Shown one piece after another: positions 1 to 47,697 of a stretch of 47,697 nt of DNA. The translations under genes and the position numbers were made by a program. Below the pieces are notes generated by a model. The model made no database searches. It was not told where the DNA came from and worked only from the letters and a program-made list of their open reading frames with translations. The stretch comes from Candidatus Nanopelagicales bacterium. Lineage in GTDB: Bacteria; Actinomycetota; Actinomycetes; S36-B12. How positions within the stretch are numbered: position 1 is the stretch's first letter; the number at the start of each line of letters is the position of its first letter. Where the stretch lies: NCBI GenBank assembly GCA_023263845.1, contig JALQUH010000013.1, positions 1 through 47,697 of the forward strand, read 5' to 3'.

Positions 1-50
1 TTACTGTCTTCAACCGCTTCACTTGGCTTTGTCAATGAAACGAAGTACAC

Positions 51-411
51 CGCGCCACTCTGCGCCCCGATGCATATTGGCGAAGCGATGATGGGCCGAG
101 GGCATGCCGCGACGAGTGTCGGAGCCATCCATGACGTCGTCGTGGATCAGGGCGCACGCCTGCAGGAACTCCAGCGCCGCGGCCGCGCGGAGTGCGGCAT
201 CGTTGTCGGGGCCTCCAGCTCCGCGGTACCCCCACCAGCAGAACGCCGGCCGTAGCCTCTTGCCGCCCCGCAGGAGATCGGTGAGAGCATCGGCGAGTGG
301 CTCCAGATCGTCACTGACACGCGCCAGGATCTCGCGCTGCTCGTCAACGAAATGGTCAAGGACGTTCTGGACGCGATCGCGTAAGTGATCGACGTCAAGG
401 GGTGATGCCAT
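51..411 (-). CDS. Polyprenyl/GGPP synthase (CrtE/IdsA family), N-terminal part only
   Basis: Motifs GGKRLRP and first aspartate-rich motif ALIHDDVMDGSDTRRG. Family similarity stops abruptly near nt 50. TAGGCT lies 6 nt upstream of ATG 411 (leaderless-type start). Confidence 0.9.
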
Positions 412-481
412 GCTCTGAGCCTACGGGCTCTCGTGCGAGGCGGCACCGCGTAAGGTCGGGTCATGGAGGCCGGGGGAGCGC

Positions 482-1978
482 ATGACCCTCGATGATCTCG
501 GGCGCGCCATCGTCATCGGGTCCCTCGTCGTGCTCGTGGCGGTCGTCGGGGTGCGTTTCGCTGGCCGCCTCGGCGTACCCGGCCTGCTCCTCTACCTCGG
601 CATCGGCATGCTCATCGGTGCCGTCTCGCCGATCGGACTAGAAGACCTCGGTCTCGCCCCCGTCCTGGGATACGCCGCCCTCATCTTCATCCTGGCCCAC
701 GGCGGACTCACCACGAGATGGTCCGAATTGCGGCCGGTGCTGTGGACGAGTGTGACGCTGGCCACGGTCGGCGTGGCGATCAGTGTGACCGTCGTCGCCC
801 TGCCGCTGATCTGGTGGGCGGGCCTGGAGCCGCGTTTGGCGATCCTGCTCGGTGCGGTGTTGGCGGCGACGGATGCCGCGGCCGTGTTCTCGGTCCTACG
901 GCGTGTGCCGATCATGTCGCGACTGCGCACCCTGCTCGAGGGTGAGGCGGGTTTCAACGACGCGCCGGTCGTCGTACTGGTCACTGTGGTGGCCGGTGGT
1001 GCGCTGGAGGCTGAGCCGTGGCTCATTCCCGGTCTGGTGCTCCTGGAGATCGTCGGTGGTGCGGCGGTCGGCGTTGCGGTCGGGTTTGCCACACGATGGC
1101 TGCTGCCTCGCCTGGCCTTGCCGGCGGTGGGTCTCTATCCGATCGCCGTTCTCACGCTACTCGTCGGTGCGTACGGCATCGCTGACCTGCTGCACCTGTC
1201 CGGCTTCCTCGCCGTCTACGTCTCGGCCGTGATCGTGGGCTCGTCTTCGGCACTGCCGCATCGACGGTCGGTCAAGGGTTTCAGCGACGCTTTGTCCTGG
1301 GTGGCGGAGATCGGTTTGTTTGTCATGCTCGGTCTCCTGGTCGAGCCCGGCCGACTCATGCAGTCGATCGGCATTGCCGTTCTGGCCACGGTCATTCTCA
1401 TCATGGTGGCTCGGCCGCTGGCATCGATCGTGTCCATGGCGCCCTTCCGCTGGCCACCGCGATGTATCGCCTTTGTCTCCGTCGCGGGCTTGCGCGGCGC
1501 CGTGCCGATCGTGTTTGCGGCCATCCCGCTAGGCCTGGGAATGCCGGGGGCGGACCTCGTCTTCGACGCGACGTTCATCGTTGTCCTCATGCTGACCCTG
1601 GTGCAGACACCCTTGCTGCCCTGGGCGACCCGGCGCCTCGGAGTCGCGGTGGTGCCCGAGCCCGGTGAGCTCGAGGTCGACAGCGCTCCACTCGACGGGA
1701 TGCGGGCGATCATGCTCGGCCTCGCGGTGCCCGCGGATAGCCAACTCGTCGGAGTCTTCGTGCGTGAGCTCGGCTTGCCGACCAGTTCGGCGTTGTCGCT
1801 GGTCATTCGCGATGGCGCCGCCGTGGTGCCGCATCCGGAGACTCGCCTGCGCGCCGACGATCAACTCGTCGTCGTGTCCACCGAGGCCGATCGGGCAGCT
1901 ACCGAACGTCGACTTCGCGCACTGTCACGTCATGGACGTTTGGCGCAGTGGCAGGGGGATCGCGGCGAGGCGGACTGA
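482..1978 (+). CDS. CPA1-family K+/H+ antiporter (NhaP2/CvrA-like) with C-terminal TrkA-C domain
   Basis: Many TM segments; motifs ATDAAAVFS, EAGFNDAP and GLRGAVPI; soluble RCK-C tail (LVIRDG...LRADDQLVV). Confidence 0.9.
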   Translation: MTLDDLGRAIVIGSLVVLVAVVGVRFAGRLGVPGLLLYLGIGMLIGAVSPIGLEDLGLAPVLGYAALIFILAHGGLTTRWSELRPVLWTSVTLATVGVAISVTVVALPLIWWAGLEPRLAILLGAVLAATDAAAVFSVLRRVPIMSRLRTLLEGEAGFNDAPVVVLVTVVAGGALEAEPWLIPGLVLLEIVGGAAVGVAVGFATRWLLPRLALPAVGLYPIAVLTLLVGAYGIADLLHLSGFLAVYVSAVIVGSSSALPHRRSVKGFSDALSWVAEIGLFVMLGLLVEPGRLMQSIGIAVLATVILIMVARPLASIVSMAPFRWPPRCIAFVSVAGLRGAVPIVFAAIPLGLGMPGADLVFDATFIVVLMLTLVQTPLLPWATRRLGVAVVPEPGELEVDSAPLDGMRAIMLGLAVPADSQLVGVFVRELGLPTSSALSLVIRDGAAVVPHPETRLRADDQLVVVSTEADRAATERRLRALSRHGRLAQWQGDRGEAD

Positions 1979-1999
1979 TCGAGCCCGTGGTCGCCGAGG

Positions 2000-3466
2000 T
2001 TATGCCCGGCCAATGGCCTCGGCGACGATGTCGGCGCTGATTCCGACCAGTGGCAGGCCCCCGCCAGGATGCGATGACCCACCCACGAGATATAGGCCCG
2101 GGACCGGCGAGATGTTCGCCGGGCGAAGGAACGACGCGCGCATGCCATTGCTACTGGTGCCGTAGATCGATCCACCCGGAGCTCGGTAACGGCGCGCCAG
2201 GTCGGCCGGAGTGCGAATCTCGCGCCACAGCATTCGCGATCGCAGGTCAACCCCTCGGCGAGCGAGGACGTCGAGCACATGGTCGGCGTACTGTTCGCGC
2301 TCGGCATCCCAGTCCACCGAACCGTCCCGGGCGGCGTTGATCAAGATGAACCACGACTCGCAATCCTCATCGGGGCGCATGCGTGGGTCGTCCGGCACAC
2401 AGGCATAGACGGTGGGGTCGGCAACTGTCCGTCCCCCGAACACCGCATCGAACTCCGCGTCATAGTTGGTCGGGAACCACACATTGTGGTGGTGAATTCC
2501 CTCCGTTCGACCGCGAACGCCAGCCATGATGACGAATCCGGAGAGCGACGGTGTCGCCCGACGAACCGTGCGCAGCGGCTTTCGTGCGCGTGGATCATCG
2601 ATGAGATCGGCGTACAGCGTGCTTGCGTCGACATTGGCGACGACGATGTCCGCGTCGATGTGCTCGCCGTCGCGAAGTTGCACACCGCTCACCCCCGTGG
2701 TCGTGGTGACGATGCGTACAACGTCTGCGCCGGTGCGAATCTCCACACCGCGCTCGAGGCAGCGGGTCGTGAGCGCATCGGCGAGCGTGGCGATGCCACC
2801 ACCGAGGTGCCAGGCTCCGAACGCCTGCTCGACGTAGGGGATGGTCATGAGGGCGGCGGGTGCCCGTCGAGGATCGGATCCCTGGTACGTCGCATAGCGA
2901 TCGAGGATCGTGACCTGGCGCGGATCCGAAAGATGGCGACGGCCGAATGTGCGCAGCGTCGTGAGGGGGGCGACAGCGCGCACCTCGCGCGGGTCTGTCG
3001 CGAGTTTGATCAGGGTGCTCGCACCGGCCAGCGGCGAGGTGATGAAGGGCCCGCGCGTGATTCGCCACACCTCGCCGGCGCGGACCATCAGGTCATTCCA
3101 GTCCCGCTGAGCGCGACCACCGAGCTGCTGCCCCATCGCAGCTGCGATGCGGCCGGGTTCGACGCCGGGCAGGTCCAGGGTGCTGCCATCGGCAAAGTGG
3201 TATCCGAAGGCAGTGTCCAGAGGCTGCAGATCAACGGCGTCTTCGAACGGTCCTCCGGTCTTGAGGAAGAGATCCCGGTAGACGGCTGGCAAGGTGAGCA
3301 GGCTCGGTCCGGAATCGAAGACGAATCCGTCTCGTTCAAAGCGGTCGAGTTTGCCGCCGGCCCGTGGCCCCTGTTCCAGCACGAGGACGTTGTGGCCCTT
3401 GACGCGCAGGCGAGCGGCCGAAGCAAGGCCTCCCATGCCAGCACCCACCACGACGACGCGAGCCAC
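2000..3466 (-). CDS. Phytoene desaturase family carotenoid oxidoreductase (CrtI/CrtD-like)
   Basis: N-terminal GAGMGG FAD motif, FDSGPS, and C-terminal LYLVGGSSHPGGGLP. Lies next to cruF and a GT2 gene. Confidence 0.9.
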   Translation of the reverse strand: MARVVVVGAGMGGLASAARLRVKGHNVLVLEQGPRAGGKLDRFERDGFVFDSGPSLLTLPAVYRDLFLKTGGPFEDAVDLQPLDTAFGYHFADGSTLDLPGVEPGRIAAAMGQQLGGRAQRDWNDLMVRAGEVWRITRGPFITSPLAGASTLIKLATDPREVRAVAPLTTLRTFGRRHLSDPRQVTILDRYATYQGSDPRRAPAALMTIPYVEQAFGAWHLGGGIATLADALTTRCLERGVEIRTGADVVRIVTTTTGVSGVQLRDGEHIDADIVVANVDASTLYADLIDDPRARKPLRTVRRATPSLSGFVIMAGVRGRTEGIHHHNVWFPTNYDAEFDAVFGGRTVADPTVYACVPDDPRMRPDEDCESWFILINAARDGSVDWDAEREQYADHVLDVLARRGVDLRSRMLWREIRTPADLARRYRAPGGSIYGTSSNGMRASFLRPANISPVPGLYLVGGSSHPGGGLPLVGISADIVAEAIGRA

Positions 3467-3534
3467 AGAGCCAGCCTAGGCGTGTCAGAGTGCCGGCGCT
3501 TCGGCGAGGATGGATGCCACGTCGACGATTGCCG

Positions 3535-4719
3535 TCACGGCAGCAGCCGGCCTCGCCAGGTGAGTGTTCCCGCGCGGTGGCCTCGCAGCGAAGCGGCAAG
3601 GAGCCCGACAAAGGCGGCGACAGAAGCCGGTTGGGTGTAGCAATCTGGCCAGATTCGTTCACCTGTTCTTCGTGCCACCAGCACGCGCCCGGCAACGCCA
3701 CAGGAGTAACCGGCGAGTCCCCACATGCGCGTGCGGCGGTCCGGACCCGCGACGGCGAACACCGGCGGGGCGACGTAGGCCAGGAGCATGAAGGCCATGA
3801 GCCCGTAGGCGGCCGGCTCAGGGCGGAAGGCAGACCACACCGACTTCGTGTAGCCCTCGTAAATCGCGCTCGGCCCGGTGTACATGCGGCATCGGGCGAC
3901 AGCACTTCCGTCGGCGGGAGTGCCGCGGAATCCCGCTCGTTTCAGGGCTCGAAGAACGCCGACGTCCTCCAAAATCATGTCCGAGACGGCCGCGTGTCCG
4001 CCGCTGATTCGGTAGGCCCGTGCATCGACAACGAGGAACTGTCCGATGGCCGCTGCCATCGATGGGTAGTGCTTGGTCTCGGTCAGGCGGGCAGGCAATA
4101 CGTTCATCCACGACCAGGTGACCATCGGCTGCGTAAGGCGCTCCGCCCACGTCACGGCGATTTGATGCGGGTAGGGGGACAGCAGGTCCAGTTCACCGTC
4201 GCGCATCATGCGCACCGTCGAGGCGACAGCGTGCGGCGCGAGGTGCACGTCGGCGTCGATGAAGACGAGCACGGTCCCCGTCGACTCCTGGGCAAGCCGA
4301 TAGCACGCCCAGGACTTGCCCAGCCAGGCCTCGGGGGGTGTCTCGTTGGGACCGATCATTAGCCGGACGCGCGGATCACCGTCGGCGATCTCCTTGACAA
4401 TCCGCGCGGTGTCGTCTGTTGATCCATCGTCGAGGACGACGATCTCGAGGTTGGGAAGGCCCTCCTGTGCGAGAACTCCGCGCAAGGTGTCGGCGATCCG
4501 GTCGGCTTCATTACGCGCCGGGATGAGAATGGAAACACGTTCGGTGACCTGCGTGGCAACATTCTGCGGTCGACGGATCAACGCCAGGTTGATGGCGGCG
4601 TGGGCGGTCAGCAGCGCAGAGGTGAGCGCACCGGTCCCTGCGAGCGCACGCGTTGCGGGGGATAGGGCCTGGACGGTGCGCGCGGCCCGGGCGCTCAGTT
4701 GTCTCCAGTGACCACTCAT
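3535..4719 (-). CDS. Glycosyltransferase family 2 (carotenoid glycosyltransferase, CruC/CruG/CrtQ-like)
   Basis: Motifs IPARNEA, DDGSTD, WLGKSWAC, FIDADV, GQF and ED; C-terminal TM and WRGR. ATG 4719 overlaps the cruF stop (ATGA). Confidence 0.88.
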   Translation of the reverse strand: MSGHWRQLSARAARTVQALSPATRALAGTGALTSALLTAHAAINLALIRRPQNVATQVTERVSILIPARNEADRIADTLRGVLAQEGLPNLEIVVLDDGSTDDTARIVKEIADGDPRVRLMIGPNETPPEAWLGKSWACYRLAQESTGTVLVFIDADVHLAPHAVASTVRMMRDGELDLLSPYPHQIAVTWAERLTQPMVTWSWMNVLPARLTETKHYPSMAAAIGQFLVVDARAYRISGGHAAVSDMILEDVGVLRALKRAGFRGTPADGSAVARCRMYTGPSAIYEGYTKSVWSAFRPEPAAYGLMAFMLLAYVAPPVFAVAGPDRRTRMWGLAGYSCGVAGRVLVARRTGERIWPDCYTQPASVAAFVGLLAASLRGHRAGTLTWRGRLLP

Positions 4720-5510
4720 GGCCGCCGCGTCCAACTCACCCAGGCGAACGGGAGAATCGCGATGCCCATGACGATCCCGCCCCACAGGGCAACCCCGGGT
4801 CGACCGAAGAAGGCAGCGTTTGCCAGGACGCTCGAGAAGTAGACCCACAGGATCATCAGGGTCGGTACGCCGTCTGCGAGGCCACGGCGCTGCGGCAGTC
4901 GGGACAACAGCGCCATGATGATGGCGGCCGTGATGATCCAGCCGACGTAGTTGATGAGTGGGATGTCGGGGATACCGGGCAGGGAAGGGGTTGTTGTCTC
5001 CCACACCCAGTGCCCCTCGGACACCATCTGCGGGTCCAGGAACAGATCCCACGACGCAAGGATCCAGGTACCGATCACGATGACACCCGCCCTTGTGCTC
5101 GACAGCCGTTGGGCGGCGAGGAAGCATGGGTACGCCATCATGGCCCAGGCAAGCATGACGATGACTGGCACGCCGAGCAGCGCAGGTCCCAGGGTGTCGG
5201 CGTACGCGTACGTGCCGAAGGGCAGGCCGGTCGCCACCCCGATTGCCTCCATGCTGAGGCCGACTCCTGCGGCGATAGCGACGTAGCCCAGAGCCCAAAG
5301 CCAACCGCGGGTCAGCCAGGCATGGGTGAAGGACGCGAGGAAGAAACTCACCACCGTCAAGATCGTCATGAAGGTGCGCGCTGGCTCGGCGAGCAGCCAG
5401 ATGATCTGACCCCCGATCGTGATCCCGGCGAACACCCACGGCAGCCACATCCAACTCAGCGGGAGTCGGCGACCATCGGAATGTGGCCCCTGGTAGACGC
5501 GAATGCTCAT
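4716..5510 (-). CDS. cruF: Carotenoid biosynthesis membrane protein (CruF-like 1',2'-hydratase)
   Basis: Motifs E-x-IGVATGLPFGTYAY, GVP, WDLFLDPQMV, W-x-W and IPLINYVGW. ATG 5510 overlaps the upstream stop. Confidence 0.85.
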   Translation of the reverse strand: MSIRVYQGPHSDGRRLPLSWMWLPWVFAGITIGGQIIWLLAEPARTFMTILTVVSFFLASFTHAWLTRGWLWALGYVAIAAGVGLSMEAIGVATGLPFGTYAYADTLGPALLGVPVIVMLAWAMMAYPCFLAAQRLSSTRAGVIVIGTWILASWDLFLDPQMVSEGHWVWETTTPSLPGIPDIPLINYVGWIITAAIIMALLSRLPQRRGLADGVPTLMILWVYFSSVLANAAFFGRPGVALWGGIVMGIAILPFAWVSWTRRP

Positions 5511-6292
5511 GCGGCTGCCGTCCGACGGATGAGTTCGGTGGTGACGCGAGGTACATCCCACATCGGCGCGTGCCCGCAATTCCACAGGACCTCCCAGCGA
5601 GCATGCGCCGGGGCAACATCTCGCTGCTGGAAGCGGGGCGCTGGCAGCAGCCGATCGTTATCCCCGAAGACGATCGTGACGGGGACAGAGGCGGGGATCT
5701 CGGTGGCGCGCTCGAAGCGCGCGTGCAGGGCTCCGTCATGCGCGGCTTCGAAGCCGCTCGCATCCGCCTGCGCGAAGGCGGCGTCGACGGCGATGCGATA
5801 GGGGACTGATGACGTTCGCTCGGCCCCGCTGCGCATGAGTTGCCGGCGAATGGACCGAATCCCCATGATTGTGGGGATGGCTCGACGCGTTGCGAGCGCA
5901 GCCCTGCGATTGAACTGAATGGCTCGAAGCGGGCGGTGAATCGGTTCCCACAGGCCGGCCGGACACAGGCCGACGACGCTGTCTGCACGACCGTCCGCGG
6001 CCGCCTCGAGGATTGTCCAGCCCCCGAGGGAGTTGCCGACCAGGTGGGCGCGGCCAAGTCCCTGTCGATCGAGGAACTCGCCGAGCGCGGTGGCGAACAT
6101 GGCGGGAGTGGCGACAGCCGCACCCGGTAGTGGTTCGGAATCGCCGTGTCCCGGCAGATCGATGGCGTACACGGTGAAGTCGGTTGAGAGATCGTCGATG
6201 ACCAGGTCCCAGCATCGACGTGATGAAGCGAGGCCGTGGACGAGAACGAGCGCGGGCCCGTGGCCGGCGACGTCGTATGCCAACTCGGTCAT
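5507..6292 (-). CDS. Alpha/beta-fold hydrolase
   Basis: HG oxyanion motif, DLPGHG, nucleophile GNSLGG, GDND and GHAPMWD. GGAGG RBS precedes ATG 6292. Confidence 0.9.
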   Translation of the reverse strand: MTELAYDVAGHGPALVLVHGLASSRRCWDLVIDDLSTDFTVYAIDLPGHGDSEPLPGAAVATPAMFATALGEFLDRQGLGRAHLVGNSLGGWTILEAAADGRADSVVGLCPAGLWEPIHRPLRAIQFNRRAALATRRAIPTIMGIRSIRRQLMRSGAERTSSVPYRIAVDAAFAQADASGFEAAHDGALHARFERATEIPASVPVTIVFGDNDRLLPAPRFQQRDVAPAHARWEVLWNCGHAPMWDVPRVTTELIRRTAAA

Positions 6293-6382
6293 CTCGCTCC
6301 TCCCTGTCGGGACACACCCTAGGCCGATCGGTCCCGCGGGGGTTGGGCCGGCACTACGCTGACCGAGACGGCAGGAGGTGGC

Positions 6383-7570
6383 GTGGCAGACCCGGACGGG
6401 CAGGACCAGGACCAGGCAGGTGATCGCCCCGGCCGTCACGGCATCCCACCACGTCCTCCGCTCCCGACGCCGTACAACACCCCCGATCAGGTTTCCCCGG
6501 CCTTCCGGCGCATCGGCGGCTACGCCTGGCGGCTTGCGGCGATCGGTGTGGTCCTCTGGGGCGTCTTCCTGCTCATCACACCGCTGCAGACGCTGATCCT
6601 CGCCCTCTTCTTCGCCCTGCTCGTGACGGCCTGGCTCATGCCGCTGACCAACTGGCTGGCCAAAGCCGTGCCGCGGTGGCTGGCCGGCGTGGTCTCCCTA
6701 GTGATTTTCGCGGTGGCGGTCGGGCTCGTCGTCACCTTCATCGGGCTGCAGACCGCGTCGCAGTGGGAGGGGATTGCGGCCGCCTTCAATCAGGGCGTCT
6801 TAGACCTGCAAACCTGGCTCCGCGATGGCCCCTTCCACGTGACGGATGCGCAGTTGACCAGCGTCTATCAATCTGTTGAGCAGTTCATTCGTGAGTCCGG
6901 CGGTGACATCGCCCTCGGTGTGCTCTCCGGGGTCGGCAGTGTCCTCGGAGTGTTCACCGCTCTCGCCGCCGCCCTGTTCATCCTTGTGTTCTTGCTTATC
7001 CAGCCTCAGGGGATGTTTCGCTGGTTCGTGGGCTGGCTGCCCGCCCGCAACCGCGAGGTGATCTCCCAATCGGTGCGCATTGCGTGGGATGGCTTCTCGC
7101 AGTACTCGCAGGGCCTGGTCCTCGTCGCGGTGACGAACGCGATTTTGGTGACCATCGTCCTGCTCATCATGGGGGTCCCCCTGGCGATCCCACTCGGCAT
7201 CATCGTCTTCTTCGGCGCCTTCATCCCCTATATCGGTGCTCCAATCGCCATGTTGCTGGCCGCATTCGTGGCATTTGTCACGGACGGCCCGCTCGCGGGA
7301 GCGCTGGTGATCGTGTTGATCTTCGTCATCGGCCAACTCGAGGGCAACGTCCTCCAGCCGCTCATCATGGGACAGACCGTCAATCTTCACCCGGTGGCGA
7401 TCGTGCTCGTGACCGCCGTGGGCGCGGCCTACTTCGGCATCCTCGGTGCCCTGATCGGCGTGCCACTCGCGGCGGGTGTGTATGGCGCGATGCGGTACCT
7501 CACCGGACCCATTCGCCACGACGACGGAACGCCACCGGAACCGGCGCCGCCGGGAGAAGGGACGTTCTAG
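6383..7570 (+). CDS. AI-2E family transporter
   Basis: Polytopic; motifs FIPYIG, QLEGNVLQPLIMG and LHPV. AGGAGG RBS. Confidence 0.9.
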   Translation: MADPDGQDQDQAGDRPGRHGIPPRPPLPTPYNTPDQVSPAFRRIGGYAWRLAAIGVVLWGVFLLITPLQTLILALFFALLVTAWLMPLTNWLAKAVPRWLAGVVSLVIFAVAVGLVVTFIGLQTASQWEGIAAAFNQGVLDLQTWLRDGPFHVTDAQLTSVYQSVEQFIRESGGDIALGVLSGVGSVLGVFTALAAALFILVFLLIQPQGMFRWFVGWLPARNREVISQSVRIAWDGFSQYSQGLVLVAVTNAILVTIVLLIMGVPLAIPLGIIVFFGAFIPYIGAPIAMLLAAFVAFVTDGPLAGALVIVLIFVIGQLEGNVLQPLIMGQTVNLHPVAIVLVTAVGAAYFGILGALIGVPLAAGVYGAMRYLTGPIRHDDGTPPEPAPPGEGTF

Positions 7571-7646
7571 GGGTCCTCCCCGGTGGTCTGCGAGTCGTCT
7601 ATGCGTCGACTGGGTCTAGCGGCCACTCGCGTGAAATGATGACGGG

Positions 7647-8600
7647 GTGTCTGCCGGTCATGCGCATGCCCGGGAGTTGACACGCTGGGTGTGGCTCTCC
7701 ATCGCCGTGGCGCTCGCCACGATGGGCATGAAGTTCGTTGCCTACCTCATCACGGGCTCCGTCGGACTTCTTTCCGACGCCTTGGAGTCGGTGGTCAATC
7801 TGGTGGCCGCGATCATTGCCCTCGCTGCCCTTACGGCCGCGACCAAACCGGCCGATGAGAAGCACCCGTACGGTCATGGCAAAGCGGAATATCTCTCGGC
7901 AGGTGCCGAGGGACTGATGATCCTGCTCGCAGCAGGGGCGATCATCTACGCCGCCGTCGAGCGATTGATCAACCCGGCCCCGCTGGAGGAGATCGGTCTC
8001 GGCCTCGTCATCACCATCTTGGCCGCGATCATCAACGGCGTCGTGGGTGTCCTGTTGGTCCGCGCAGGGAGGCGGGCCCATTCGATCACGTTGGTCGCCG
8101 ATGGGCGGCATCTGCTCACCGACCTCTACACCTCCGTTGGTGTGGTGATCGGTGTCGCACTCGTGGGACTCACCGGCTGGCTGCCTCTGGACTCGATCGT
8201 GGCACTGCTGGTCGCCCTGAACATCGCCTGGACCGGTGGCATCCTCGTCCGCAGCGCTGGGCGCGGATTGCTCGATCACGCGCTTGACGTCGAGCACACG
8301 CGTGCGATCGTGACGGTGCTCGAGGAGATCGCGGCGGAGCAGCCGGCTGGTTCGGTCGAGTTTCACGGCCTTCAGACGCGAGAGTCGGGCCGAGATCGGT
8401 TCGTCGCCCTGCACGTCCTTGTGCCCGGTGCGTGGACGATGGAGCAGGCGCACGACCTCTCAGAGGAGGTGGAGGCGCGGATCGGTGAGGTCGTGCCCCA
8501 TGTGACGGTGCATGTGCACCTCGAGGCGATTGAGGATCCGCGCGCCCACGGGGACTTCACGTCCGGCCCTCGCATTCGACGCGACCCGAAAGCCGAGTGA
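7647..8600 (+). CDS. Cation diffusion facilitator (FieF-like) metal transporter
   Basis: Motifs SVGLLSDALES, PADEKHPYGHGKAE and ADGRHLLTD; C-terminal AH...E / VHLE dimerisation domain. Confidence 0.92.
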   Translation: MSAGHAHARELTRWVWLSIAVALATMGMKFVAYLITGSVGLLSDALESVVNLVAAIIALAALTAATKPADEKHPYGHGKAEYLSAGAEGLMILLAAGAIIYAAVERLINPAPLEEIGLGLVITILAAIINGVVGVLLVRAGRRAHSITLVADGRHLLTDLYTSVGVVIGVALVGLTGWLPLDSIVALLVALNIAWTGGILVRSAGRGLLDHALDVEHTRAIVTVLEEIAAEQPAGSVEFHGLQTRESGRDRFVALHVLVPGAWTMEQAHDLSEEVEARIGEVVPHVTVHVHLEAIEDPRAHGDFTSGPRIRRDPKAE

Positions 8601-8680
8601 TACCCCCAGGGGTGTGGGGTCGCCTCGCCTGCATCGGATGATGTGAGGGTCAGCGCACGGCACCTCGACAAAGGAGCGAC

Positions 8681-9313
8681 ATGGCACTGCATCTGGGCGA
8701 AGAGGCCCCGAACTTCACCGCGGAGACAACGGACGGCACCATCGATTTCCACGACTGGAAGTCGGGTTCCTGGGCCGTCTTCTTCAGTCACCCGGCTGAT
8801 TACACGCCGGTGTGCACCACTGAATTGGGCAAGACGGCGGCGCTTCAGGCGGAGTTCGATGCTCGCGGCGTGAAGACGATCGCGATCTCGGTCGATCCCA
8901 TCGAGGATCACCGCGGCTGGGCGCCTGACATTGGTGACGTCGGCGGCACCGACCTGAACTTCCCGATCATCGCCGATCCAGGCAAGCGCGTCTCAGAGCT
9001 CTACGACATGATCCATCCGGGTGAGGGGGACACCTCCTCGGTGCGGTCGGTCTTCATCATCGACCCCAACAACAAGATTCGCCTGACGCTGACCTACCCG
9101 AAGTCGGTCGGCCGCAACTTCGACGAGATCCTGCGTGTGATCGATGCCCTTCAGCTCACCGACAAGGCCCCGGTTGCGACCCCTGCCGACTGGCAGCCCG
9201 GCGACCGCGTGATCGTGTCCACGATGGTCTCCACCGACGACGCCAAGGCCCGCTTCGGCCTGGTGGAGGAGGTCAAGCCGTACCTGCGCTGGACCCCCGC
9301 GCCCAAGGTCTGA
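8681..9313 (+). CDS. 1-Cys peroxiredoxin (Prx6)
   Basis: Motifs HPADYTPVCTTE, YPKSVGRNFDEILR and ATPADW. AAGGAG RBS. Confidence 0.95.
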   Translation: MALHLGEEAPNFTAETTDGTIDFHDWKSGSWAVFFSHPADYTPVCTTELGKTAALQAEFDARGVKTIAISVDPIEDHRGWAPDIGDVGGTDLNFPIIADPGKRVSELYDMIHPGEGDTSSVRSVFIIDPNNKIRLTLTYPKSVGRNFDEILRVIDALQLTDKAPVATPADWQPGDRVIVSTMVSTDDAKARFGLVEEVKPYLRWTPAPKV

Positions 9314-9330
9314 ATCCACCCATTCGTCAA

Positions 9331-9364
9331 CGGCCCGGTCGGATCGCAAGGTCCGGCCAGGCCG
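9331..9364 (+). terminator. GC-rich hairpin, probable intrinsic terminator after the peroxiredoxin gene
   Basis: CGGCCCGGTCGGATC-GCAA-GGTCCGGCCAGGCCG: imperfect stem (G.U pairs, one mismatch) with a GNRA loop and no U-tract. Confidence 0.55.
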
Positions 9365-9418
9365 CTGTCATGTGAAGGAACTGAGCAGACCGCACGTATC
9401 GATGACAGACTCAGCACG

Positions 9419-10102
9419 GTGAGCGCCCCCCTCGATGATGCGTCGGTGGTCGATTCCTATCCCTGGCCGGATTCGACGTGGGTGCGGGCGCTCATGGTGC
9501 TCAACCTCGATGGCGACGTGGCCGGCCCCGATGGCAGTTCGAGGGGTATTTCCGGACCGGCTGATCGGCAGGTGCTGGCAGCATGTCGTCGCTTTGCCGA
9601 CGCGGTGGTGATCGGTGCGCAGACGATGCGCGCCGAGGTGTACTCGCCCATGCGGATGAGCGGTGAACGCCAGGAGGCTCGGCGTGCCGACGGGCTTGCG
9701 CCGGCGCCCCGGCTTGTTGTCGTGACTGCGTCGCTCGATCTGCCATGGTCCGCCGACGCATTCCATACATCCGCTCTTCCACCGCTGATCCTCGCTGCCG
9801 CCTCGGCTCCAGCCGATCGCCAGGCTTCGGTGCCGGCCACCTGCGAGCTCGTCGTGGCACCGGGACCGATCCTCGATCCGACGTGGATCATTTCCGCGCT
9901 GACCGAACGAGGGCTGCACCGAATCCTGCTAGAAGGCGGTCCTCATGTGCTGCGTCAAATGGCCGCTGCTGGCTGCGTTGACGAGTGGGCCCTGACCGTG
10001 TCCGGGATTGTCGGTGAACAACATTTTCGCCCCGTACTGGCACGGCCGCAGGATGAGTTCGTCTTCACGCGGTTCGTGCGAGATGGCAAGGAGTCGTCGT
10101 GA
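9419..10102 (+). CDS. RibD C-terminal-like / DHFR-fold reductase
   Basis: Motifs LDG...GSSRGISGPADR, ADAVVIGAQTMRAE, VVTASLDL and LLEGGP. Confidence 0.85.
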   Translation: MSAPLDDASVVDSYPWPDSTWVRALMVLNLDGDVAGPDGSSRGISGPADRQVLAACRRFADAVVIGAQTMRAEVYSPMRMSGERQEARRADGLAPAPRLVVVTASLDLPWSADAFHTSALPPLILAAASAPADRQASVPATCELVVAPGPILDPTWIISALTERGLHRILLEGGPHVLRQMAAAGCVDEWALTVSGIVGEQHFRPVLARPQDEFVFTRFVRDGKESS

Positions 10103-11001
10103 TCACGCTCGCTGACCTCGCCGAGCTCGCGAGCCGCTATCCAGAGGCTCTGGCTGCGCACGTGGCTCCCATGCGCGTCGGTGATCGGAGCTATGACAGC
10201 ACGGCGCTCATGGCGACTGTCAATCTTTCCCGGGACTCCACCTACCGCGAGAGCATCGCGCCGACCGTCGAATCAGCGGTGCGCAAGGCGCGCGTCGCGG
10301 CGGCTGAAGGTGCGGCCATTGTCGACATCGGTGCCGAGTCGACGACGGCGCGGGCAGCCAGGGTCGATGCCGACGAGCAGTTGCGACGATTGATCCCGGT
10401 GATTGAGCAGTGTGCCAGTGAGGGAATCGCGGTGTCGGTCGAGACATATGAACCAGATGTGGCGCACGCCGGGCTTGCGGCAGGAGCTCGCGTACTCAAC
10501 CTCACCGGGGCGCAGCATCAGGAGTCGATGTTCGACCTTGCTGCCGAGTTCGATGCCACGGTGATTCTCTGCTACGTCAAGGGTGCCAACGTGCGCGAGA
10601 TCACCGACGTCAATCTTGACGCCGACCCGGTCCCTGGCATCCTGGATCACTTCGCCCAGCGCGTCGAGGTGGCGCGGCAGCACGGTGTCGATCGGATCGT
10701 CATCGATCCTGGCATGGGCTTCTACTACGGCAATCTCGTGGACCCAATGACCCGCGTGCGACACCAGGCCGAGGTCATCATCAACACCTTCCGGTTGAGG
10801 GTGCTGGAACTACCCATTTGCCATGCGCTGCCGCACGCGTTCGACCTGTTCGAGGATCACTTCCGCACCGCGGAAGGCTTCTTTGCCGTGCTCGCCACCC
10901 TTGGTGGCGCGTCACTGTTTCGGACTCACGAGGTGCCCAGGGTCGCGGCGGTTGTGCGTGCGATGCAGACGCTGGACGTCGGAACGCACTGGCAACGGTG
11001 A
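10099..11001 (+). CDS. Dihydropteroate synthase-like pterin-binding protein (divergent FolP)
   Basis: Motifs N-x-S-x-DS, DIGAEST, IDPGMGF and RTHEV. GTGA overlap with the upstream gene. The SRK motif is missing. Confidence 0.8.
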   Translation: MITLADLAELASRYPEALAAHVAPMRVGDRSYDSTALMATVNLSRDSTYRESIAPTVESAVRKARVAAAEGAAIVDIGAESTTARAARVDADEQLRRLIPVIEQCASEGIAVSVETYEPDVAHAGLAAGARVLNLTGAQHQESMFDLAAEFDATVILCYVKGANVREITDVNLDADPVPGILDHFAQRVEVARQHGVDRIVIDPGMGFYYGNLVDPMTRVRHQAEVIINTFRLRVLELPICHALPHAFDLFEDHFRTAEGFFAVLATLGGASLFRTHEVPRVAAVVRAMQTLDVGTHWQR

Positions 11002-11007
11002 GGTGGA

Positions 11008-11466
11008 CTAGCGCTTCAGGGCTTTGAGGGTCCAGCGCGCGCGGAGGAATCCGGTCGCCTCGCCGTCCGGGTCGGTGATGTCGCAGACGATGTCAAACTC
11101 GGGGCGCTCGCCGGCCTCAAATTGTGCGCGTGCCGCGTCCACGTCGGCATCAATCCGGGCAGTGGCGGTGAGATCGCCGCGGGCGATCGCCAGGTAGTCC
11201 ATCGTTACGGTCGTGGGCAGCAGAACCGCCCGATCCATGAGATCGCCGAAGGCGGCAATCGCAGCGGCGCCGGTCGCGCTCTCAGCCGCGGCGAACATCG
11301 CTGCCGCGTGTGGCCCGCCCACGTGGTTTCGGTACGCCGGCTGATCGCGCAGGATCACGACGGCCCGATCCGGTGCGACCTCCGGATACTCCAGGGCCAG
11401 CGTCGCCACCATGGGCACGACCGAATGCATCAGTGGGCCGATCTGGTCTCCGGGGATTCCGCTCAT
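11008..11466 (-). CDS. Hotdog-fold PaaI/DUF4442 thioesterase-like protein
   Basis: NHVGGPHAAAMFAAAES motif. Start is ATG 11466 or GTG 11478. Confidence 0.85.
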   Translation of the reverse strand: MSGIPGDQIGPLMHSVVPMVATLALEYPEVAPDRAVVILRDQPAYRNHVGGPHAAAMFAAAESATGAAAIAAFGDLMDRAVLLPTTVTMDYLAIARGDLTATARIDADVDAARAQFEAGERPEFDIVCDITDPDGEATGFLRARWTLKALKR

Positions 11467-11580
11467 AGCCCATGACACTACCTACTTTCGCGAAGGCCGA
11501 CCTACGCGAACGGCGAAGCTTGGCGGTGGATCCGCTCCTGCTGCACGTGGCTGGCGGTCTGGCGATGCGGGTGCGGACTG

Positions 11581-12696
11581 CTATAGGTCGGACAGGGTGT
11601 CGTTGGTCGGTTCGACCATGCGGTCTTCAACGAGGTCGTGGCGCCGAACATAGATCTGCAGCAATGAGAGCAGCATGGCGCTCACCGGGATGGCCAAAAG
11701 CGCGCCGGCGACACCGAAGAGGGCGGCCCCGAGAAGTACAGAGACGAAACCGTAGGCGGGATGGACGTCCACCGCCTTGGCGCTGATCTTGGGCTCGATC
11801 GTGAGGTTCTCGATTTGCTGGTAAATGAGAGCGTAGACGAGCACGATGACCCCGAGCCACGGATTGCCGCTCAGCAGACCGACCAGGACGGGCAGGATGA
11901 TTGAGATGTACGTGCCGATCGTGGGCACGAACTGGGCGACAAGTCCGGTCCAGATCGCCAGCGGCAGCCAATACGGCAGTCCGATGAGGAAGAACACGAT
12001 TCCGCTTGCGATCGAATTGATGGTGGCGAGGACGGCGCGGGCGGCGACGTAGCGTCCGGTCTTCTCCGCCGTGATGGTCCACACGTTGACGAAGACTTGC
12101 TGGCTACGCTCGGGAAGCATCGAAGCAACAAAGCGGCGCAGCCGCAGGCCATCCGTGGACAGATAGAACGCGATGAGCCCGAAGGTGAAGAGCCCGAAGA
12201 TGCCTCCCAGGATCGACGCGGCGAACCCGAAGATGCCGAGGGCAACGCCGCCCGCGATCTCCTGGAGTGCGTCGTCGTCAAGGTTGATCTGGGCGAGGAG
12301 CTCCTGCGCCGTGTAGGCCGTCCCGAAGGTGTCGTTGAACCACATCAGCGCCTGAGCGGCCAGCCCCGGCAGGGACTCCACCACCTCGATGAGTTGCTCG
12401 ATGAGGAGCTTGCCGAAGGCCAGCCCGAAGAGAACGAGAAAGGCGGCGATGGCTCCCATGACAGCAAGCGTGGCCACGCCGCGTGGCATGTGCTTCGCGA
12501 GCTTGTCGACGGCTGGAGCCATGGCCACCGCGAAGAACCACGCCATGAGGACGGTGAAGATGACCCCGCCGCCGTCCTCGAGGATGAACCTCGCAAAAAG
12601 AGCGATGGCGAGGACCGCCATGGCGATGAAACCCACCCGCCAGATGAACCGTGCCGACACGGGGTCTCGGGGCGTCGCGGGGTCGGAGTCGGCCAT
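11581..12696 (-). CDS. AI-2E family transporter (second paralog)
   Basis: Motifs QFVPTIGTY, YQQIENLTIEP and VHPA; polytopic. Confidence 0.9.
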   Translation of the reverse strand: MADSDPATPRDPVSARFIWRVGFIAMAVLAIALFARFILEDGGGVIFTVLMAWFFAVAMAPAVDKLAKHMPRGVATLAVMGAIAAFLVLFGLAFGKLLIEQLIEVVESLPGLAAQALMWFNDTFGTAYTAQELLAQINLDDDALQEIAGGVALGIFGFAASILGGIFGLFTFGLIAFYLSTDGLRLRRFVASMLPERSQQVFVNVWTITAEKTGRYVAARAVLATINSIASGIVFFLIGLPYWLPLAIWTGLVAQFVPTIGTYISIILPVLVGLLSGNPWLGVIVLVYALIYQQIENLTIEPKISAKAVDVHPAYGFVSVLLGAALFGVAGALLAIPVSAMLLSLLQIYVRRHDLVEDRMVEPTNDTLSDL

Positions 12697-12719
12697 ATCC
12701 GAAGAGTACCTTTCGGGGT
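12697..12719. promoter_or_regulatory. Overlapping divergent -10 elements in front of two leaderless starts
   Basis: TACTCT on minus (12703-12708) is 6 nt before ATG 12696. TACCTT on plus (12707-12712) is 7 nt before GTG 12720. No room for SD sequences. Confidence 0.6.
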
Positions 12720-13235
12720 GTGACGATCTCGGGAATCACCACATGCCTGTGGTTTGACGGCCAGGCGCAGCAGGCCGCTGACTTCTACGTCGGGCTCTTT
12801 GACGATGCCGAGATGGGAGATGTCAGTCACCTGCCGGATGGCTCGGTGCTCACCGCCGAGTTCCAGCTCTTCGGGCAGAAGTTTCTCGCGCTGAACGGCG
12901 GGCCTCACTACACGCTCACCCCGGCGGTGAGCTTCCAGGTCTTCTGCGACACCCAGGTCGAGATCGATCACCTCTGGTCGTCCCTCACGTCGCACGGAGG
13001 GCACGAGAGTCGGTGTGGTTGGTGTACGGATCGATTTGGAGTGAGTTGGCAGGTGATCCCCCGCGTCCTACCGGAGCTGCTCGGACATGCGGACGCCGAG
13101 GTCGCCACCTATGCGCACACGGCGATGTTGCAGATGGGGCGCCTGGTGATTGACGGACTCACGCCTCCGGCTGGCGACTCAGTATCGGAACCTTCGGCCC
13201 CGGTGAACCTGTCGCCGACCCACGACCCGCTTTAG
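12720..13235 (+). CDS. VOC family protein (PhnB / 3-demethylubiquinone-9 methyltransferase-like)
   Basis: Motifs TTCLWFDGQA, ALNGGP, SFQVFC and CGWCTDRFGVSWQ. Confidence 0.9.
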   Translation: MTISGITTCLWFDGQAQQAADFYVGLFDDAEMGDVSHLPDGSVLTAEFQLFGQKFLALNGGPHYTLTPAVSFQVFCDTQVEIDHLWSSLTSHGGHESRCGWCTDRFGVSWQVIPRVLPELLGHADAEVATYAHTAMLQMGRLVIDGLTPPAGDSVSEPSAPVNLSPTHDPL

Positions 13236-13359
13236 GGCTAAAGTTAGGTCTACCTAACGTGGAGTGGTCCATCAATGAGTGAAAGGGTTGTGCGCGCTCG
13301 TGTCGCAAGTGTGTCACCAGTGTCGTGCCGCCCTGCGTTCCTAGGAGGAAACCCGCACC

Positions 13360-14049
13360 ATGCTGACCGTGACGAAGTCTGCTCTGGTCGTCGAGGACGA
13401 CCCCACTATCCGCATGGTCCTGCGCACAAACCTGGAGAACGACGGTTGTCGCGTGATGGAGGCCGAGACCGGCGAGGCCGCCCTCGTCCAATTGCAGGAC
13501 GAGATGCCGGACATTGTTCTGGTCGACCTGCGTCTGCCGGGCATCCATGGCCTGGACCTGGTGCGCAGTCTGCGTGCCCGTAGCGAGGTGCCGATCATCA
13601 TCGTGACCGCCAACACCGACAGCCACGATGTCGTGGCCGGACTTGAGGCGGGCGCCGACGATTACGTCACCAAGCCATTCGTCACCAAGGAACTCATGGC
13701 GCGCATCCGCCGCCAACTACGCCGTCCGGTCGCGAGCGGCGCCGAAGATGCTGTGCTGCGCTGCGGTCCACTGGAACTTCGGGCGGACACGTGCGAGGTA
13801 TTCCGCGATGGTGAGGCACTGCCCGTGTCGCGCATCGAGTTCGACGTTCTGCAGGCGCTGATGTCGGCGCAGGGGCGAGTCCTCAGCCGCGATTACTTGC
13901 TGCGTACTGTTTGGGGCTACTCCAACGCCGGTGATGGTCGCGTCGTCGACAACCTCATCTATCGACTGCGCGGCAAGATCGAGACCGATCCGTCCCGTCC
14001 TGATCTCCTGCTCACGATTCGCGGCTTCGGCTATCGCATGAAGGCCTAG
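13360..14049 (+). CDS. OmpR-family response regulator
   Basis: Motifs VEDD, D-LRLPG and GADDYVTKPF; winged helix (IYRLRGKIE...TIRGFGY). AGGAGG upstream. Confidence 0.95.
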   Translation: MLTVTKSALVVEDDPTIRMVLRTNLENDGCRVMEAETGEAALVQLQDEMPDIVLVDLRLPGIHGLDLVRSLRARSEVPIIIVTANTDSHDVVAGLEAGADDYVTKPFVTKELMARIRRQLRRPVASGAEDAVLRCGPLELRADTCEVFRDGEALPVSRIEFDVLQALMSAQGRVLSRDYLLRTVWGYSNAGDGRVVDNLIYRLRGKIETDPSRPDLLLTIRGFGYRMKA

Positions 14050-14051
14050 TC

Positions 14052-15386
14052 GTGCGGTCCTTCGGCCTACGCGTCCGCGTGGTCGTGAACTTCGCGATCC
14101 TCTCGCTGGCGGTGGCCGCGGCAGTGTCGGGAGCGACGTACGTCATCGCAAGCTGGTATCTCTCTGGCGAGAGGTCCGACTCGGCGCTCACTCGCGCGTC
14201 CCTCGATGCGCGGGCGGTGAATTCGGCTCTGGCGGCGGGATCCACTCCTGGTGAAGCACTCGGCGTCATTCCGGTCGTCGACGGGTCACAGCCGATGTTG
14301 CGTGTCGGCGGTACCTGGTTCACCTCCACCGTGGCCGTCCCGCCGGACTCGCTTCCTGCCGACTTGCTCGCGCAGGCTGAGGCTGAAGGTGCTCAGCAGC
14401 GCATCGATGTGGCCGGCGAGCCCTATCTGGTGATCGGCCTGCCGACCTCGCGGGGCCTTTTCGTCGAGGTCTTCCCCCTGCGCACACTCGACCGCACCCT
14501 CGTCATCGGCGGGTGGGGCCTGGTGGTCATGACGATCTTCGCCGGCGCGCTCGGCGCTCTGCTCGGCTGGTACTCCGTACGTCGCCTGCTCGTCCCGGTC
14601 GACCAACTCGGTGATGGCGCTCGCTCTTTGGCTGCCGGCGATCTCGACGTTCGGCTTCCAGCGGCGGGTGATCCTGACCTCGACCCGATCGCCATTGCCT
14701 TCAACGACATGGCCGATTCGGTGCAGACTCGCATCGCCCGCGAACAGCGGTTCGCCGCCAATGTGAGCCACGAATTGCGTTCGCCCGTCACCGCCATCTC
14801 CGGTGTCACCGAGTTGCTGGAAGAACGGTCGACGGCCATGGACCCGAACGATGCCAGCATTGTCGGGCACCTTGCTCGCCAGGTACGACGACTCTCGCGC
14901 ATGCTGATAGACCTGCTCGAGGTGAGTCGTATGACGGCGTCTCAAAGCGTTGAGATTGAGCCGGTCGATATTGCGCGCATGCTGACGCAGATCCTTCAGC
15001 AGCACGGCGTTGATCTCGCCCTCTTAACGGGGGAGCGCCCTGTCGTGCGCACCGATGGCCGACATCTTGAACGCGTCTTCGACAACATTGTTCGCAACGC
15101 TGAAAGTCATGGGGCTGGGCTGAGAAGCGTAGAGATCCTGTCGGATCCGGACACGGTGAGCGTGCGTTTCCGCGACTCCGGTCCGGGGATTGACGAAGAG
15201 TTGGCGAAACGGCTGTTCGAGCCGTTCGTGCGTGGAGACAAGGCCGACCCCTCATCTGGAGCTGGATTGGGGATGGCAATTGCGCTTGAGCACGCCGGGG
15301 TCATCCATGCGACGTTGGAGGTGGGCCGCGCCGCCGAGGGCGGCGCGCAGTTCGTGGTCTCGATCCCGTGGGAGATTGCCGCGTGA
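14052..15386 (+). CDS. Sensor histidine kinase (2 TM, HAMP, HisKA, HATPase)
   Basis: H-box SHELRSP, N-box NIVRNA, DSGPGI, FEPF and GAGLG. Confidence 0.95.
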   Translation: MRSFGLRVRVVVNFAILSLAVAAAVSGATYVIASWYLSGERSDSALTRASLDARAVNSALAAGSTPGEALGVIPVVDGSQPMLRVGGTWFTSTVAVPPDSLPADLLAQAEAEGAQQRIDVAGEPYLVIGLPTSRGLFVEVFPLRTLDRTLVIGGWGLVVMTIFAGALGALLGWYSVRRLLVPVDQLGDGARSLAAGDLDVRLPAAGDPDLDPIAIAFNDMADSVQTRIAREQRFAANVSHELRSPVTAISGVTELLEERSTAMDPNDASIVGHLARQVRRLSRMLIDLLEVSRMTASQSVEIEPVDIARMLTQILQQHGVDLALLTGERPVVRTDGRHLERVFDNIVRNAESHGAGLRSVEILSDPDTVSVRFRDSGPGIDEELAKRLFEPFVRGDKADPSSGAGLGMAIALEHAGVIHATLEVGRAAEGGAQFVVSIPWEIAA

Positions 15387-15988
15387 AGCGGGCTATCGCC
15401 GCGTTCGCTGCCGTTGTCGCCGGCTTCGGCCTGGTGGCCTGCGGGGTACGTGTGGACGCCTCGCCACAGCCGGTTCCATCGGGGGCACTGCCCGCGCCTT
15501 CACCGACAGCCTCGCCGACGGTTTCGCCGACGGACGCACCCGCCCGGACCGTGCGTTTGTGGTTCGTGCGCGAGGACGGTCTCGTCCCGGTGCTCAGTGA
15601 GTTCCCCGGGGGCGACAACTTCGGTCCCGCGACGATCATCGAGGGACTGACGGTGGGACCTGACGCTGCTCAGGCGGAGGAGGGCGTTCGGACCGTCGTG
15701 CGCGATCCCTTGACGGAGCAGTCGCTGGTGTCGGTGCCGGAGGATGACGCCGACACTGCGGCCGGCTCTGTCGTCGTGATCATCACGCCTGAGGTGGCCG
15801 CGCTGCCGCCGGGGGAACAGGTCCTCATGTTGGGTCAGGTGGTGCTCAGCATCACCGGAGCCGGGTACCCCTCGGTCGCTTTCGTCGATAGTGCAGGTTC
15901 ACCGGCGGCTGTCCCGCTGCCCGGTGGGCGCCTGCTTGACCGTCCCGCGGTGGCTCGCGACTACGCAGGCTTGATCATCGAGATTTAG
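15383..15988 (+). CDS. GerMN-domain lipoprotein (accessory to the two-component system)
   Basis: Lipobox LVAC-G, Pro/Ser/Thr linker and LGQVVLSIT motif. GTGA overlap with the kinase stop. Confidence 0.8.
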   Translation: MKRAIAAFAAVVAGFGLVACGVRVDASPQPVPSGALPAPSPTASPTVSPTDAPARTVRLWFVREDGLVPVLSEFPGGDNFGPATIIEGLTVGPDAAQAEEGVRTVVRDPLTEQSLVSVPEDDADTAAGSVVVIITPEVAALPPGEQVLMLGQVVLSITGAGYPSVAFVDSAGSPAAVPLPGGRLLDRPAVARDYAGLIIEI

Positions 15989-16056
15989 CGCTGCTGTCGG
16001 GCGTTATCGGACGTGGAGACCGCCCCGGCTTGCTTCCTGGGGATAGTGTGGAAGCG

Positions 16057-16617
16057 ATGACCGAACAGCAGGAGTATCACGTCCTTACGGCCTTGGGCGA
16101 CGTAGAACTACGCGAGTACGCGCCCTGCGTTGTTGCGGATGTCGTGGCGTCCGGTTCGGCGGAGCAGGCTGGAAGCGCCGCATTTCGGCCGCTCTTCCAA
16201 TACATCTCCGGAGCGAACCGAGGCGCCGAGACTTTGGCGATGACCGCGCCGGTGATCCAGCAGTCCACCGGCGAACGACTGGCAATGACGGCGCCGGTCA
16301 TCCAGGAGGCTACGGACACTGGTGAATGGACCGTTTCCTTCGTGCTCCCGGCCGGGCGCGACCTAGCGGACTACCCGATACCCACCGATCAGCGCGTGTC
16401 CCTTCGCGCGGTTCCGGCGGAGACAGTGGCTGCCATTCGCTGGTCAGGACGTTGGACCGAGTCGAACGTCGAGCGCCGTACCGAACAACTTCGGCGGGTG
16501 ATTGCTGAGGCAGGTTGGCAAGAAGCTGGGGAGCCTCGCTGGGCTCGTTTTGACCCGCCGTGGAAGCCCCCGTTCCTACGACGAAACGAGATCGTCATCC
16601 CCGTGTCGCTGGGATGA
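16057..16617 (+). CDS. SOUL family heme-binding protein
   Basis: Motifs ELREYAP, AFRPLFQYISGAN, MTAPV (twice) and FDPPW...RRNE. TAGTGT is 7 nt before the ATG. Confidence 0.92.
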   Translation: MTEQQEYHVLTALGDVELREYAPCVVADVVASGSAEQAGSAAFRPLFQYISGANRGAETLAMTAPVIQQSTGERLAMTAPVIQEATDTGEWTVSFVLPAGRDLADYPIPTDQRVSLRAVPAETVAAIRWSGRWTESNVERRTEQLRRVIAEAGWQEAGEPRWARFDPPWKPPFLRRNEIVIPVSLG

Positions 16618-16691
16618 GGGGCCGAAGACTAGGCACAGGCTGCTCAGGAAGCCACCTTTGTGCGTAGGCTCGTGGCGCGTCGATCGATGGA

Positions 16692-17141
16692 GTGACCACG
16701 TGCCTGTGGTTCGACGGTCAGGCCGAGGATGCCGTGGAGTTTTACGTCGCGACCTTCCCGGGCTCCACGATCGTGTCGACCTCCTACTACCCGACCGACG
16801 CACAAAGGCCAGAGGGGTCGGTCCTCACGGTCGAGTTCGAACTCTTCGGCCGACCCTTTCTCGCACTGAACGGCGGGCCTCAGTACGCGCATTCCCACGC
16901 CATCAGCTTCCAGGTCTTCTGCGACACGCAGGAGGAGGTGGACCGGCTGTGGGATGCCCTCGTCTCGAACGGTGGCGAGGAGAGTATGTGCGGGTGGTGC
17001 AGCGACCGCTTCGGCGTTAGTTGGCAGATCATCCCGCGGCGGCTTCCTCAGCTGCTCTCAAGTGCAGATGCTGAAGTGGCTCGTCTCGCGACGGAGCGCA
17101 TGCTCACCATGCGCAAGATCGTGATCGCCGATCTCGACTAA
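16692..17141 (+). CDS. VOC family protein (PhnB-like), second paralog
   Basis: Motifs TTCLWFDGQA, ALNGGP, CGWCSDRFGVSWQ and MRKIVIADL. Confidence 0.9.
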   Translation: MTTCLWFDGQAEDAVEFYVATFPGSTIVSTSYYPTDAQRPEGSVLTVEFELFGRPFLALNGGPQYAHSHAISFQVFCDTQEEVDRLWDALVSNGGEESMCGWCSDRFGVSWQIIPRRLPQLLSSADAEVARLATERMLTMRKIVIADLD

Positions 17142-17158
17142 GGGATCCGTGGAGGGCC

Positions 17159-17638
17159 CTACGCTCCGACGTCAGCGGGGGTTCCCCCGGTGATGCGGAC
17201 CAATTCCTCGAACGACGTGGGGAAGACGTAGTGCGGGTGACCGCCCGCCGCCCAGACCTCGTCGAACTGCGCGAGGTCGACGTCGACGATCGTGCATAGG
17301 GGAGAAGGGTGGGCGATCGGAGCAACCCCGCCAATGGCAAAGCTCGTTGCCGCGCGCACGTCGTCGGCCGTGGCCTTGCCGACCTCGTCGACACCGAGGA
17401 TCGCCGCGACCTTGGCGGTGTCGACGCGGTGACCGCCGGATGCAACGACGAGCACCGCCTGGCCGTCGGCCATGAAGATCAGTGACGACGCGATCTGGGC
17501 GGGCACGATGCCGAGCGCATCGGCCGCCTCCTTCGCCGTGCGTGCTGAGTCATCGAGTCGGCGTACCTGCCCGGCGACTCCTGCGGAGGCGAGCGCCTCG
17601 CGCACGCGGATGACGGATTCTTGCTCCTGCTCAGCCAT
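17159..17638 (-). CDS. YbaK/EbsC aminoacyl-tRNA deacylase family
   Basis: Motifs ARTAKEAADALG, SLIF, IGGVAP and WAAGGHP. Confidence 0.9.
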   Translation of the reverse strand: MAEQEQESVIRVREALASAGVAGQVRRLDDSARTAKEAADALGIVPAQIASSLIFMADGQAVLVVASGGHRVDTAKVAAILGVDEVGKATADDVRAATSFAIGGVAPIAHPSPLCTIVDVDLAQFDEVWAAGGHPHYVFPTSFEELVRITGGTPADVGA

Positions 17639-17644
17639 GGGACG

Positions 17645-18328
17645 TCACCACGCCCAGTAGTCGCCCAGCGTGCCGGTGAGCCGATCAGCAGTCTTGATCT
17701 GGGATGACGTGAGCTTTGGAGGGTTGAGCCCGACGGCCTCGATGGAGATCACCTGAATGAACTGGCCCACGCGGCGGAAGGTGTTGTACTCGTGCTCCGC
17801 CAGCCCGGACGTGGCGTCGGACGCCGTGGCGACGTGCTTGATCCACGTGAAGTTCTTGCCCGCGGCCGTCTTGCGGGTGCCGTTGGACAGCTTCTGCGTC
17901 AGAGTGAAACCTTCATCCTCGACCGTGTAGGTGCCCGCGCACTTGGTCGCCGCCTTGCGGATGGCCTTCATCGCCTTGCGCGCGTCGGTCTCGCTGTCGA
18001 AGGCGTAGAGCTCTTGCCCGGCCACCGTCTCGACGCGAGACTTCACAGAAGCGTAGGCAACGACGTACACCTCGGGTGGGCCGTCGACCTCGACCTGCTC
18101 CTCTCCCGCCAAGTCGCACAGCCAGAAGTCGTCCGGGCTCTGCTTGGTGCCCTCGAGGTACTGGAAGTTGCGGACGTGGTTGGCAGCCACGCCGAGGGAT
18201 GATGCCTGCGCGGTCGTCATCATCCGGGACGACATGGTGTCGAGGGAGTAGGGCGACGCCTGAGCAGGTGTCGCCGCAAGGGCTGAGGCGGCGAGAACCG
18301 CGATGCCAATAACGATGGACGTCTTCAC
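17645..18328 (-). CDS. Secreted hypothetical protein (possibly PknH-like sensor fold)
   Basis: Sec signal peptide ending PAQA; AAGGAG RBS before GTG 18328; two Cys; AFDSETDARKAM...C pattern. Confidence 0.65.
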   Translation of the reverse strand: MKTSIVIGIAVLAASALAATPAQASPYSLDTMSSRMMTTAQASSLGVAANHVRNFQYLEGTKQSPDDFWLCDLAGEEQVEVDGPPEVYVVAYASVKSRVETVAGQELYAFDSETDARKAMKAIRKAATKCAGTYTVEDEGFTLTQKLSNGTRKTAAGKNFTWIKHVATASDATSGLAEHEYNTFRRVGQFIQVISIEAVGLNPPKLTSSQIKTADRLTGTLGDYWAW

Positions 18329-18360
18329 GATGGACTCCTTCACGGACGATTGGGGGAAGC

Positions 18361-19626
18361 CTAGTCGCTTGCAGGGGCACCGAGGGCGCCCGGAGAATCG
18401 ATATCGCGCAGACTCTTGACGCGCAGCACGGCGAGCGCGGTGAGGACCAGAAGTGCACTGATGGAGATCATGATCGTCATGACGCCGAAGCGCTCCGCGA
18501 GCACGCCGGAGAGGAACATCGCCGCAGGGGGAGCCACATAGAACGCCGATGTTTGGACACCGTACACACGGCCCTGAGCGTCGGGCGTGATGCGTATCTG
18601 CACGATGGTGTTAAGCAGCGGCTGCATCGGCCCCCACGTGAGCCCGCATAGGAACGCGAACATCACAAAGATCGGCAGCGGCGGCAGGAAGGCGATCGGG
18701 ATAAAGGTGAGCGAGGTACCGATGAGCGCCGCGTAGACGATCCGTCGTTGTGTCATCCGACCGCTCAGCCAGCCGTACGAGAACGATCCGACGACGCTGC
18801 CCGCGGCCAGTGCAGCCAGGACGACGCCGAGACTCGTCGGGGATTTCAACTCCGTGAAGTATGCTGGGAGCAGCACTGCCTCCGTGGGGAGGTAGATCGC
18901 GGCCAGCACCATGACGGCGATCGTGATGGCGCGCAGGGTGTGATCGCGCCAGATAAGGCGCGCGCCCAGAATCGCGTTCTGCCATGCGGACAGGGGCGCG
19001 ATGCCAGCCTCTTCGCGCTCGGCCTTCGCGATCTGTCCAGCGTCGCTCACGCGCAGCAGGCCAATGAGGATGGCGGCAGTGACGAAGAGCGTGAAAGGTG
19101 CCCAGAACGCGGCGGTGTCACCAAAGATGGCGACCAGCAGAGAGCCCACCGCCGGGCCTGCAATCCAGCCCACCCCGAACAATCCTTCATGCAGTCCGTT
19201 CAGCTGCGACACGGACATACCGCTGGCTTTGGCGACGTCGGGGATGAGTGCCTTGCGCGCCGTGTAGCCGGCTGGGTCGAAGAAGGCGCCGAGCATGGCA
19301 AGGCCAAGGATGATCGCGACATTGAGGTCGGTGACGAGTGCGACGAGTGGAATCGCGGCTACGGAGATCGCGGACAGGATGTCCGAGATGATGCTGACGA
19401 TACGCCGACCAAAGTGATCGACGGCCCATCCGGCGAGGGGACTCGACACGACTCCTGGCAGTGATGACAGCGCAGCGACGAGCCCGGCCGCGGTCAGCGA
19501 ACCGGTTCGCTGCAGGACCAGCCAGGGGATGGCCAGGACGACCACGCCATTGGACATGCCGGACAGGAGGTTGGTGGACTCCAGCAGCACGATCGGCATC
19601 CAGCGGATGGAGCCCTGCGTGGCCAC
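18361..19626 (-). CDS. MFS transporter (Tap/MefA-like efflux family)
   Basis: About 12 TM; motifs G-x3-DHFGRR, IPWLVLQRTGS and QGRV. Confidence 0.9.
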   Translation of the reverse strand: MATQGSIRWMPIVLLESTNLLSGMSNGVVVLAIPWLVLQRTGSLTAAGLVAALSSLPGVVSSPLAGWAVDHFGRRIVSIISDILSAISVAAIPLVALVTDLNVAIILGLAMLGAFFDPAGYTARKALIPDVAKASGMSVSQLNGLHEGLFGVGWIAGPAVGSLLVAIFGDTAAFWAPFTLFVTAAILIGLLRVSDAGQIAKAEREEAGIAPLSAWQNAILGARLIWRDHTLRAITIAVMVLAAIYLPTEAVLLPAYFTELKSPTSLGVVLAALAAGSVVGSFSYGWLSGRMTQRRIVYAALIGTSLTFIPIAFLPPLPIFVMFAFLCGLTWGPMQPLLNTIVQIRITPDAQGRVYGVQTSAFYVAPPAAMFLSGVLAERFGVMTIMISISALLVLTALAVLRVKSLRDIDSPGALGAPASD

Positions 19627-19722
19627 GGCCAGCCGCCTTCCTTGGGGGTCGGCTCATGCTACGTCGTGCCCTGGTCCTTGCCATCGGCGGCGCGCGGTGG
19701 GCGAGATCGAGGCGTTGGGGGG

Positions 19723-21108
19723 CTAGATCGCGATGCGTTCACCCTGATCAGGAGTGACGGCGACGAGGTCGAGTTCGGATTCGATGAGGGCGGCGAGCGC
19801 GGCAGCGGCGTCGGCCTCGCCGTGATTGATGAACACCTGGTCCGGGGGCGGAGACATAAAGCCGAGCCACTCGATCAACTCATCGGCGTCGGCATGCACG
19901 CTGAAGGAGCCGATATCGACAACCTCGGCACGGACACGCACATAGCTGCCGTGGAACTTCATCTCTTGCACGCCCTCGAGCAGCATGCGACCCGGTGTAC
20001 CCACCGCCTGGAAACCGGCGAGGATGACCGTGCACTCCGGTCGGGGGAGCAGCGCCTTGAGATGGTGAACGACGCGGCCACCCGTGCCCATGCCCGACGC
20101 CGACACGATGATGTGCTTGCCACCTCGATCAAGCATCATCGACTGCTCGGGCGTGCTCGCAGCATGGACGTTGGGCGGCACGATGCACTCGGGACCGGAG
20201 GCGATGATCCCGGAGCGGACCTCCGGGTCGCCGTCCCCGATGGACGATCGGTACACATCCAAGGCGGCGAGCGCCATCGGACTGTCGACGTGGATGGGAA
20301 CCTGGGGAATGCGCTGCTGCCCCATGAGATCGCGCAATGCCTTGAGGATCACCTCGGTGCGGTCGACGGCGAAGGCGGGAATGACGACTATGCCACCGCG
20401 CTGGAAGGTCCGTCGGATCGCATCGGCGAGCCGCTCCAGCCCCTCCTCATCCGGCTCATGCTGGCGATCGCCGTACGTCGACTCGAGCACCACGGCATCG
20501 GCGTGAGCCGGATGCGCGGGTGCACGTAGAAGCGGATGGTTGTCGCGACCGAGATCACCGCTGAACACCACGGATCGGCCCTCATCGCTGCGCAGCGCGA
20601 GGATGGCGGCGCCGAGGATGTGGCCGGCGGGCGTAAAAGTCGCCGTGAACCCCGGAGCTGGCGCAATGGGCGTGTCAAAGTCGATGGTCTGGATGAGATC
20701 GAGTGCGTGCTCGGCGTCCTCGGAGTCGTAGAGCGCGCGGGGCTGGGCGTGCCGGGAGTAGCCCTTCTTGACGGCGTACGCCGTGTCTTCCTCCTGCAGA
20801 CGCGCACTGTCCCGCAGAACGATCGCAATGAGTTCGGCACTGTTGGGTGTGCAGTAGACCGGTCCGGCGTATCCGTCGCGGACGAGGGCCGGAAGGTAGC
20901 CACAATGGTCGAGGTGCGCGTGGGTGATGATCACCGCGTCGATCGTGGTCGGGTCGCGAGGGAAGGGGTCCCAGTTGCGCCTGCGGATCTCGCGCGGCCC
21001 CTGGAACATGCCGGTATCGACCAGGACCCGGTGATCGTCGTACTCGACGAGCGTGCGGGAACCGGTGACGGTGCCAACGCCACCGAGGAAGGTGCAGAAC
21101 GTGCCCAT
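19723..21108 (-). CDS. Metallo-beta-lactamase / beta-CASP ribonuclease family
   Basis: Motifs GGVGTVTGS, THAHLDH, GHILG, SGDLG, ESTYG, ASGM-x-x-GGR, FSVHAD and HGE. Confidence 0.93.
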   Translation of the reverse strand: MGTFCTFLGGVGTVTGSRTLVEYDDHRVLVDTGMFQGPREIRRRNWDPFPRDPTTIDAVIITHAHLDHCGYLPALVRDGYAGPVYCTPNSAELIAIVLRDSARLQEEDTAYAVKKGYSRHAQPRALYDSEDAEHALDLIQTIDFDTPIAPAPGFTATFTPAGHILGAAILALRSDEGRSVVFSGDLGRDNHPLLRAPAHPAHADAVVLESTYGDRQHEPDEEGLERLADAIRRTFQRGGIVVIPAFAVDRTEVILKALRDLMGQQRIPQVPIHVDSPMALAALDVYRSSIGDGDPEVRSGIIASGPECIVPPNVHAASTPEQSMMLDRGGKHIIVSASGMGTGGRVVHHLKALLPRPECTVILAGFQAVGTPGRMLLEGVQEMKFHGSYVRVRAEVVDIGSFSVHADADELIEWLGFMSPPPDQVFINHGEADAAAALAALIESELDLVAVTPDQGERIAI

Positions 21109-21190
21109 ACCTTCAGTGAAGGGCGCGGATCACCCGGGCGGTAGGGGCGAAGGACCGTTGTTGCCGTGAGGCCTTCCTGGGACAGTGGCC

Positions 21191-21871
21191 CTAGGCGGGA
21201 AGGGTGCCGCGGGCGACGCTGATGGCGCTGTGCGTGGGATCGCCGTCGTACGCCTCAAGCGAGATGTCGACCACGGGGTAGTCGGCCAAGGAGACCCCCG
21301 GGGGCAGCGGGAACGACGACGACGATCCGGCGCCGAGGGTGCCCACCGCGATCATGGAGGACGCATCCGGGGCCAGGAGCCACACCTCGAAGTAGCCGTC
21401 AGTCTGCGGCAGATCGCTCACGTTGACAGCGAGTCGCTCGGTGCCATCGACGACCTCGACGGTCGCGGCTCCGCTCGTCGCATAGTCCTCGAGCGGATCG
21501 AGTGCCGCGCTCGCGACCACGGTAGTAGCCGGAGTGGTGGGTCGGGTGAGAGCGACTCCGACGACCCCGCCGAGGAGTACGCCGACCGCTGCGGCCACGG
21601 CGATCCGGGGAGCCAAGCGCCGCGCTGATCGAGCCGGCAGCGCGGTGACGGTCGAGGGCTCGGCGATCTCCTCGGCAATAGCTGCCCAGATGTGCGGGGG
21701 CGGGGCGAGGAGTTCGTCGTCATGGAGCTCGCGGGCCGTGTCGGCGATGCGGCACAGGTCCTCCCAGCGATGCCGACATTCGTCACAGGTGAGCAGGTGC
21801 ACCGCGTCGTCCGGTGAGGGAGTCTCGCCGAGGGCGAGCAGGGAGATTTCCTCCGGGTCACAGTGCTTCAC
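21191..21871 (-). CDS. Anti-sigma factor (zinc-binding N-terminus, TM, RskA-like C-terminal domain)
   Basis: HLLTCDEC (H-x3-C-x2-C), PPPHIW, one TM, YFEVWL and VDISLE...HS. Confidence 0.88.
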   Translation of the reverse strand: MKHCDPEEISLLALGETPSPDDAVHLLTCDECRHRWEDLCRIADTARELHDDELLAPPPHIWAAIAEEIAEPSTVTALPARSARRLAPRIAVAAAVGVLLGGVVGVALTRPTTPATTVVASAALDPLEDYATSGAATVEVVDGTERLAVNVSDLPQTDGYFEVWLLAPDASSMIAVGTLGAGSSSSFPLPPGVSLADYPVVDISLEAYDGDPTHSAISVARGTLPA

Positions 21872-22493
21872 GGTCCACCTCCAATCGGCGTCGCATGCGG
21901 TCTAGGGAACGGCGTATATGGCTCTTGACGGTCCCGAGCGGCAGGTCGAGCCGCTCGGCGATCTCGGCGTGCGTCAACTGTTCGTAGAACGCCAGCCGCA
22001 TGATCGTGCCGGGCGGCTCCCCGAGCCGCTGCAGTTCGTCGGCGATGAGAATACGGTCAACGGCGTCGTCGACAGGAGTGATTGCGACACCGGGATCGGG
22101 TGTGTCGTCGGGAATCGGCTCGCGGGAGCGCTGTGACCAGCGGTCGGCGATGCGGCGCCGGGTGATGGTGAGCAGCCAGCCCGGCAGCGACCCCCTTGTC
22201 GGGTCGAAGGATGCTCGGGAGCGCCAGGCTGAGGCAAAGGCCGCTTGGGTGATGTCGGCGGCCTCGTCGGCGTTGCCGGTGGCCCGGCGGGCGGTGGAGT
22301 AGACCAGGGGCGACCAGCGCTCGTAGACGGCGGCAAAGGTGGGCTCGCCACCGGTGGCGAAAGACTCGGCAAGGCGCTGGTCGGCGAGATCGGGGTCGCC
22401 CGGCCGGTCGACCGGGTCGGCCATGGTCATCGTGGCCCAGCCTCCCCTCCGCAGGCGTCGTTCGGCGTCTAGGCGCACCACTGTGCTACTCAT
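21858..22493 (-). CDS. ECF sigma-70 factor (SigK-like)
   Basis: Region 2 (DITQAAF...W...FDP...WLLTI) and region 4 (THAEIAERLDLPLGTVKSHIRR). Start is 22493 (ATGA overlap) or 22430 (GGAGG RBS). Confidence 0.92.
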   Translation of the reverse strand: MSSTVVRLDAERRLRRGGWATMTMADPVDRPGDPDLADQRLAESFATGGEPTFAAVYERWSPLVYSTARRATGNADEAADITQAAFASAWRSRASFDPTRGSLPGWLLTITRRRIADRWSQRSREPIPDDTPDPGVAITPVDDAVDRILIADELQRLGEPPGTIMRLAFYEQLTHAEIAERLDLPLGTVKSHIRRSLDRMRRRLEVDREAL

Positions 22494-23263
22494 GGAGTCT
22501 GCCCCGATTCGGCCTCGATTGCTACCGGGACTGCGGTGACCACGATGTTGTCGGTGTAACTCAAGGCGGACGGGTCGAACGGGCCGCCACAGGTGATGAG
22601 GGTGAGCCGACTCGGCCCGGAGCGCGAGAAGAGTTCCCGCAGGGGGACACGGTTCTTGTCGAAGGCCTCGCGCGAGACAACCTCGTAGCGGATGGTGCTG
22701 CCATCCACGCGGTCGACGGCGATGCGATCACCCGGTGTGAGGGAACCGAGGTCGATGAACGCGCCGGCGCCCTGGTCGACTCCATCGCGGTGTCCGACGA
22801 TGACCGTCGATCCTTCACCGCTGCCGGGCTTGCTGCTGAAGCGATACCAGCCGGTACGGCCTACATCGACCGGCACCTCAACCTGGCCCTGGGTGTCGAG
22901 GCCGACGACGTCGACCGGGGTGTTCAGGTCGAGAGCGGGGATGCGCAAAGTCTCCGGGCGTGGAGTCCGGTCGGGTCGAGGGAGCTCGGTGGCGTCGCGG
23001 CGGTCGAGACTGCGATAGGGGGAGTTTGTTGTCGGATCGGCCACAATTGACGGAGCAGCGCCGGTGTCCGCCGAGCCGGAGTTGTCTTGTGATGCGTCAC
23101 CATCTTGGTCAACAGAAGTGCCCGCGATGTCCGGGGTGGCAGGGCGACTGCCGACGGAGTCCACATGCATGCCCGACCCCGCCGATGCGAGGCCCACCGT
23201 GCCGAGGCCAAGTGCGAGAGCACTGGCCGCGAGCACGAGGATCGCGGGGCGGGGTCGGGTCAT
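22490..23263 (-). CDS. Class F sortase
   Basis: N-terminal anchor; motifs GWY, PG...VIVGHRD, and catalytic LTLITCGG followed by Y-x-DN. Confidence 0.92.
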   Translation of the reverse strand: MTRPRPAILVLAASALALGLGTVGLASAGSGMHVDSVGSRPATPDIAGTSVDQDGDASQDNSGSADTGAAPSIVADPTTNSPYRSLDRRDATELPRPDRTPRPETLRIPALDLNTPVDVVGLDTQGQVEVPVDVGRTGWYRFSSKPGSGEGSTVIVGHRDGVDQGAGAFIDLGSLTPGDRIAVDRVDGSTIRYEVVSREAFDKNRVPLRELFSRSGPSRLTLITCGGPFDPSALSYTDNIVVTAVPVAIEAESGQTP

Positions 23264-23328
23264 GATGTGTCCTACCTACTCGTTCGTCAGGAACTCATCG
23301 TTCTGAGTGAACTGATCCGGATGGTGCG

Positions 23329-24150
23329 TTAGTTGCGGCTTGCGGCCAGGCGGGTGCCTCCGGCCACGACCCCGGCAGCGCCGACGGCGGCCAGCGCCAC
23401 GGCCCACAGGGGAAGTCCGGCAGTGGAGCCACCACCGGCGGGCACACCCTCGGGACCATCGGAGACACCGGAGATGACCTGGGTAGCCAGAGCGAGGTTC
23501 TCCTCGGCAGCCGAACCCCACGCGTAGGCGATGGTCACGGTGCCCTCTTCGAGCATGACGCCGGCCGGTCCAAGCACCGTGGTGTCGGTGCCCATGAGGT
23601 TCACCGAGGCCTCGTAGTCGCCCGCGGGCACCTCGGCCATGTCCTCATTGGGGTTGGTGAGATCACTGAAGAGCACGTTGCCATCAGCCAACACATCGAC
23701 GGCCGGTGCGGCAGCGATGTGACGAACAATGAGGCGAGCCCCACCGGCAGCGAGCGAGCTCACGTCGTTCACGAACACGTTGAGCGCGGGATTGCCATCG
23801 GCATCCAGATTCGCCGTGACGGTGGCGTTAATGCCACCGGGGACGGTGACACCCTCAGCGGCGAGGACCGGATCGGCGTCGTCAGGGGTCTGGCCGTCGC
23901 CGAAGACCGCGAGGTCGTAGTCACCCGCGGGGACCTCGACGGTCTGCAGGGTGCCGGGGGTGAAGTTATCGATGAGCAGTTCGCCGTTGGCGAAAACGTC
24001 GACGACATCGGCTCCGGCGCCCTCCGGGATCGCGTGGAGGACGGACACGGTGGCCATGTCGGCGGCCTGCGCGGGCAGCGCCACCAGGCCGAGGGGCAGG
24101 GCGACCGCGGCGGCAGCGATGCCGGCGCGGGTGATGGAGCGTCGGGTCAT
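23329..24150 (-). CDS. DUF4397-domain secreted protein with C-terminal sorting signal
   Basis: Signal peptide ending AQA; two repeats (V-x-HAIP...VDV and VRHIAAAPAVDV); C-terminal GVPAGG followed by a TM and a basic tail. Confidence 0.88.
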   Translation of the reverse strand: MTRRSITRAGIAAAAVALPLGLVALPAQAADMATVSVLHAIPEGAGADVVDVFANGELLIDNFTPGTLQTVEVPAGDYDLAVFGDGQTPDDADPVLAAEGVTVPGGINATVTANLDADGNPALNVFVNDVSSLAAGGARLIVRHIAAAPAVDVLADGNVLFSDLTNPNEDMAEVPAGDYEASVNLMGTDTTVLGPAGVMLEEGTVTIAYAWGSAAEENLALATQVISGVSDGPEGVPAGGGSTAGLPLWAVALAAVGAAGVVAGGTRLAASRN

Positions 24151-24201
24151 GGAGAGCACCTTCCGATTGGGCGGTCGCGGTCGACCGTCTCTGTGTGGTT
24201 C

Positions 24202-24230
24202 TTCCGTGCGAGAGACCCGTTTGGATGCGG
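24202..24230 (-). promoter_or_regulatory. Candidate SigK-type ECF promoter for the DUF4397-sortase-sigma operon
   Basis: Minus strand reads CCGCATCC-N16-CGGAA with an AT-rich tract upstream. It resembles the CCGATCC.../GAA motif reported for mycobacterial SigK. Confidence 0.5.
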
Positions 24231-24309
24231 TGAGTTAAGAAAACTTTTCAACTCGCGCCGCCGGATAACCCGGGTTAGCGTGTTGTGTTGACGCACGGAA
24301 GGACAGCAC

Positions 24310-24744
24310 ATGGCTCGGGTTGAGTTCACCGCGCGCAAGCAACTTCGTCTCCCAGCGCAGTCCGTGTACGACGCTCTGGTGAATTGGCGTGGGCACGCCG
24401 ATTGGGTCCCGATGACCCGGGTACGCATCGAAGAAGGTGACGGCGGTGTCGGAACGGTCTTCATCGCCACGACGGGGCTTGGCCCGGCTGCCCTTCCTGA
24501 CCGCATGCGGGTCGAAGCCCTGGACGCAGAGGCCATGGCGGCCGATCTCGTCAAGATTGGTCCCGTCTTGCGGGGCGACGTACGCATTGCTGTTTTGCCG
24601 CTGAGCAATACGACGTGCGAGGTGCAATGGCACGAGGACATCACGGTCCCGGTGCTGCCGAACTTCGCCGCGCCCCTGGTGGCCGCCGCGACCCAGAAGG
24701 CGTTCGAGAAGTCTCTGGATCGACTGGCCAAGCGACTTCGCTAG
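24310..24744 (+). CDS. SRPBCC/START-like family protein
   Basis: Motifs W-x-x-HADWVP-x-T, GVGTVF-x-A-x-TG, D-x-M-x-V, K-x-G and W-x-E. GAAGGA RBS. Confidence 0.8.
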   Translation: MARVEFTARKQLRLPAQSVYDALVNWRGHADWVPMTRVRIEEGDGGVGTVFIATTGLGPAALPDRMRVEALDAEAMAADLVKIGPVLRGDVRIAVLPLSNTTCEVQWHEDITVPVLPNFAAPLVAAATQKAFEKSLDRLAKRLR

Positions 24745-25121
24745 GCGAGGACCACCGGGAGCGATCGCAGGCCGTGGATCATGCGGCCTGCGTTCTGCCG
24801 CGCGGGCCCAGCCGTTCGCCAGGCGGCAACGTCGGGGAAGCGCTGCAGCAGGTGTCGCCATGCGACCTCGGCTTCCATGCGCGCGAGAGCGGCGCCCAGA
24901 CAGTGGTGCACGCCGAATCCAAAGGCCAGATGTCGCCGGGCATTGTCGCGGTGGATGTCGAAGGTGTCCGGGTCGACGAAGACTCGTGGGTCTCGGTTGG
25001 CTCCGGCCAGCATGAGCACGATGGTGCTCCCGCCCTCCAAAGTTGAGCCGTCCGGCAGCGCAATTGGCGCCAGCGCGTTGCGGAAAGTGAACTGCACCGG
25101 CGAGACGTAACGCAGAACTCC
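24741..25121 (-). pseudogene. Cytochrome P450, C-terminal fragment only
   Basis: Motifs (G)VLRYVSPVQ, ANRDPRVF-x-x-PD-x-FD and heme motif HLAFGFGVHHCLG. Everything upstream of the K-helix is absent. Confidence 0.85.
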
Positions 25122-25901
25122 TTAGACGTTCCACCAGACGGCAGCGAGGCGGCGCGGCATTCCAGCGTCGGCAGCTGCCGCTGCTGCGGCGACATCGCCG
25201 GCGCGATCAAGCGGCAGGCATAGACGAACGCAGGCAGCCTCGCCCTGCGCCTTCGGGTCTAGGGGAATGCGCTCGTAGACGTCATCGAATTCGACGAGGT
25301 GGGCGTCGTACCCCGTGTCGCGGATGACGGTGAGCGCATCGTCAGCAGTGGGGGAGTCGGGTCGATCAAGATCCCAGAACTGCTTCCACAGCGGGTTCAT
25401 CCAACTGAGGGGATGGCGCACGGGGAGCTCAAGAACGACCCGTCGGTTCGCGTGTGTGGTCAGTGCGCGCACGAAGTCGGGGAGCTCCCAGACGTTGTAG
25501 GCGACGTGATGGCAGACGACGACGTCAGCGGTCGGCGTCTCGGCTTCGACGTCGGGCCAGTCGCCAAGAATCTGTTCGCTGGCAACACCACGCTTGGCTG
25601 CTGCCTCGGCGAAGGCATCGAGCATGCCCTGCTGGTGGTCGACGCCGATGAGGAGCCCGGCCGGTGGGACCAGTGCGAGTGCGGCTCGACCTCCGCCACA
25701 ACCGACGTCGAGCACGGATCCGCCTGCGGGAAGGGCCTCACGCGCGGCGCGGTGCGATTGCGAGTCCGGGATGGGTCCGTCGGGAGCGATGAACTGGGCT
25801 ACCGGGTGAATCCACGGGTTTTGCGGTGCCTGCTCGAGGATCTCGTCGGGGATAGCCCAGGAGGCCAGGTCATCGCGCCACTTCTGCGCTGCCGTCGTCA
25901 T
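25122..25901 (-). CDS. Class I SAM-dependent methyltransferase
   Basis: Motif I VLDVGCGGG, GVD and ADVVVCHHV. TAGGAT is 6 nt before the ATG. Confidence 0.9.
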   Translation of the reverse strand: MTTAAQKWRDDLASWAIPDEILEQAPQNPWIHPVAQFIAPDGPIPDSQSHRAAREALPAGGSVLDVGCGGGRAALALVPPAGLLIGVDHQQGMLDAFAEAAAKRGVASEQILGDWPDVEAETPTADVVVCHHVAYNVWELPDFVRALTTHANRRVVLELPVRHPLSWMNPLWKQFWDLDRPDSPTADDALTVIRDTGYDAHLVEFDDVYERIPLDPKAQGEAACVRLCLPLDRAGDVAAAAAAADAGMPRRLAAVWWNV

Positions 25902-25930
25902 GTGTGAATCCTATGCGTCAGGATGGGTGT

Positions 25931-26725
25931 GTGGACCCCTCGGAACTTGGTGCGCAGATCATCGCCGCCCGTACGGCCGGTGAGTTGCTTGATGCGCCAC
26001 TCGATCACGGCTTCGATTCCGGCGCGGCGTACGACGTCCAGCAGATGATCACCGACTGGCGCTTGTCGCGCGGTTTGACGATCGCCGGCTGGAAGCTCGG
26101 CTACACCTCGGCAGCCATGCGCGAGCAGATGGGTATTGCTGAACCCAACTATGGGCCGCTGCTGTCGGACATGATCCTGCCGTCGGGAGTGACGGTGCCA
26201 TCGATAGGCGAGTCGGTGATCGATGAGCGTGGCCGCTTCGGTGTCGTGCATCCGCGTGTGGAACCGGAGATCGCGGCGGTGCTCGCGCGCGATGTCACGG
26301 ACCCGCATGACATCGATAGCGCTGTTGGCGAGTGGCGGTTGGCGATAGAGGTCGTCGACTCGGTGTGGCGCGACTACCGATTCGATTGGGCCCTGAATAC
26401 GGCGGACGGTTCGTCGGCGGCGTACGCCGTGATCGGCGATGCGGTGGCCGATCTGGGCGACCTGGAGGTGGAGATCGAGGTGGCGTCTGCCTCAGGGGAG
26501 GCCGAGGTGCGCCACGGTCGGGCGGATGCTGCGATGGGCGATCCCCGTCATGCCCTGCACTGGCTCGCGGAGCAACTGACGTCCGCTCGCGAAGTGGGGG
26601 AACCGGTGTTGCGGGCTGGTGATGTCGTCATCACGGGGGGATTGACCCAGGCGTTGCCGCTACCGATCGGGGGAGTGGCCACCGCTCGTGCGGGTGCGGC
26701 GTCGGTCACAGTGGCGCGGGCATGA
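25931..26725 (+). CDS. 2-keto-4-pentenoate hydratase / FAH superfamily protein
   Basis: Motifs AYDVQ, GWKLGYTS, PRVEPEIA, EVVDS and GDVVITG. Confidence 0.88.
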   Translation: MDPSELGAQIIAARTAGELLDAPLDHGFDSGAAYDVQQMITDWRLSRGLTIAGWKLGYTSAAMREQMGIAEPNYGPLLSDMILPSGVTVPSIGESVIDERGRFGVVHPRVEPEIAAVLARDVTDPHDIDSAVGEWRLAIEVVDSVWRDYRFDWALNTADGSSAAYAVIGDAVADLGDLEVEIEVASASGEAEVRHGRADAAMGDPRHALHWLAEQLTSAREVGEPVLRAGDVVITGGLTQALPLPIGGVATARAGAASVTVARA

Positions 26726-26728
26726 CCA

Positions 26729-27190
26729 TCACGACAGATGCTTCCACGCGTCGTCGATGAGCCATAGGTTCTGCCGACCTTCAACGGTCGGTGGCAGCAC
26801 CTGCTTAAGGAGTGCGCAGACCTTCTCGGCATCGTTGCGTGAGATCAGCGTCAACTGGGCAGTGCACTGCGGCGTACTGATGACCAGGTCGACGCGCGGC
26901 ATCCCGCGGCCGGCACCCTTCGGGGTGACGGCAAGTACCTGGATGCGTGTGACATCTGTCCAGGCCAGGCGCTGATTGCCGGCGAGGGAGAGGCCACGCT
27001 CATTGAGCTGCCAGGGGCGCAGTGCGCGCGCATAGGCAAGGAGGCCAGCCACAACAAGAATTCCTCCGAGGATGATGGCCGGAAGTGAGCCGCGGAATCC
27101 GCGCAGCGCGATGATGACGCCCACCGCCACCGTGGCGGCGGTCAAGAAAGTGGCCATGCGACTGTTGCGTCGCAGGCGTACCTCGCGCAC
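26729..27190 (-). CDS. Hypothetical membrane protein (2 TM plus PH-like soluble part)
   Basis: Fills the gap directly behind the gpx gene; two hydrophobic helices then L-x-W-x-x-V. Start uncertain (GTG 27190). Confidence 0.55.
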   Translation of the reverse strand: MREVRLRRNSRMATFLTAATVAVGVIIALRGFRGSLPAIILGGILVVAGLLAYARALRPWQLNERGLSLAGNQRLAWTDVTRIQVLAVTPKGAGRGMPRVDLVISTPQCTAQLTLISRNDAEKVCALLKQVLPPTVEGRQNLWLIDDAWKHLS

Positions 27191-27194
27191 GTGA

Positions 27195-27689
27195 TCAGGA
27201 GTCAAGGAGCGCGGTGATGTCGCCGGCAATCTCCGACGGCTTGGTCGTTGGGGCGTAGCGCTTCACCGTGGTGCCATCGGGGGCGACGAGGAACTTGGTG
27301 AAGTTCCACTTGATGGCCGAACCGAGCTTGCCGCCCGCGCGATTCTTCACGTAGTCGAAGACCGGGTGTGTGTTGCTGCCGTTGACGTCGATCTTTGTCG
27401 ACAGCGGGAAGGTGATGCCGTAGTTGACACGGCAGAACTCCTCGATCTCGCCGTCGTTGCCCGGCTCCTGGTGGCCGAACTGATCGCACGGGAAACCGAG
27501 GACGACCAGACCGAGGGGGCCGAGTTCCTCATGCAGTTTCTGCAGGTCGTCGTACTGGGGGGTGAAGCCGCACTTGCTCGCCGTGTTGACCACGAGTACG
27601 GGCTTGCCGGTGAAGTCGGCCATCGGCACCTCGGCGCCGTGGTTGTCGGTGAAGGTCAGGTCATAGAGGGAGTCAGCCACGGACGTCAT
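27195..27689 (-). CDS. Glutathione peroxidase family (Cys type)
   Basis: Motifs VNTASKCGFTPQY, GFPCDQF-x-x-QEPG and KWNFTKF. Confidence 0.95.
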   Translation of the reverse strand: MTSVADSLYDLTFTDNHGAEVPMADFTGKPVLVVNTASKCGFTPQYDDLQKLHEELGPLGLVVLGFPCDQFGHQEPGNDGEIEEFCRVNYGITFPLSTKIDVNGSNTHPVFDYVKNRAGGKLGSAIKWNFTKFLVAPDGTTVKRYAPTTKPSEIAGDITALLDS

Positions 27690-27717
27690 TGTTCCCCGTG
27701 GCCAGGGCAGGCGCCTC

Positions 27718-27747
27718 TTGACGACTGTCGGACCCTGGGTCTACTGT
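27718..27747 (+). promoter_or_regulatory. Housekeeping-sigma promoter of the DnaE2 operon
   Basis: TTGACG (27718-27723), 18 nt spacer, TACTGT (27742-27747). Confidence 0.75.
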
Positions 27748-27763
27748 TCGAACAAGTGTTCGA
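27748..27763. promoter_or_regulatory. LexA (SOS) box
   Basis: TCGAAC-AAGT-GTTCGA is a perfect match to the actinobacterial consensus TCGAAC-N4-GTTCGA. It sits immediately after the -10 and covers the expected start site. Confidence 0.92.
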
Positions 27764-27814
27764 ATACCTGCTTCACGCGATCCACCGTGAGGAGCCCACC
27801 GCGAGGAGGTGACC

Positions 27815-28099
27815 ATGGCCCGACAGTACGCCGCCCCAGTGACAGACGTTGCTCTCACTGCTCGTCGGCCCATGCGGTTCACCTGGCAGGGCCGGGGGTA
27901 CGTCGTCACCGCCGTCCTCGGCCACTGGGTGAGCGGGGCTGCCTGGTGGCGGGCTCCGGAGCAGCCCAACGACGACACCCACACCTGGCGGGTGGAGGCC
28001 TTCCCTCGATCGGCGTCCCGTTCGGCGATCGCTCGCTCCGGGGTCTACGACCTGTCCTGCTCCGGCGAGGGCTGGACCCTGCACCGCATTGCTGACTGA
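27815..28099 (+). CDS. DUF6504 family protein (stand-alone ImuB-C-like domain)
   Basis: AGGAGG RBS; pattern P-x-x-F-x-W-x-G...V...HW-x5-WW...WRV...GVYDL...W-x-L...D. Confidence 0.8.
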   Translation: MARQYAAPVTDVALTARRPMRFTWQGRGYVVTAVLGHWVSGAAWWRAPEQPNDDTHTWRVEAFPRSASRSAIARSGVYDLSCSGEGWTLHRIAD

Positions 28100-28124
28100 C
28101 CTGCACGACCAGACCTGCACGACC
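28098..28124 (+). repeat. 13-bp direct repeat (GACCTGCACGACC x2)
   Basis: Exact copies at 28098-28110 and 28112-28124. Confidence 0.85.
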
Positions 28125-28143
28125 TAAACCGATGGGAGGCGTC

Positions 28144-28542
28144 ATGAGACCCACCACCCCCAGTGCCGACCTGCTCGCCGCCGCCCAGCGTGGATTGACC
28201 GAGGCTGCCATCGCTGAGACAGCGGGAGATCGCTACGCGCGGGCGCATCTGTCTGCATTGCGGTCGGCCGCCGCGGTGTTGGCGGCGCGCGCCCAGCCGA
28301 GCAAGGGCCGTGCGCGACTGCGCAGTGTGTGGTCAGTACTCGCGACTGTTGCTCCAGAGTTGGCGGAATGGGCCGATTTCTTCGCTGCCAGTGCGACCAA
28401 GCGTGCGGCTGCCGAGGCCGGACTGCCCGTCGTCTCCCAACGCGAGGCTGATGACCTCATGCGCGATGCCGAGATCTTCCACGACCAGGTGTGCGCACTG
28501 CTGCACATCGACCGGCAGCAGGCCCTGCCGGCGACGGGGTGA
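28144..28542 (+). CDS. SAV_6107 family HEPN-domain protein
   Basis: Motifs RYARAHLSALRSAAAVLA, W-x-x-L-x-x-VAPELAEWA-x-FF, KRAAAEAG and READDL. GGAGG RBS. Confidence 0.85.
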   Translation: MRPTTPSADLLAAAQRGLTEAAIAETAGDRYARAHLSALRSAAAVLAARAQPSKGRARLRSVWSVLATVAPELAEWADFFAASATKRAAAEAGLPVVSQREADDLMRDAEIFHDQVCALLHIDRQQALPATG

Positions 28543-28552
28543 GGCGCGTGCC

Positions 28553-31500
28553 GTGGAGTTCGCCCACCTCCACGTGGCGTCGGCGTATTCGCTGCGTCAC
28601 GGCGCTTCGATGCCGTCCGAGCTTGCCGCACATGCGGCCGAGCATGGTCAACCGCTGCTCGCGCTCACCGATCGTGACGGTGTCTACGGTGCGGTGCGCT
28701 TCGTTCAGGCTTGCGCGGCACACGGCATCGCTCCCGTCCTCGGTGTCGACCTAGCGCTCGACCTGCCACACGTTGGTGACGCTCAATCGCCTCTGCCTCC
28801 GGTGATTGGAGTGAGCCCGACCCGGGGCGGTGCGTGGGTGGACCCCCGCCACCCACGCGCCGTCCTCCTCGCCCGTGATCGACGCGGCTGGGCATCGTTA
28901 TGTCACCTCATCAGTGCGGTGCATTCGACGCGGGCGACCGAGGGTGGTCACGCCGATGCCCGCGGTGTTGCCGCGACCATGGAACAGATTGCTGCGCACT
29001 CCGATGGCCTCATCGCAATGCTTGGCCCGCACTCACCGCTCCTCGAAGCGCTTGCCGTGCAGCGACCGGATCTCGCTGACTCACTTGTTGCACCCTGGCA
29101 CGAGATCTTCGGCGACGCACTGCGCATCGAGATCGTCAGTCACCGTGCCCAGCGCGGCACCCTGTCCACGATCACTGCTGCGCGTGCACTCGGTTGGGCA
29201 CGTGAACGCGGCATCACCCCCGTCCTCACCCACGCCGTCCGCTACGCCACCCCGCGTCAGGCTCGCGTGGTCGACGTCCTGGACTCTGCCCGCCGACTGG
29301 TACCCCTTGACGAGCGACACCGGGACCGGCCCAACGCCCAGGGCTTCCTCGCTCCCACTTCCTTCATGGCTGAGATCGCCAACGAGATCGCCCGTGCGGC
29401 CGGTGCGGGTCGTCGTATTGCGCGTGATCTTCTTGTCGCTGCCGTCGAGACTGCCCAGGAGTGCGCGCTCACTCCCGCCGATCTCGGCATCGGCGAGATC
29501 GCCGTCCCTGAGTTAGACGTCATCACTTCTCCCGCGCGTGTCGAGTTGCGGGGCGAAAATTCACAAAATTCGCCCCGCAACTCAACACTCGGCGATGGAG
29601 ACAAAGAGGGGGATGCGCTGTTGCGGGCGCGTTGCGAACGGGCGCTGGATCGCTACCGCGGCGCCGAACGCATCGCGGCCCGCCACCGCCTTGAATCCGA
29701 ACTCCACACCATCGCCACCTTGCAGTTCGCCACCTATTTCCTCACCGTCGCTGAGGTCGTTGACCTCACTCGAGATCTCGGCATCCGCGTGGCCGCACGC
29801 GGATCGGGTGCAGGCAGCCTGGTCAACCACCTGCTCGGCATCTCCGGCATCGATCCGATGCGCTACGGCCTGCTCATGGAGCGCTTCTGCACCCCGCTAC
29901 GTCGGCAACTTCCCGACATCGACATCGACGTCGAATCCGCGCGACGTCTTGAGGTCTACGACGCGATCTTCGAACGTTTCGGCGATCAACGTGTCGCCAC
30001 CGTGTCGATGATGGAGACCTACCGCGTGCGCCACGCCATCCGCGATGTCGGAGCGGCCCTCGCCCTACCGCCCGGTGAGGTCGACGCCCTCGCCAAGGCC
30101 TTCCCACATATCCGCGCGCGCGATGCGCGCAATGCTCTGCGCGACCTGCCTGAGTTGCGCACCTCCGGCCTCGGTCGCATGACCGAGCGCGGTGAACTCG
30201 ATCATTTCTGGGAACTTGTCGAAGGCCTGGATGGCCTGCCCCGTCACGTCGCCATGCATCCCTGCGGTGTCCTGCTCTCCGACACCAGCCTGCTCGATCG
30301 CACCCCGGTCGAGCCCAGTGGCCAGGGCTACCCGATGAGTCAGTTCGACAAGGACGATGTCGAGACCCTCGGTCTGCTCAAACTCGACGTCCTCGGCGTC
30401 CGCATGCAGTCCGCCCTCGCCCACGCCGTCGCCGAGGTCGAACGCGTCGACCACGAACAGGTTCATCTCGATGCGGTCCCACTCGATGACCCGCTCACCT
30501 ACGCGCTCATCTCCTCCACGCACACCCTCGGCTGCTTCCAGATCGAGTCACCCGGTCAGCGCGAACTCGTCGGCAAGTTCGCCCCATCGACCTTCGACGA
30601 CATCATCATCGACATCTCGCTCTTCCGTCCCGGCCCGGTGAAGTCCGACATGGTCACGCCCTTCCTCAAGGCACGTCAGGGCTGGGCCGATCCGATGTAC
30701 GTCCATGACGATCTGCGACCGATCCTCGCCGAGACGCAAGGTGTCGTGGTCTTCCACGAGCAGGTGCTCCGCATTGTGGCCACCATGACCGGCTGCTCCC
30801 TCGCCGAAGCCGACGAGACCCGACGTGCGATGGGGTCACCGCAGGGGCAGGACGACGTACGCGCCTGGTTCTATCCCGCCGCCATCGCACACGGCTATGA
30901 CCTCGTGACCGTCGAGAAGGTGTGGGAGGTGCTGCGTGCCTTCGCCTCCTTCGGCTTCTGCAAGGCCCATGCGGCAGCGTTCGCACTGCCCACCTACCAG
31001 TCGGCGTGGTTCAAGGCCCACCACCCGGCGGCCTTCCTGGCCGGCGTCCTCACCCACGATCCGGGGATGTATCCCAAGCGGCTCATCCTCGACGACGCCC
31101 GCAACCTCGGCATCGCGATCCTGCCGCTCGACGTCAATCGATCGGGTGAGACGTACTCCATCGAGCGTGTCCTGCCCGGCGACGAACCACCACCATCAAT
31201 CCTCGGCGCACCGTCACGCTCGGCTCCACCGCCGGAGTTGCCCGACGGTCGCGACTACGGCATCCGCCTCTCCCTCGCCGACGTCAAGGGCATGAGCGAG
31301 GCCGAGATGCAGCGCATCGTGGCGCGCCGGCCGTACTCCTCGCTGTCGGACTTCTGGCATCGCGCTGCGGTGAGTCAGCCGATCGCCGAGCGGCTCGTCC
31401 TCGCTGGGGGATTCGACTCGCTGTATTCCATCGATACCGCGTACGCCGTAGACCTCGGTCCACATCTGCGTCGCCGCCACCGAGTGACTCGACGCGACCT

Positions 31501-32272
31501 GCTCCTGCAGGTGGCTGATCTCGCCCGCGGTGGCCCACGACGCGCGAAGACCGAGAGTCATGTCGAACAACTCAGTTTCGATTCCCTACAGGTCGATGCG
31601 CCGCCACCCATCACCGGGCTGCCGGAGATGGGTCCGGCCGATCGGGTCCGTGCCGAGTTGGAGATCCTCGGTCTCGACGTCAGCCACCACGTCGTTGACT
31701 TCTACGCCTCCATGCTCACCGCACTGAGTGCGATGCATCCACCGCTGGTGCGTGCCCGCGATCTGCTCAGTTGCCGCTCGCAGGGCCAGATCCTCATCAG
31801 TGGGGTCAAGGTCGCCACCCAGACCCCACCGGTGCGCTCCGGGCGCCGTGTCATCTTCACCACCCTCGACGATGCGACCGGCCCGGTCGATGCCACCTTC
31901 TTCGATGACGCCCAGGGTCCCTATGCCAGCACCGTCTTCGGCTCCTGGCTGCTGCTGGTGCGCGGTGAGGTACGCCGTACCGGCCCGCGGGGAGTGTCGG
32001 TGCGCGCCACCGGCGCCTGGGATCTCGGCGTCGTCCACGAGGTGTGGTCGGCCGGGGGAGTCGACGCGGTGCGCGACCTCATCGATGGCTCACCGCAGCC
32101 GACCGCGCAGGCTGGATCACGTCGGGTCCTGGTGCATGCCTCCGGTTTCCGGCAATCGCCGTACGCCGACATCAAGCCGGCCGGCGAGGATCCCGGGCGG
32201 ATACCGGGTGGCAACCGGACCCCCGCTCCCGCAAAACTGTGGCACTCCAGTCCCGGGAGCAGCGGATGGTGA
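28553..32272 (+). CDS. dnaE2: Error-prone DNA polymerase III alpha paralog (DnaE2 type)
   Basis: Degenerate PHP domain (HLHVAS, TDR, THAVRY); RGSGAGS; catalytic PDIDID and KLDVLG; FQIESPGQ; GFCKAHA; OB fold. Lies behind a LexA box. Confidence 0.9.
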   Translation: MEFAHLHVASAYSLRHGASMPSELAAHAAEHGQPLLALTDRDGVYGAVRFVQACAAHGIAPVLGVDLALDLPHVGDAQSPLPPVIGVSPTRGGAWVDPRHPRAVLLARDRRGWASLCHLISAVHSTRATEGGHADARGVAATMEQIAAHSDGLIAMLGPHSPLLEALAVQRPDLADSLVAPWHEIFGDALRIEIVSHRAQRGTLSTITAARALGWARERGITPVLTHAVRYATPRQARVVDVLDSARRLVPLDERHRDRPNAQGFLAPTSFMAEIANEIARAAGAGRRIARDLLVAAVETAQECALTPADLGIGEIAVPELDVITSPARVELRGENSQNSPRNSTLGDGDKEGDALLRARCERALDRYRGAERIAARHRLESELHTIATLQFATYFLTVAEVVDLTRDLGIRVAARGSGAGSLVNHLLGISGIDPMRYGLLMERFCTPLRRQLPDIDIDVESARRLEVYDAIFERFGDQRVATVSMMETYRVRHAIRDVGAALALPPGEVDALAKAFPHIRARDARNALRDLPELRTSGLGRMTERGELDHFWELVEGLDGLPRHVAMHPCGVLLSDTSLLDRTPVEPSGQGYPMSQFDKDDVETLGLLKLDVLGVRMQSALAHAVAEVERVDHEQVHLDAVPLDDPLTYALISSTHTLGCFQIESPGQRELVGKFAPSTFDDIIIDISLFRPGPVKSDMVTPFLKARQGWADPMYVHDDLRPILAETQGVVVFHEQVLRIVATMTGCSLAEADETRRAMGSPQGQDDVRAWFYPAAIAHGYDLVTVEKVWEVLRAFASFGFCKAHAAAFALPTYQSAWFKAHHPAAFLAGVLTHDPGMYPKRLILDDARNLGIAILPLDVNRSGETYSIERVLPGDEPPPSILGAPSRSAPPPELPDGRDYGIRLSLADVKGMSEAEMQRIVARRPYSSLSDFWHRAAVSQPIAERLVLAGGFDSLYSIDTAYAVDLGPHLRRRHRVTRRDLLLQVADLARGGPRRAKTESHVEQLSFDSLQVDAPPPITGLPEMGPADRVRAELEILGLDVSHHVVDFYASMLTALSAMHPPLVRARDLLSCRSQGQILISGVKVATQTPPVRSGRRVIFTTLDDATGPVDATFFDDAQGPYASTVFGSWLLLVRGEVRRTGPRGVSVRATGAWDLGVVHEVWSAGGVDAVRDLIDGSPQPTAQAGSRRVLVHASGFRQSPYADIKPAGEDPGRIPGGNRTPAPAKLWHSSPGSSGW
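29538..29588. repeat. Palindromic element inside dnaE2
   Basis: GTGTCGAGTTGCGGGGCGAA, 11-nt loop AATTCACAAAA, then TTCGCCCCGCAACTCAACAC: a 20-bp stem with one mismatch. Confidence 0.9.
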
Positions 32273-32309
32273 CCCGTTCGCGCGAAGATGTCCTGGTGAG
32301 GTGCCGGGC

Positions 32310-33545
32310 ATGAGCCGCAGCCAGATCCGCCGCGTGGCGAGTCAGACCGACCTCGGCTCCGACGACAGCGGCTGCACGATCCTGCACATCGACATGGATG
32401 CTTTCTATGCCTCCGTCGAACTCATCACCCGCCCGGAGTTGCGCGGCAAGCCCGTCATCGTCGGCGGCGGTGGGCGCGGCGTCGTGCTCTCTGCCACCTA
32501 CGAAGCCCGCGCGATGGGCGTGCATTCGGCGATGCCGATGTCCCGTGCCCGGAGGGCTGCACCCGACGCCATCGTCATCGAACCGAGCCATCACCGTTAC
32601 GCCGAGGTCAGCGCTGGAGTGATGGCATTGTTCAACTCCATCACTCCACTCGTCGAACCGCTCAGCCTGGACGAAGCCTTCCTCGATGTCTCCGGTGCGT
32701 GGCGCCGACTCGGCTCACCGACGGCGATTGCTGAGTTGATCCGTGCCCGCGTGTACGACGAGCAACGCATCACCTGCAGTGTCGGTGTTGCCCCGACCAA
32801 GTTCGTCGCCAAACTCGCCTCTACCCAGATCAAACCTGACGGTCTGCTTGTCGTTCCGGCCGACAAGGTCGTGTCTTTCCTCCACCCGCTGCCGGTTGGT
32901 GCGCTGTGGGGGGTGGGGGAACGTACCGAGGAGCGCCTGATCTCCCTTGGCCTGCGCACCGTCGGCGATATCGCCCACACCCCGGTCGACACCCTCACCC
33001 GCGCCCTCGGCCAATCCGCCGGTCAGCGGCTCTATGACCTGTCCTGGGGGCGTGATGACCGCGATGTCATCCCCGATGTTGCCGAGAAGTCCATCGGCAA
33101 CGAGGAGACCTTCGGCCGCGATGTTGACGATCCCGAGGTGGTTGCCCGCGAGTTCCTCCGGCTGTCGCAGAAGGTGGCCGCGCGCGTACGCCGCCAGGGT
33201 CTTCTCGGCCGCACCGTGGTGATCAAGGTGCGGTTCGCCGACTTCACCACCATCACCCGCTCCCGCACCCTGCCCGAACCGACCGACGTCGGCCAGGTCG
33301 TCTACGCGACTGCTCGGGAGCTCTATGCGGCCCTCGGGCTGCAGCGGGCTCGCATCCGCCTGGTCGGTGTCCGCCTAGAGGGACTCATCGAGGAGTCGGC
33401 CCGGACCGAGCAACTGCTCTTCGACGCGCCCGGATCGGACACGCCAGCCGATCGGCGGGCCGCTGAGGTGGCGGCCGACCGGCTGCGGGACCGATTCGGT
33501 GATGACGTCGTGCGGCCGGCCCGGCTGTGGAGCGACCCCGAGTGA
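32310..33545 (+). CDS. dinB: DNA polymerase IV (Y family)
   Basis: Motifs ILHIDMDAFYASVE, YEAR-x-x-GV-x-S-x-MP, SLDEAFLD, AKLAS-x3-KPDG, KSIG-x-E-x-TF and RLVGV; clamp motif QLLF. Confidence 0.95.
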   Translation: MSRSQIRRVASQTDLGSDDSGCTILHIDMDAFYASVELITRPELRGKPVIVGGGGRGVVLSATYEARAMGVHSAMPMSRARRAAPDAIVIEPSHHRYAEVSAGVMALFNSITPLVEPLSLDEAFLDVSGAWRRLGSPTAIAELIRARVYDEQRITCSVGVAPTKFVAKLASTQIKPDGLLVVPADKVVSFLHPLPVGALWGVGERTEERLISLGLRTVGDIAHTPVDTLTRALGQSAGQRLYDLSWGRDDRDVIPDVAEKSIGNEETFGRDVDDPEVVAREFLRLSQKVAARVRRQGLLGRTVVIKVRFADFTTITRSRTLPEPTDVGQVVYATARELYAALGLQRARIRLVGVRLEGLIEESARTEQLLFDAPGSDTPADRRAAEVAADRLRDRFGDDVVRPARLWSDPE

Positions 33546-33742
33546 GGGCTGCCCGGCGGGCTGATTGTGCGCTGAGGGTGCGGATTCTCGGCCTTCCGGG
33601 CGCCCCATCGGGGCCCGGCCGCCGCCGCCGGCTCGTCCAGAGGCCAGCCACTGGAGGAATCCGGACCGAATCCGCCATCCCGGGTTTCCAGATGCGGCCG
33701 GGGTGCCTATCCTTAGACCAGTACCGGTGAAGGAGGTGTCAG

Positions 33743-34147
33743 GTGCCGCTGTCCGAGCATGAGCAACGTCTGCTGGAGCAGATGGAGCAGGCCCTCTATG
33801 CCGAGGACCCCAAATTCGCTACGTCGTTGCGCAATACCTCCGGCGGGCGCGCCAGCCGCGGTCGCGCCGCCCTTGGCGTCCTGATCCTCATCGCCGGTGT
33901 GGCCATGCTCATGGGCGGTGTCGTTGTTCCGCTGATCCCCCTCGGGGTTGCCGGGTTCGTCGTGATGACCGTGGGTGCCACGCTTGCCTACCTCGGACTG
34001 CGTTCTCGCCCCGCGGCTGCGGCCCAGAGCGCCGAGGGCGACCCACAGGCGCCCCAGGGCAACGGCCCACGCGCCCCGAAGCAATCCTCCGGCTTCATGA
34101 ACAACCTTGAAGATCGCTGGCGCAAGCGTCGCGATCAGGACTTGTAG
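33743..34147 (+). CDS. DUF3040 domain membrane protein
   Basis: MPLSEHEQRLLEQMEQALYAEDPKFA, two TM, and FM-x-x-LEDRW-x-x-R. AAGGAGG RBS. Confidence 0.92.
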   Translation: MPLSEHEQRLLEQMEQALYAEDPKFATSLRNTSGGRASRGRAALGVLILIAGVAMLMGGVVVPLIPLGVAGFVVMTVGATLAYLGLRSRPAAAAQSAEGDPQAPQGNGPRAPKQSSGFMNNLEDRWRKRRDQDL

Positions 34148-34160
34148 GCCACGCCCTCCG

Positions 34161-36458
34161 CTAAACGCCCGCGGTTTCCCTCTGCGGCGCCTGCTCGATC
34201 TGCTCCCCACCACCGATGAGCGAGCCCGGCAACAGCACACTTCGCAACCGAGCGCGCCGGTCCGCCGCAACCCATGCCGCTTTTCGCAGGGTGGCCAGAT
34301 CCTGACGCAGCTCAGCCGGGGCGGATGCGACGATCTGCTCCGGCGCGGCGTAGCGCACCTGCTCCACCCACCACACCAATCGCCGCAGCGCTGCGCGCTC
34401 GTCCTCGCCGAGCGGCATCTGCTGGACCAGGCGGTTGCTTGCCTGCCGCGGTGTGTCAGCGATCGACCAGCGCCATCCCAGATCCCGCACCTCATCGCCC
34501 CATTCCTGCCAGGTGCCCTCGATTCGGGCTCGAGGGTCGGGCAGGGACGTACGCCGGCGTCGACGCCAGCGCACCGCGAGACCGGGTAGGGCGAGCAAGA
34601 GCGCGAGCGTGACCAGCACCGCAACGATCGACCACACCGGCAGCAAACTCCCGCCGCTAGTGGCGGGCGCGGCATCGACACGATCGGCCGGAGTGGGCTG
34701 TGGTGCCGTGGGCTCGTTAGCTGCGTTTGGCGACTGGTCGCGGCTGCTGCCGTAGTCCGGTTGTGTCACGCCGGCGCCGATTCGAGGTGTCGGTTCAAAC
34801 CGCACCCATCCGATGCCGGACATCCACAATTCTGGCCACGCGTGCGCGTTGCGGGCCTGAACGACGTACGTGCCGTCGTCATCCTCCACCCCCGAGGTGA
34901 AGCCGATCACCACGCGTGAGGGGATACCGACCGAGCGCGCCATCAGCGCCATCGTTCCGGCGAACTGCTGGCAGTATCCGATGCGCTCGTCGAGGAAGGA
35001 CTGCAACGGATCGGCACCGGGCGGCGTGATCACCTGCGTGCTGTAGCTGTAGCCGCCATCGCGGGTGAAGTAGTCGACCAGCGCACGGGCCTTCGCATAC
35101 GGCGTGTTCGCGTTCGCCGTGACCTCATCCGCGATGCGGGCCAGGTCCGGCGTGAGCCCATCCGGAAGCGCCAGCCACGGAACGAGGGGATCCGGGGCTC
35201 GTTTGATGGCATCGCGAAGTTCGGCCCGGGTGGGATCGAGCTGGTACGCCGTCACGGCGTACGTCGACCCCGCAGCGGAGACGCCGGATCCCGCCACCGT
35301 GCGGGTCTGGGGATCCCAACTCCACCGGTCATCAAGTGGCTCGCTGATGCCACGAACAGCCGTTGCGGCGTACGGCACTGGCAGTTGGGCGTTGTCCAGG
35401 TCGCTGATCGCGATGTCGGCGGTGAAGTCGGGGAGCTGGGCGACCCCGGGGGCGTCTGGCGGCGCGAGTTCTTCGCTCAGCGGCGTCCGCACAGCCACGT
35501 CTCCGGCCCGCCAGGTCTCTCCGTCGAACTCGTCGAGCACGACGAGGCGGAGGTAGTCGGGGGCGGGGGCATCGGTGGTGTAGCGCAGGACCTCGCGTTC
35601 GGGATTGTCGACCAGATCCCGGCGTAGCGTGACGAACGGGTCGATGCTGACCGGTCCGCTGTCGCCGATGCCGGGTCGGGACCCGGAGGAGCTCACGAAC
35701 ACCGGCTCGCTCAGGCCGGGAATGAAGGTCGGCAGGAGTACGGCGGCGAGGATCGCCACGATGGCGGCTTGGAGCGCGAGCAGTCCGGACCAGGCCGAGG
35801 CGCGCGCCGCCCGGGGATGGGCGCTCGATCCTGCGGCGGCGCCGGTCGGTGCCGCAGGGCGCGGGATAAGAGGCCCCCATGTGCGGGCGTCATCTCGAGC
35901 GTCGACCGCCAGAAGAAGCAACCACCCGGATACCGCGATGGGCAGCAGCCACCAGGTGACCCCGCCGGGGATGACGGCCGCCGGTAGCGCGTACACCAGC
36001 AGCAGGGGCGCGCCGGCCAGGGCTGGCAGCCGCAATGTCACGCCGATGGCGTCCACGACGAGGGCCACCAGCCCGAGGCCACCCACGGCAAGGAAGACCA
36101 GCGTTGGATCGGTGGGCACCGGGGAAAGAACCGTCTCCGCTTCGGTGAGTGCGGTGCGGGCGAGGTCCTGTAGCTCGCCGATGGCCATGGGGCCGGGCAG
36201 GAACCCGAGCACGGCGGCGGGCTGCACGTAGAGCCAGGTGAGCCAGGTGAGGAGCACAAGCAACTGGGCAATCGGCTGCAGTGGCGGGGTCAGGGCCACG
36301 GCGCGGGAGAGGGCGCCGGTGAGCGCGACCAGGAGAACGGCGACAAGGGTCGGGGCCACCCAGGACAGCCCGGCGAAGAGCGGGATGACGCTCACCGCTG
36401 CGGTGACGGTGGCCAAGGCCGCCGCGGCGGTGGCGCCCGGCCGCATGCGCGCGATCAA
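34161..36458 (-). CDS. Membrane transglutaminase-like protein (TgpA; DUF3488 + TGase core + DUF4129)
   Basis: N-terminal TMs; catalytic motifs GYCQQFA, AHAWPE and W-x-x-FEPTP; C-terminal TM. Confidence 0.92.
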   Translation of the reverse strand: MIARMRPGATAAAALATVTAAVSVIPLFAGLSWVAPTLVAVLLVALTGALSRAVALTPPLQPIAQLLVLLTWLTWLYVQPAAVLGFLPGPMAIGELQDLARTALTEAETVLSPVPTDPTLVFLAVGGLGLVALVVDAIGVTLRLPALAGAPLLLVYALPAAVIPGGVTWWLLPIAVSGWLLLLAVDARDDARTWGPLIPRPAAPTGAAAGSSAHPRAARASAWSGLLALQAAIVAILAAVLLPTFIPGLSEPVFVSSSGSRPGIGDSGPVSIDPFVTLRRDLVDNPEREVLRYTTDAPAPDYLRLVVLDEFDGETWRAGDVAVRTPLSEELAPPDAPGVAQLPDFTADIAISDLDNAQLPVPYAATAVRGISEPLDDRWSWDPQTRTVAGSGVSAAGSTYAVTAYQLDPTRAELRDAIKRAPDPLVPWLALPDGLTPDLARIADEVTANANTPYAKARALVDYFTRDGGYSYSTQVITPPGADPLQSFLDERIGYCQQFAGTMALMARSVGIPSRVVIGFTSGVEDDDGTYVVQARNAHAWPELWMSGIGWVRFEPTPRIGAGVTQPDYGSSRDQSPNAANEPTAPQPTPADRVDAAPATSGGSLLPVWSIVAVLVTLALLLALPGLAVRWRRRRRTSLPDPRARIEGTWQEWGDEVRDLGWRWSIADTPRQASNRLVQQMPLGEDERAALRRLVWWVEQVRYAAPEQIVASAPAELRQDLATLRKAAWVAADRRARLRSVLLPGSLIGGGEQIEQAPQRETAGV

Positions 36459-37693
36459 CGGACACTTCCCGGATGCGACGCGAAACCGCGGTTCTGCACG
36501 GAGTCACCGCCCACGGCGGTGCGCCAGGCGGCAGCGATCGATCCGGCGCGGTCGGTGAGTGCCGCGGCCTGCCAGCCTTCAGCCCGTAGCCGATCTGTGG
36601 CTTTGTCGGTCGAGGTGGTGGCGGAGTCGTGCCAGGCGGCGGTGTCGACGATGAGTGCGATTCCGTGCTGACGGGTCGTGGCCACCTGCAGGAGTGAGTC
36701 AGGGCGACTGGTGAGGACCGCGATCGTCAGGTCCGGACCGGGGTGGACAGCGCCGGCCTGCGTCGAGGCATCCACGAGGGCGAGCGCCTCGAGGATCGCC
36801 GCCGCACCGGGGGCGCCGGTGGCCTGGGGAACCAGGGTGCGTCCATCCGTCGACGTCACCTTGACCCGCCACCCGTCGCGCAACAGGTGTAGGGCCACGC
36901 TCGCGGCCGCGCTGAGGGCCACCTCGAGGGAGGCCCGCGGGCCCTCGCCCACGTGATGCTGCGTGGTGAGGTCGATGACGATGGTCGCTTGCCGGGTCCA
37001 GGGGCGTTCCTCGCGACGCACCATGAGCGCGCCGGTGCGTGCGGTCGCACGCCAATGCACGCGACGCAGGTCATCGCCGAGTTGGTACTCGCGCGGGATG
37101 ACGTCATCGTCACCGCGGGATGCCAATGATGCGGTGGCGGCATCGCCGGTCGCACGATGGTCAGCCTCGTGGGTGCCGTCGAGTTCTTCGATCCACGGCA
37201 CCACGAGAACCCCCTCGGTCGCCGTGAATGAACGCCGCAGTCGAACCATCCCGAAGGGGTCGATCGCGGTGACCGCGAGCGGCCCCACCTCGTGGTAGCC
37301 GCGCCGTTCGGCGTGGATGGGATAGCGAGTCGCGCGGAGGCCTTGCGGCGGGACGCGCTCAATGACGCGCCTAGCACTGATCCCGAGATCGGCCGGAACA
37401 TGGTCTTCGAGGAGCAGCGTGCCGGTGCGGATGGGGGAGAGGTTGGTCAGCACGAGTTCGACTTCGGCGGTAGTGCCGACTGGAACCCGTGCGGGGGTGA
37501 CGATCCGCCGTGCGCCAAGGCGCAGATGTGTACGAGCGACGAAGGCGGCGGCGATGAGGGGCAGTACGACGAGCAGCACCGCGATGCGCAGAACGTCGCG
37601 CTGGCCCGAAAGTCCGGCACCGACACCGAGGCCGAGACCGACGGCAATGAGGGCGCGACCGCGGAAGGTGATGGCGGCGAGGGCGGCCTTCAC
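36455..37693 (-). CDS. DUF58 domain protein
   Basis: Motifs DPFG and REYQLGDDLRRVHWRATAR-x-G-x-LMVR-x-EE. Confidence 0.93.
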   Translation of the reverse strand: MKAALAAITFRGRALIAVGLGLGVGAGLSGQRDVLRIAVLLVVLPLIAAAFVARTHLRLGARRIVTPARVPVGTTAEVELVLTNLSPIRTGTLLLEDHVPADLGISARRVIERVPPQGLRATRYPIHAERRGYHEVGPLAVTAIDPFGMVRLRRSFTATEGVLVVPWIEELDGTHEADHRATGDAATASLASRGDDDVIPREYQLGDDLRRVHWRATARTGALMVRREERPWTRQATIVIDLTTQHHVGEGPRASLEVALSAAASVALHLLRDGWRVKVTSTDGRTLVPQATGAPGAAAILEALALVDASTQAGAVHPGPDLTIAVLTSRPDSLLQVATTRQHGIALIVDTAAWHDSATTSTDKATDRLRAEGWQAAALTDRAGSIAAAWRTAVGGDSVQNRGFASHPGSVR

Positions 37694-38673
37694 GGTCCGG
37701 CGGGGATCGGGACGCGGGCGACGATCTCGCGGACGATGGATTCTGAGGTGGCGCGGGCTAGGTGCGCATCGGTGCTCAGCACGAGCCGGTGGGCCAGCAC
37801 CGGTACGGCAAGCGATTGAACATCGTCGGGGAGGACGTGAGCGCGTCCGGCGAGCGCCGCGGAGGCTCGCGCAGCACGGACCAGATGCAGCGCTGAGCGC
37901 GGCGAAGCTCCCAGGCGAACCTGCGGGTGTGTCCGTGTCGCGGTCACGAGGTCAACGACGTAGGCATGCAGCGCCGGAGCGACATGGACCGCGCGCACGG
38001 CATCAACCATCGCGCGAACTTCAGTGGCGTCGGTGACCGGCGCGATGGCTTCCAGTGGGTCGTCTGCCCCGTGTGCTTCGAGCATGGCGATCTCGCTAGT
38101 GCGATCGGGGTAGCCCATCGACAGTCGCGCCATGAAGCGGTCACGCTGCGCTTCCGGCAGCGGATAGGTACCTTCCATCTCCGCGGGGTTCTGCGTCGCG
38201 ACCACCATGAAGGGCCGGCCGAGCAGGTACGTCGTACCGTCCACTGTTGCCTGTCCCTCTTCCATGCACTCCAGCAGCGCGGACTGGGTCTTGGGGGAGG
38301 CGCGGTTGATCTCATCGGCGATGACGACGTTGGCGAAGATCGCGCCGGGCCGGAACTCAAAGTCGCGGGTGTCCTGGTTGAAGACGCTCACGCCGACGAC
38401 ATCGCCGGGCAGCAGATCGGGGGTGAACTGGATGCGCCTCGCCGAGCAGCCGAGCGAGCGGGCGAGGGACTTGGCGAGGGTGGTCTTGCCGACGCCCGGG
38501 ATGTCCTCGATGAGCAGGTGTCCACCGGCGAGGAGGACGACTAGTGCCGTGCGGACCGCATCGGGCTTGCCGGAGATGACTCGCTGGATGGCCCGCCCCA
38601 CCTCGACGGCTGAGGCCAGCGCCCCGCTCGCGGTTGGCGCGGGGGAACTCTGAGCGAGCGCATCGGAGGTCAT
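37690..38673 (-). CDS. moxR: MoxR family AAA+ ATPase
   Basis: Motifs PGVGKT, RIQFTPDLLP, DEINRA, ATQNP, LPEAQRDRF and GASPR. Confidence 0.95.
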   Translation of the reverse strand: MTSDALAQSSPAPTASGALASAVEVGRAIQRVISGKPDAVRTALVVLLAGGHLLIEDIPGVGKTTLAKSLARSLGCSARRIQFTPDLLPGDVVGVSVFNQDTRDFEFRPGAIFANVVIADEINRASPKTQSALLECMEEGQATVDGTTYLLGRPFMVVATQNPAEMEGTYPLPEAQRDRFMARLSMGYPDRTSEIAMLEAHGADDPLEAIAPVTDATEVRAMVDAVRAVHVAPALHAYVVDLVTATRTHPQVRLGASPRSALHLVRAARASAALAGRAHVLPDDVQSLAVPVLAHRLVLSTDAHLARATSESIVREIVARVPIPAGP

Positions 38674-38750
38674 GCTCGATTCTCACCCGAGTAGGCCCGG
38701 GAGGCCACCCCGAGGGGCCGATCCGGGGCGATCGTGGGCAGGATGGGCCC

Positions 38751-39287
38751 ATGGCAACCGTGCATCCCGCTCAGCTGGGGCGATTCTTCGACGACTACGA
38801 GGTGGGGGACACCTACCAGCACCCGTTCGGTCGGACGATATCCGAGGCCGACTCGACCTGGTTCACGCTGCTGACGTGCAATACGAACCAGAACCACTTC
38901 AATGCCCACCTCGCGGGGTCGAATCCGATCACTCAGGGTCGGATCATCGTCAACTCCGGGTTCACCGTCGCACTTGTCCTCGGCCTGTCGGTCATCGACA
39001 TGAGCCAGAACGCCGTAGCCAACCTGGGCTGGACCGACATCCGCCTCACCCACCCGGTCTACGTCGGCGACACCATCTATGCCGAGAGCATCTGCATCGA
39101 CAAGCGGGAGAGTTCGTCGCGGCCGGAGATGGGCATCATCACGATGCGCACGCGCGGGCTGAATCAGGACGGTGACGAGGTCGTATCGTGGATCCGCACC
39201 GTGATGATCCCGAAGCGTTCGTCCGGGATCGGCCAGGATTACTTCCCCGAGGCCAAGACCGGCCCGCTGACCATGCCGGAGGCATGA
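38751..39287 (+). CDS. MaoC family dehydratase
   Basis: Motifs GRFFDDYEVG, RTISEAD, N-x3-H, ANLGW and PVYVGDT. Confidence 0.9.
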   Translation: MATVHPAQLGRFFDDYEVGDTYQHPFGRTISEADSTWFTLLTCNTNQNHFNAHLAGSNPITQGRIIVNSGFTVALVLGLSVIDMSQNAVANLGWTDIRLTHPVYVGDTIYAESICIDKRESSSRPEMGIITMRTRGLNQDGDEVVSWIRTVMIPKRSSGIGQDYFPEAKTGPLTMPEA

Positions 39288-39670
39288 TGGCTCCCATCGC
39301 TCGACTGCAGCTGACCGCGCTGGACTGCCCGGACCCGGTCGCGCTCGCGGAGTTCTACGCCGCAATCACCGGTTGGGAGGCGACGCGGCCGCACGAGGAT
39401 CACCCCGAGTGGGTGCAGTTGGCCGCGCCGAATGACGGCGTCACGCTGGCCTTCCAGCGGGTGGAGGGCTACTCGGCACCGCAGTGGCCCGGTCAGGAGC
39501 ATCCGCAGCAGTTGCACCTGGACTTCTTGGTGCCCGATCTGGACGCCGGAGAGGCGTCGCTGCTTGCCGTTGGTGCGGTGAAGCATGAGTTCCAGCCGGC
39601 GCCAGACTCATTCCGCATCTACCTTGACCCGGTGGGTCATCCGTTCTGCCTGGTACTGGAGAAGGACTAG
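39284..39670 (+). CDS. VOC / glyoxalase-like protein
   Basis: Motifs LDCPDP-x-ALA-x-FY, LAFQ, QQLHLD and DPVGHPFCL. ATGA overlap with the MaoC gene. Confidence 0.9.
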   Translation: MMAPIARLQLTALDCPDPVALAEFYAAITGWEATRPHEDHPEWVQLAAPNDGVTLAFQRVEGYSAPQWPGQEHPQQLHLDFLVPDLDAGEASLLAVGAVKHEFQPAPDSFRIYLDPVGHPFCLVLEKD

Positions 39671-39733
39671 TCGGCCCGGAGCGGAGCGACTAATCGGCCC
39701 GTAGCGGAGCGACTAATCGGCCTGGAGCGGAGG
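39665..39733. repeat. 23-bp tandem repeat, three copies
   Basis: GACTAGTCGGCCCGGAGCGGAGC / GACTAATCGGCCCGTAGCGGAGC / GACTAATCGGCCTGGAGCGGAGG. Confidence 0.9.
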
Positions 39734-40975
39734 GCCGGAGAGGTCGACAGGGATGGGCCCGTCGCATGCCGGCTTCGCCGGGGTGCCTGCAAAGCGCTCG
39801 GACAGCCAGGTCACGACCTGGGGTCCTGCTGTCTTCGCTGCGGCGAGATGGCCGATCTCACCCATCCACAGCATCGTGAGGTTGGACCCTGCATCGCACC
39901 ACGTGCGCTGAAGATCGGCGTTGGGGGAGGCGAGCACGATCTCGTCGGTGGTGCCCTGGGCGACCATCACCGGCACATCGGCTCGTAGAGGGTCTGGTGT
40001 CTGCTCGCGTACGACGTTCGCCCACAGCGGGGAATCCATCGGGTCGATCGTGTAGTACTGGCCGCCGAGTCCGTCGCGAAGAAGTCCCTCCAGCGCTGCT
40101 GGGGCGATGCACTCGTCGGCGAGACGCTCGGTGTTGTCGATGCCGGCGCCGGTGATCACGCCCTCGATCGGTAGGTCGGGATTGGTCGCCGACCACGCGA
40201 TAGTCGCCTCGGGTCCGATCACCCAACCGACGGCGGTGTCCCACTGGGCACCCACGATCTCGGGGAGCTCGGCTGCCGGGGCAGCTGCAGCCACCGCGAT
40301 GAGGTCAAGCTCGGGGGCGACCTGTTCGGCGAGGTGGCCGGCCCACAGCGACGTGTGTCCACCTTGGGAGTGGCCGAAGACGGCGTACGTCGTGCCGGCA
40401 TCGGCCTCGCCCCAATTGCGCAGGGCGCGCACCGAATTGACTACGTCGTTCACCTCGGCCTGCGCAACGAGGTAGAGCTCGGGCCCCGGAGTGCCGAGGC
40501 CGACGTAGTCGGTGGCGACGACGACCCAGCCCAGCGACATCATCTGCTCGAGCCATCCGGCCATGTCCTCGGTGCCATTGGGATTGCGCGACGGGGCGCA
40601 GGCGTCGCCCATGCCGACGGTGCCGTGCGCCCAAGCCACAACGTTGCGACCGCCGGCCGGCGCCGGGACATCGGGGACGAACACCATGGCTCCCGACGCG
40701 GCCGGAGTGCCGTCGGGGCGTGCGGAGACGTAGAGCATCCGGTACGCCGTGCCGCCTTCGACCACCAAAGTCGAGTCATCGAAGGAGAGAGATTCGACCC
40801 GGATCACGGTGCCGGGATCGGTCGGTAGTGGGCTGGGGGGTGTGTAGAAGGGATCCAGCGACGTCTGCAGGTCCTGCGCTTTCGTGCGTTGCCCCATCAC
40901 CGAGGCCACGCCGAACACGGCTCCGGTCACCAGGGCGGCGAGCAACAGGATTCCTATGACACGGCCGGCCTTCAC
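39713..40975 (-). CDS. Secretory lipase family alpha/beta hydrolase
   Basis: N-terminal signal/TM; motifs AHGTVG, CAPS, TDY-x-GLG, nucleophile GHSQGG, QG-x-x-D and H. Confidence 0.88.
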   Translation of the reverse strand: MKAGRVIGILLLAALVTGAVFGVASVMGQRTKAQDLQTSLDPFYTPPSPLPTDPGTVIRVESLSFDDSTLVVEGGTAYRMLYVSARPDGTPAASGAMVFVPDVPAPAGGRNVVAWAHGTVGMGDACAPSRNPNGTEDMAGWLEQMMSLGWVVVATDYVGLGTPGPELYLVAQAEVNDVVNSVRALRNWGEADAGTTYAVFGHSQGGHTSLWAGHLAEQVAPELDLIAVAAAAPAAELPEIVGAQWDTAVGWVIGPEATIAWSATNPDLPIEGVITGAGIDNTERLADECIAPAALEGLLRDGLGGQYYTIDPMDSPLWANVVREQTPDPLRADVPVMVAQGTTDEIVLASPNADLQRTWCDAGSNLTMLWMGEIGHLAAAKTAGPQVVTWLSERFAGTPAKPACDGPIPVDLSGPPLQAD

Positions 40976-41053
40976 ACACGACAGGTTACGGCCATACGGG
41001 CGTGACGTGATGCCTTCGGTCGGGATCGCCCTGATCAGCAGCCGGAGGGTGGG

Positions 41054-42076
41054 CTACTCGGTGAACGTCACCGAGCCGCGCTCGGCGTCGTACGTCACGG
41101 TGAAGGCGGAGTACATCGCCGAGCCGGCGTTGATGAGGTTCGGCCCCTTCGGACTTACCTTGACCGCGTTGAGTCCGAAGACCTTGCCCGCGTCGAAGTT
41201 CCACAGGTAGAAGGCTGCTCCGGGGGCACCCATCGACACGGGCGTGCCGGTGTCCAGTAGACCGATGCGGCCCGTCGGCAGCCCCGCGAAATCACCGCCC
41301 TTCACGAACATGAATGGCGCCATGGAGTCGAAGTACGTCGGCACGCAGGTGCGATCAAGGTCGCCGAACTGCCAACAGACCGGGGCCGCCTTGTCGTTCC
41401 AGTACTCCCCACCGGTTGCCGAGATGCCCTGGCTCATCAGCGGGATGGTCGCGACCGCTTCGGCGGACGGGAGTGCGCCAAGGACAAGTTCACCGGTGCC
41501 GCCGGTGCGCAGTTTGTTCGGGTAGAAGCGCAAGCTCCAGTGAGCGCTCACGGCACCGGGAAGCAAGGTCAGCGGGTTGACGAGCTGCTGATCGGACAGG
41601 CCGATCCCCAGAACTCCCTGGATTCCGGACTTGACGGCGGACTTGGTCCACGAGTTGGAGTCCATCCACATGAAGTCGATGGGGAACTTCGCGTGGACAC
41701 CGGAGATGGCGAACGGCGCCGTACCGACGCGGCCGCTGAGTCGTTGACCGTCCAAGACCCACGAGATCTTCTTCTTGGTGATGTTCACTCCGGCAGGAGT
41801 CGTCTTCCACGCGCCCGGGAGAAGTCGGAGGCCCACGGAGCCGGTGTCGACGGCTACTCGGATTGGCTGGGAGTCGCCGATCGTGATCAGCGCCATGCCG
41901 TAAAGACCGCGCGTCTTGGGTGCCTTGATGAGCTTGAGGGGCACCTGCACCAGCACAGGCTCGCCGGGAGTCGCCGGGGCGACCGGAGCGGGAGCGGCCG
42001 AGGCGGCCACGGGCACCAGGGCGATCGCGGCGGCGGTAGCTCCGGCAAGGATGAGGCGCGCGGCGCGGAAGGTCAT
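41054..42076 (-). CDS. Secreted pepsin-like aspartic peptidase homolog
   Basis: Signal peptide; VDTGS; GVLGIG; GELVLG; second motif FDSM; C-terminal INAG...F-x-V-x-YD. Confidence 0.7.
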   Translation of the reverse strand: MTFRAARLILAGATAAAIALVPVAASAAPAPVAPATPGEPVLVQVPLKLIKAPKTRGLYGMALITIGDSQPIRVAVDTGSVGLRLLPGAWKTTPAGVNITKKKISWVLDGQRLSGRVGTAPFAISGVHAKFPIDFMWMDSNSWTKSAVKSGIQGVLGIGLSDQQLVNPLTLLPGAVSAHWSLRFYPNKLRTGGTGELVLGALPSAEAVATIPLMSQGISATGGEYWNDKAAPVCWQFGDLDRTCVPTYFDSMAPFMFVKGGDFAGLPTGRIGLLDTGTPVSMGAPGAAFYLWNFDAGKVFGLNAVKVSPKGPNLINAGSAMYSAFTVTYDAERGSVTFTE

Positions 42077-42186
42077 GTGGACGACCCTACGGCGTGTGTC
42101 CACTTCAGACCCCCGTGCTGGCGCGGTACCCAAAGTCAGTCTTGGGCCTGGGTCAGTCCTGGGCGCGGGTCAATCGTGGGCGTGGA

Positions 42187-42492
42187 TCATTCTTTGGCGA
42201 AGATGTGCACGAGATCCAGCGCCTCACGTATTGGTTCCTCGGTGAGGTGAGGTTCGGCCAACTCACGGAAGCGCACGAAGACACTCTCATCCACGGCTTC
42301 CTCGGCCTCGAGGTCGGACTCGAAGATGCCGATGCCGCGAATCACCGACCCGTCGCGATCTCCCGTGACCAAGATGAGGTCCTCGGTGGGATTGGCAATG
42401 CCGAACTCGTCGGCGAACTCAATGTAGGCGGCAAGGACGTCGTCGTAGGCCTCAGGGCGGACGAACATCGTGTACTCGATGACAGTGCTCAT
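42187..42492 (-). CDS. Small acidic hypothetical protein (possibly ABM-like alpha/beta barrel)
   Basis: Coding-like composition; TAGTGT is 7 nt before ATG 42492. The fold is a guess. Confidence 0.6.
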   Translation of the reverse strand: MSTVIEYTMFVRPEAYDDVLAAYIEFADEFGIANPTEDLILVTGDRDGSVIRGIGIFESDLEAEEAVDESVFVRFRELAEPHLTEEPIREALDLVHIFAKE

Positions 42493-42556
42493 GGAGCGAA
42501 CACTAGTGGCCTCGGGATCCGCGCCTTTTGGGCCTGATCGAGTCTGCGCCGAGCGG

Positions 42557-43165
42557 CTAGCGGCGGCGGGCGGCCGTCCAGAGGTATTGCTGAGTGTCGC
42601 CATCGGGTCGGACGTGGTCTGCGATGTTGCTCGACACCCGCTCGAATTCCGTGCCGAGTAGTCGGTCGATCATCGCCACGTCGTAACGACGCACCGGCAG
42701 TCCGGCACACATCTGCGGGCCCTCGGGTCCGAAGACTCCGATGATGGCGACGGACCCCGGATGCGTGCCGGCCAGCAACGTCGCGCGATAGCGCTCGACG
42801 TCGGCGTCGTCGAGCAGGAAGTGCAGGACCGCGCGGTCATGCCACACGTCGTACTCGCGTGGCGGGGACCACGTTCGTAGGTCTGCCTCGATCCAGGTGA
42901 CAGAGTCGGCGGCGGCGCCGAGTCGCTCCCGCGCGATCGCGAGGCCGACCGGGGAGTGGTCGACGCAGGTGATGTCGGTGAAGCCCAGAGCGGTGAGGTC
43001 ATCGACCAGGACGCTGGCGCCTGCGCCGATGTCGACGATCGATGCGTCGGTCCCGACCTCGAGTTGGTCGAGCATGTCCACCGACCTGGCTGCCTGCGGC
43101 TGATACCAGCCTCGTGTCGTGTCGCCGGCGGCGTACGCCGTGTCCCAATGTGTCGGTGTCGACAT
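42557..43165 (-). CDS. Class I SAM-dependent methyltransferase
   Basis: Motifs HWD-x-x-Y, IVDIGAGAS-x-LVD, YDVWHDRAVLHFL and GP-x-x-C-x-GL. GGGAG RBS. Confidence 0.9.
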   Translation of the reverse strand: MSTPTHWDTAYAAGDTTRGWYQPQAARSVDMLDQLEVGTDASIVDIGAGASVLVDDLTALGFTDITCVDHSPVGLAIARERLGAAADSVTWIEADLRTWSPPREYDVWHDRAVLHFLLDDADVERYRATLLAGTHPGSVAIIGVFGPEGPQMCAGLPVRRYDVAMIDRLLGTEFERVSSNIADHVRPDGDTQQYLWTAARRR

Positions 43166-43187
43166 CGCGTCTCCCTTCTGCCGAGGT

Positions 43188-44252
43188 TCAGTCGATGGGC
43201 AGGGTGCCAAGGTCGTGTTCGATGACGTCGCGGTCCTCATCGTCGAGATCCACGGCGATGCGGTAGGACAGATTGCGCTGCTCGCGTGCGGCGTCCATGT
43301 CACCGAGGACGGCGTACGCGCGGGCCATCGCTTCGTGCGCCGACGCGGGGACGAACTCATCCACGCGCTCGGCATCGCAGATGGCGAGCGCACGTTGAGC
43401 GTGCGCCAGCGCAGCCGCCCCATCTCCGAGGACGGCGTGCACACGGCTGCACTGCCACTCCCCGATCGCCCACTGCGTGGGGGCACCGACGCGTCGCCAG
43501 TGCCACAGGCTGGCGAGGGCGCACTGCACCATGGCGGCAGCCTGGTCGGTATCGCGTTCGGTCAGGTCGAGCAGGCGCCATGTTGCGTGGAACAGGTCCA
43601 TGGCGATCTGTCGTTCGCGATCCAGTGAAGGCTCGCCGAGGCCGTCGGAGGTCAGAAAGCGCGGGCCATCGGGTGTCTCGAAGGCGGCAATGAGTCCGGG
43701 GCCGAGGTCGGCCTGAACGGTGACGGGGCCGATGAGGTCGATCGACTCCAGGAGGGCACGAACGCGCACGACATCGGGGTGGAAAAGCGTGAGCGAGATG
43801 AACCTCAGAGGCGAGTCGGGCAACAGTGGGGGAGCGACGTCCCAACTGATGATGGACGGTGCGACACCATCGGCGCGAAGGCGCCCATCTGCCGGAATAC
43901 CGATCCGCCAGGTGAGGTCTCCGCGCTGCATGGGCGTGACCTCACCGAGGTTCTCGCTCGGTGACAGGGCGGCAACGTCGGACGTGCGGACCACCCAGTG
44001 GTGCAGGGCTGCGGGCCCGCTGAACTCGTCGAGGCCGAACCAGCGTGGTCGGTCCGGTGTTGCTCCCGACGGGTCTATGGCGATGGCTTCGAGGTAGGTG
44101 CCGTGCCCTGTCGCGACAACCTGATTGTGCGTGCCCATCCGAGCGTGTTGCCCTCCGCCGAGAGGACTCACCCCGAGCGTCGACTCGATGGCTGCCGCTG
44201 CTTCGGTCAGCGTCGATCCGGCGACCACGAGGTGATCGATGACGCTGGGCAT
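43188..44252 (-). CDS. VOC (glyoxalase_3-like) domain fused to a helical TPR-like domain
   Basis: N-terminal DHLVV, GG-x-H-x-x-MGTHN, YLE-x-IAIDP and RWFGLD. C-terminal ~140 aa helical domain (LF-x-x-TW...AS-x-x-HW...GEWQ-x-SRV...EA-x-ARA). Confidence 0.85.
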   Translation of the reverse strand: MPSVIDHLVVAGSTLTEAAAAIESTLGVSPLGGGQHARMGTHNQVVATGHGTYLEAIAIDPSGATPDRPRWFGLDEFSGPAALHHWVVRTSDVAALSPSENLGEVTPMQRGDLTWRIGIPADGRLRADGVAPSIISWDVAPPLLPDSPLRFISLTLFHPDVVRVRALLESIDLIGPVTVQADLGPGLIAAFETPDGPRFLTSDGLGEPSLDRERQIAMDLFHATWRLLDLTERDTDQAAAMVQCALASLWHWRRVGAPTQWAIGEWQCSRVHAVLGDGAAALAHAQRALAICDAERVDEFVPASAHEAMARAYAVLGDMDAAREQRNLSYRIAVDLDDEDRDVIEHDLGTLPID

Positions 44253-44318
44253 GTCGGCACAGTACCGCTGACCAGAACACTGCAGGTCGCACGCGCAGGG
44301 CGCGGCTACGCTCACCGG

Positions 44319-45140
44319 GTGACCTCCACACCGGCCACCGCGCGCACTGCGTCCTTGGGCGACCTTGGCGTGGGTGGTGGCGCGGGCCTAACCGGCGGGC
44401 TCTTTGGCGTTGGCGGCGGACTGGTCCTGGTCCCCTACCTCGTCCTTGTCCGGCACTGGCCGCAGAAGCAGGCCCAGGCCACTTCGCTCGTGGCGGTCGC
44501 GATGTCGGCCATCGCGGGGGCGGCGACGTACGCCGTCTTTGGCTCGGTGGCCTGGCTCGCCTTCCCCTTCATCCTGGTCGGGGGACTGGCCGGCGCCGTG
44601 ATGGGCAGTGCCGCGGTGCGCCGGATCCACCCCTGGGCACTGCAACTGGGCTTCTCCGTGGTCATCGTGCTCACCGCCCTCAAGCTCGCGTTCACCCCCG
44701 CGGCGGACGACACGGTCGCGAATGTCCCGGACCTCACGGTGGGAATGGCGTTCGGGTACCTCGGCGCCGGATTGGTGATGGGTGTCTTGTCGGCGCTGCT
44801 CGGCATCGGTGGGGGGCTTGTCCTCGTGCCCGTCCTGGTCACCCTTTTCGACTACACCCCGCACCTGGCGGCCGGTACGTCGCTCGCGGTCATGGTCCTG
44901 ATCGCGTTGACCGGTGCGGCGCGCCAGACCAAGCCGGGCTTCACCCTGTGGGGTCGTGGTGTCATCCTCGGGGTTGCCAGCGCGGTCGGCGCCTTCCTTG
45001 GTGCTCGGATCGCCCTCGTGCTGCCGATGCAGGTTCTGGTGTGGCTGTTCGCTGTTCTGCTCACGGTCGTGGCGGTCCGGATGTTCTGGTCGGGGTGGCA
45101 GGGTCGCAAGGCGGCGCTCGAGGCGCACGCAGCCACGTGA
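44319..45140 (+). CDS. TauE/SafE family sulfite exporter
   Basis: Duplicated G-x-x-G-x-GGG-x3-VP and A-x-x-TSL motifs. TACGCT is 6 nt before the GTG. Confidence 0.9.
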   Translation: MTSTPATARTASLGDLGVGGGAGLTGGLFGVGGGLVLVPYLVLVRHWPQKQAQATSLVAVAMSAIAGAATYAVFGSVAWLAFPFILVGGLAGAVMGSAAVRRIHPWALQLGFSVVIVLTALKLAFTPAADDTVANVPDLTVGMAFGYLGAGLVMGVLSALLGIGGGLVLVPVLVTLFDYTPHLAAGTSLAVMVLIALTGAARQTKPGFTLWGRGVILGVASAVGAFLGARIALVLPMQVLVWLFAVLLTVVAVRMFWSGWQGRKAALEAHAAT

Positions 45141-45220
45141 TGTGATTCCGGACGGCGTCCGGGAGATTCGGTCCTTGTAGATGTGCACAGCGTGGTCGTG
45201 AAGATTTCGCCAGTTCGACA

Positions 45221-45298
45221 GTTGTGCGGGCAGCCCCCAGCCGTTTACGGTGAGCGCGGCCCCTCACCGGATCCCCCCCGAACCGGTGAGGGGCCTCG
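45221..45298 (+). ncRNA. 6C-like small RNA (two hairpins with C-rich loops)
   Basis: Imperfect stem with loop AGCCCCCA (45232-45239), then a perfect 13-bp stem GGCCCCTCACCGG/CCGGTGAGGGGCC with loop ATCCCCCCCGAA. Intergenic. Confidence 0.62.
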
Positions 45299-45379
45299 TC
45301 ATGCCCGGAACGACGATTGGCGAAGTCGAACCGCGAATGGTGGCACGCCGGTCTGCGGTTTGCGGTCGGCAACGGCCTC

Positions 45380-46555
45380 TCAGGAGGTGAATCGCACGCG
45401 CAAGAGATCCAACTCCACCATAAGTCGGTCCTCGCGATCCTCCAGGTCCACGGTCAAGATGTCGGAGATCTTTACTAGGCGGTAGCGGAAGGTGTTCGGG
45501 TGCACGTGGATCTGACGCGCCGCCTCGCTGATGTTGCCATTGCTCGCAAAGTAGGCGTTGAGCACGGCGATCGCTTCTGTTCGGTCCGCCTCCTCCAATC
45601 CCGACAGCAACTGCAGCGGACCATCAAAGGGCTCGTGCATGGCGGCGAGCGACTCGGCGACCCTCATCAGGGCGAGTTTGGATCGCAAGAGACGTGTGCT
45701 GCCGAGTTGGACTCCCGGCGTACGGCGTAGGTAGGCGATGACTGAGTCGGCATCTCGGCGAGAATGCACCGCATGACCAAGCCGACGGCCGACGCGCCCA
45801 CCGCCGATCAGTAGACGCTCGTCCGCGCGGGCCATGTCCTCGGCGAACTTCCGCGACGACATGTGCGCGTCTTGGCCGTAGAAGGCACTATAGACACGCT
45901 CTTCGCCGTGCATGGTGAGGGAGTCCGCCGGTATCGCCGCGAGGAGAGTTGGCAGGACCTGCTCGACCTGATGTTGCAGGTCAGCGTCGTCGCCGTAGTG
46001 CACGGCAACCACGCGAATCGGAATGTTCGGTGCGACGCCGAGGTACTGGGCGAGTAGATGCTCGTCGTGGCTCCCGGCCAGGAGGAGGGACACGAAGCGG
46101 TCGCGCTGTCGGCGCCTCAGGTCCTCTTGCACCTCGAAGAGCAGAGATGCCTGCTTGGCCGCGGCGGCCATGAACTCTTCGACATCCGGGTGGAGAGGGC
46201 CCGCCGACGCAGCGGCCCAAATGGTGCCCACCGCTACGCCGAGGACGCGCACCACGGCGACGACGCGACTATCCTGAACGCCGGGAATGGCATCGATGAA
46301 GAAAACGTCGTCGCCGGCCAAGATGTGCGCTGTGGCCTCTGTGATCACGTGAGCATAGGCATCGCCATCGGGGACGGCGCGTTGCAGGATGCTTGCCTCG
46401 CGATGAGTGTCAATGGGCTGGTTGAGGGTGGAGTGTGCGACCACTCCCCACGACGCATCGTGGATGAGGATGGGTCCGCCCACCTGCCAGGCAAGTCGAT
46501 TGCAGAACGAGAAGATGTCACTGAGCGGCTCGGGGTCGAAAGGACTCTCTTGCAC
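45380..46555 (-). CDS. PucR/CdaR family transcriptional regulator
   Basis: GAF-like N-terminus and C-terminal HTH GNISEAARQIHVHPNTFRYRL. AGGAGG RBS before GTG 46555. Confidence 0.9.
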   Translation of the reverse strand: MQESPFDPEPLSDIFSFCNRLAWQVGGPILIHDASWGVVAHSTLNQPIDTHREASILQRAVPDGDAYAHVITEATAHILAGDDVFFIDAIPGVQDSRVVAVVRVLGVAVGTIWAAASAGPLHPDVEEFMAAAAKQASLLFEVQEDLRRRQRDRFVSLLLAGSHDEHLLAQYLGVAPNIPIRVVAVHYGDDADLQHQVEQVLPTLLAAIPADSLTMHGEERVYSAFYGQDAHMSSRKFAEDMARADERLLIGGGRVGRRLGHAVHSRRDADSVIAYLRRTPGVQLGSTRLLRSKLALMRVAESLAAMHEPFDGPLQLLSGLEEADRTEAIAVLNAYFASNGNISEAARQIHVHPNTFRYRLVKISDILTVDLEDREDRLMVELDLLRVRFTS

Positions 46556-46602
46556 TGAGTACCTCCTGCAATTCTTGGACGTCAGCGAAGAATACGCCCC
46601 GC

Positions 46603-47253
46603 TCAGCCGCGCATGATGCGCTCTGCGAAGTTCGCGAACGCCTTGCAGCCCTCCTTGGTCATGCTGCCGTCGGCGTTGAGCCAGTCCGGATTCGTCATGG
46701 ACAGTGAGTTCCAGCTGAAGATGCGGACATTGGGGTAGGTCTCCGCTAGGCCGACGATTGCGGCATTCGTGGACTGTTCGAAGGTGTACCGCTCCGGGTC
46801 GTCCGGGATCTGAATGGTCGTGACGACCACGAGCCGATCCGTACCGAGGATCTTCATCAACTGATCGAGTTCGGCCGCGCTCGCTCCTCCATTGGCGCCG
46901 ATATGGAGCAGGATCCCATCCGGGATCGAGTCGTCCATGCTCGATAGGTCGGCGATGGCGTCGGCGATCTTCCGCTCGGACTTCGCATCGACAGCGAAGT
47001 CGAGCTTCTTTAGGCACTTCTTCACGCTGACGAGGACGTAGTCTCCGTAGGCCAGAACGTCCCCCTCGTACGGCGGCCGAGACGTGGGGATCGGCTCCGG
47101 GGTGGGCGTCGGGGTGGGCGTGACGACGGCCACGGGCTCGGGCTCGCCTCGGAAGAACCACGGGCCATCGGGAACGAGGATGGCGGTCCAGATGCCCAAC
47201 GTGAAGGCCGCAGTCATGGCCACCACGATCCCGAGGCTCTTCACCCAGGTCAT
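46603..47253 (-). CDS. Membrane-anchored SGNH-fold protein (OatA C-domain-like, degenerate)
   Basis: TM plus PT linker; GDYV (block I), HIGANG (block III) and DGSM (block V). TAAATT is 7 nt before the ATG. Confidence 0.7.
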   Translation of the reverse strand: MTWVKSLGIVVAMTAAFTLGIWTAILVPDGPWFFRGEPEPVAVVTPTPTPTPEPIPTSRPPYEGDVLAYGDYVLVSVKKCLKKLDFAVDAKSERKIADAIADLSSMDDSIPDGILLHIGANGGASAAELDQLMKILGTDRLVVVTTIQIPDDPERYTFEQSTNAAIVGLAETYPNVRIFSWNSLSMTNPDWLNADGSMTKEGCKAFANFAERIMRG

Positions 47254-47263
47254 CTGACGAAAT

Positions 47264-47516
47264 TTAGTCGTTCTGGGGCGTTTCGGCGCCCGGTTCGAGC
47301 AGGTCCCGCAGGGCGAGGGCGTTGTCCACACCCGCTGGCGAGGCAGTGTTGTTGAAAATCACGAGGGAATCGAGCGTCCGGACGCTGAGTTCGCTGGCCA
47401 GACGATCGAGCTCCGCCCGCCGAGTAGTCTGCCAGCCATGAAGTGGGGGAAGGGTCTGGTGGTCTCGCGCGCGGACGCGAAGTTTGTGGTCGGTGGACAA
47501 ACCTGCGCGTAGTCAT
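47264..47516 (-). CDS. Small hypothetical protein, possibly frameshifted
   Basis: ATG 47516 has a GGAG RBS in one frame. The protein-like C-terminus (AELDRLASELSVRTLDSLVIF) is in another frame. Confidence 0.3.
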
Positions 47517-47697
47517 CGCGATCTCCACTCGCGCGGTCATGTGATTCGACACAATTCTCGGTATGGCTGACGGCTACTGGTTTTACGCGATCATCCTTGG
47601 CGCTGCCTTCAGCACCTGCGCGCGCGACCTTGCGGAGATTGTGCGCGAGAATGTGCGCGACAAGGACCACAAGATCTTTTGGCCCTTCATCCTCTGG

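What the first reader, a model, noticed from the sequence alone, without database searches (positions are those of the whole stretch)
27718..33545. LexA-controlled DUF6504 - HEPN - DnaE2 - DinB operon: candidate ImuA/ImuB-independent mutasome
Seen: a TTGACG/TACTGT promoter with a perfect LexA box, then four co-directional genes separated by 44, 10 and 37 nt, with no imuA or imuB. Known: the canonical cassette is imuA-imuB-dnaE2, where catalytically dead ImuB links DnaE2 to the beta clamp through a clamp motif and its C-terminal region. Inference: ImuB's jobs are split up here. An active Y-family polymerase carries clamp and RecA-NT-like motifs, a free ImuB-C-like protein is separate, DnaE2 has its own clamp motif, and an uncharacterised HEPN protein is added. 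That suggests a two-polymerase inserter/extender system with two accessory subunits. These genes are known neighbours in actinobacteria, but I know of no functional description of them as one complex.
Basis: partly seen in the sequence, partly recalled or inferred. Interest (0 to 1): 0.9.

Follow-up and report, generated by a model that had tools for sequence, protein, structure and literature searches.

The report
SOS-controlled DnaE2–DinB mutasome operon
This is a damage-inducible four-gene operon for two error-prone DNA polymerases and two small helper proteins; the type was already predicted in print, but its conserved HEPN gene and double promoter control were not mentioned in the papers I could read.

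Summary
A perfect LexA box (27748-27763) lies 52 nt upstream of four co-directional genes: DUF6504, HEPN_SAV_6107, a DnaE2-type polymerase and an active DinB. The genome (92.9% complete) shows no ImuA' or ImuB.

The cassette is conserved. DnaE2 follows HEPN in 47 of 86 HEPN-seeded loci. Of those, 42 of 43 have DUF6504 upstream and 33 of 34 have DinB downstream.

The "unknown mutasome" claim does not hold. Aravind 2013, Timinskas and Venclovas 2019, and NAR 2026 already describe solo ImuB-C + DnaE2 + PolY operons. NAR 2026 names an actinobacterial "DnaE2B-[ImuB-C]-PolY-RecA" module in genomes without imuA/imuB, with AlphaFold models.

Two things appear unreported in the papers searched:
- The HEPN gene is a near-constant member. 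It also precedes a canonical imuA'-imuB-dnaE2 cassette in Dactylosporangium, and occurs with DinB alone or DUF6504 alone, usually behind a LexA box. Its Rx4-6H histidine is not conserved, so it is probably non-catalytic.
- The promoter combines a RecA-NDp/PafBC-type motif, the same as upstream of recA, with the LexA box.

Physical association of HEPN remains untested. Verdict: a new member of a known, computationally predicted kind; moderate interest.

The parts
27718..27723 (+).
   Evidence: Read. A TTGAC(G) stretch recurs upstream of the LexA box in most related loci printed. It was not scored as a promoter by the consensus scan.
27726..27747 (+). TGTCGG-N10-TACTGT, a RecA-NDp/PafBC-type damage promoter motif; TACTGT is the -10
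   Evidence: the same motif (TGTCGGACC...TACGGT) lies 73 nt before the recA start on C225. There are 12 genome-wide hits against 4 for the reversed control; the motif lies within 50 nt upstream of the LexA box in 32 of 70 related loci and in 0 of 70 control windows. Two adjacent WYL-domain genes, pafBC-like, lie on C248. The consensus itself is recalled (Gamulin 2004), not taken from a call.
27748..27763 (+). LexA (SOS) box TCGAAC-N4-GTTCGA, abutting the -10 hexamer
   Evidence: A box of this type lies within 1300 nt upstream of HEPN in 70 of 92 related loci.
27815..28099 (+). DUF6504 gene (94 aa): small all-beta protein of the solo ImuB-C type
   Evidence: PF20114 E 1.9e-11. The AF2 model has six strands, pLDDT 82.9. 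The profile finds 1359 representative clusters, and the best 150 are all 78-197 aa standalone proteins. It lies upstream of HEPN in 42 of 43 DnaE2-linked loci. GAGGAGG precedes the ATG.
28144..28542 (+). HEPN_SAV_6107 gene (132 aa from ATG 28144; 136 aa if from ATG 28132); predicted non-catalytic helical protein
   Evidence: PF18726 E 1.2e-32. The AF2 model has pLDDT 88.4, and the top Foldseek hits are HEPN domains at TM 0.58-0.63. R111 is invariant, but the His of R-x5-H is not conserved. The family was found in 34 of 41 genomes of the order.
28553..32272 (+). dnaE2-type Pol III alpha homologue (1239 aa, GTG start): active polymerase site, degenerate PHP site, no tau-binding C-terminal domain matched
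   Evidence: Domains PHP, DNA_pol3_alpha, finger, HHH_6 and OB. It scores below the cut-offs of both NF004226 (641 against 1002) and NF004225 (614 against 939). The PDIDID and LKLD aspartates are conserved in 30 of 30 sequences. Also conserved are an internal QLSFD motif and a ...KLWHSSPGSSGW tail. Two PHP metal ligands of Taq Pol III alpha are replaced (alignment).
32310..33545 (+). dinB (Pol IV, 411 aa), apparently active, with a clamp-type QLLF motif and a conserved C-terminal tail
   Evidence: IMS E 1.7e-50 and IMS_C E 4.4e-32. NF003015 scores 396.6 bits, above its cut-off. Invariant residues are listed. It is downstream of DnaE2 in 33 of 34 loci with enough flank.

Best explanation
This is a DNA-damage-inducible translesion-synthesis operon of the published 'DnaE2B-[ImuB-C]-PolY-RecA' kind, which stands in for imuA'-imuB-dnaE2 in this genome.

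Shown: one promoter region carries a RecA-NDp/PafBC-type motif whose -10 abuts a perfect LexA box. Four tightly spaced genes follow. Both polymerases keep their catalytic residues, and the DnaE2 PHP site is degenerate.

Inferred: after damage, PafBC activation and LexA cleavage together switch on one transcript.
- DinB is brought to the clamp by its QLLF motif and to RecA by its C-terminal tail.
- The small beta-barrel DUF6504 protein plays the part of ImuB's C-terminal domain and docks on the DnaE2 PHP domain, as in the published AlphaFold models of ImuB-C with DnaE2.
- DnaE2, which lacks proofreading, extends past the lesion, possibly using its own QLSFD clamp motif.
- The HEPN protein lacks the conserved catalytic histidine. 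I take it to be a non-enzymatic accessory or regulatory factor of actinobacterial SOS polymerases in general, not of this cassette only.
For: - Anatomy.
- No ImuA' or ImuB in the genome.
- ImuA' versus this DnaE2 type across 41 relatives: no genome was seen with both. 34 have DnaE2 at 56% identity or more, and only G027 and G029 have ImuA' over its cut-off, next to a 36-37% DnaE hit.
- HEPN and this DnaE2 co-occur in 32 of those 34. In the other two, G003 and G024, the DnaE2 match is cut at a contig end.
- Cassette conservation: 47 of 86, 42 of 43 and 33 of 34.
- LexA box in 70 of 92 loci; RecA-NDp-type motif next to it in 32 of 70 loci against 0 of 70 controls. The same motif lies upstream of recA in this genome, and pafBC-like genes are present.
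- Catalytic residues conserved.
- Literature: the module and its AlphaFold models are in PMC12926913, sections 20 and 22, which I read. In Streptomyces venezuelae, dnaE2-dinP is LexA-bound and induced 30.6-fold and 13.7-fold by mitomycin C (PMC9380542, Table 1, passages read).
- A 770-nt contig from an RNA library of a roughly 90% identical relative spans 28109-28866, covering HEPN into dnaE2. This is weak support.
Against: - There is no direct evidence of transcription, induction or complex formation for this locus. The RNA-library contigs may be DNA carry-over, and they come from a relative.
- Likeness of the DinB tail to the RecA N-terminus is not significant here.
- The link between DUF6504 and ImuB-C is weak in my tests and rests on Pfam and the literature.
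- HEPN also occurs away from DnaE2: with DinB only, with DUF6504 only, or alone. It is therefore not specific to this module.
- S. coelicolor dnaE2 mutants had no UV or mutagenesis phenotype according to PMC3919608 (introduction passage read).
- The genome is incomplete (92.9%).
Confidence: 0.7

Rival explanations
1. The genes are co-regulated but independent. DinB acts alone as an ordinary Pol IV and DnaE2 with DUF6504 forms a separate pair. HEPN is an SOS protein with some other job, such as a checkpoint, RNA binding or regulation. On this view the operon is only a shared promoter, not a four-part machine.
For: - HEPN-DinB pairs without DnaE2 or DUF6504 occur (for example L045, L055, L064, L088, L111). 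DUF6504-HEPN pairs without either polymerase within 10 kb occur in Pseudonocardia records (L060, L065, L076, L085, L109).
- NAR 2026 lists a DnaE2B group linked only to ImuB-C (section 20).
- In Propionibacteriaceae loci, DinB has its own LexA box between HEPN and dinB.
Against: - Where this DnaE2 type is present, the order is nearly fixed (42 of 43 and 33 of 34), with gaps of 10-44 nt in the window.
- Conserved short motifs on the DinB and DnaE2 tails suggest partner binding.
- The published models place ImuB-C, PolY and DnaE2 in one complex (PMC12926913, section 22).
Confidence: 0.24
2. The HEPN protein is an RNase toxin or a phage-defence component that happens to sit in an SOS operon.
For: HEPN is mostly a family of RNase toxins (PMC3710099, abstract). 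There are weak matches to the PADLOC candidate PDC-M05B, E 1.2e-05 at 23.6 bits. In this genus an R-x5-H string exists.
Against: The His is not conserved in 14 sequences from the order, and only R111 is invariant. PMC3710099's table lists SAV_6107 as lacking a conserved Rx4-6H. No MNT or other antitoxin-like gene is adjacent. The gene is a single-copy, order-wide core gene next to polymerases.
Confidence: 0.04
3. The adjacency is fortuitous or a relic, and the LexA box serves only the divergent glutathione peroxidase gene (27195-27689, minus strand).
For: The 125-nt intergenic region is shared with gpx.
Against: The box and cassette travel together in many orders with different upstream neighbours. 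All four reading frames are intact with conserved catalytic residues.
Confidence: 0.02

Closest known systems
DnaE2B-[ImuB-C]-PolY-RecA association module (PMC12926913, NAR 2026; representative Tessaracoccus lapidicaptus)
   Same: [quoted passage not shown] Both occur in actinobacterial genomes without imuA/imuB.
   Different: The paper's main text does not mention a HEPN gene, LexA or PafBC control (0 occurrences of 'HEPN', 'LexA' and 'DUF'). Here HEPN lies between the ImuB-C-type gene and dnaE2. I could not place this DnaE2 on the authors' tree, and supplements are closed.
Mycobacterial ImuA'-ImuB-DnaE2 mutasome
   Same: Both are SOS-box controlled. In both, DnaE2 is the presumed extender, a clamp-binding Y-family scaffold is present, and an ImuB-C-type beta domain is present.
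   Different: This locus has no ImuA'. Its Y-family member is catalytically intact, and the ImuB-C-type domain is a separate protein. DnaE2 ends in ...KLWHSSPGSSGW, not the SRDF[H/R] motif reported for about 77% of DnaE2 (PMC3919608, section 21). It is only about 30% identical to the canonical DnaE2 of L072.
Streptomyces dnaE2-dinB2 (dinP) SOS operon
   Same: dnaE2 is followed by a dinB-type gene under LexA control, and the operon is experimentally damage-induced (PMC9380542).
   Different: Streptomyces DinB2 is reported as inactive, and the operon is said to lack ImuB-C (PMC6511836, section 17). In the one Streptomycetaceae record I saw (Kitasatospora, L069), the HEPN gene sits elsewhere, next to a methyltransferase and DUF3040.
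Geobacter lexA-imuB-C-polY operon and other solo ImuB-C operons (PMC3765255; PMC6511836)
   Same: A standalone ImuB-C is paired with an active PolY in an SOS operon.
   Different: Those operons have no DnaE2 and no HEPN, and lexA itself is in the operon there.
HEPN-MNT toxin-antitoxin and HEPN RNases
   Same: They share the fold.
   Different: The catalytic His is not conserved, there is no MNT partner, and the context is polymerases.

Membership tests
DnaE2B-[ImuB-C]-PolY-RecA module (NAR 2026) | DnaE2 homologue not of the ImuA/ImuB-associated group | tested here: inconclusive
   It scores below the 'error-prone DNA polymerase' cut-off (614 against 939), whereas the canonical DnaE2 of L072 scores 1499. 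It is about 30% identical to that DnaE2 and 34-35% to DnaE1. No tree was built with the authors' sequences.
DnaE2B-[ImuB-C]-PolY-RecA module (NAR 2026) | Genome lacks imuA and imuB | tested here: met
   There is one IMS hit and one DUF6504 hit, both in the operon. NF058630 hits only RecA, below its cut-off. The genome is 92.9% complete.
DnaE2B-[ImuB-C]-PolY-RecA module (NAR 2026) | Adjacent, apparently active Y-family polymerase | tested here: met
   The DMDAF and SLDEAF motifs are present. D28, D30 and D121 are invariant and E122 is at least 90% conserved in 22 sequences.
DnaE2B-[ImuB-C]-PolY-RecA module (NAR 2026) | Standalone ImuB-C family protein | tested here: inconclusive
   PF20114 is met, and that model also rings in Caulobacter among the 14 controls. 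The model is all-beta. However, hhalign to an actinobacterial ImuB C-terminus gives only E 0.093. Pfam finds nothing in that C-terminus. No IMS-fused long form was found.
DnaE2B-[ImuB-C]-PolY-RecA module (NAR 2026) | RecA-NT-like motif on the PolY tail | tested here: inconclusive
   The tail is conserved: R383, A388, D390 and G397 are invariant, and F396, V401, P403, A404 and L406 are at least 90% conserved. The best ungapped match to this genome's RecA N-terminus is the expected register, but it is no better than 70 of 500 shuffles. BLASTP finds nothing.
DnaE2B-[ImuB-C]-PolY-RecA module (NAR 2026) | The proteins form a complex | not testable with these tools
   See Tried and rejected. It needs biochemistry.
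Canonical ImuA'-ImuB-DnaE2 cassette | ImuA' (RecA-like, inactive) present | tested here: not met
Canonical ImuA'-ImuB-DnaE2 cassette | Catalytically dead ImuB with fused C-terminal domain | tested here: not met
   The only Y-family gene keeps its catalytic residues and has no fused DUF6504.
Canonical ImuA'-ImuB-DnaE2 cassette | DnaE2 C-terminal SRDF[H/R] motif (about 77% of DnaE2; PMC3919608) | tested here: not met
   The C-terminus reads ...KLWHSSPGSSGW. That tail is conserved in 27 of 30 orthologues.
HEPN superfamily, catalytic (RNase) members | HEPN fold | tested here: met
   PF18726 E 1.2e-32. The best Foldseek rows are 2hsb, 1wol, 1ufb and 3o10, at TM 0.58-0.63 but E of 0.027 or more.
HEPN superfamily, catalytic (RNase) members | Conserved Rx4-6H motif | tested here: not met
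   R111 is invariant, but position 117 is His only in the two genus-level sequences of 14. This agrees with the table in PMC3710099.
Actinobacterial LexA (SOS) regulon | TCGAAC-N4-GTTCGA operator in the promoter region, with LexA encoded in the genome | tested here: met
Actinobacterial LexA (SOS) regulon | Induction by DNA damage | not testable with these tools
   There is only an analogy to S. venezuelae dnaE2-dinP (PMC9380542).
RecA-NDp / PafBC regulon | TGTCRG-type element at fixed spacing from a TANNNT -10, with PafBC present | tested here: met
   The motif is at 27726-27747, and the same motif lies before recA. Two adjacent WYL genes are present. The consensus is recalled, and the identity of the WYL genes as pafBC was not tested further.

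The most novel reading that the evidence does not exclude
The SAV_6107-type HEPN protein is a so far unrecognised, non-catalytic, damage-induced accessory factor shared by actinobacterial error-prone polymerase systems of different make-up: DnaE2B with solo ImuB-C and DinB, canonical ImuA'-ImuB-DnaE2, and DinB alone. These operons would be under joint PafBC activation and LexA repression. If so, the current subunit lists of actinobacterial mutasomes are missing a component.
Probability: 0.3. Interest if true: 0.7.

Novelty: new member of a known kind. Interest (0 to 1): 0.45.

Why it matters
[quoted passage not shown] The ImuA/ImuB-independent forms are known only from comparative genomics and structure prediction.

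This locus is a clean, compact example in a small free-living genome. It shows two things that the papers I read do not mention.

- A conserved HEPN-fold gene sits in the cassette and also precedes a canonical imuA'-imuB-dnaE2 cassette in another family.
- The promoter joins the two actinobacterial damage pathways, PafBC and LexA.

Both points are directly testable in cultivable, harmless actinobacteria that carry the same cassette.

Tried and rejected
- Complex prediction (collected). I sent four chains: DUF6504 (A2), DnaE2 residues 1-350 (A3), DinB (A4), and HEPN (A1) as the partner. The verdict was 'no answer' with scores of 0.00 and 0.00, and the controls were not folded. This is neither support for nor evidence against binding.
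- RecA-NT likeness. BLASTP of the last 45 residues of DinB against the first 45 of RecA gave no alignment. An ungapped BLOSUM62 scan found the expected register, but 70 of 500 shuffles scored as high.
- DUF6504 as ImuB-C. hhalign of A2 against the ImuB of L072 gave E 0.093 at ImuB 450-486. A Pfam scan of that C-terminus at E up to 10 gave nothing. The search for longer proteins found one 296-aa protein and no IMS fusion. The 150 listed rows of the 1.84-billion-protein profile search are all short standalone proteins, and weaker rows were not shown.
- Foldseek of the DUF6504 model against the PDB found no match at E of 0.001 or less; the best was cystatin at TM 0.46. That agrees with the 'novel fold' remark in NAR 2026 but proves nothing.
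- Fusions of HEPN. There were 11 long proteins, all single records: two with PHP or Pol III alpha domains (P0280, P0286) and one with a methyltransferase domain (P0281). They look like read-through gene calls of neighbouring genes, so I did not use them as Rosetta-stone evidence.
- The upstream-ORF clustering for loci without DUF6504 and my crude GC3 gene caller gave only high-GC noise.
- The sigma-70 scan found 0 promoters and no terminator after dinB.
- RNA runs X19 and X20 hold only 5% of the sampled words. The contigs laid are 90-95% alike and patchy. Parts without cover mean nothing.
- The ESM Atlas returned only the protein's own family.
- Literature searches that found nothing: 'DUF6504' gave 0 papers and 'HEPN' with 'DnaE2' gave 0 papers. 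'SAV_6107' gave one paper, which has only a table row. The supplementary tables and figures of PMC6511836 and PMC12926913 may show the HEPN neighbour, and I could not check this.
- The letters of the RecA-NDp consensus were not in any passage I read. I quote it from recall.

Full report
WHAT IS THERE. The intergenic region 27690-27814 holds TTGACG (27718-27723), TGTCGG (27726-27731), TACTGT (27742-27747) and, abutting it, the perfect palindrome TCGAAC-AAGT-GTTCGA (27748-27763). Four genes follow on the + strand.
- DUF6504: 27815-28099, 94 aa, PF20114 E 1.9e-11.
- HEPN_SAV_6107: 28132 or 28144 to 28542, PF18726 E 1.2e-32.
- A Pol III alpha homologue: GTG 28553-32272, 1239 aa, with PHP, polymerase, finger, HhH and OB domains.
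- DinB: 32310-33545, 411 aa, IMS E 1.7e-50. NF003015 scores 396.6 bits against a cut-off of 367.
That ATG is preceded by GGGAGG and matches the 132-aa database homologues. Upstream, on the other strand, lies a glutathione peroxidase gene (27195-27689). Downstream and convergent lie TgpA-type transglutaminase and DUF58 genes.

IS THE BOX MORE THAN CHANCE? The box is the only match in the window even with one mismatch allowed; 0.17 are expected. The 2.52-Mb genome holds only two perfect boxes. The other is on C167, beside the 5' end of a gene whose product reads as the LexA N-terminal domain, with nrdR nearby. In loci seeded on the HEPN gene from many actinomycete orders, a box TCGAAY-N4-GYTCGW lies within 1300 nt upstream of HEPN in 70 of 92 non-duplicate loci that have at least 600 nt of upstream sequence. 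In the listing, which included the window and two duplicates (94 loci), 72 had the box, 19 had a version with 1-2 mismatches and 3 had none.

NO ImuA' OR ImuB. The genome has one IMS match and one DUF6504 match, both in this operon. NCBIfam's ImuA' model (NF058630) hits only RecA, at 30.9 bits against a cut-off of 65. The assembly is 92.9% complete in 295 contigs, so a missing piece cannot be excluded. The pattern among 41 genomes of the same order argues against that.
- 34 have a DnaE2 at least 56% identical to this one.
- ImuA' passes its cut-off only in G027 and G029. In both it lies a few kb from a DnaE hit of 36-37% identity. These are two of the seven genomes without this DnaE2 type.
- The two systems were therefore not seen together in any of the 41 genomes.

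THE CASSETTE IS A UNIT.
- Among the 41 genomes, HEPN was found in 34.
- 32 have both HEPN and this DnaE2. In G003 and G024 the DnaE2 match begins at a contig end. G027 and G029 have HEPN only. G010, G011, G012, G023 and G038 have neither.
- Of 18 loci fetched from the order, 15 show DUF6504-HEPN-DnaE2-DinB in that order. One is cut by a contig end. G029 has HEPN-DinB and G027 has HEPN alone.
- A scan of one genome per species with the HEPN alignment found at least 589 stretches, and the 80 best were kept.
- Over 96 non-duplicate loci, DnaE2 starts within 500 nt after HEPN in 47 of 86 loci with at least 1.5 kb downstream.
- Of those 47, 42 of the 43 with enough upstream sequence have DUF6504 directly upstream. 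Of the 34 with at least 7 kb downstream, 33 have DinB on the same strand.

THE ENZYMES.
- DinB: D28, D30 and D121 are invariant and E122 is at least 90% conserved in 22 sequences. Q368-L369, the start of a QLLF/QLxL clamp-type motif, is invariant. The tail (R383, A388, D390, F396, G397, V401, P403, A404, L406) is conserved.
- DnaE2: the PDxDxD and LKLD aspartates are kept in 30 of 30 orthologues.
- A Q[LIMF]x[LF] motif (QLSFD here) follows a hypervariable linker in 29 of 30.
- The extreme C-terminus ...KLWHSSPGSSGW is kept in 27 of 30. This differs from the SRDF[H/R] end reported for most DnaE2 (PMC3919608, section 21, passage read).
- In the alignment to Taq Pol III alpha, two PHP metal-ligand histidines are replaced, so proofreading is probably lost.
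- The protein falls below the NCBIfam cut-offs of both replicative DnaE and 'error-prone DNA polymerase'. The DnaE2 next to ImuA'-ImuB in Dactylosporangium scores 1499 against the 939 cut-off.

THE TWO SMALL PROTEINS.
- DUF6504 is predicted as six beta strands, pLDDT 82.9. Its profile finds 1359 representative clusters at E of 0.001 or less, and the 150 listed are all 78-197 aa.
- Its equation with ImuB's C-terminal domain rests mainly on the literature (PMC3765255; PMC6511836; PMC12926913). Pfam's model also rings in Caulobacter among the controls. My direct tests were weak.
- The HEPN protein is predicted as a helical bundle, pLDDT 88.4. Solved HEPN domains are its best, though weak, Foldseek matches.
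- In 14 sequences from the order, R111 is invariant but the histidine of the R-x5-H string is present only within the genus. PMC3710099's table likewise lists SAV_6107 as lacking the conserved Rx4-6H.
- Sources name its homologues only as 'SAV_6107 family HEPN domain-containing protein' or 'hypothetical', apart from three jgi rows with unrelated names.

WHERE ELSE THE HEPN GENE SITS. In the 39 of 86 loci without an adjacent DnaE2 of this type, I saw four arrangements.
- (a) HEPN, then a LexA box, then DinB, mostly in records labelled Propionibacteriaceae.
- (b) DUF6504-HEPN with no polymerase within 10 kb, in Pseudonocardia records.
- (c) HEPN followed by a methyltransferase and DUF3040, in Kitasatospora L069.
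- (d) In Dactylosporangium and Pilimelia records, HEPN followed 2.5-4.4 kb downstream by a DnaE2 only about 30% identical to this one.
In L072 (Dactylosporangium aurantiacum) the order is: LexA box, HEPN, ImuA' (11422-12171, NF058630 E 1.3e-49), ImuB (12514-14064, IMS E 8.1e-16), then canonical DnaE2. HEPN is therefore linked to SOS polymerases in general, not to the ImuA/ImuB-free form only.

THE PROMOTER.
- The consensus sigma-70 scan finds nothing here.
- TGTCGG-N10-TACTGT matches, in sequence and spacing, what I recall as the RecA-NDp motif of Gamulin et al. 2004 (tTGTCRgtg-N8-TAnnnT). The reviews I read say PafBC activates through this motif and that it co-occurs with SOS boxes at some genes (PMC8223512 and PMC6789036, passages read). 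None of the passages gave the letters.
- In this genome the pattern occurs 12 times against 4 for the reversed control. One copy lies 73 nt before recA.
- Two adjacent WYL-domain genes are present.
- Among related loci with a LexA box, 32 of 70 have the motif within 50 nt upstream of the box, against 0 of 70 control windows. The -10 abuts the box in 8 loci and lies 8-9 nt from it in 21.
- I read this as activation by PafBC and repression by LexA at one promoter. This is an inference.

EXPRESSION. Two metatranscriptome runs hold 5% of the sampled words. One of their contigs (770 nt, about 90% alike) covers 28109-28866, from before HEPN into dnaE2. Another covers 27676-28124. They come from a relative, and DNA carry-over is not excluded, so this is a weak hint only. 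In Streptomyces venezuelae, dnaE2 and dinP are LexA-bound and induced 30.6-fold and 13.7-fold by mitomycin C (PMC9380542, Table 1).

COMPARISON WITH WHAT IS KNOWN.
- Aravind et al. 2013 noted solo ImuB-C genes in operons with DnaE2 (PMC3765255, section 7).
- Timinskas and Venclovas 2019 described ImuA-less variants with active or inactive PolY, solo ImuB-C and/or DnaE2 (PMC6511836, section 17).
- The 2026 survey defines DnaE2B groups in genomes without imuA/imuB. One has an active PolY, solo ImuB-C and RecA, and is found only in Actinobacteria. It reports AlphaFold models above threshold for all 11 module types (PMC12926913, sections 20, 22, 23).
None of these three texts contains the word HEPN. 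The 2026 text contains neither 'LexA' nor 'DUF'. No paper in the library holds both 'HEPN' and 'DnaE2' or the word 'DUF6504'. Supplements were closed and may show the neighbour.

VERDICT. The locus is real, conserved and well explained as a member of a known, computationally predicted kind of SOS mutasome. The modest novelty lies in the HEPN gene's constant presence and wider association, the distinct DnaE2 C-terminal motif, and the combined PafBC/LexA promoter. All mechanistic steps beyond gene content and motif conservation are inferred.

Noticed in passing
L072:9521-17378 (Dactylosporangium aurantiacum record); similar in L070, L075, L079, L051, L067: The SAV_6107-type HEPN gene, behind a LexA box, directly precedes a canonical imuA'-imuB-dnaE2 cassette. 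Two further short open frames of unknown family lie in between (10787-11152 or 11174-11725, and 12173-12523).
   Followed up: partly
window 32150-32272 and the same place in 27 of 30 orthologues: This DnaE2 type ends in a conserved ...SGFRQSPYADIKPAG...(variable)...KLWHSSPGSSGW tail, unlike the SRDF[H/R] end of canonical DnaE2. It looks like a docking motif for an unknown partner.
   Followed up: partly
window about 31520-31570 (DnaE2 residues about 990-1005): A hypervariable linker, from a few residues to roughly 100, separates the HhH region from the conserved QLxLD/QLSFD clamp-type motif in orthologues.
   Followed up: no
G000 contigs C225, C174 (both strands), C219, C260, C161: The extended motif TGTC(A/G)GACC-N7-TA(C/G)NNT occurs upstream of recA. 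It also occurs before a gene whose product begins like a DnaQ-type exonuclease, and at four more places. This is a candidate PafBC regulon of the genome.
   Followed up: partly
G000:C167:1-1900 (L113): The genome's only other perfect LexA box lies between a divergent lexA (cut by the contig end) and a LysM-like gene. nrdR lies downstream.
   Followed up: no
window 27195-27689 (-): A glutathione peroxidase gene is transcribed divergently from the same 125-nt intergenic region that holds the damage promoter and LexA box. It might share the control.
   Followed up: no
window 34161-37693 (-): TgpA-type transglutaminase and DUF58 genes are convergent with the operon. No terminator-like site was found between dinB and them.
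   Followed up: no
P0002 against PADLOC: The HEPN protein matches the defence-candidate component PDC-M05B weakly (E 1.2e-05, 23.6 bits). DUF6504 and DinB match nothing there.
   Followed up: no
P0280, P0286, P0281: Single-record long proteins join the HEPN domain to PHP or Pol III alpha, or to a methyltransferase domain. They are probably read-through gene calls of adjacent genes.
   Followed up: no
L069, L065, L090: In several families the HEPN gene neighbours a SAM-methyltransferase and a DUF3040 gene instead of DnaE2.
   Followed up: partly

Follow-up and report, generated by a model that had tools for sequence, protein, structure and literature searches.

The gene at positions 27815..28099 (+) of the window, by which the whole analyzed stretch of 47,697 nt is meant, probably encodes a stand-alone accessory protein of the DnaE2 polymerase, in a LexA-controlled operon of a published mutasome type. 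The gene, imuB-C hereafter, codes for a 94-aa protein of the DUF6504 family that was assigned as a stand-alone ImuB C-terminal domain by Pfam, alignment, hhalign and AF2. The operon order is imuB-C, HEPN_SAV_6107, dnaE2 and polY, with gaps of 32, 10 and 37 nt, and it is a further instance of the published actinobacterial module DnaE2B-[ImuB-C]-PolY-RecA. The original prediction had proposed, from the sequence letters, that the protein is ImuB's C-terminal domain expressed on its own as a partner of DnaE2; this idea is supported, but it was already in print.

The reading frame of imuB-C runs from the ATG at 27815 to the TGA at 28097-28099. A Shine-Dalgarno sequence, AGGAGG (27804..27809, +), lies 5 nt before the ATG and is found in all eight aligned leaders. 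The region is rich in open frames, with 106 ORFs of at least 60 aa overlapping positions 22000-36000, mostly spurious, and it could be argued that imuB-C is just another of these, an unexpressed frame that arose by chance from the high GC content. This is next to impossible given the Pfam match above the cut-off, the strong Shine-Dalgarno sequence, 234 homologues, the conserved synteny and the confident predicted fold; imuB-C is a genuine gene that has been conserved. The 94-aa frame was found as predicted. Residues 16-94 of the protein align with profile positions 24-103 of Pfam DUF6504 (PF20114) with an E value of 1.9e-11 and 44.5 bits, against a cut-off of 24.2; the genome-wide search with PF20114 scored it at 43.2 bits, and an NCBIfam search of the protein gave no match. 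The protein collection held 14 close relatives with 68-87% identity. A phmmer search of 1.84 billion representatives gave 234 matches at E ≤ 1e-3, nearly all of 85-160 aa, and the gene is retained in 16 of 16 related genome loci with 70-100% identity.

The residue patterns that had been named as family marks are conserved columns in an alignment of 74 stand-alone homologues. The N-terminal motif P19-M-R-F22-T-W24-Q-G26, the central motif V34-L-G36-H37-W38-x5-W44-W45, and the shorter W58-R59-V60 and V77-Y-D-L80 all occur as described. The terminal motif was described correctly in its residues (W, L and D), but not in its spacing, which is W87-x-L89-x4-D94 instead of x3. P19, W38 and W45 are invariant among the 74 sequences, and F22, V31, V34, W44, W58, R59, V60, G76, L80, W87 and D94 are conserved in at least 90% of them. 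Conservation falls on Trp, Pro, Gly and hydrophobic residues, with no catalytic residue pattern in these 74 sequences.

The AF2 model of the protein, built on the 74-row alignment, has a pLDDT of 84.2 and a pTM of 0.72, with strands at residues 7-15, 18-24, 27-40, 55-64, 76-83 and 86-93 and a helix at 69-74. Searching the PDB by sequence gave zero matches for the protein or its profile, Foldseek with the model gave no clear solved relative (best E 0.16), and the best row of a wide VIA-align search was a cystatin with a Z of 5.5 and an rmsd of 2.6 Å over 65 residues, within the stated noise of that tool. The missing solved relative agrees with a published description of ImuB-C as a β-barrel without close PDB relatives (PMC12926913). 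In the comparison with ImuB-C and YqjX that had been proposed for this protein, the profile match to ImuB-C was obtained, while the structural search by Foldseek gave no clear solved relative. The suggested link to YqjX is not supported, as the ImuB-C barrel is reported to be unlike the SH3 barrel of UmuD′/YqjX (PMC12926913).

The relationship to the C-terminus of canonical ImuB was evaluated with six ImuB genes, each of them a Y-family gene flanked by an ImuA/RecA-like gene on one side and an error-prone DNA polymerase gene on the other. Their loci were located by tblastn with the DnaE2 of the window, and they were taken from plasmids because phmmer gave no ImuB-like protein. PF20114 matches the extreme C-terminus (last 55-80 residues) of three of the six at E < 0.01, with a score above the cut-off in only one. 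This is the Methylocella protein, matched at 432-504 of 507 with 30.4 bits, whose RefSeq name is "DUF6504 family protein". The Roseomonas (407-483 of 486, 22.0 bits) and Agrobacterium (427-481 of 503, 17.7 bits) matches are below the cut-off, and the other three ImuBs gave no PF20114 match. Profile–profile alignment by hhalign, between the 74 stand-alone homologues and a set of 14 ImuBs, reached 88.7% probability and an E value of 2.6e-6, spanning only residues 2-65 of imuB-C on ImuB 413-479 of 507 and pairing the P..F.W.G block of the stand-alone proteins with the WW block of ImuB. The predicted identity of the protein is borne out by these two results; judged from the sequences, the link between DUF6504 and the ImuB C-terminus is real but distant, with moderate profile support. 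A study of 2013 found a similarly distant link, with HMM E values of about 1e-4 to 1e-5 (PMC3765255).

Other searches did not add to this link. Among the 234 matches of the single-sequence phmmer search, no ImuB-length protein was matched at its C-terminus. A few long matches were seen in the same search: P0018, of 935 aa with nine matched stretches, P0051, P0071 and P0102. A word-based search for fused forms gave one protein with PF20114 among 8000 scored candidates (P0164, 765 aa). When the ImuB C-terminus itself was used for a word-based search, only close Rhizobiaceae ImuBs were found, with 75-95% identity among the 120 listed, none of which carried a precomputed PF20114 match. NCBIfam has no ImuB model, and a PDB search with ImuB profiles matched Y-family cores only. 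The name "DUF6504" was not found in the searchable literature, and therefore the Pfam name is not tied there to ImuB-C.

The dnaE2 gene (28553..32272, +) begins with GTG 10 nt past the HEPN stop codon and encodes a C-family polymerase of 1239 aa with the Pfam domains PHP, DNA_pol3_alpha, finger, HHH_6 and OB. Against NCBIfam, it scores 641 bits for DnaE and 615 bits for the error-prone polymerase, both below the equivalog/subfamily cut-offs. The genome carries two DnaE genes, and the second, better-scoring one is on another contig (C270). The last gene, polY (32310..33545, +), encodes a DinB/Pol IV type protein of 411 aa with the domains IMS, IMS_C and HHH. It scores 396.7 bits against the NCBIfam model for DNA polymerase IV (cut-off 367) and aligns with the solved Pol IV 7yll at E 3.3e-71, with DMDAF.AS.E and S.DEA.LDV common to both; judged from these intact catalytic motifs, PolY is apparently active. 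The genome has no IMS match besides this one, so no ImuB was found; no ImuA was found either, since the ImuA model matches only RecA, below the cut-off. As the genome is 92.9% complete, both are reported as not found and not as absent. The PolY tail (...AADRLRDRFGDDVV...) resembles by eye the N-terminus of the RecA of this genome (...ALAQIERQFGKGSV...), and BLASTP between the two gave no alignment.

A LexA (SOS) box, TCGAACAAGTGTTCGA, was detected by pattern scan at 27748..27763 (no strand assigned) as a perfect palindrome, TCGAAC-N4-GTTCGA, which we take to be the consensus of the actinobacterial LexA operator. It lies 52 nt ahead of the imuB-C ATG. The box is the sole match in the window, and on the window alone it is weak evidence, since shuffled sequences have 0.17 sites on average and a site turns up in 16 of 100 of them. 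On a genome scale, there are just two perfect sites in 2.5 Mb, the other one being upstream of lexA on contig C167, and the reversed control pattern has one site. A perfect box is also present at most 87 nt upstream of imuB-C in 16 of 16 related Nanopelagicales loci, and, among the 30 best DUF6504 loci found in the phylum sample, upstream of 22 (19 of 26 without the genomes flagged as unpublished). RecA (478 bits) and LexA are encoded elsewhere in the genome.

By eye, a candidate promoter abuts the box (27718..27747, +), with a putative −35 element TTGACG at 27718-27723, an 18-nt spacer and a putative −10 element TACTGT at 27742-27747. It is proposed as a candidate only, because the consensus scan of 27650-33800 called zero promoter-like sites. 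The terminator scan gave a single terminator-like site, inside polY, and Rfam gave zero matches for the whole window. A structured leader RNA was also considered for this window, whose leader measures just 51 nt, and is unsupported. A 76-nt leader sequence folds no better than its shuffles (z +0.97, 166 of 200 shuffles as good), a 7-pair stem between TACCTGC and the Shine-Dalgarno region in eight Nanopelagicales leaders shows zero compensatory changes, and the LexA palindrome is the only feature common to 12 leaders from wider families.

The gene order was then compared across genomes. Among 16 related loci, none departs from the order ImuB-C, HEPN, DnaE2, PolY as far as its contig extends; HEPN is found in 15, DnaE2 in 15 and PolY in nine of them, and the misses are contig ends. 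In a sample of 201 genomes of the phylum, DUF6504 occurs in 79 and HEPN_SAV_6107 in 13, and among 301 genomes of the class Actinomycetes, 230 have a HEPN match and 155 a DUF6504 match at E ≤ 1e-5. Adjacency in the class sample was scored on the best 150 places per family, with both families listed for 84 genomes. In 74 of the 84 (71 of 81 without flagged genomes), the two are on the same strand with DUF6504 immediately upstream, and 68-536 nt (median 132) separate the Pfam matches. The 10 exceptions are seven genomes of one family (f62) and three fragmented assemblies. From different families, 18 ImuB-C/HEPN pairs were selected without regard to DnaE2, and 17 of them continue with DnaE2, 54-62% identical to that of the window, and PolY; the remaining one (L081) has no such continuation within 9 kb.

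Individual loci indicate which of the genes travel together. At a locus of family f62 (L083), ImuB-C is followed by DnaE2 only, and a small-genome locus (L084) has ImuB-C, DnaE2 and PolY without HEPN. In total, DnaE2 is directly downstream in 23 of 24 sampled ImuB-C loci (L060-L062, L065-L084 and L092) from many families. No DnaE2-like neighbor was found in any of the 12 sampled HEPN loci without ImuB-C (L058, L059, L085-L091 and L093-L095), where the absence of ImuB-C was judged by Pfam genome searches and, for L085-L095, also by an HMM from the 74-homologue alignment. Two of them (L088 and L091) have a DnaE with 31-35% identity, probably replicative, at 2.5-3.4 kb. In the phylum sample, the 30 best DUF6504 loci were examined over 1.5 kb on each side, and in 26 of them (22 of 26 without flagged genomes) the start of a DnaE-type N-terminus follows downstream on the same strand, with HEPN in between in three and without it in 23; the other four of the 30 have no DnaE-type N-terminus within reach. 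When ORFs were called in the gaps of 0.5-1.2 kb that separate ImuB-C from DnaE2 in other classes, only wrong-frame junk resulted. Around the DnaE2 of the Streptomyces plasmid, no ImuB-C or HEPN is annotated. ImuB-C therefore tracks DnaE2, given adjacency in 23 of 24 and 26 of 30 loci against 0 of 12 HEPN loci without ImuB-C. Since related genomes are not independent, these figures are counts and not statistics. The phylum tallies include the flagged genomes G148, G001, G120, G174, G018 and G048, and the class tallies include G448, G213, G240, G233, G205, G222, G229 and G227; the counts without them were recounted by hand, and none of the individually examined loci comes from a flagged genome.

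A complex of ImuB-C (74 alignment rows) with residues 1-620 of DnaE2 (a shallow alignment of 14 rows) was predicted. The ipSAE was 0.77 in each of three runs, while the best of three controls gave 0.00; the score expresses how confident the model is and is no measured value. The mark used for ipSAE is attained by 116 of 157 solved complexes and by 2 of 215 mismatched pairs, a calibration that is only rough because our own alignments were used. The runs have at least 97% of contacts in common, with a partner pLDDT of at least 74. Recall of a solved structure is unlikely, since no ImuB-C chain is found in the PDB by sequence.

The predicted interface on ImuB-C consists of residues 17, 36-41, 43-45, 48-49, 53-54 and 57, covering the G-H-W...W-W motif, so that codons 36-45 (G-H-W-V-S-G-A-A-W-W; 27920..27949, +) would be the core of the DnaE2-binding surface. 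The partner residues on DnaE2 are 197-200, 205-206, 234, 237-238, 241, 252, 254, 260-263, 274, 278 and 282, with further predicted contacts at 502-503 and 550-551. The main docking region, codons 197-282 (29141..29398, +), falls between the Pfam PHP match (5-197) and the polymerase-core match (357-615), and we infer that it is the end of the PHP region. Invariant positions among the 14 DnaE2s include D241, V242, L243, D244, R247-V250, D253, R255, D258 and R259. The model supports binding of ImuB-C to the N-terminal half of DnaE2, in agreement with published AlphaFold modeling, in which ImuB-C sits on the PHP domain of DnaE2. The role of DnaE2 partner given to the protein in the original prediction is supported by the co-occurrence of the genes and by this controlled complex prediction, which places GHW and WW at the modeled interface.

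From these data, a mode of action can be proposed. The small β-rich domain encoded by imuB-C would be the one that elsewhere forms the C-terminus of ImuB in ImuA-ImuB-DnaE2 mutasomes. Upon DNA damage, RecA-stimulated cleavage of LexA would release the promoter and lead to joint expression of the four genes. ImuB-C would dock by its conserved G-H-W...W-W face on the N-terminal, PHP-side region of DnaE2, as in the predicted complex, and would serve as the accessory subunit that the fused ImuB supplies elsewhere. The active PolY may bring the clamp contact and perhaps, judging from the literature and from the likeness seen by eye, a RecA contact.

Two other functions of ImuB-C were weighed against that of a DnaE2 accessory subunit. 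A role in lesion sensing was proposed in 2013, when stand-alone ImuB-C was also seen beside DinB, Ku/ligase, SplB photolyase and SRAP genes (PMC3765255); the family has conserved basic residues, with R59 conserved in at least 90% of the sequences. That ImuB-C is mainly such a DNA-binding module, guiding repair enzymes and not a stable subunit of DnaE2, is nevertheless unlikely, as a DnaE-type gene adjoins it in 26 of 30 and 23 of 24 Actinomycetota loci and the complex prediction succeeds, its modeled protein interface holding the most conserved residues. The two roles are mutually compatible.

The frequent adjacency to HEPN_SAV_6107 suggests another reading, in which both proteins form a regulatory or toxin–antitoxin-like pair and the polymerases are mere neighbors. 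In its favor, DUF6504 is directly upstream of HEPN in 74 of 84 class genomes, and the solved structures closest in fold to the HEPN model are minimal HEPN proteins, which are often members of HEPN-MNT pairs. The two genes are separable, however: ImuB-C occurs with DnaE2 but without HEPN in L083, L084 and 23 of the 30 phylum loci, and HEPN occurs without ImuB-C in 12 sampled loci. The HEPN family is, moreover, listed without the RX4-6H nuclease motif (PMC3710099). A self-contained pair is thus quite improbable, and an accessory protein of DnaE2 is the preferred reading of imuB-C.

As for known systems, stand-alone ImuB-C was defined in 2013, operons with DnaE2 included (PMC3765255), and in 2019 variants lacking ImuA were described with active or inactive PolY, stand-alone ImuB-C and/or DnaE2 (PMC6511836). 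In 2026, a group that combines RecA with an active PolY and a stand-alone ImuB-C, named the "fourth DnaE2B group", was described from Actinobacteria only, together with AlphaFold models for all 11 module types and a description of the ImuB-C/DnaE2 PHP-domain interface in an ImuA-ImuB-DnaE2 model of M. tuberculosis (PMC12926913). The present operon shares with the published DnaE2B-[ImuB-C]-PolY-RecA module, exemplified by Tessaracoccus lapidicaptus, a DnaE2 with no ImuA or ImuB found, an apparently active PolY, a stand-alone ImuB-C, an actinobacterial host and a genomic RecA (PMC12926913). Nothing essential differs: HEPN lies here between imuB-C and dnaE2 and is unmentioned in the accessible part of that paper, and the published DnaE2B class is phylogenetic, whereas the operon was assigned here by gene content (PMC12926913).

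Compared with canonical ImuB, the domain is homologous, with the P..F.W.G, WW and C-terminal W motifs in both, and the β-rich fold and the predicted contact with the PHP side of DnaE2 are also common to both (PMC3765255, PMC6511836, PMC11791113). Here, in contrast, it stands alone as a 94-aa protein instead of being joined to an inactive Y-family core, its chain has no RecA-NT or clamp motif, and no ImuA partner was found in the genome. The operon differs accordingly from a canonical ImuA-ImuB-DnaE2 mutasome, as ImuA and a dead ImuB were not found and the Y-family motifs are intact. In mycobacteria, ImuB-C is predicted to contact ImuA′ too, and in M. smegmatis, ImuA′ was still bound after ImuB-C removal (PMC11791113).

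The SOS cassette of Deinococcus, lexA-imuY-imuB-C-dnaE2, resembles the present operon in being SOS-controlled, with a stand-alone ImuB-C of about 80 aa, a Y-family protein and DnaE2, and no ImuA; it differs in having a Y-family member with predicted loss of activity, lexA as part of the operon and another gene order, and HEPN is unmentioned in the accessible text (PMC8072749). UV mutagenesis there requires ImuY and DnaE2, while the role of stand-alone ImuB-C is called unclear in the same review (PMC8072749). Geobacter-type lexA-imuB-C-polY operons are also SOS-controlled and have a stand-alone ImuB-C with an active PolY, as here, but no DnaE2 (PMC6511836). UmuD′ (Pol V) and YqjX/YolD (YqjW) are alike in outline, being small β-rich accessories of SOS translesion polymerases, and yet they are not related to ImuB-C, since theirs is an SH3 barrel and the ImuB-C barrel is different (PMC12926913). 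No experiments on any stand-alone ImuB-C protein were found in the literature. With this operon, a mutasome type known so far from computation only gains one example from freshwater Nanopelagicales, along with a concrete predicted interface in which W38, W44 and W45 of ImuB-C face residues 197-282 of DnaE2.

The HEPN_SAV_6107 family gene (PF18726; 28132..28542, +) encodes 136 aa, with an alternative in-frame ATG at 28144 after GGGAGG. It matches PF18726 with an E value of 1.2e-32 and 112.8 bits (cut-off 27.2). The AF2 model is a helical bundle with a pLDDT of 89.4 and helices at 10-26, 31-53, 66-86, 88-95 and 103-123, and the best Foldseek rows are the minimal HEPN proteins 2hsb, 1wol and 1ufb, with probabilities of 0.97-1.0, TM scores of 0.59-0.70 and weak E values of 0.13-0.78. 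In a published table, SAV_6107 is entered among the HEPN-M families as actinobacterial and lacking the RX4-6H motif, with no context given (PMC3710099); beyond this paper, no literature naming SAV_6107 was found. Literature linking HEPN_SAV_6107, or "HEPN", with dnaE2 was not found either, and the word "HEPN" is missing from the accessible text of the ImuB-C papers and from the examined part of the PMC12926913 supplement. By the searchable literature, the HEPN_SAV_6107 gene is an undescribed piece of the module.

Ten HEPN loci without ImuB-C (L085-L091 and L093-L095) have a perfect LexA box 100-520 nt upstream in nine cases and a PolY orthologue, 52-64% identical, downstream in eight. HEPN_SAV_6107 is usually found behind a LexA box and next to error-prone polymerase genes: it precedes PolY with or without ImuB-C and DnaE2, and in the full cassette it is wedged between these two. 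On this basis it is tentatively suggested, at somewhat less than even chances, that HEPN_SAV_6107 may take part in the SOS translesion synthesis of actinobacteria as a non-catalytic subunit, chaperone or regulator. If this were true, the published "four-part" mutasome would gain a fifth protein, and if HEPN_SAV_6107 belongs to the machine, current models of damage-induced mutagenesis in actinobacteria would be incomplete. Two HEPN loci of large genomes (L058 and L059) have no LexA box and no polymerase nearby. One of the two adjoins a methyltransferase and a TgpA transglutaminase gene, which are flanking genes of the present window too.

The HEPN_SAV_6107 gene lies on the forward strand between imuB-C and dnaE2 (window 28132-28542), and its family is present in 230 of the 301 Actinomycetes genomes of the class sample. 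Among the listed genomes with matches to both ImuB-C and HEPN_SAV_6107, the two genes adjoin directly, in this order, in 74 of 84. Where HEPN_SAV_6107 is found without ImuB-C, a LexA box was located upstream at 9 of 10 loci and a PolY gene downstream at 8 of 10. A literature search on ImuB-C/DnaE2 mutasomes did not return HEPN_SAV_6107.

In a comparison of 24 family sequences, R34 was present in all, and H39 was conserved in 90% or more. This pair has the spacing R-x4-H (residues 34-39, window 28231-28248), and both residues are placed by the predicted model in the second helix, which is not the usual site of the HEPN nuclease motif. In the 2013 table of HEPN families, HEPN_SAV_6107 is entered as lacking that motif (PMC3710099).

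The composition of the cassette varies in other genomes. At locus L083 (genome G457), DnaE2 directly follows ImuB-C, with HEPN and PolY both absent within 9 kb; this arrangement belongs to one large-genome family (f62) and resembles the 'fifth DnaE2B group' of PMC12926913, which that paper links to ImuB-C only. Locus L084 (genome G236) carries ImuB-C, DnaE2 and PolY without HEPN, and the genomes of its family (f96) are 1.3-1.5 Mb in size. In other classes of the phylum (loci L023, L026, L032, L039 and L040), ImuB-C and DnaE2 are 0.5-1.2 kb apart, and the gap, which gave no HEPN match, leaves room for another, putative small gene.

The cassette, whose flanks cover window 33743-36458 and 25122-25901, has methyltransferase and GPx genes on one side and DUF3040 and TgpA transglutaminase genes on the other. 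Since the lone HEPN gene of a large-genome relative (L058) likewise adjoins a methyltransferase and TgpA, a conserved chromosomal neighbourhood is suggested. For a 118-aa ORF on the reverse strand (window 24741-25097), the match to cytochrome P450 (E 3.1e-16) is confined to the C-terminal quarter, positions 343-432 of the 462 in the profile; the ORF may be what is left of a gene, or a gene disrupted by a frameshift.

In the imuB-C leader (window 27764-27812), the TACCTGC directly 3' of the LexA box can form 7 pairs with the Shine-Dalgarno region (AGGAGGTG). The pairing is kept in 8 Nanopelagicales leaders with no compensatory changes, and it was therefore rejected as evidence for structure. 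The leader also contains a 13-nt direct repeat, CCACCG(T/C)GAGGAG (window 27782-27794 and 27796-27808), and those of the relatives L011 and L020 have other short duplications.

Regarding nomenclature, the identity of ImuB is masked by automatic names, since RefSeq calls the canonical ImuB of a Methylocella plasmid (L054, record positions 118502-120025) 'DUF6504 family protein'.
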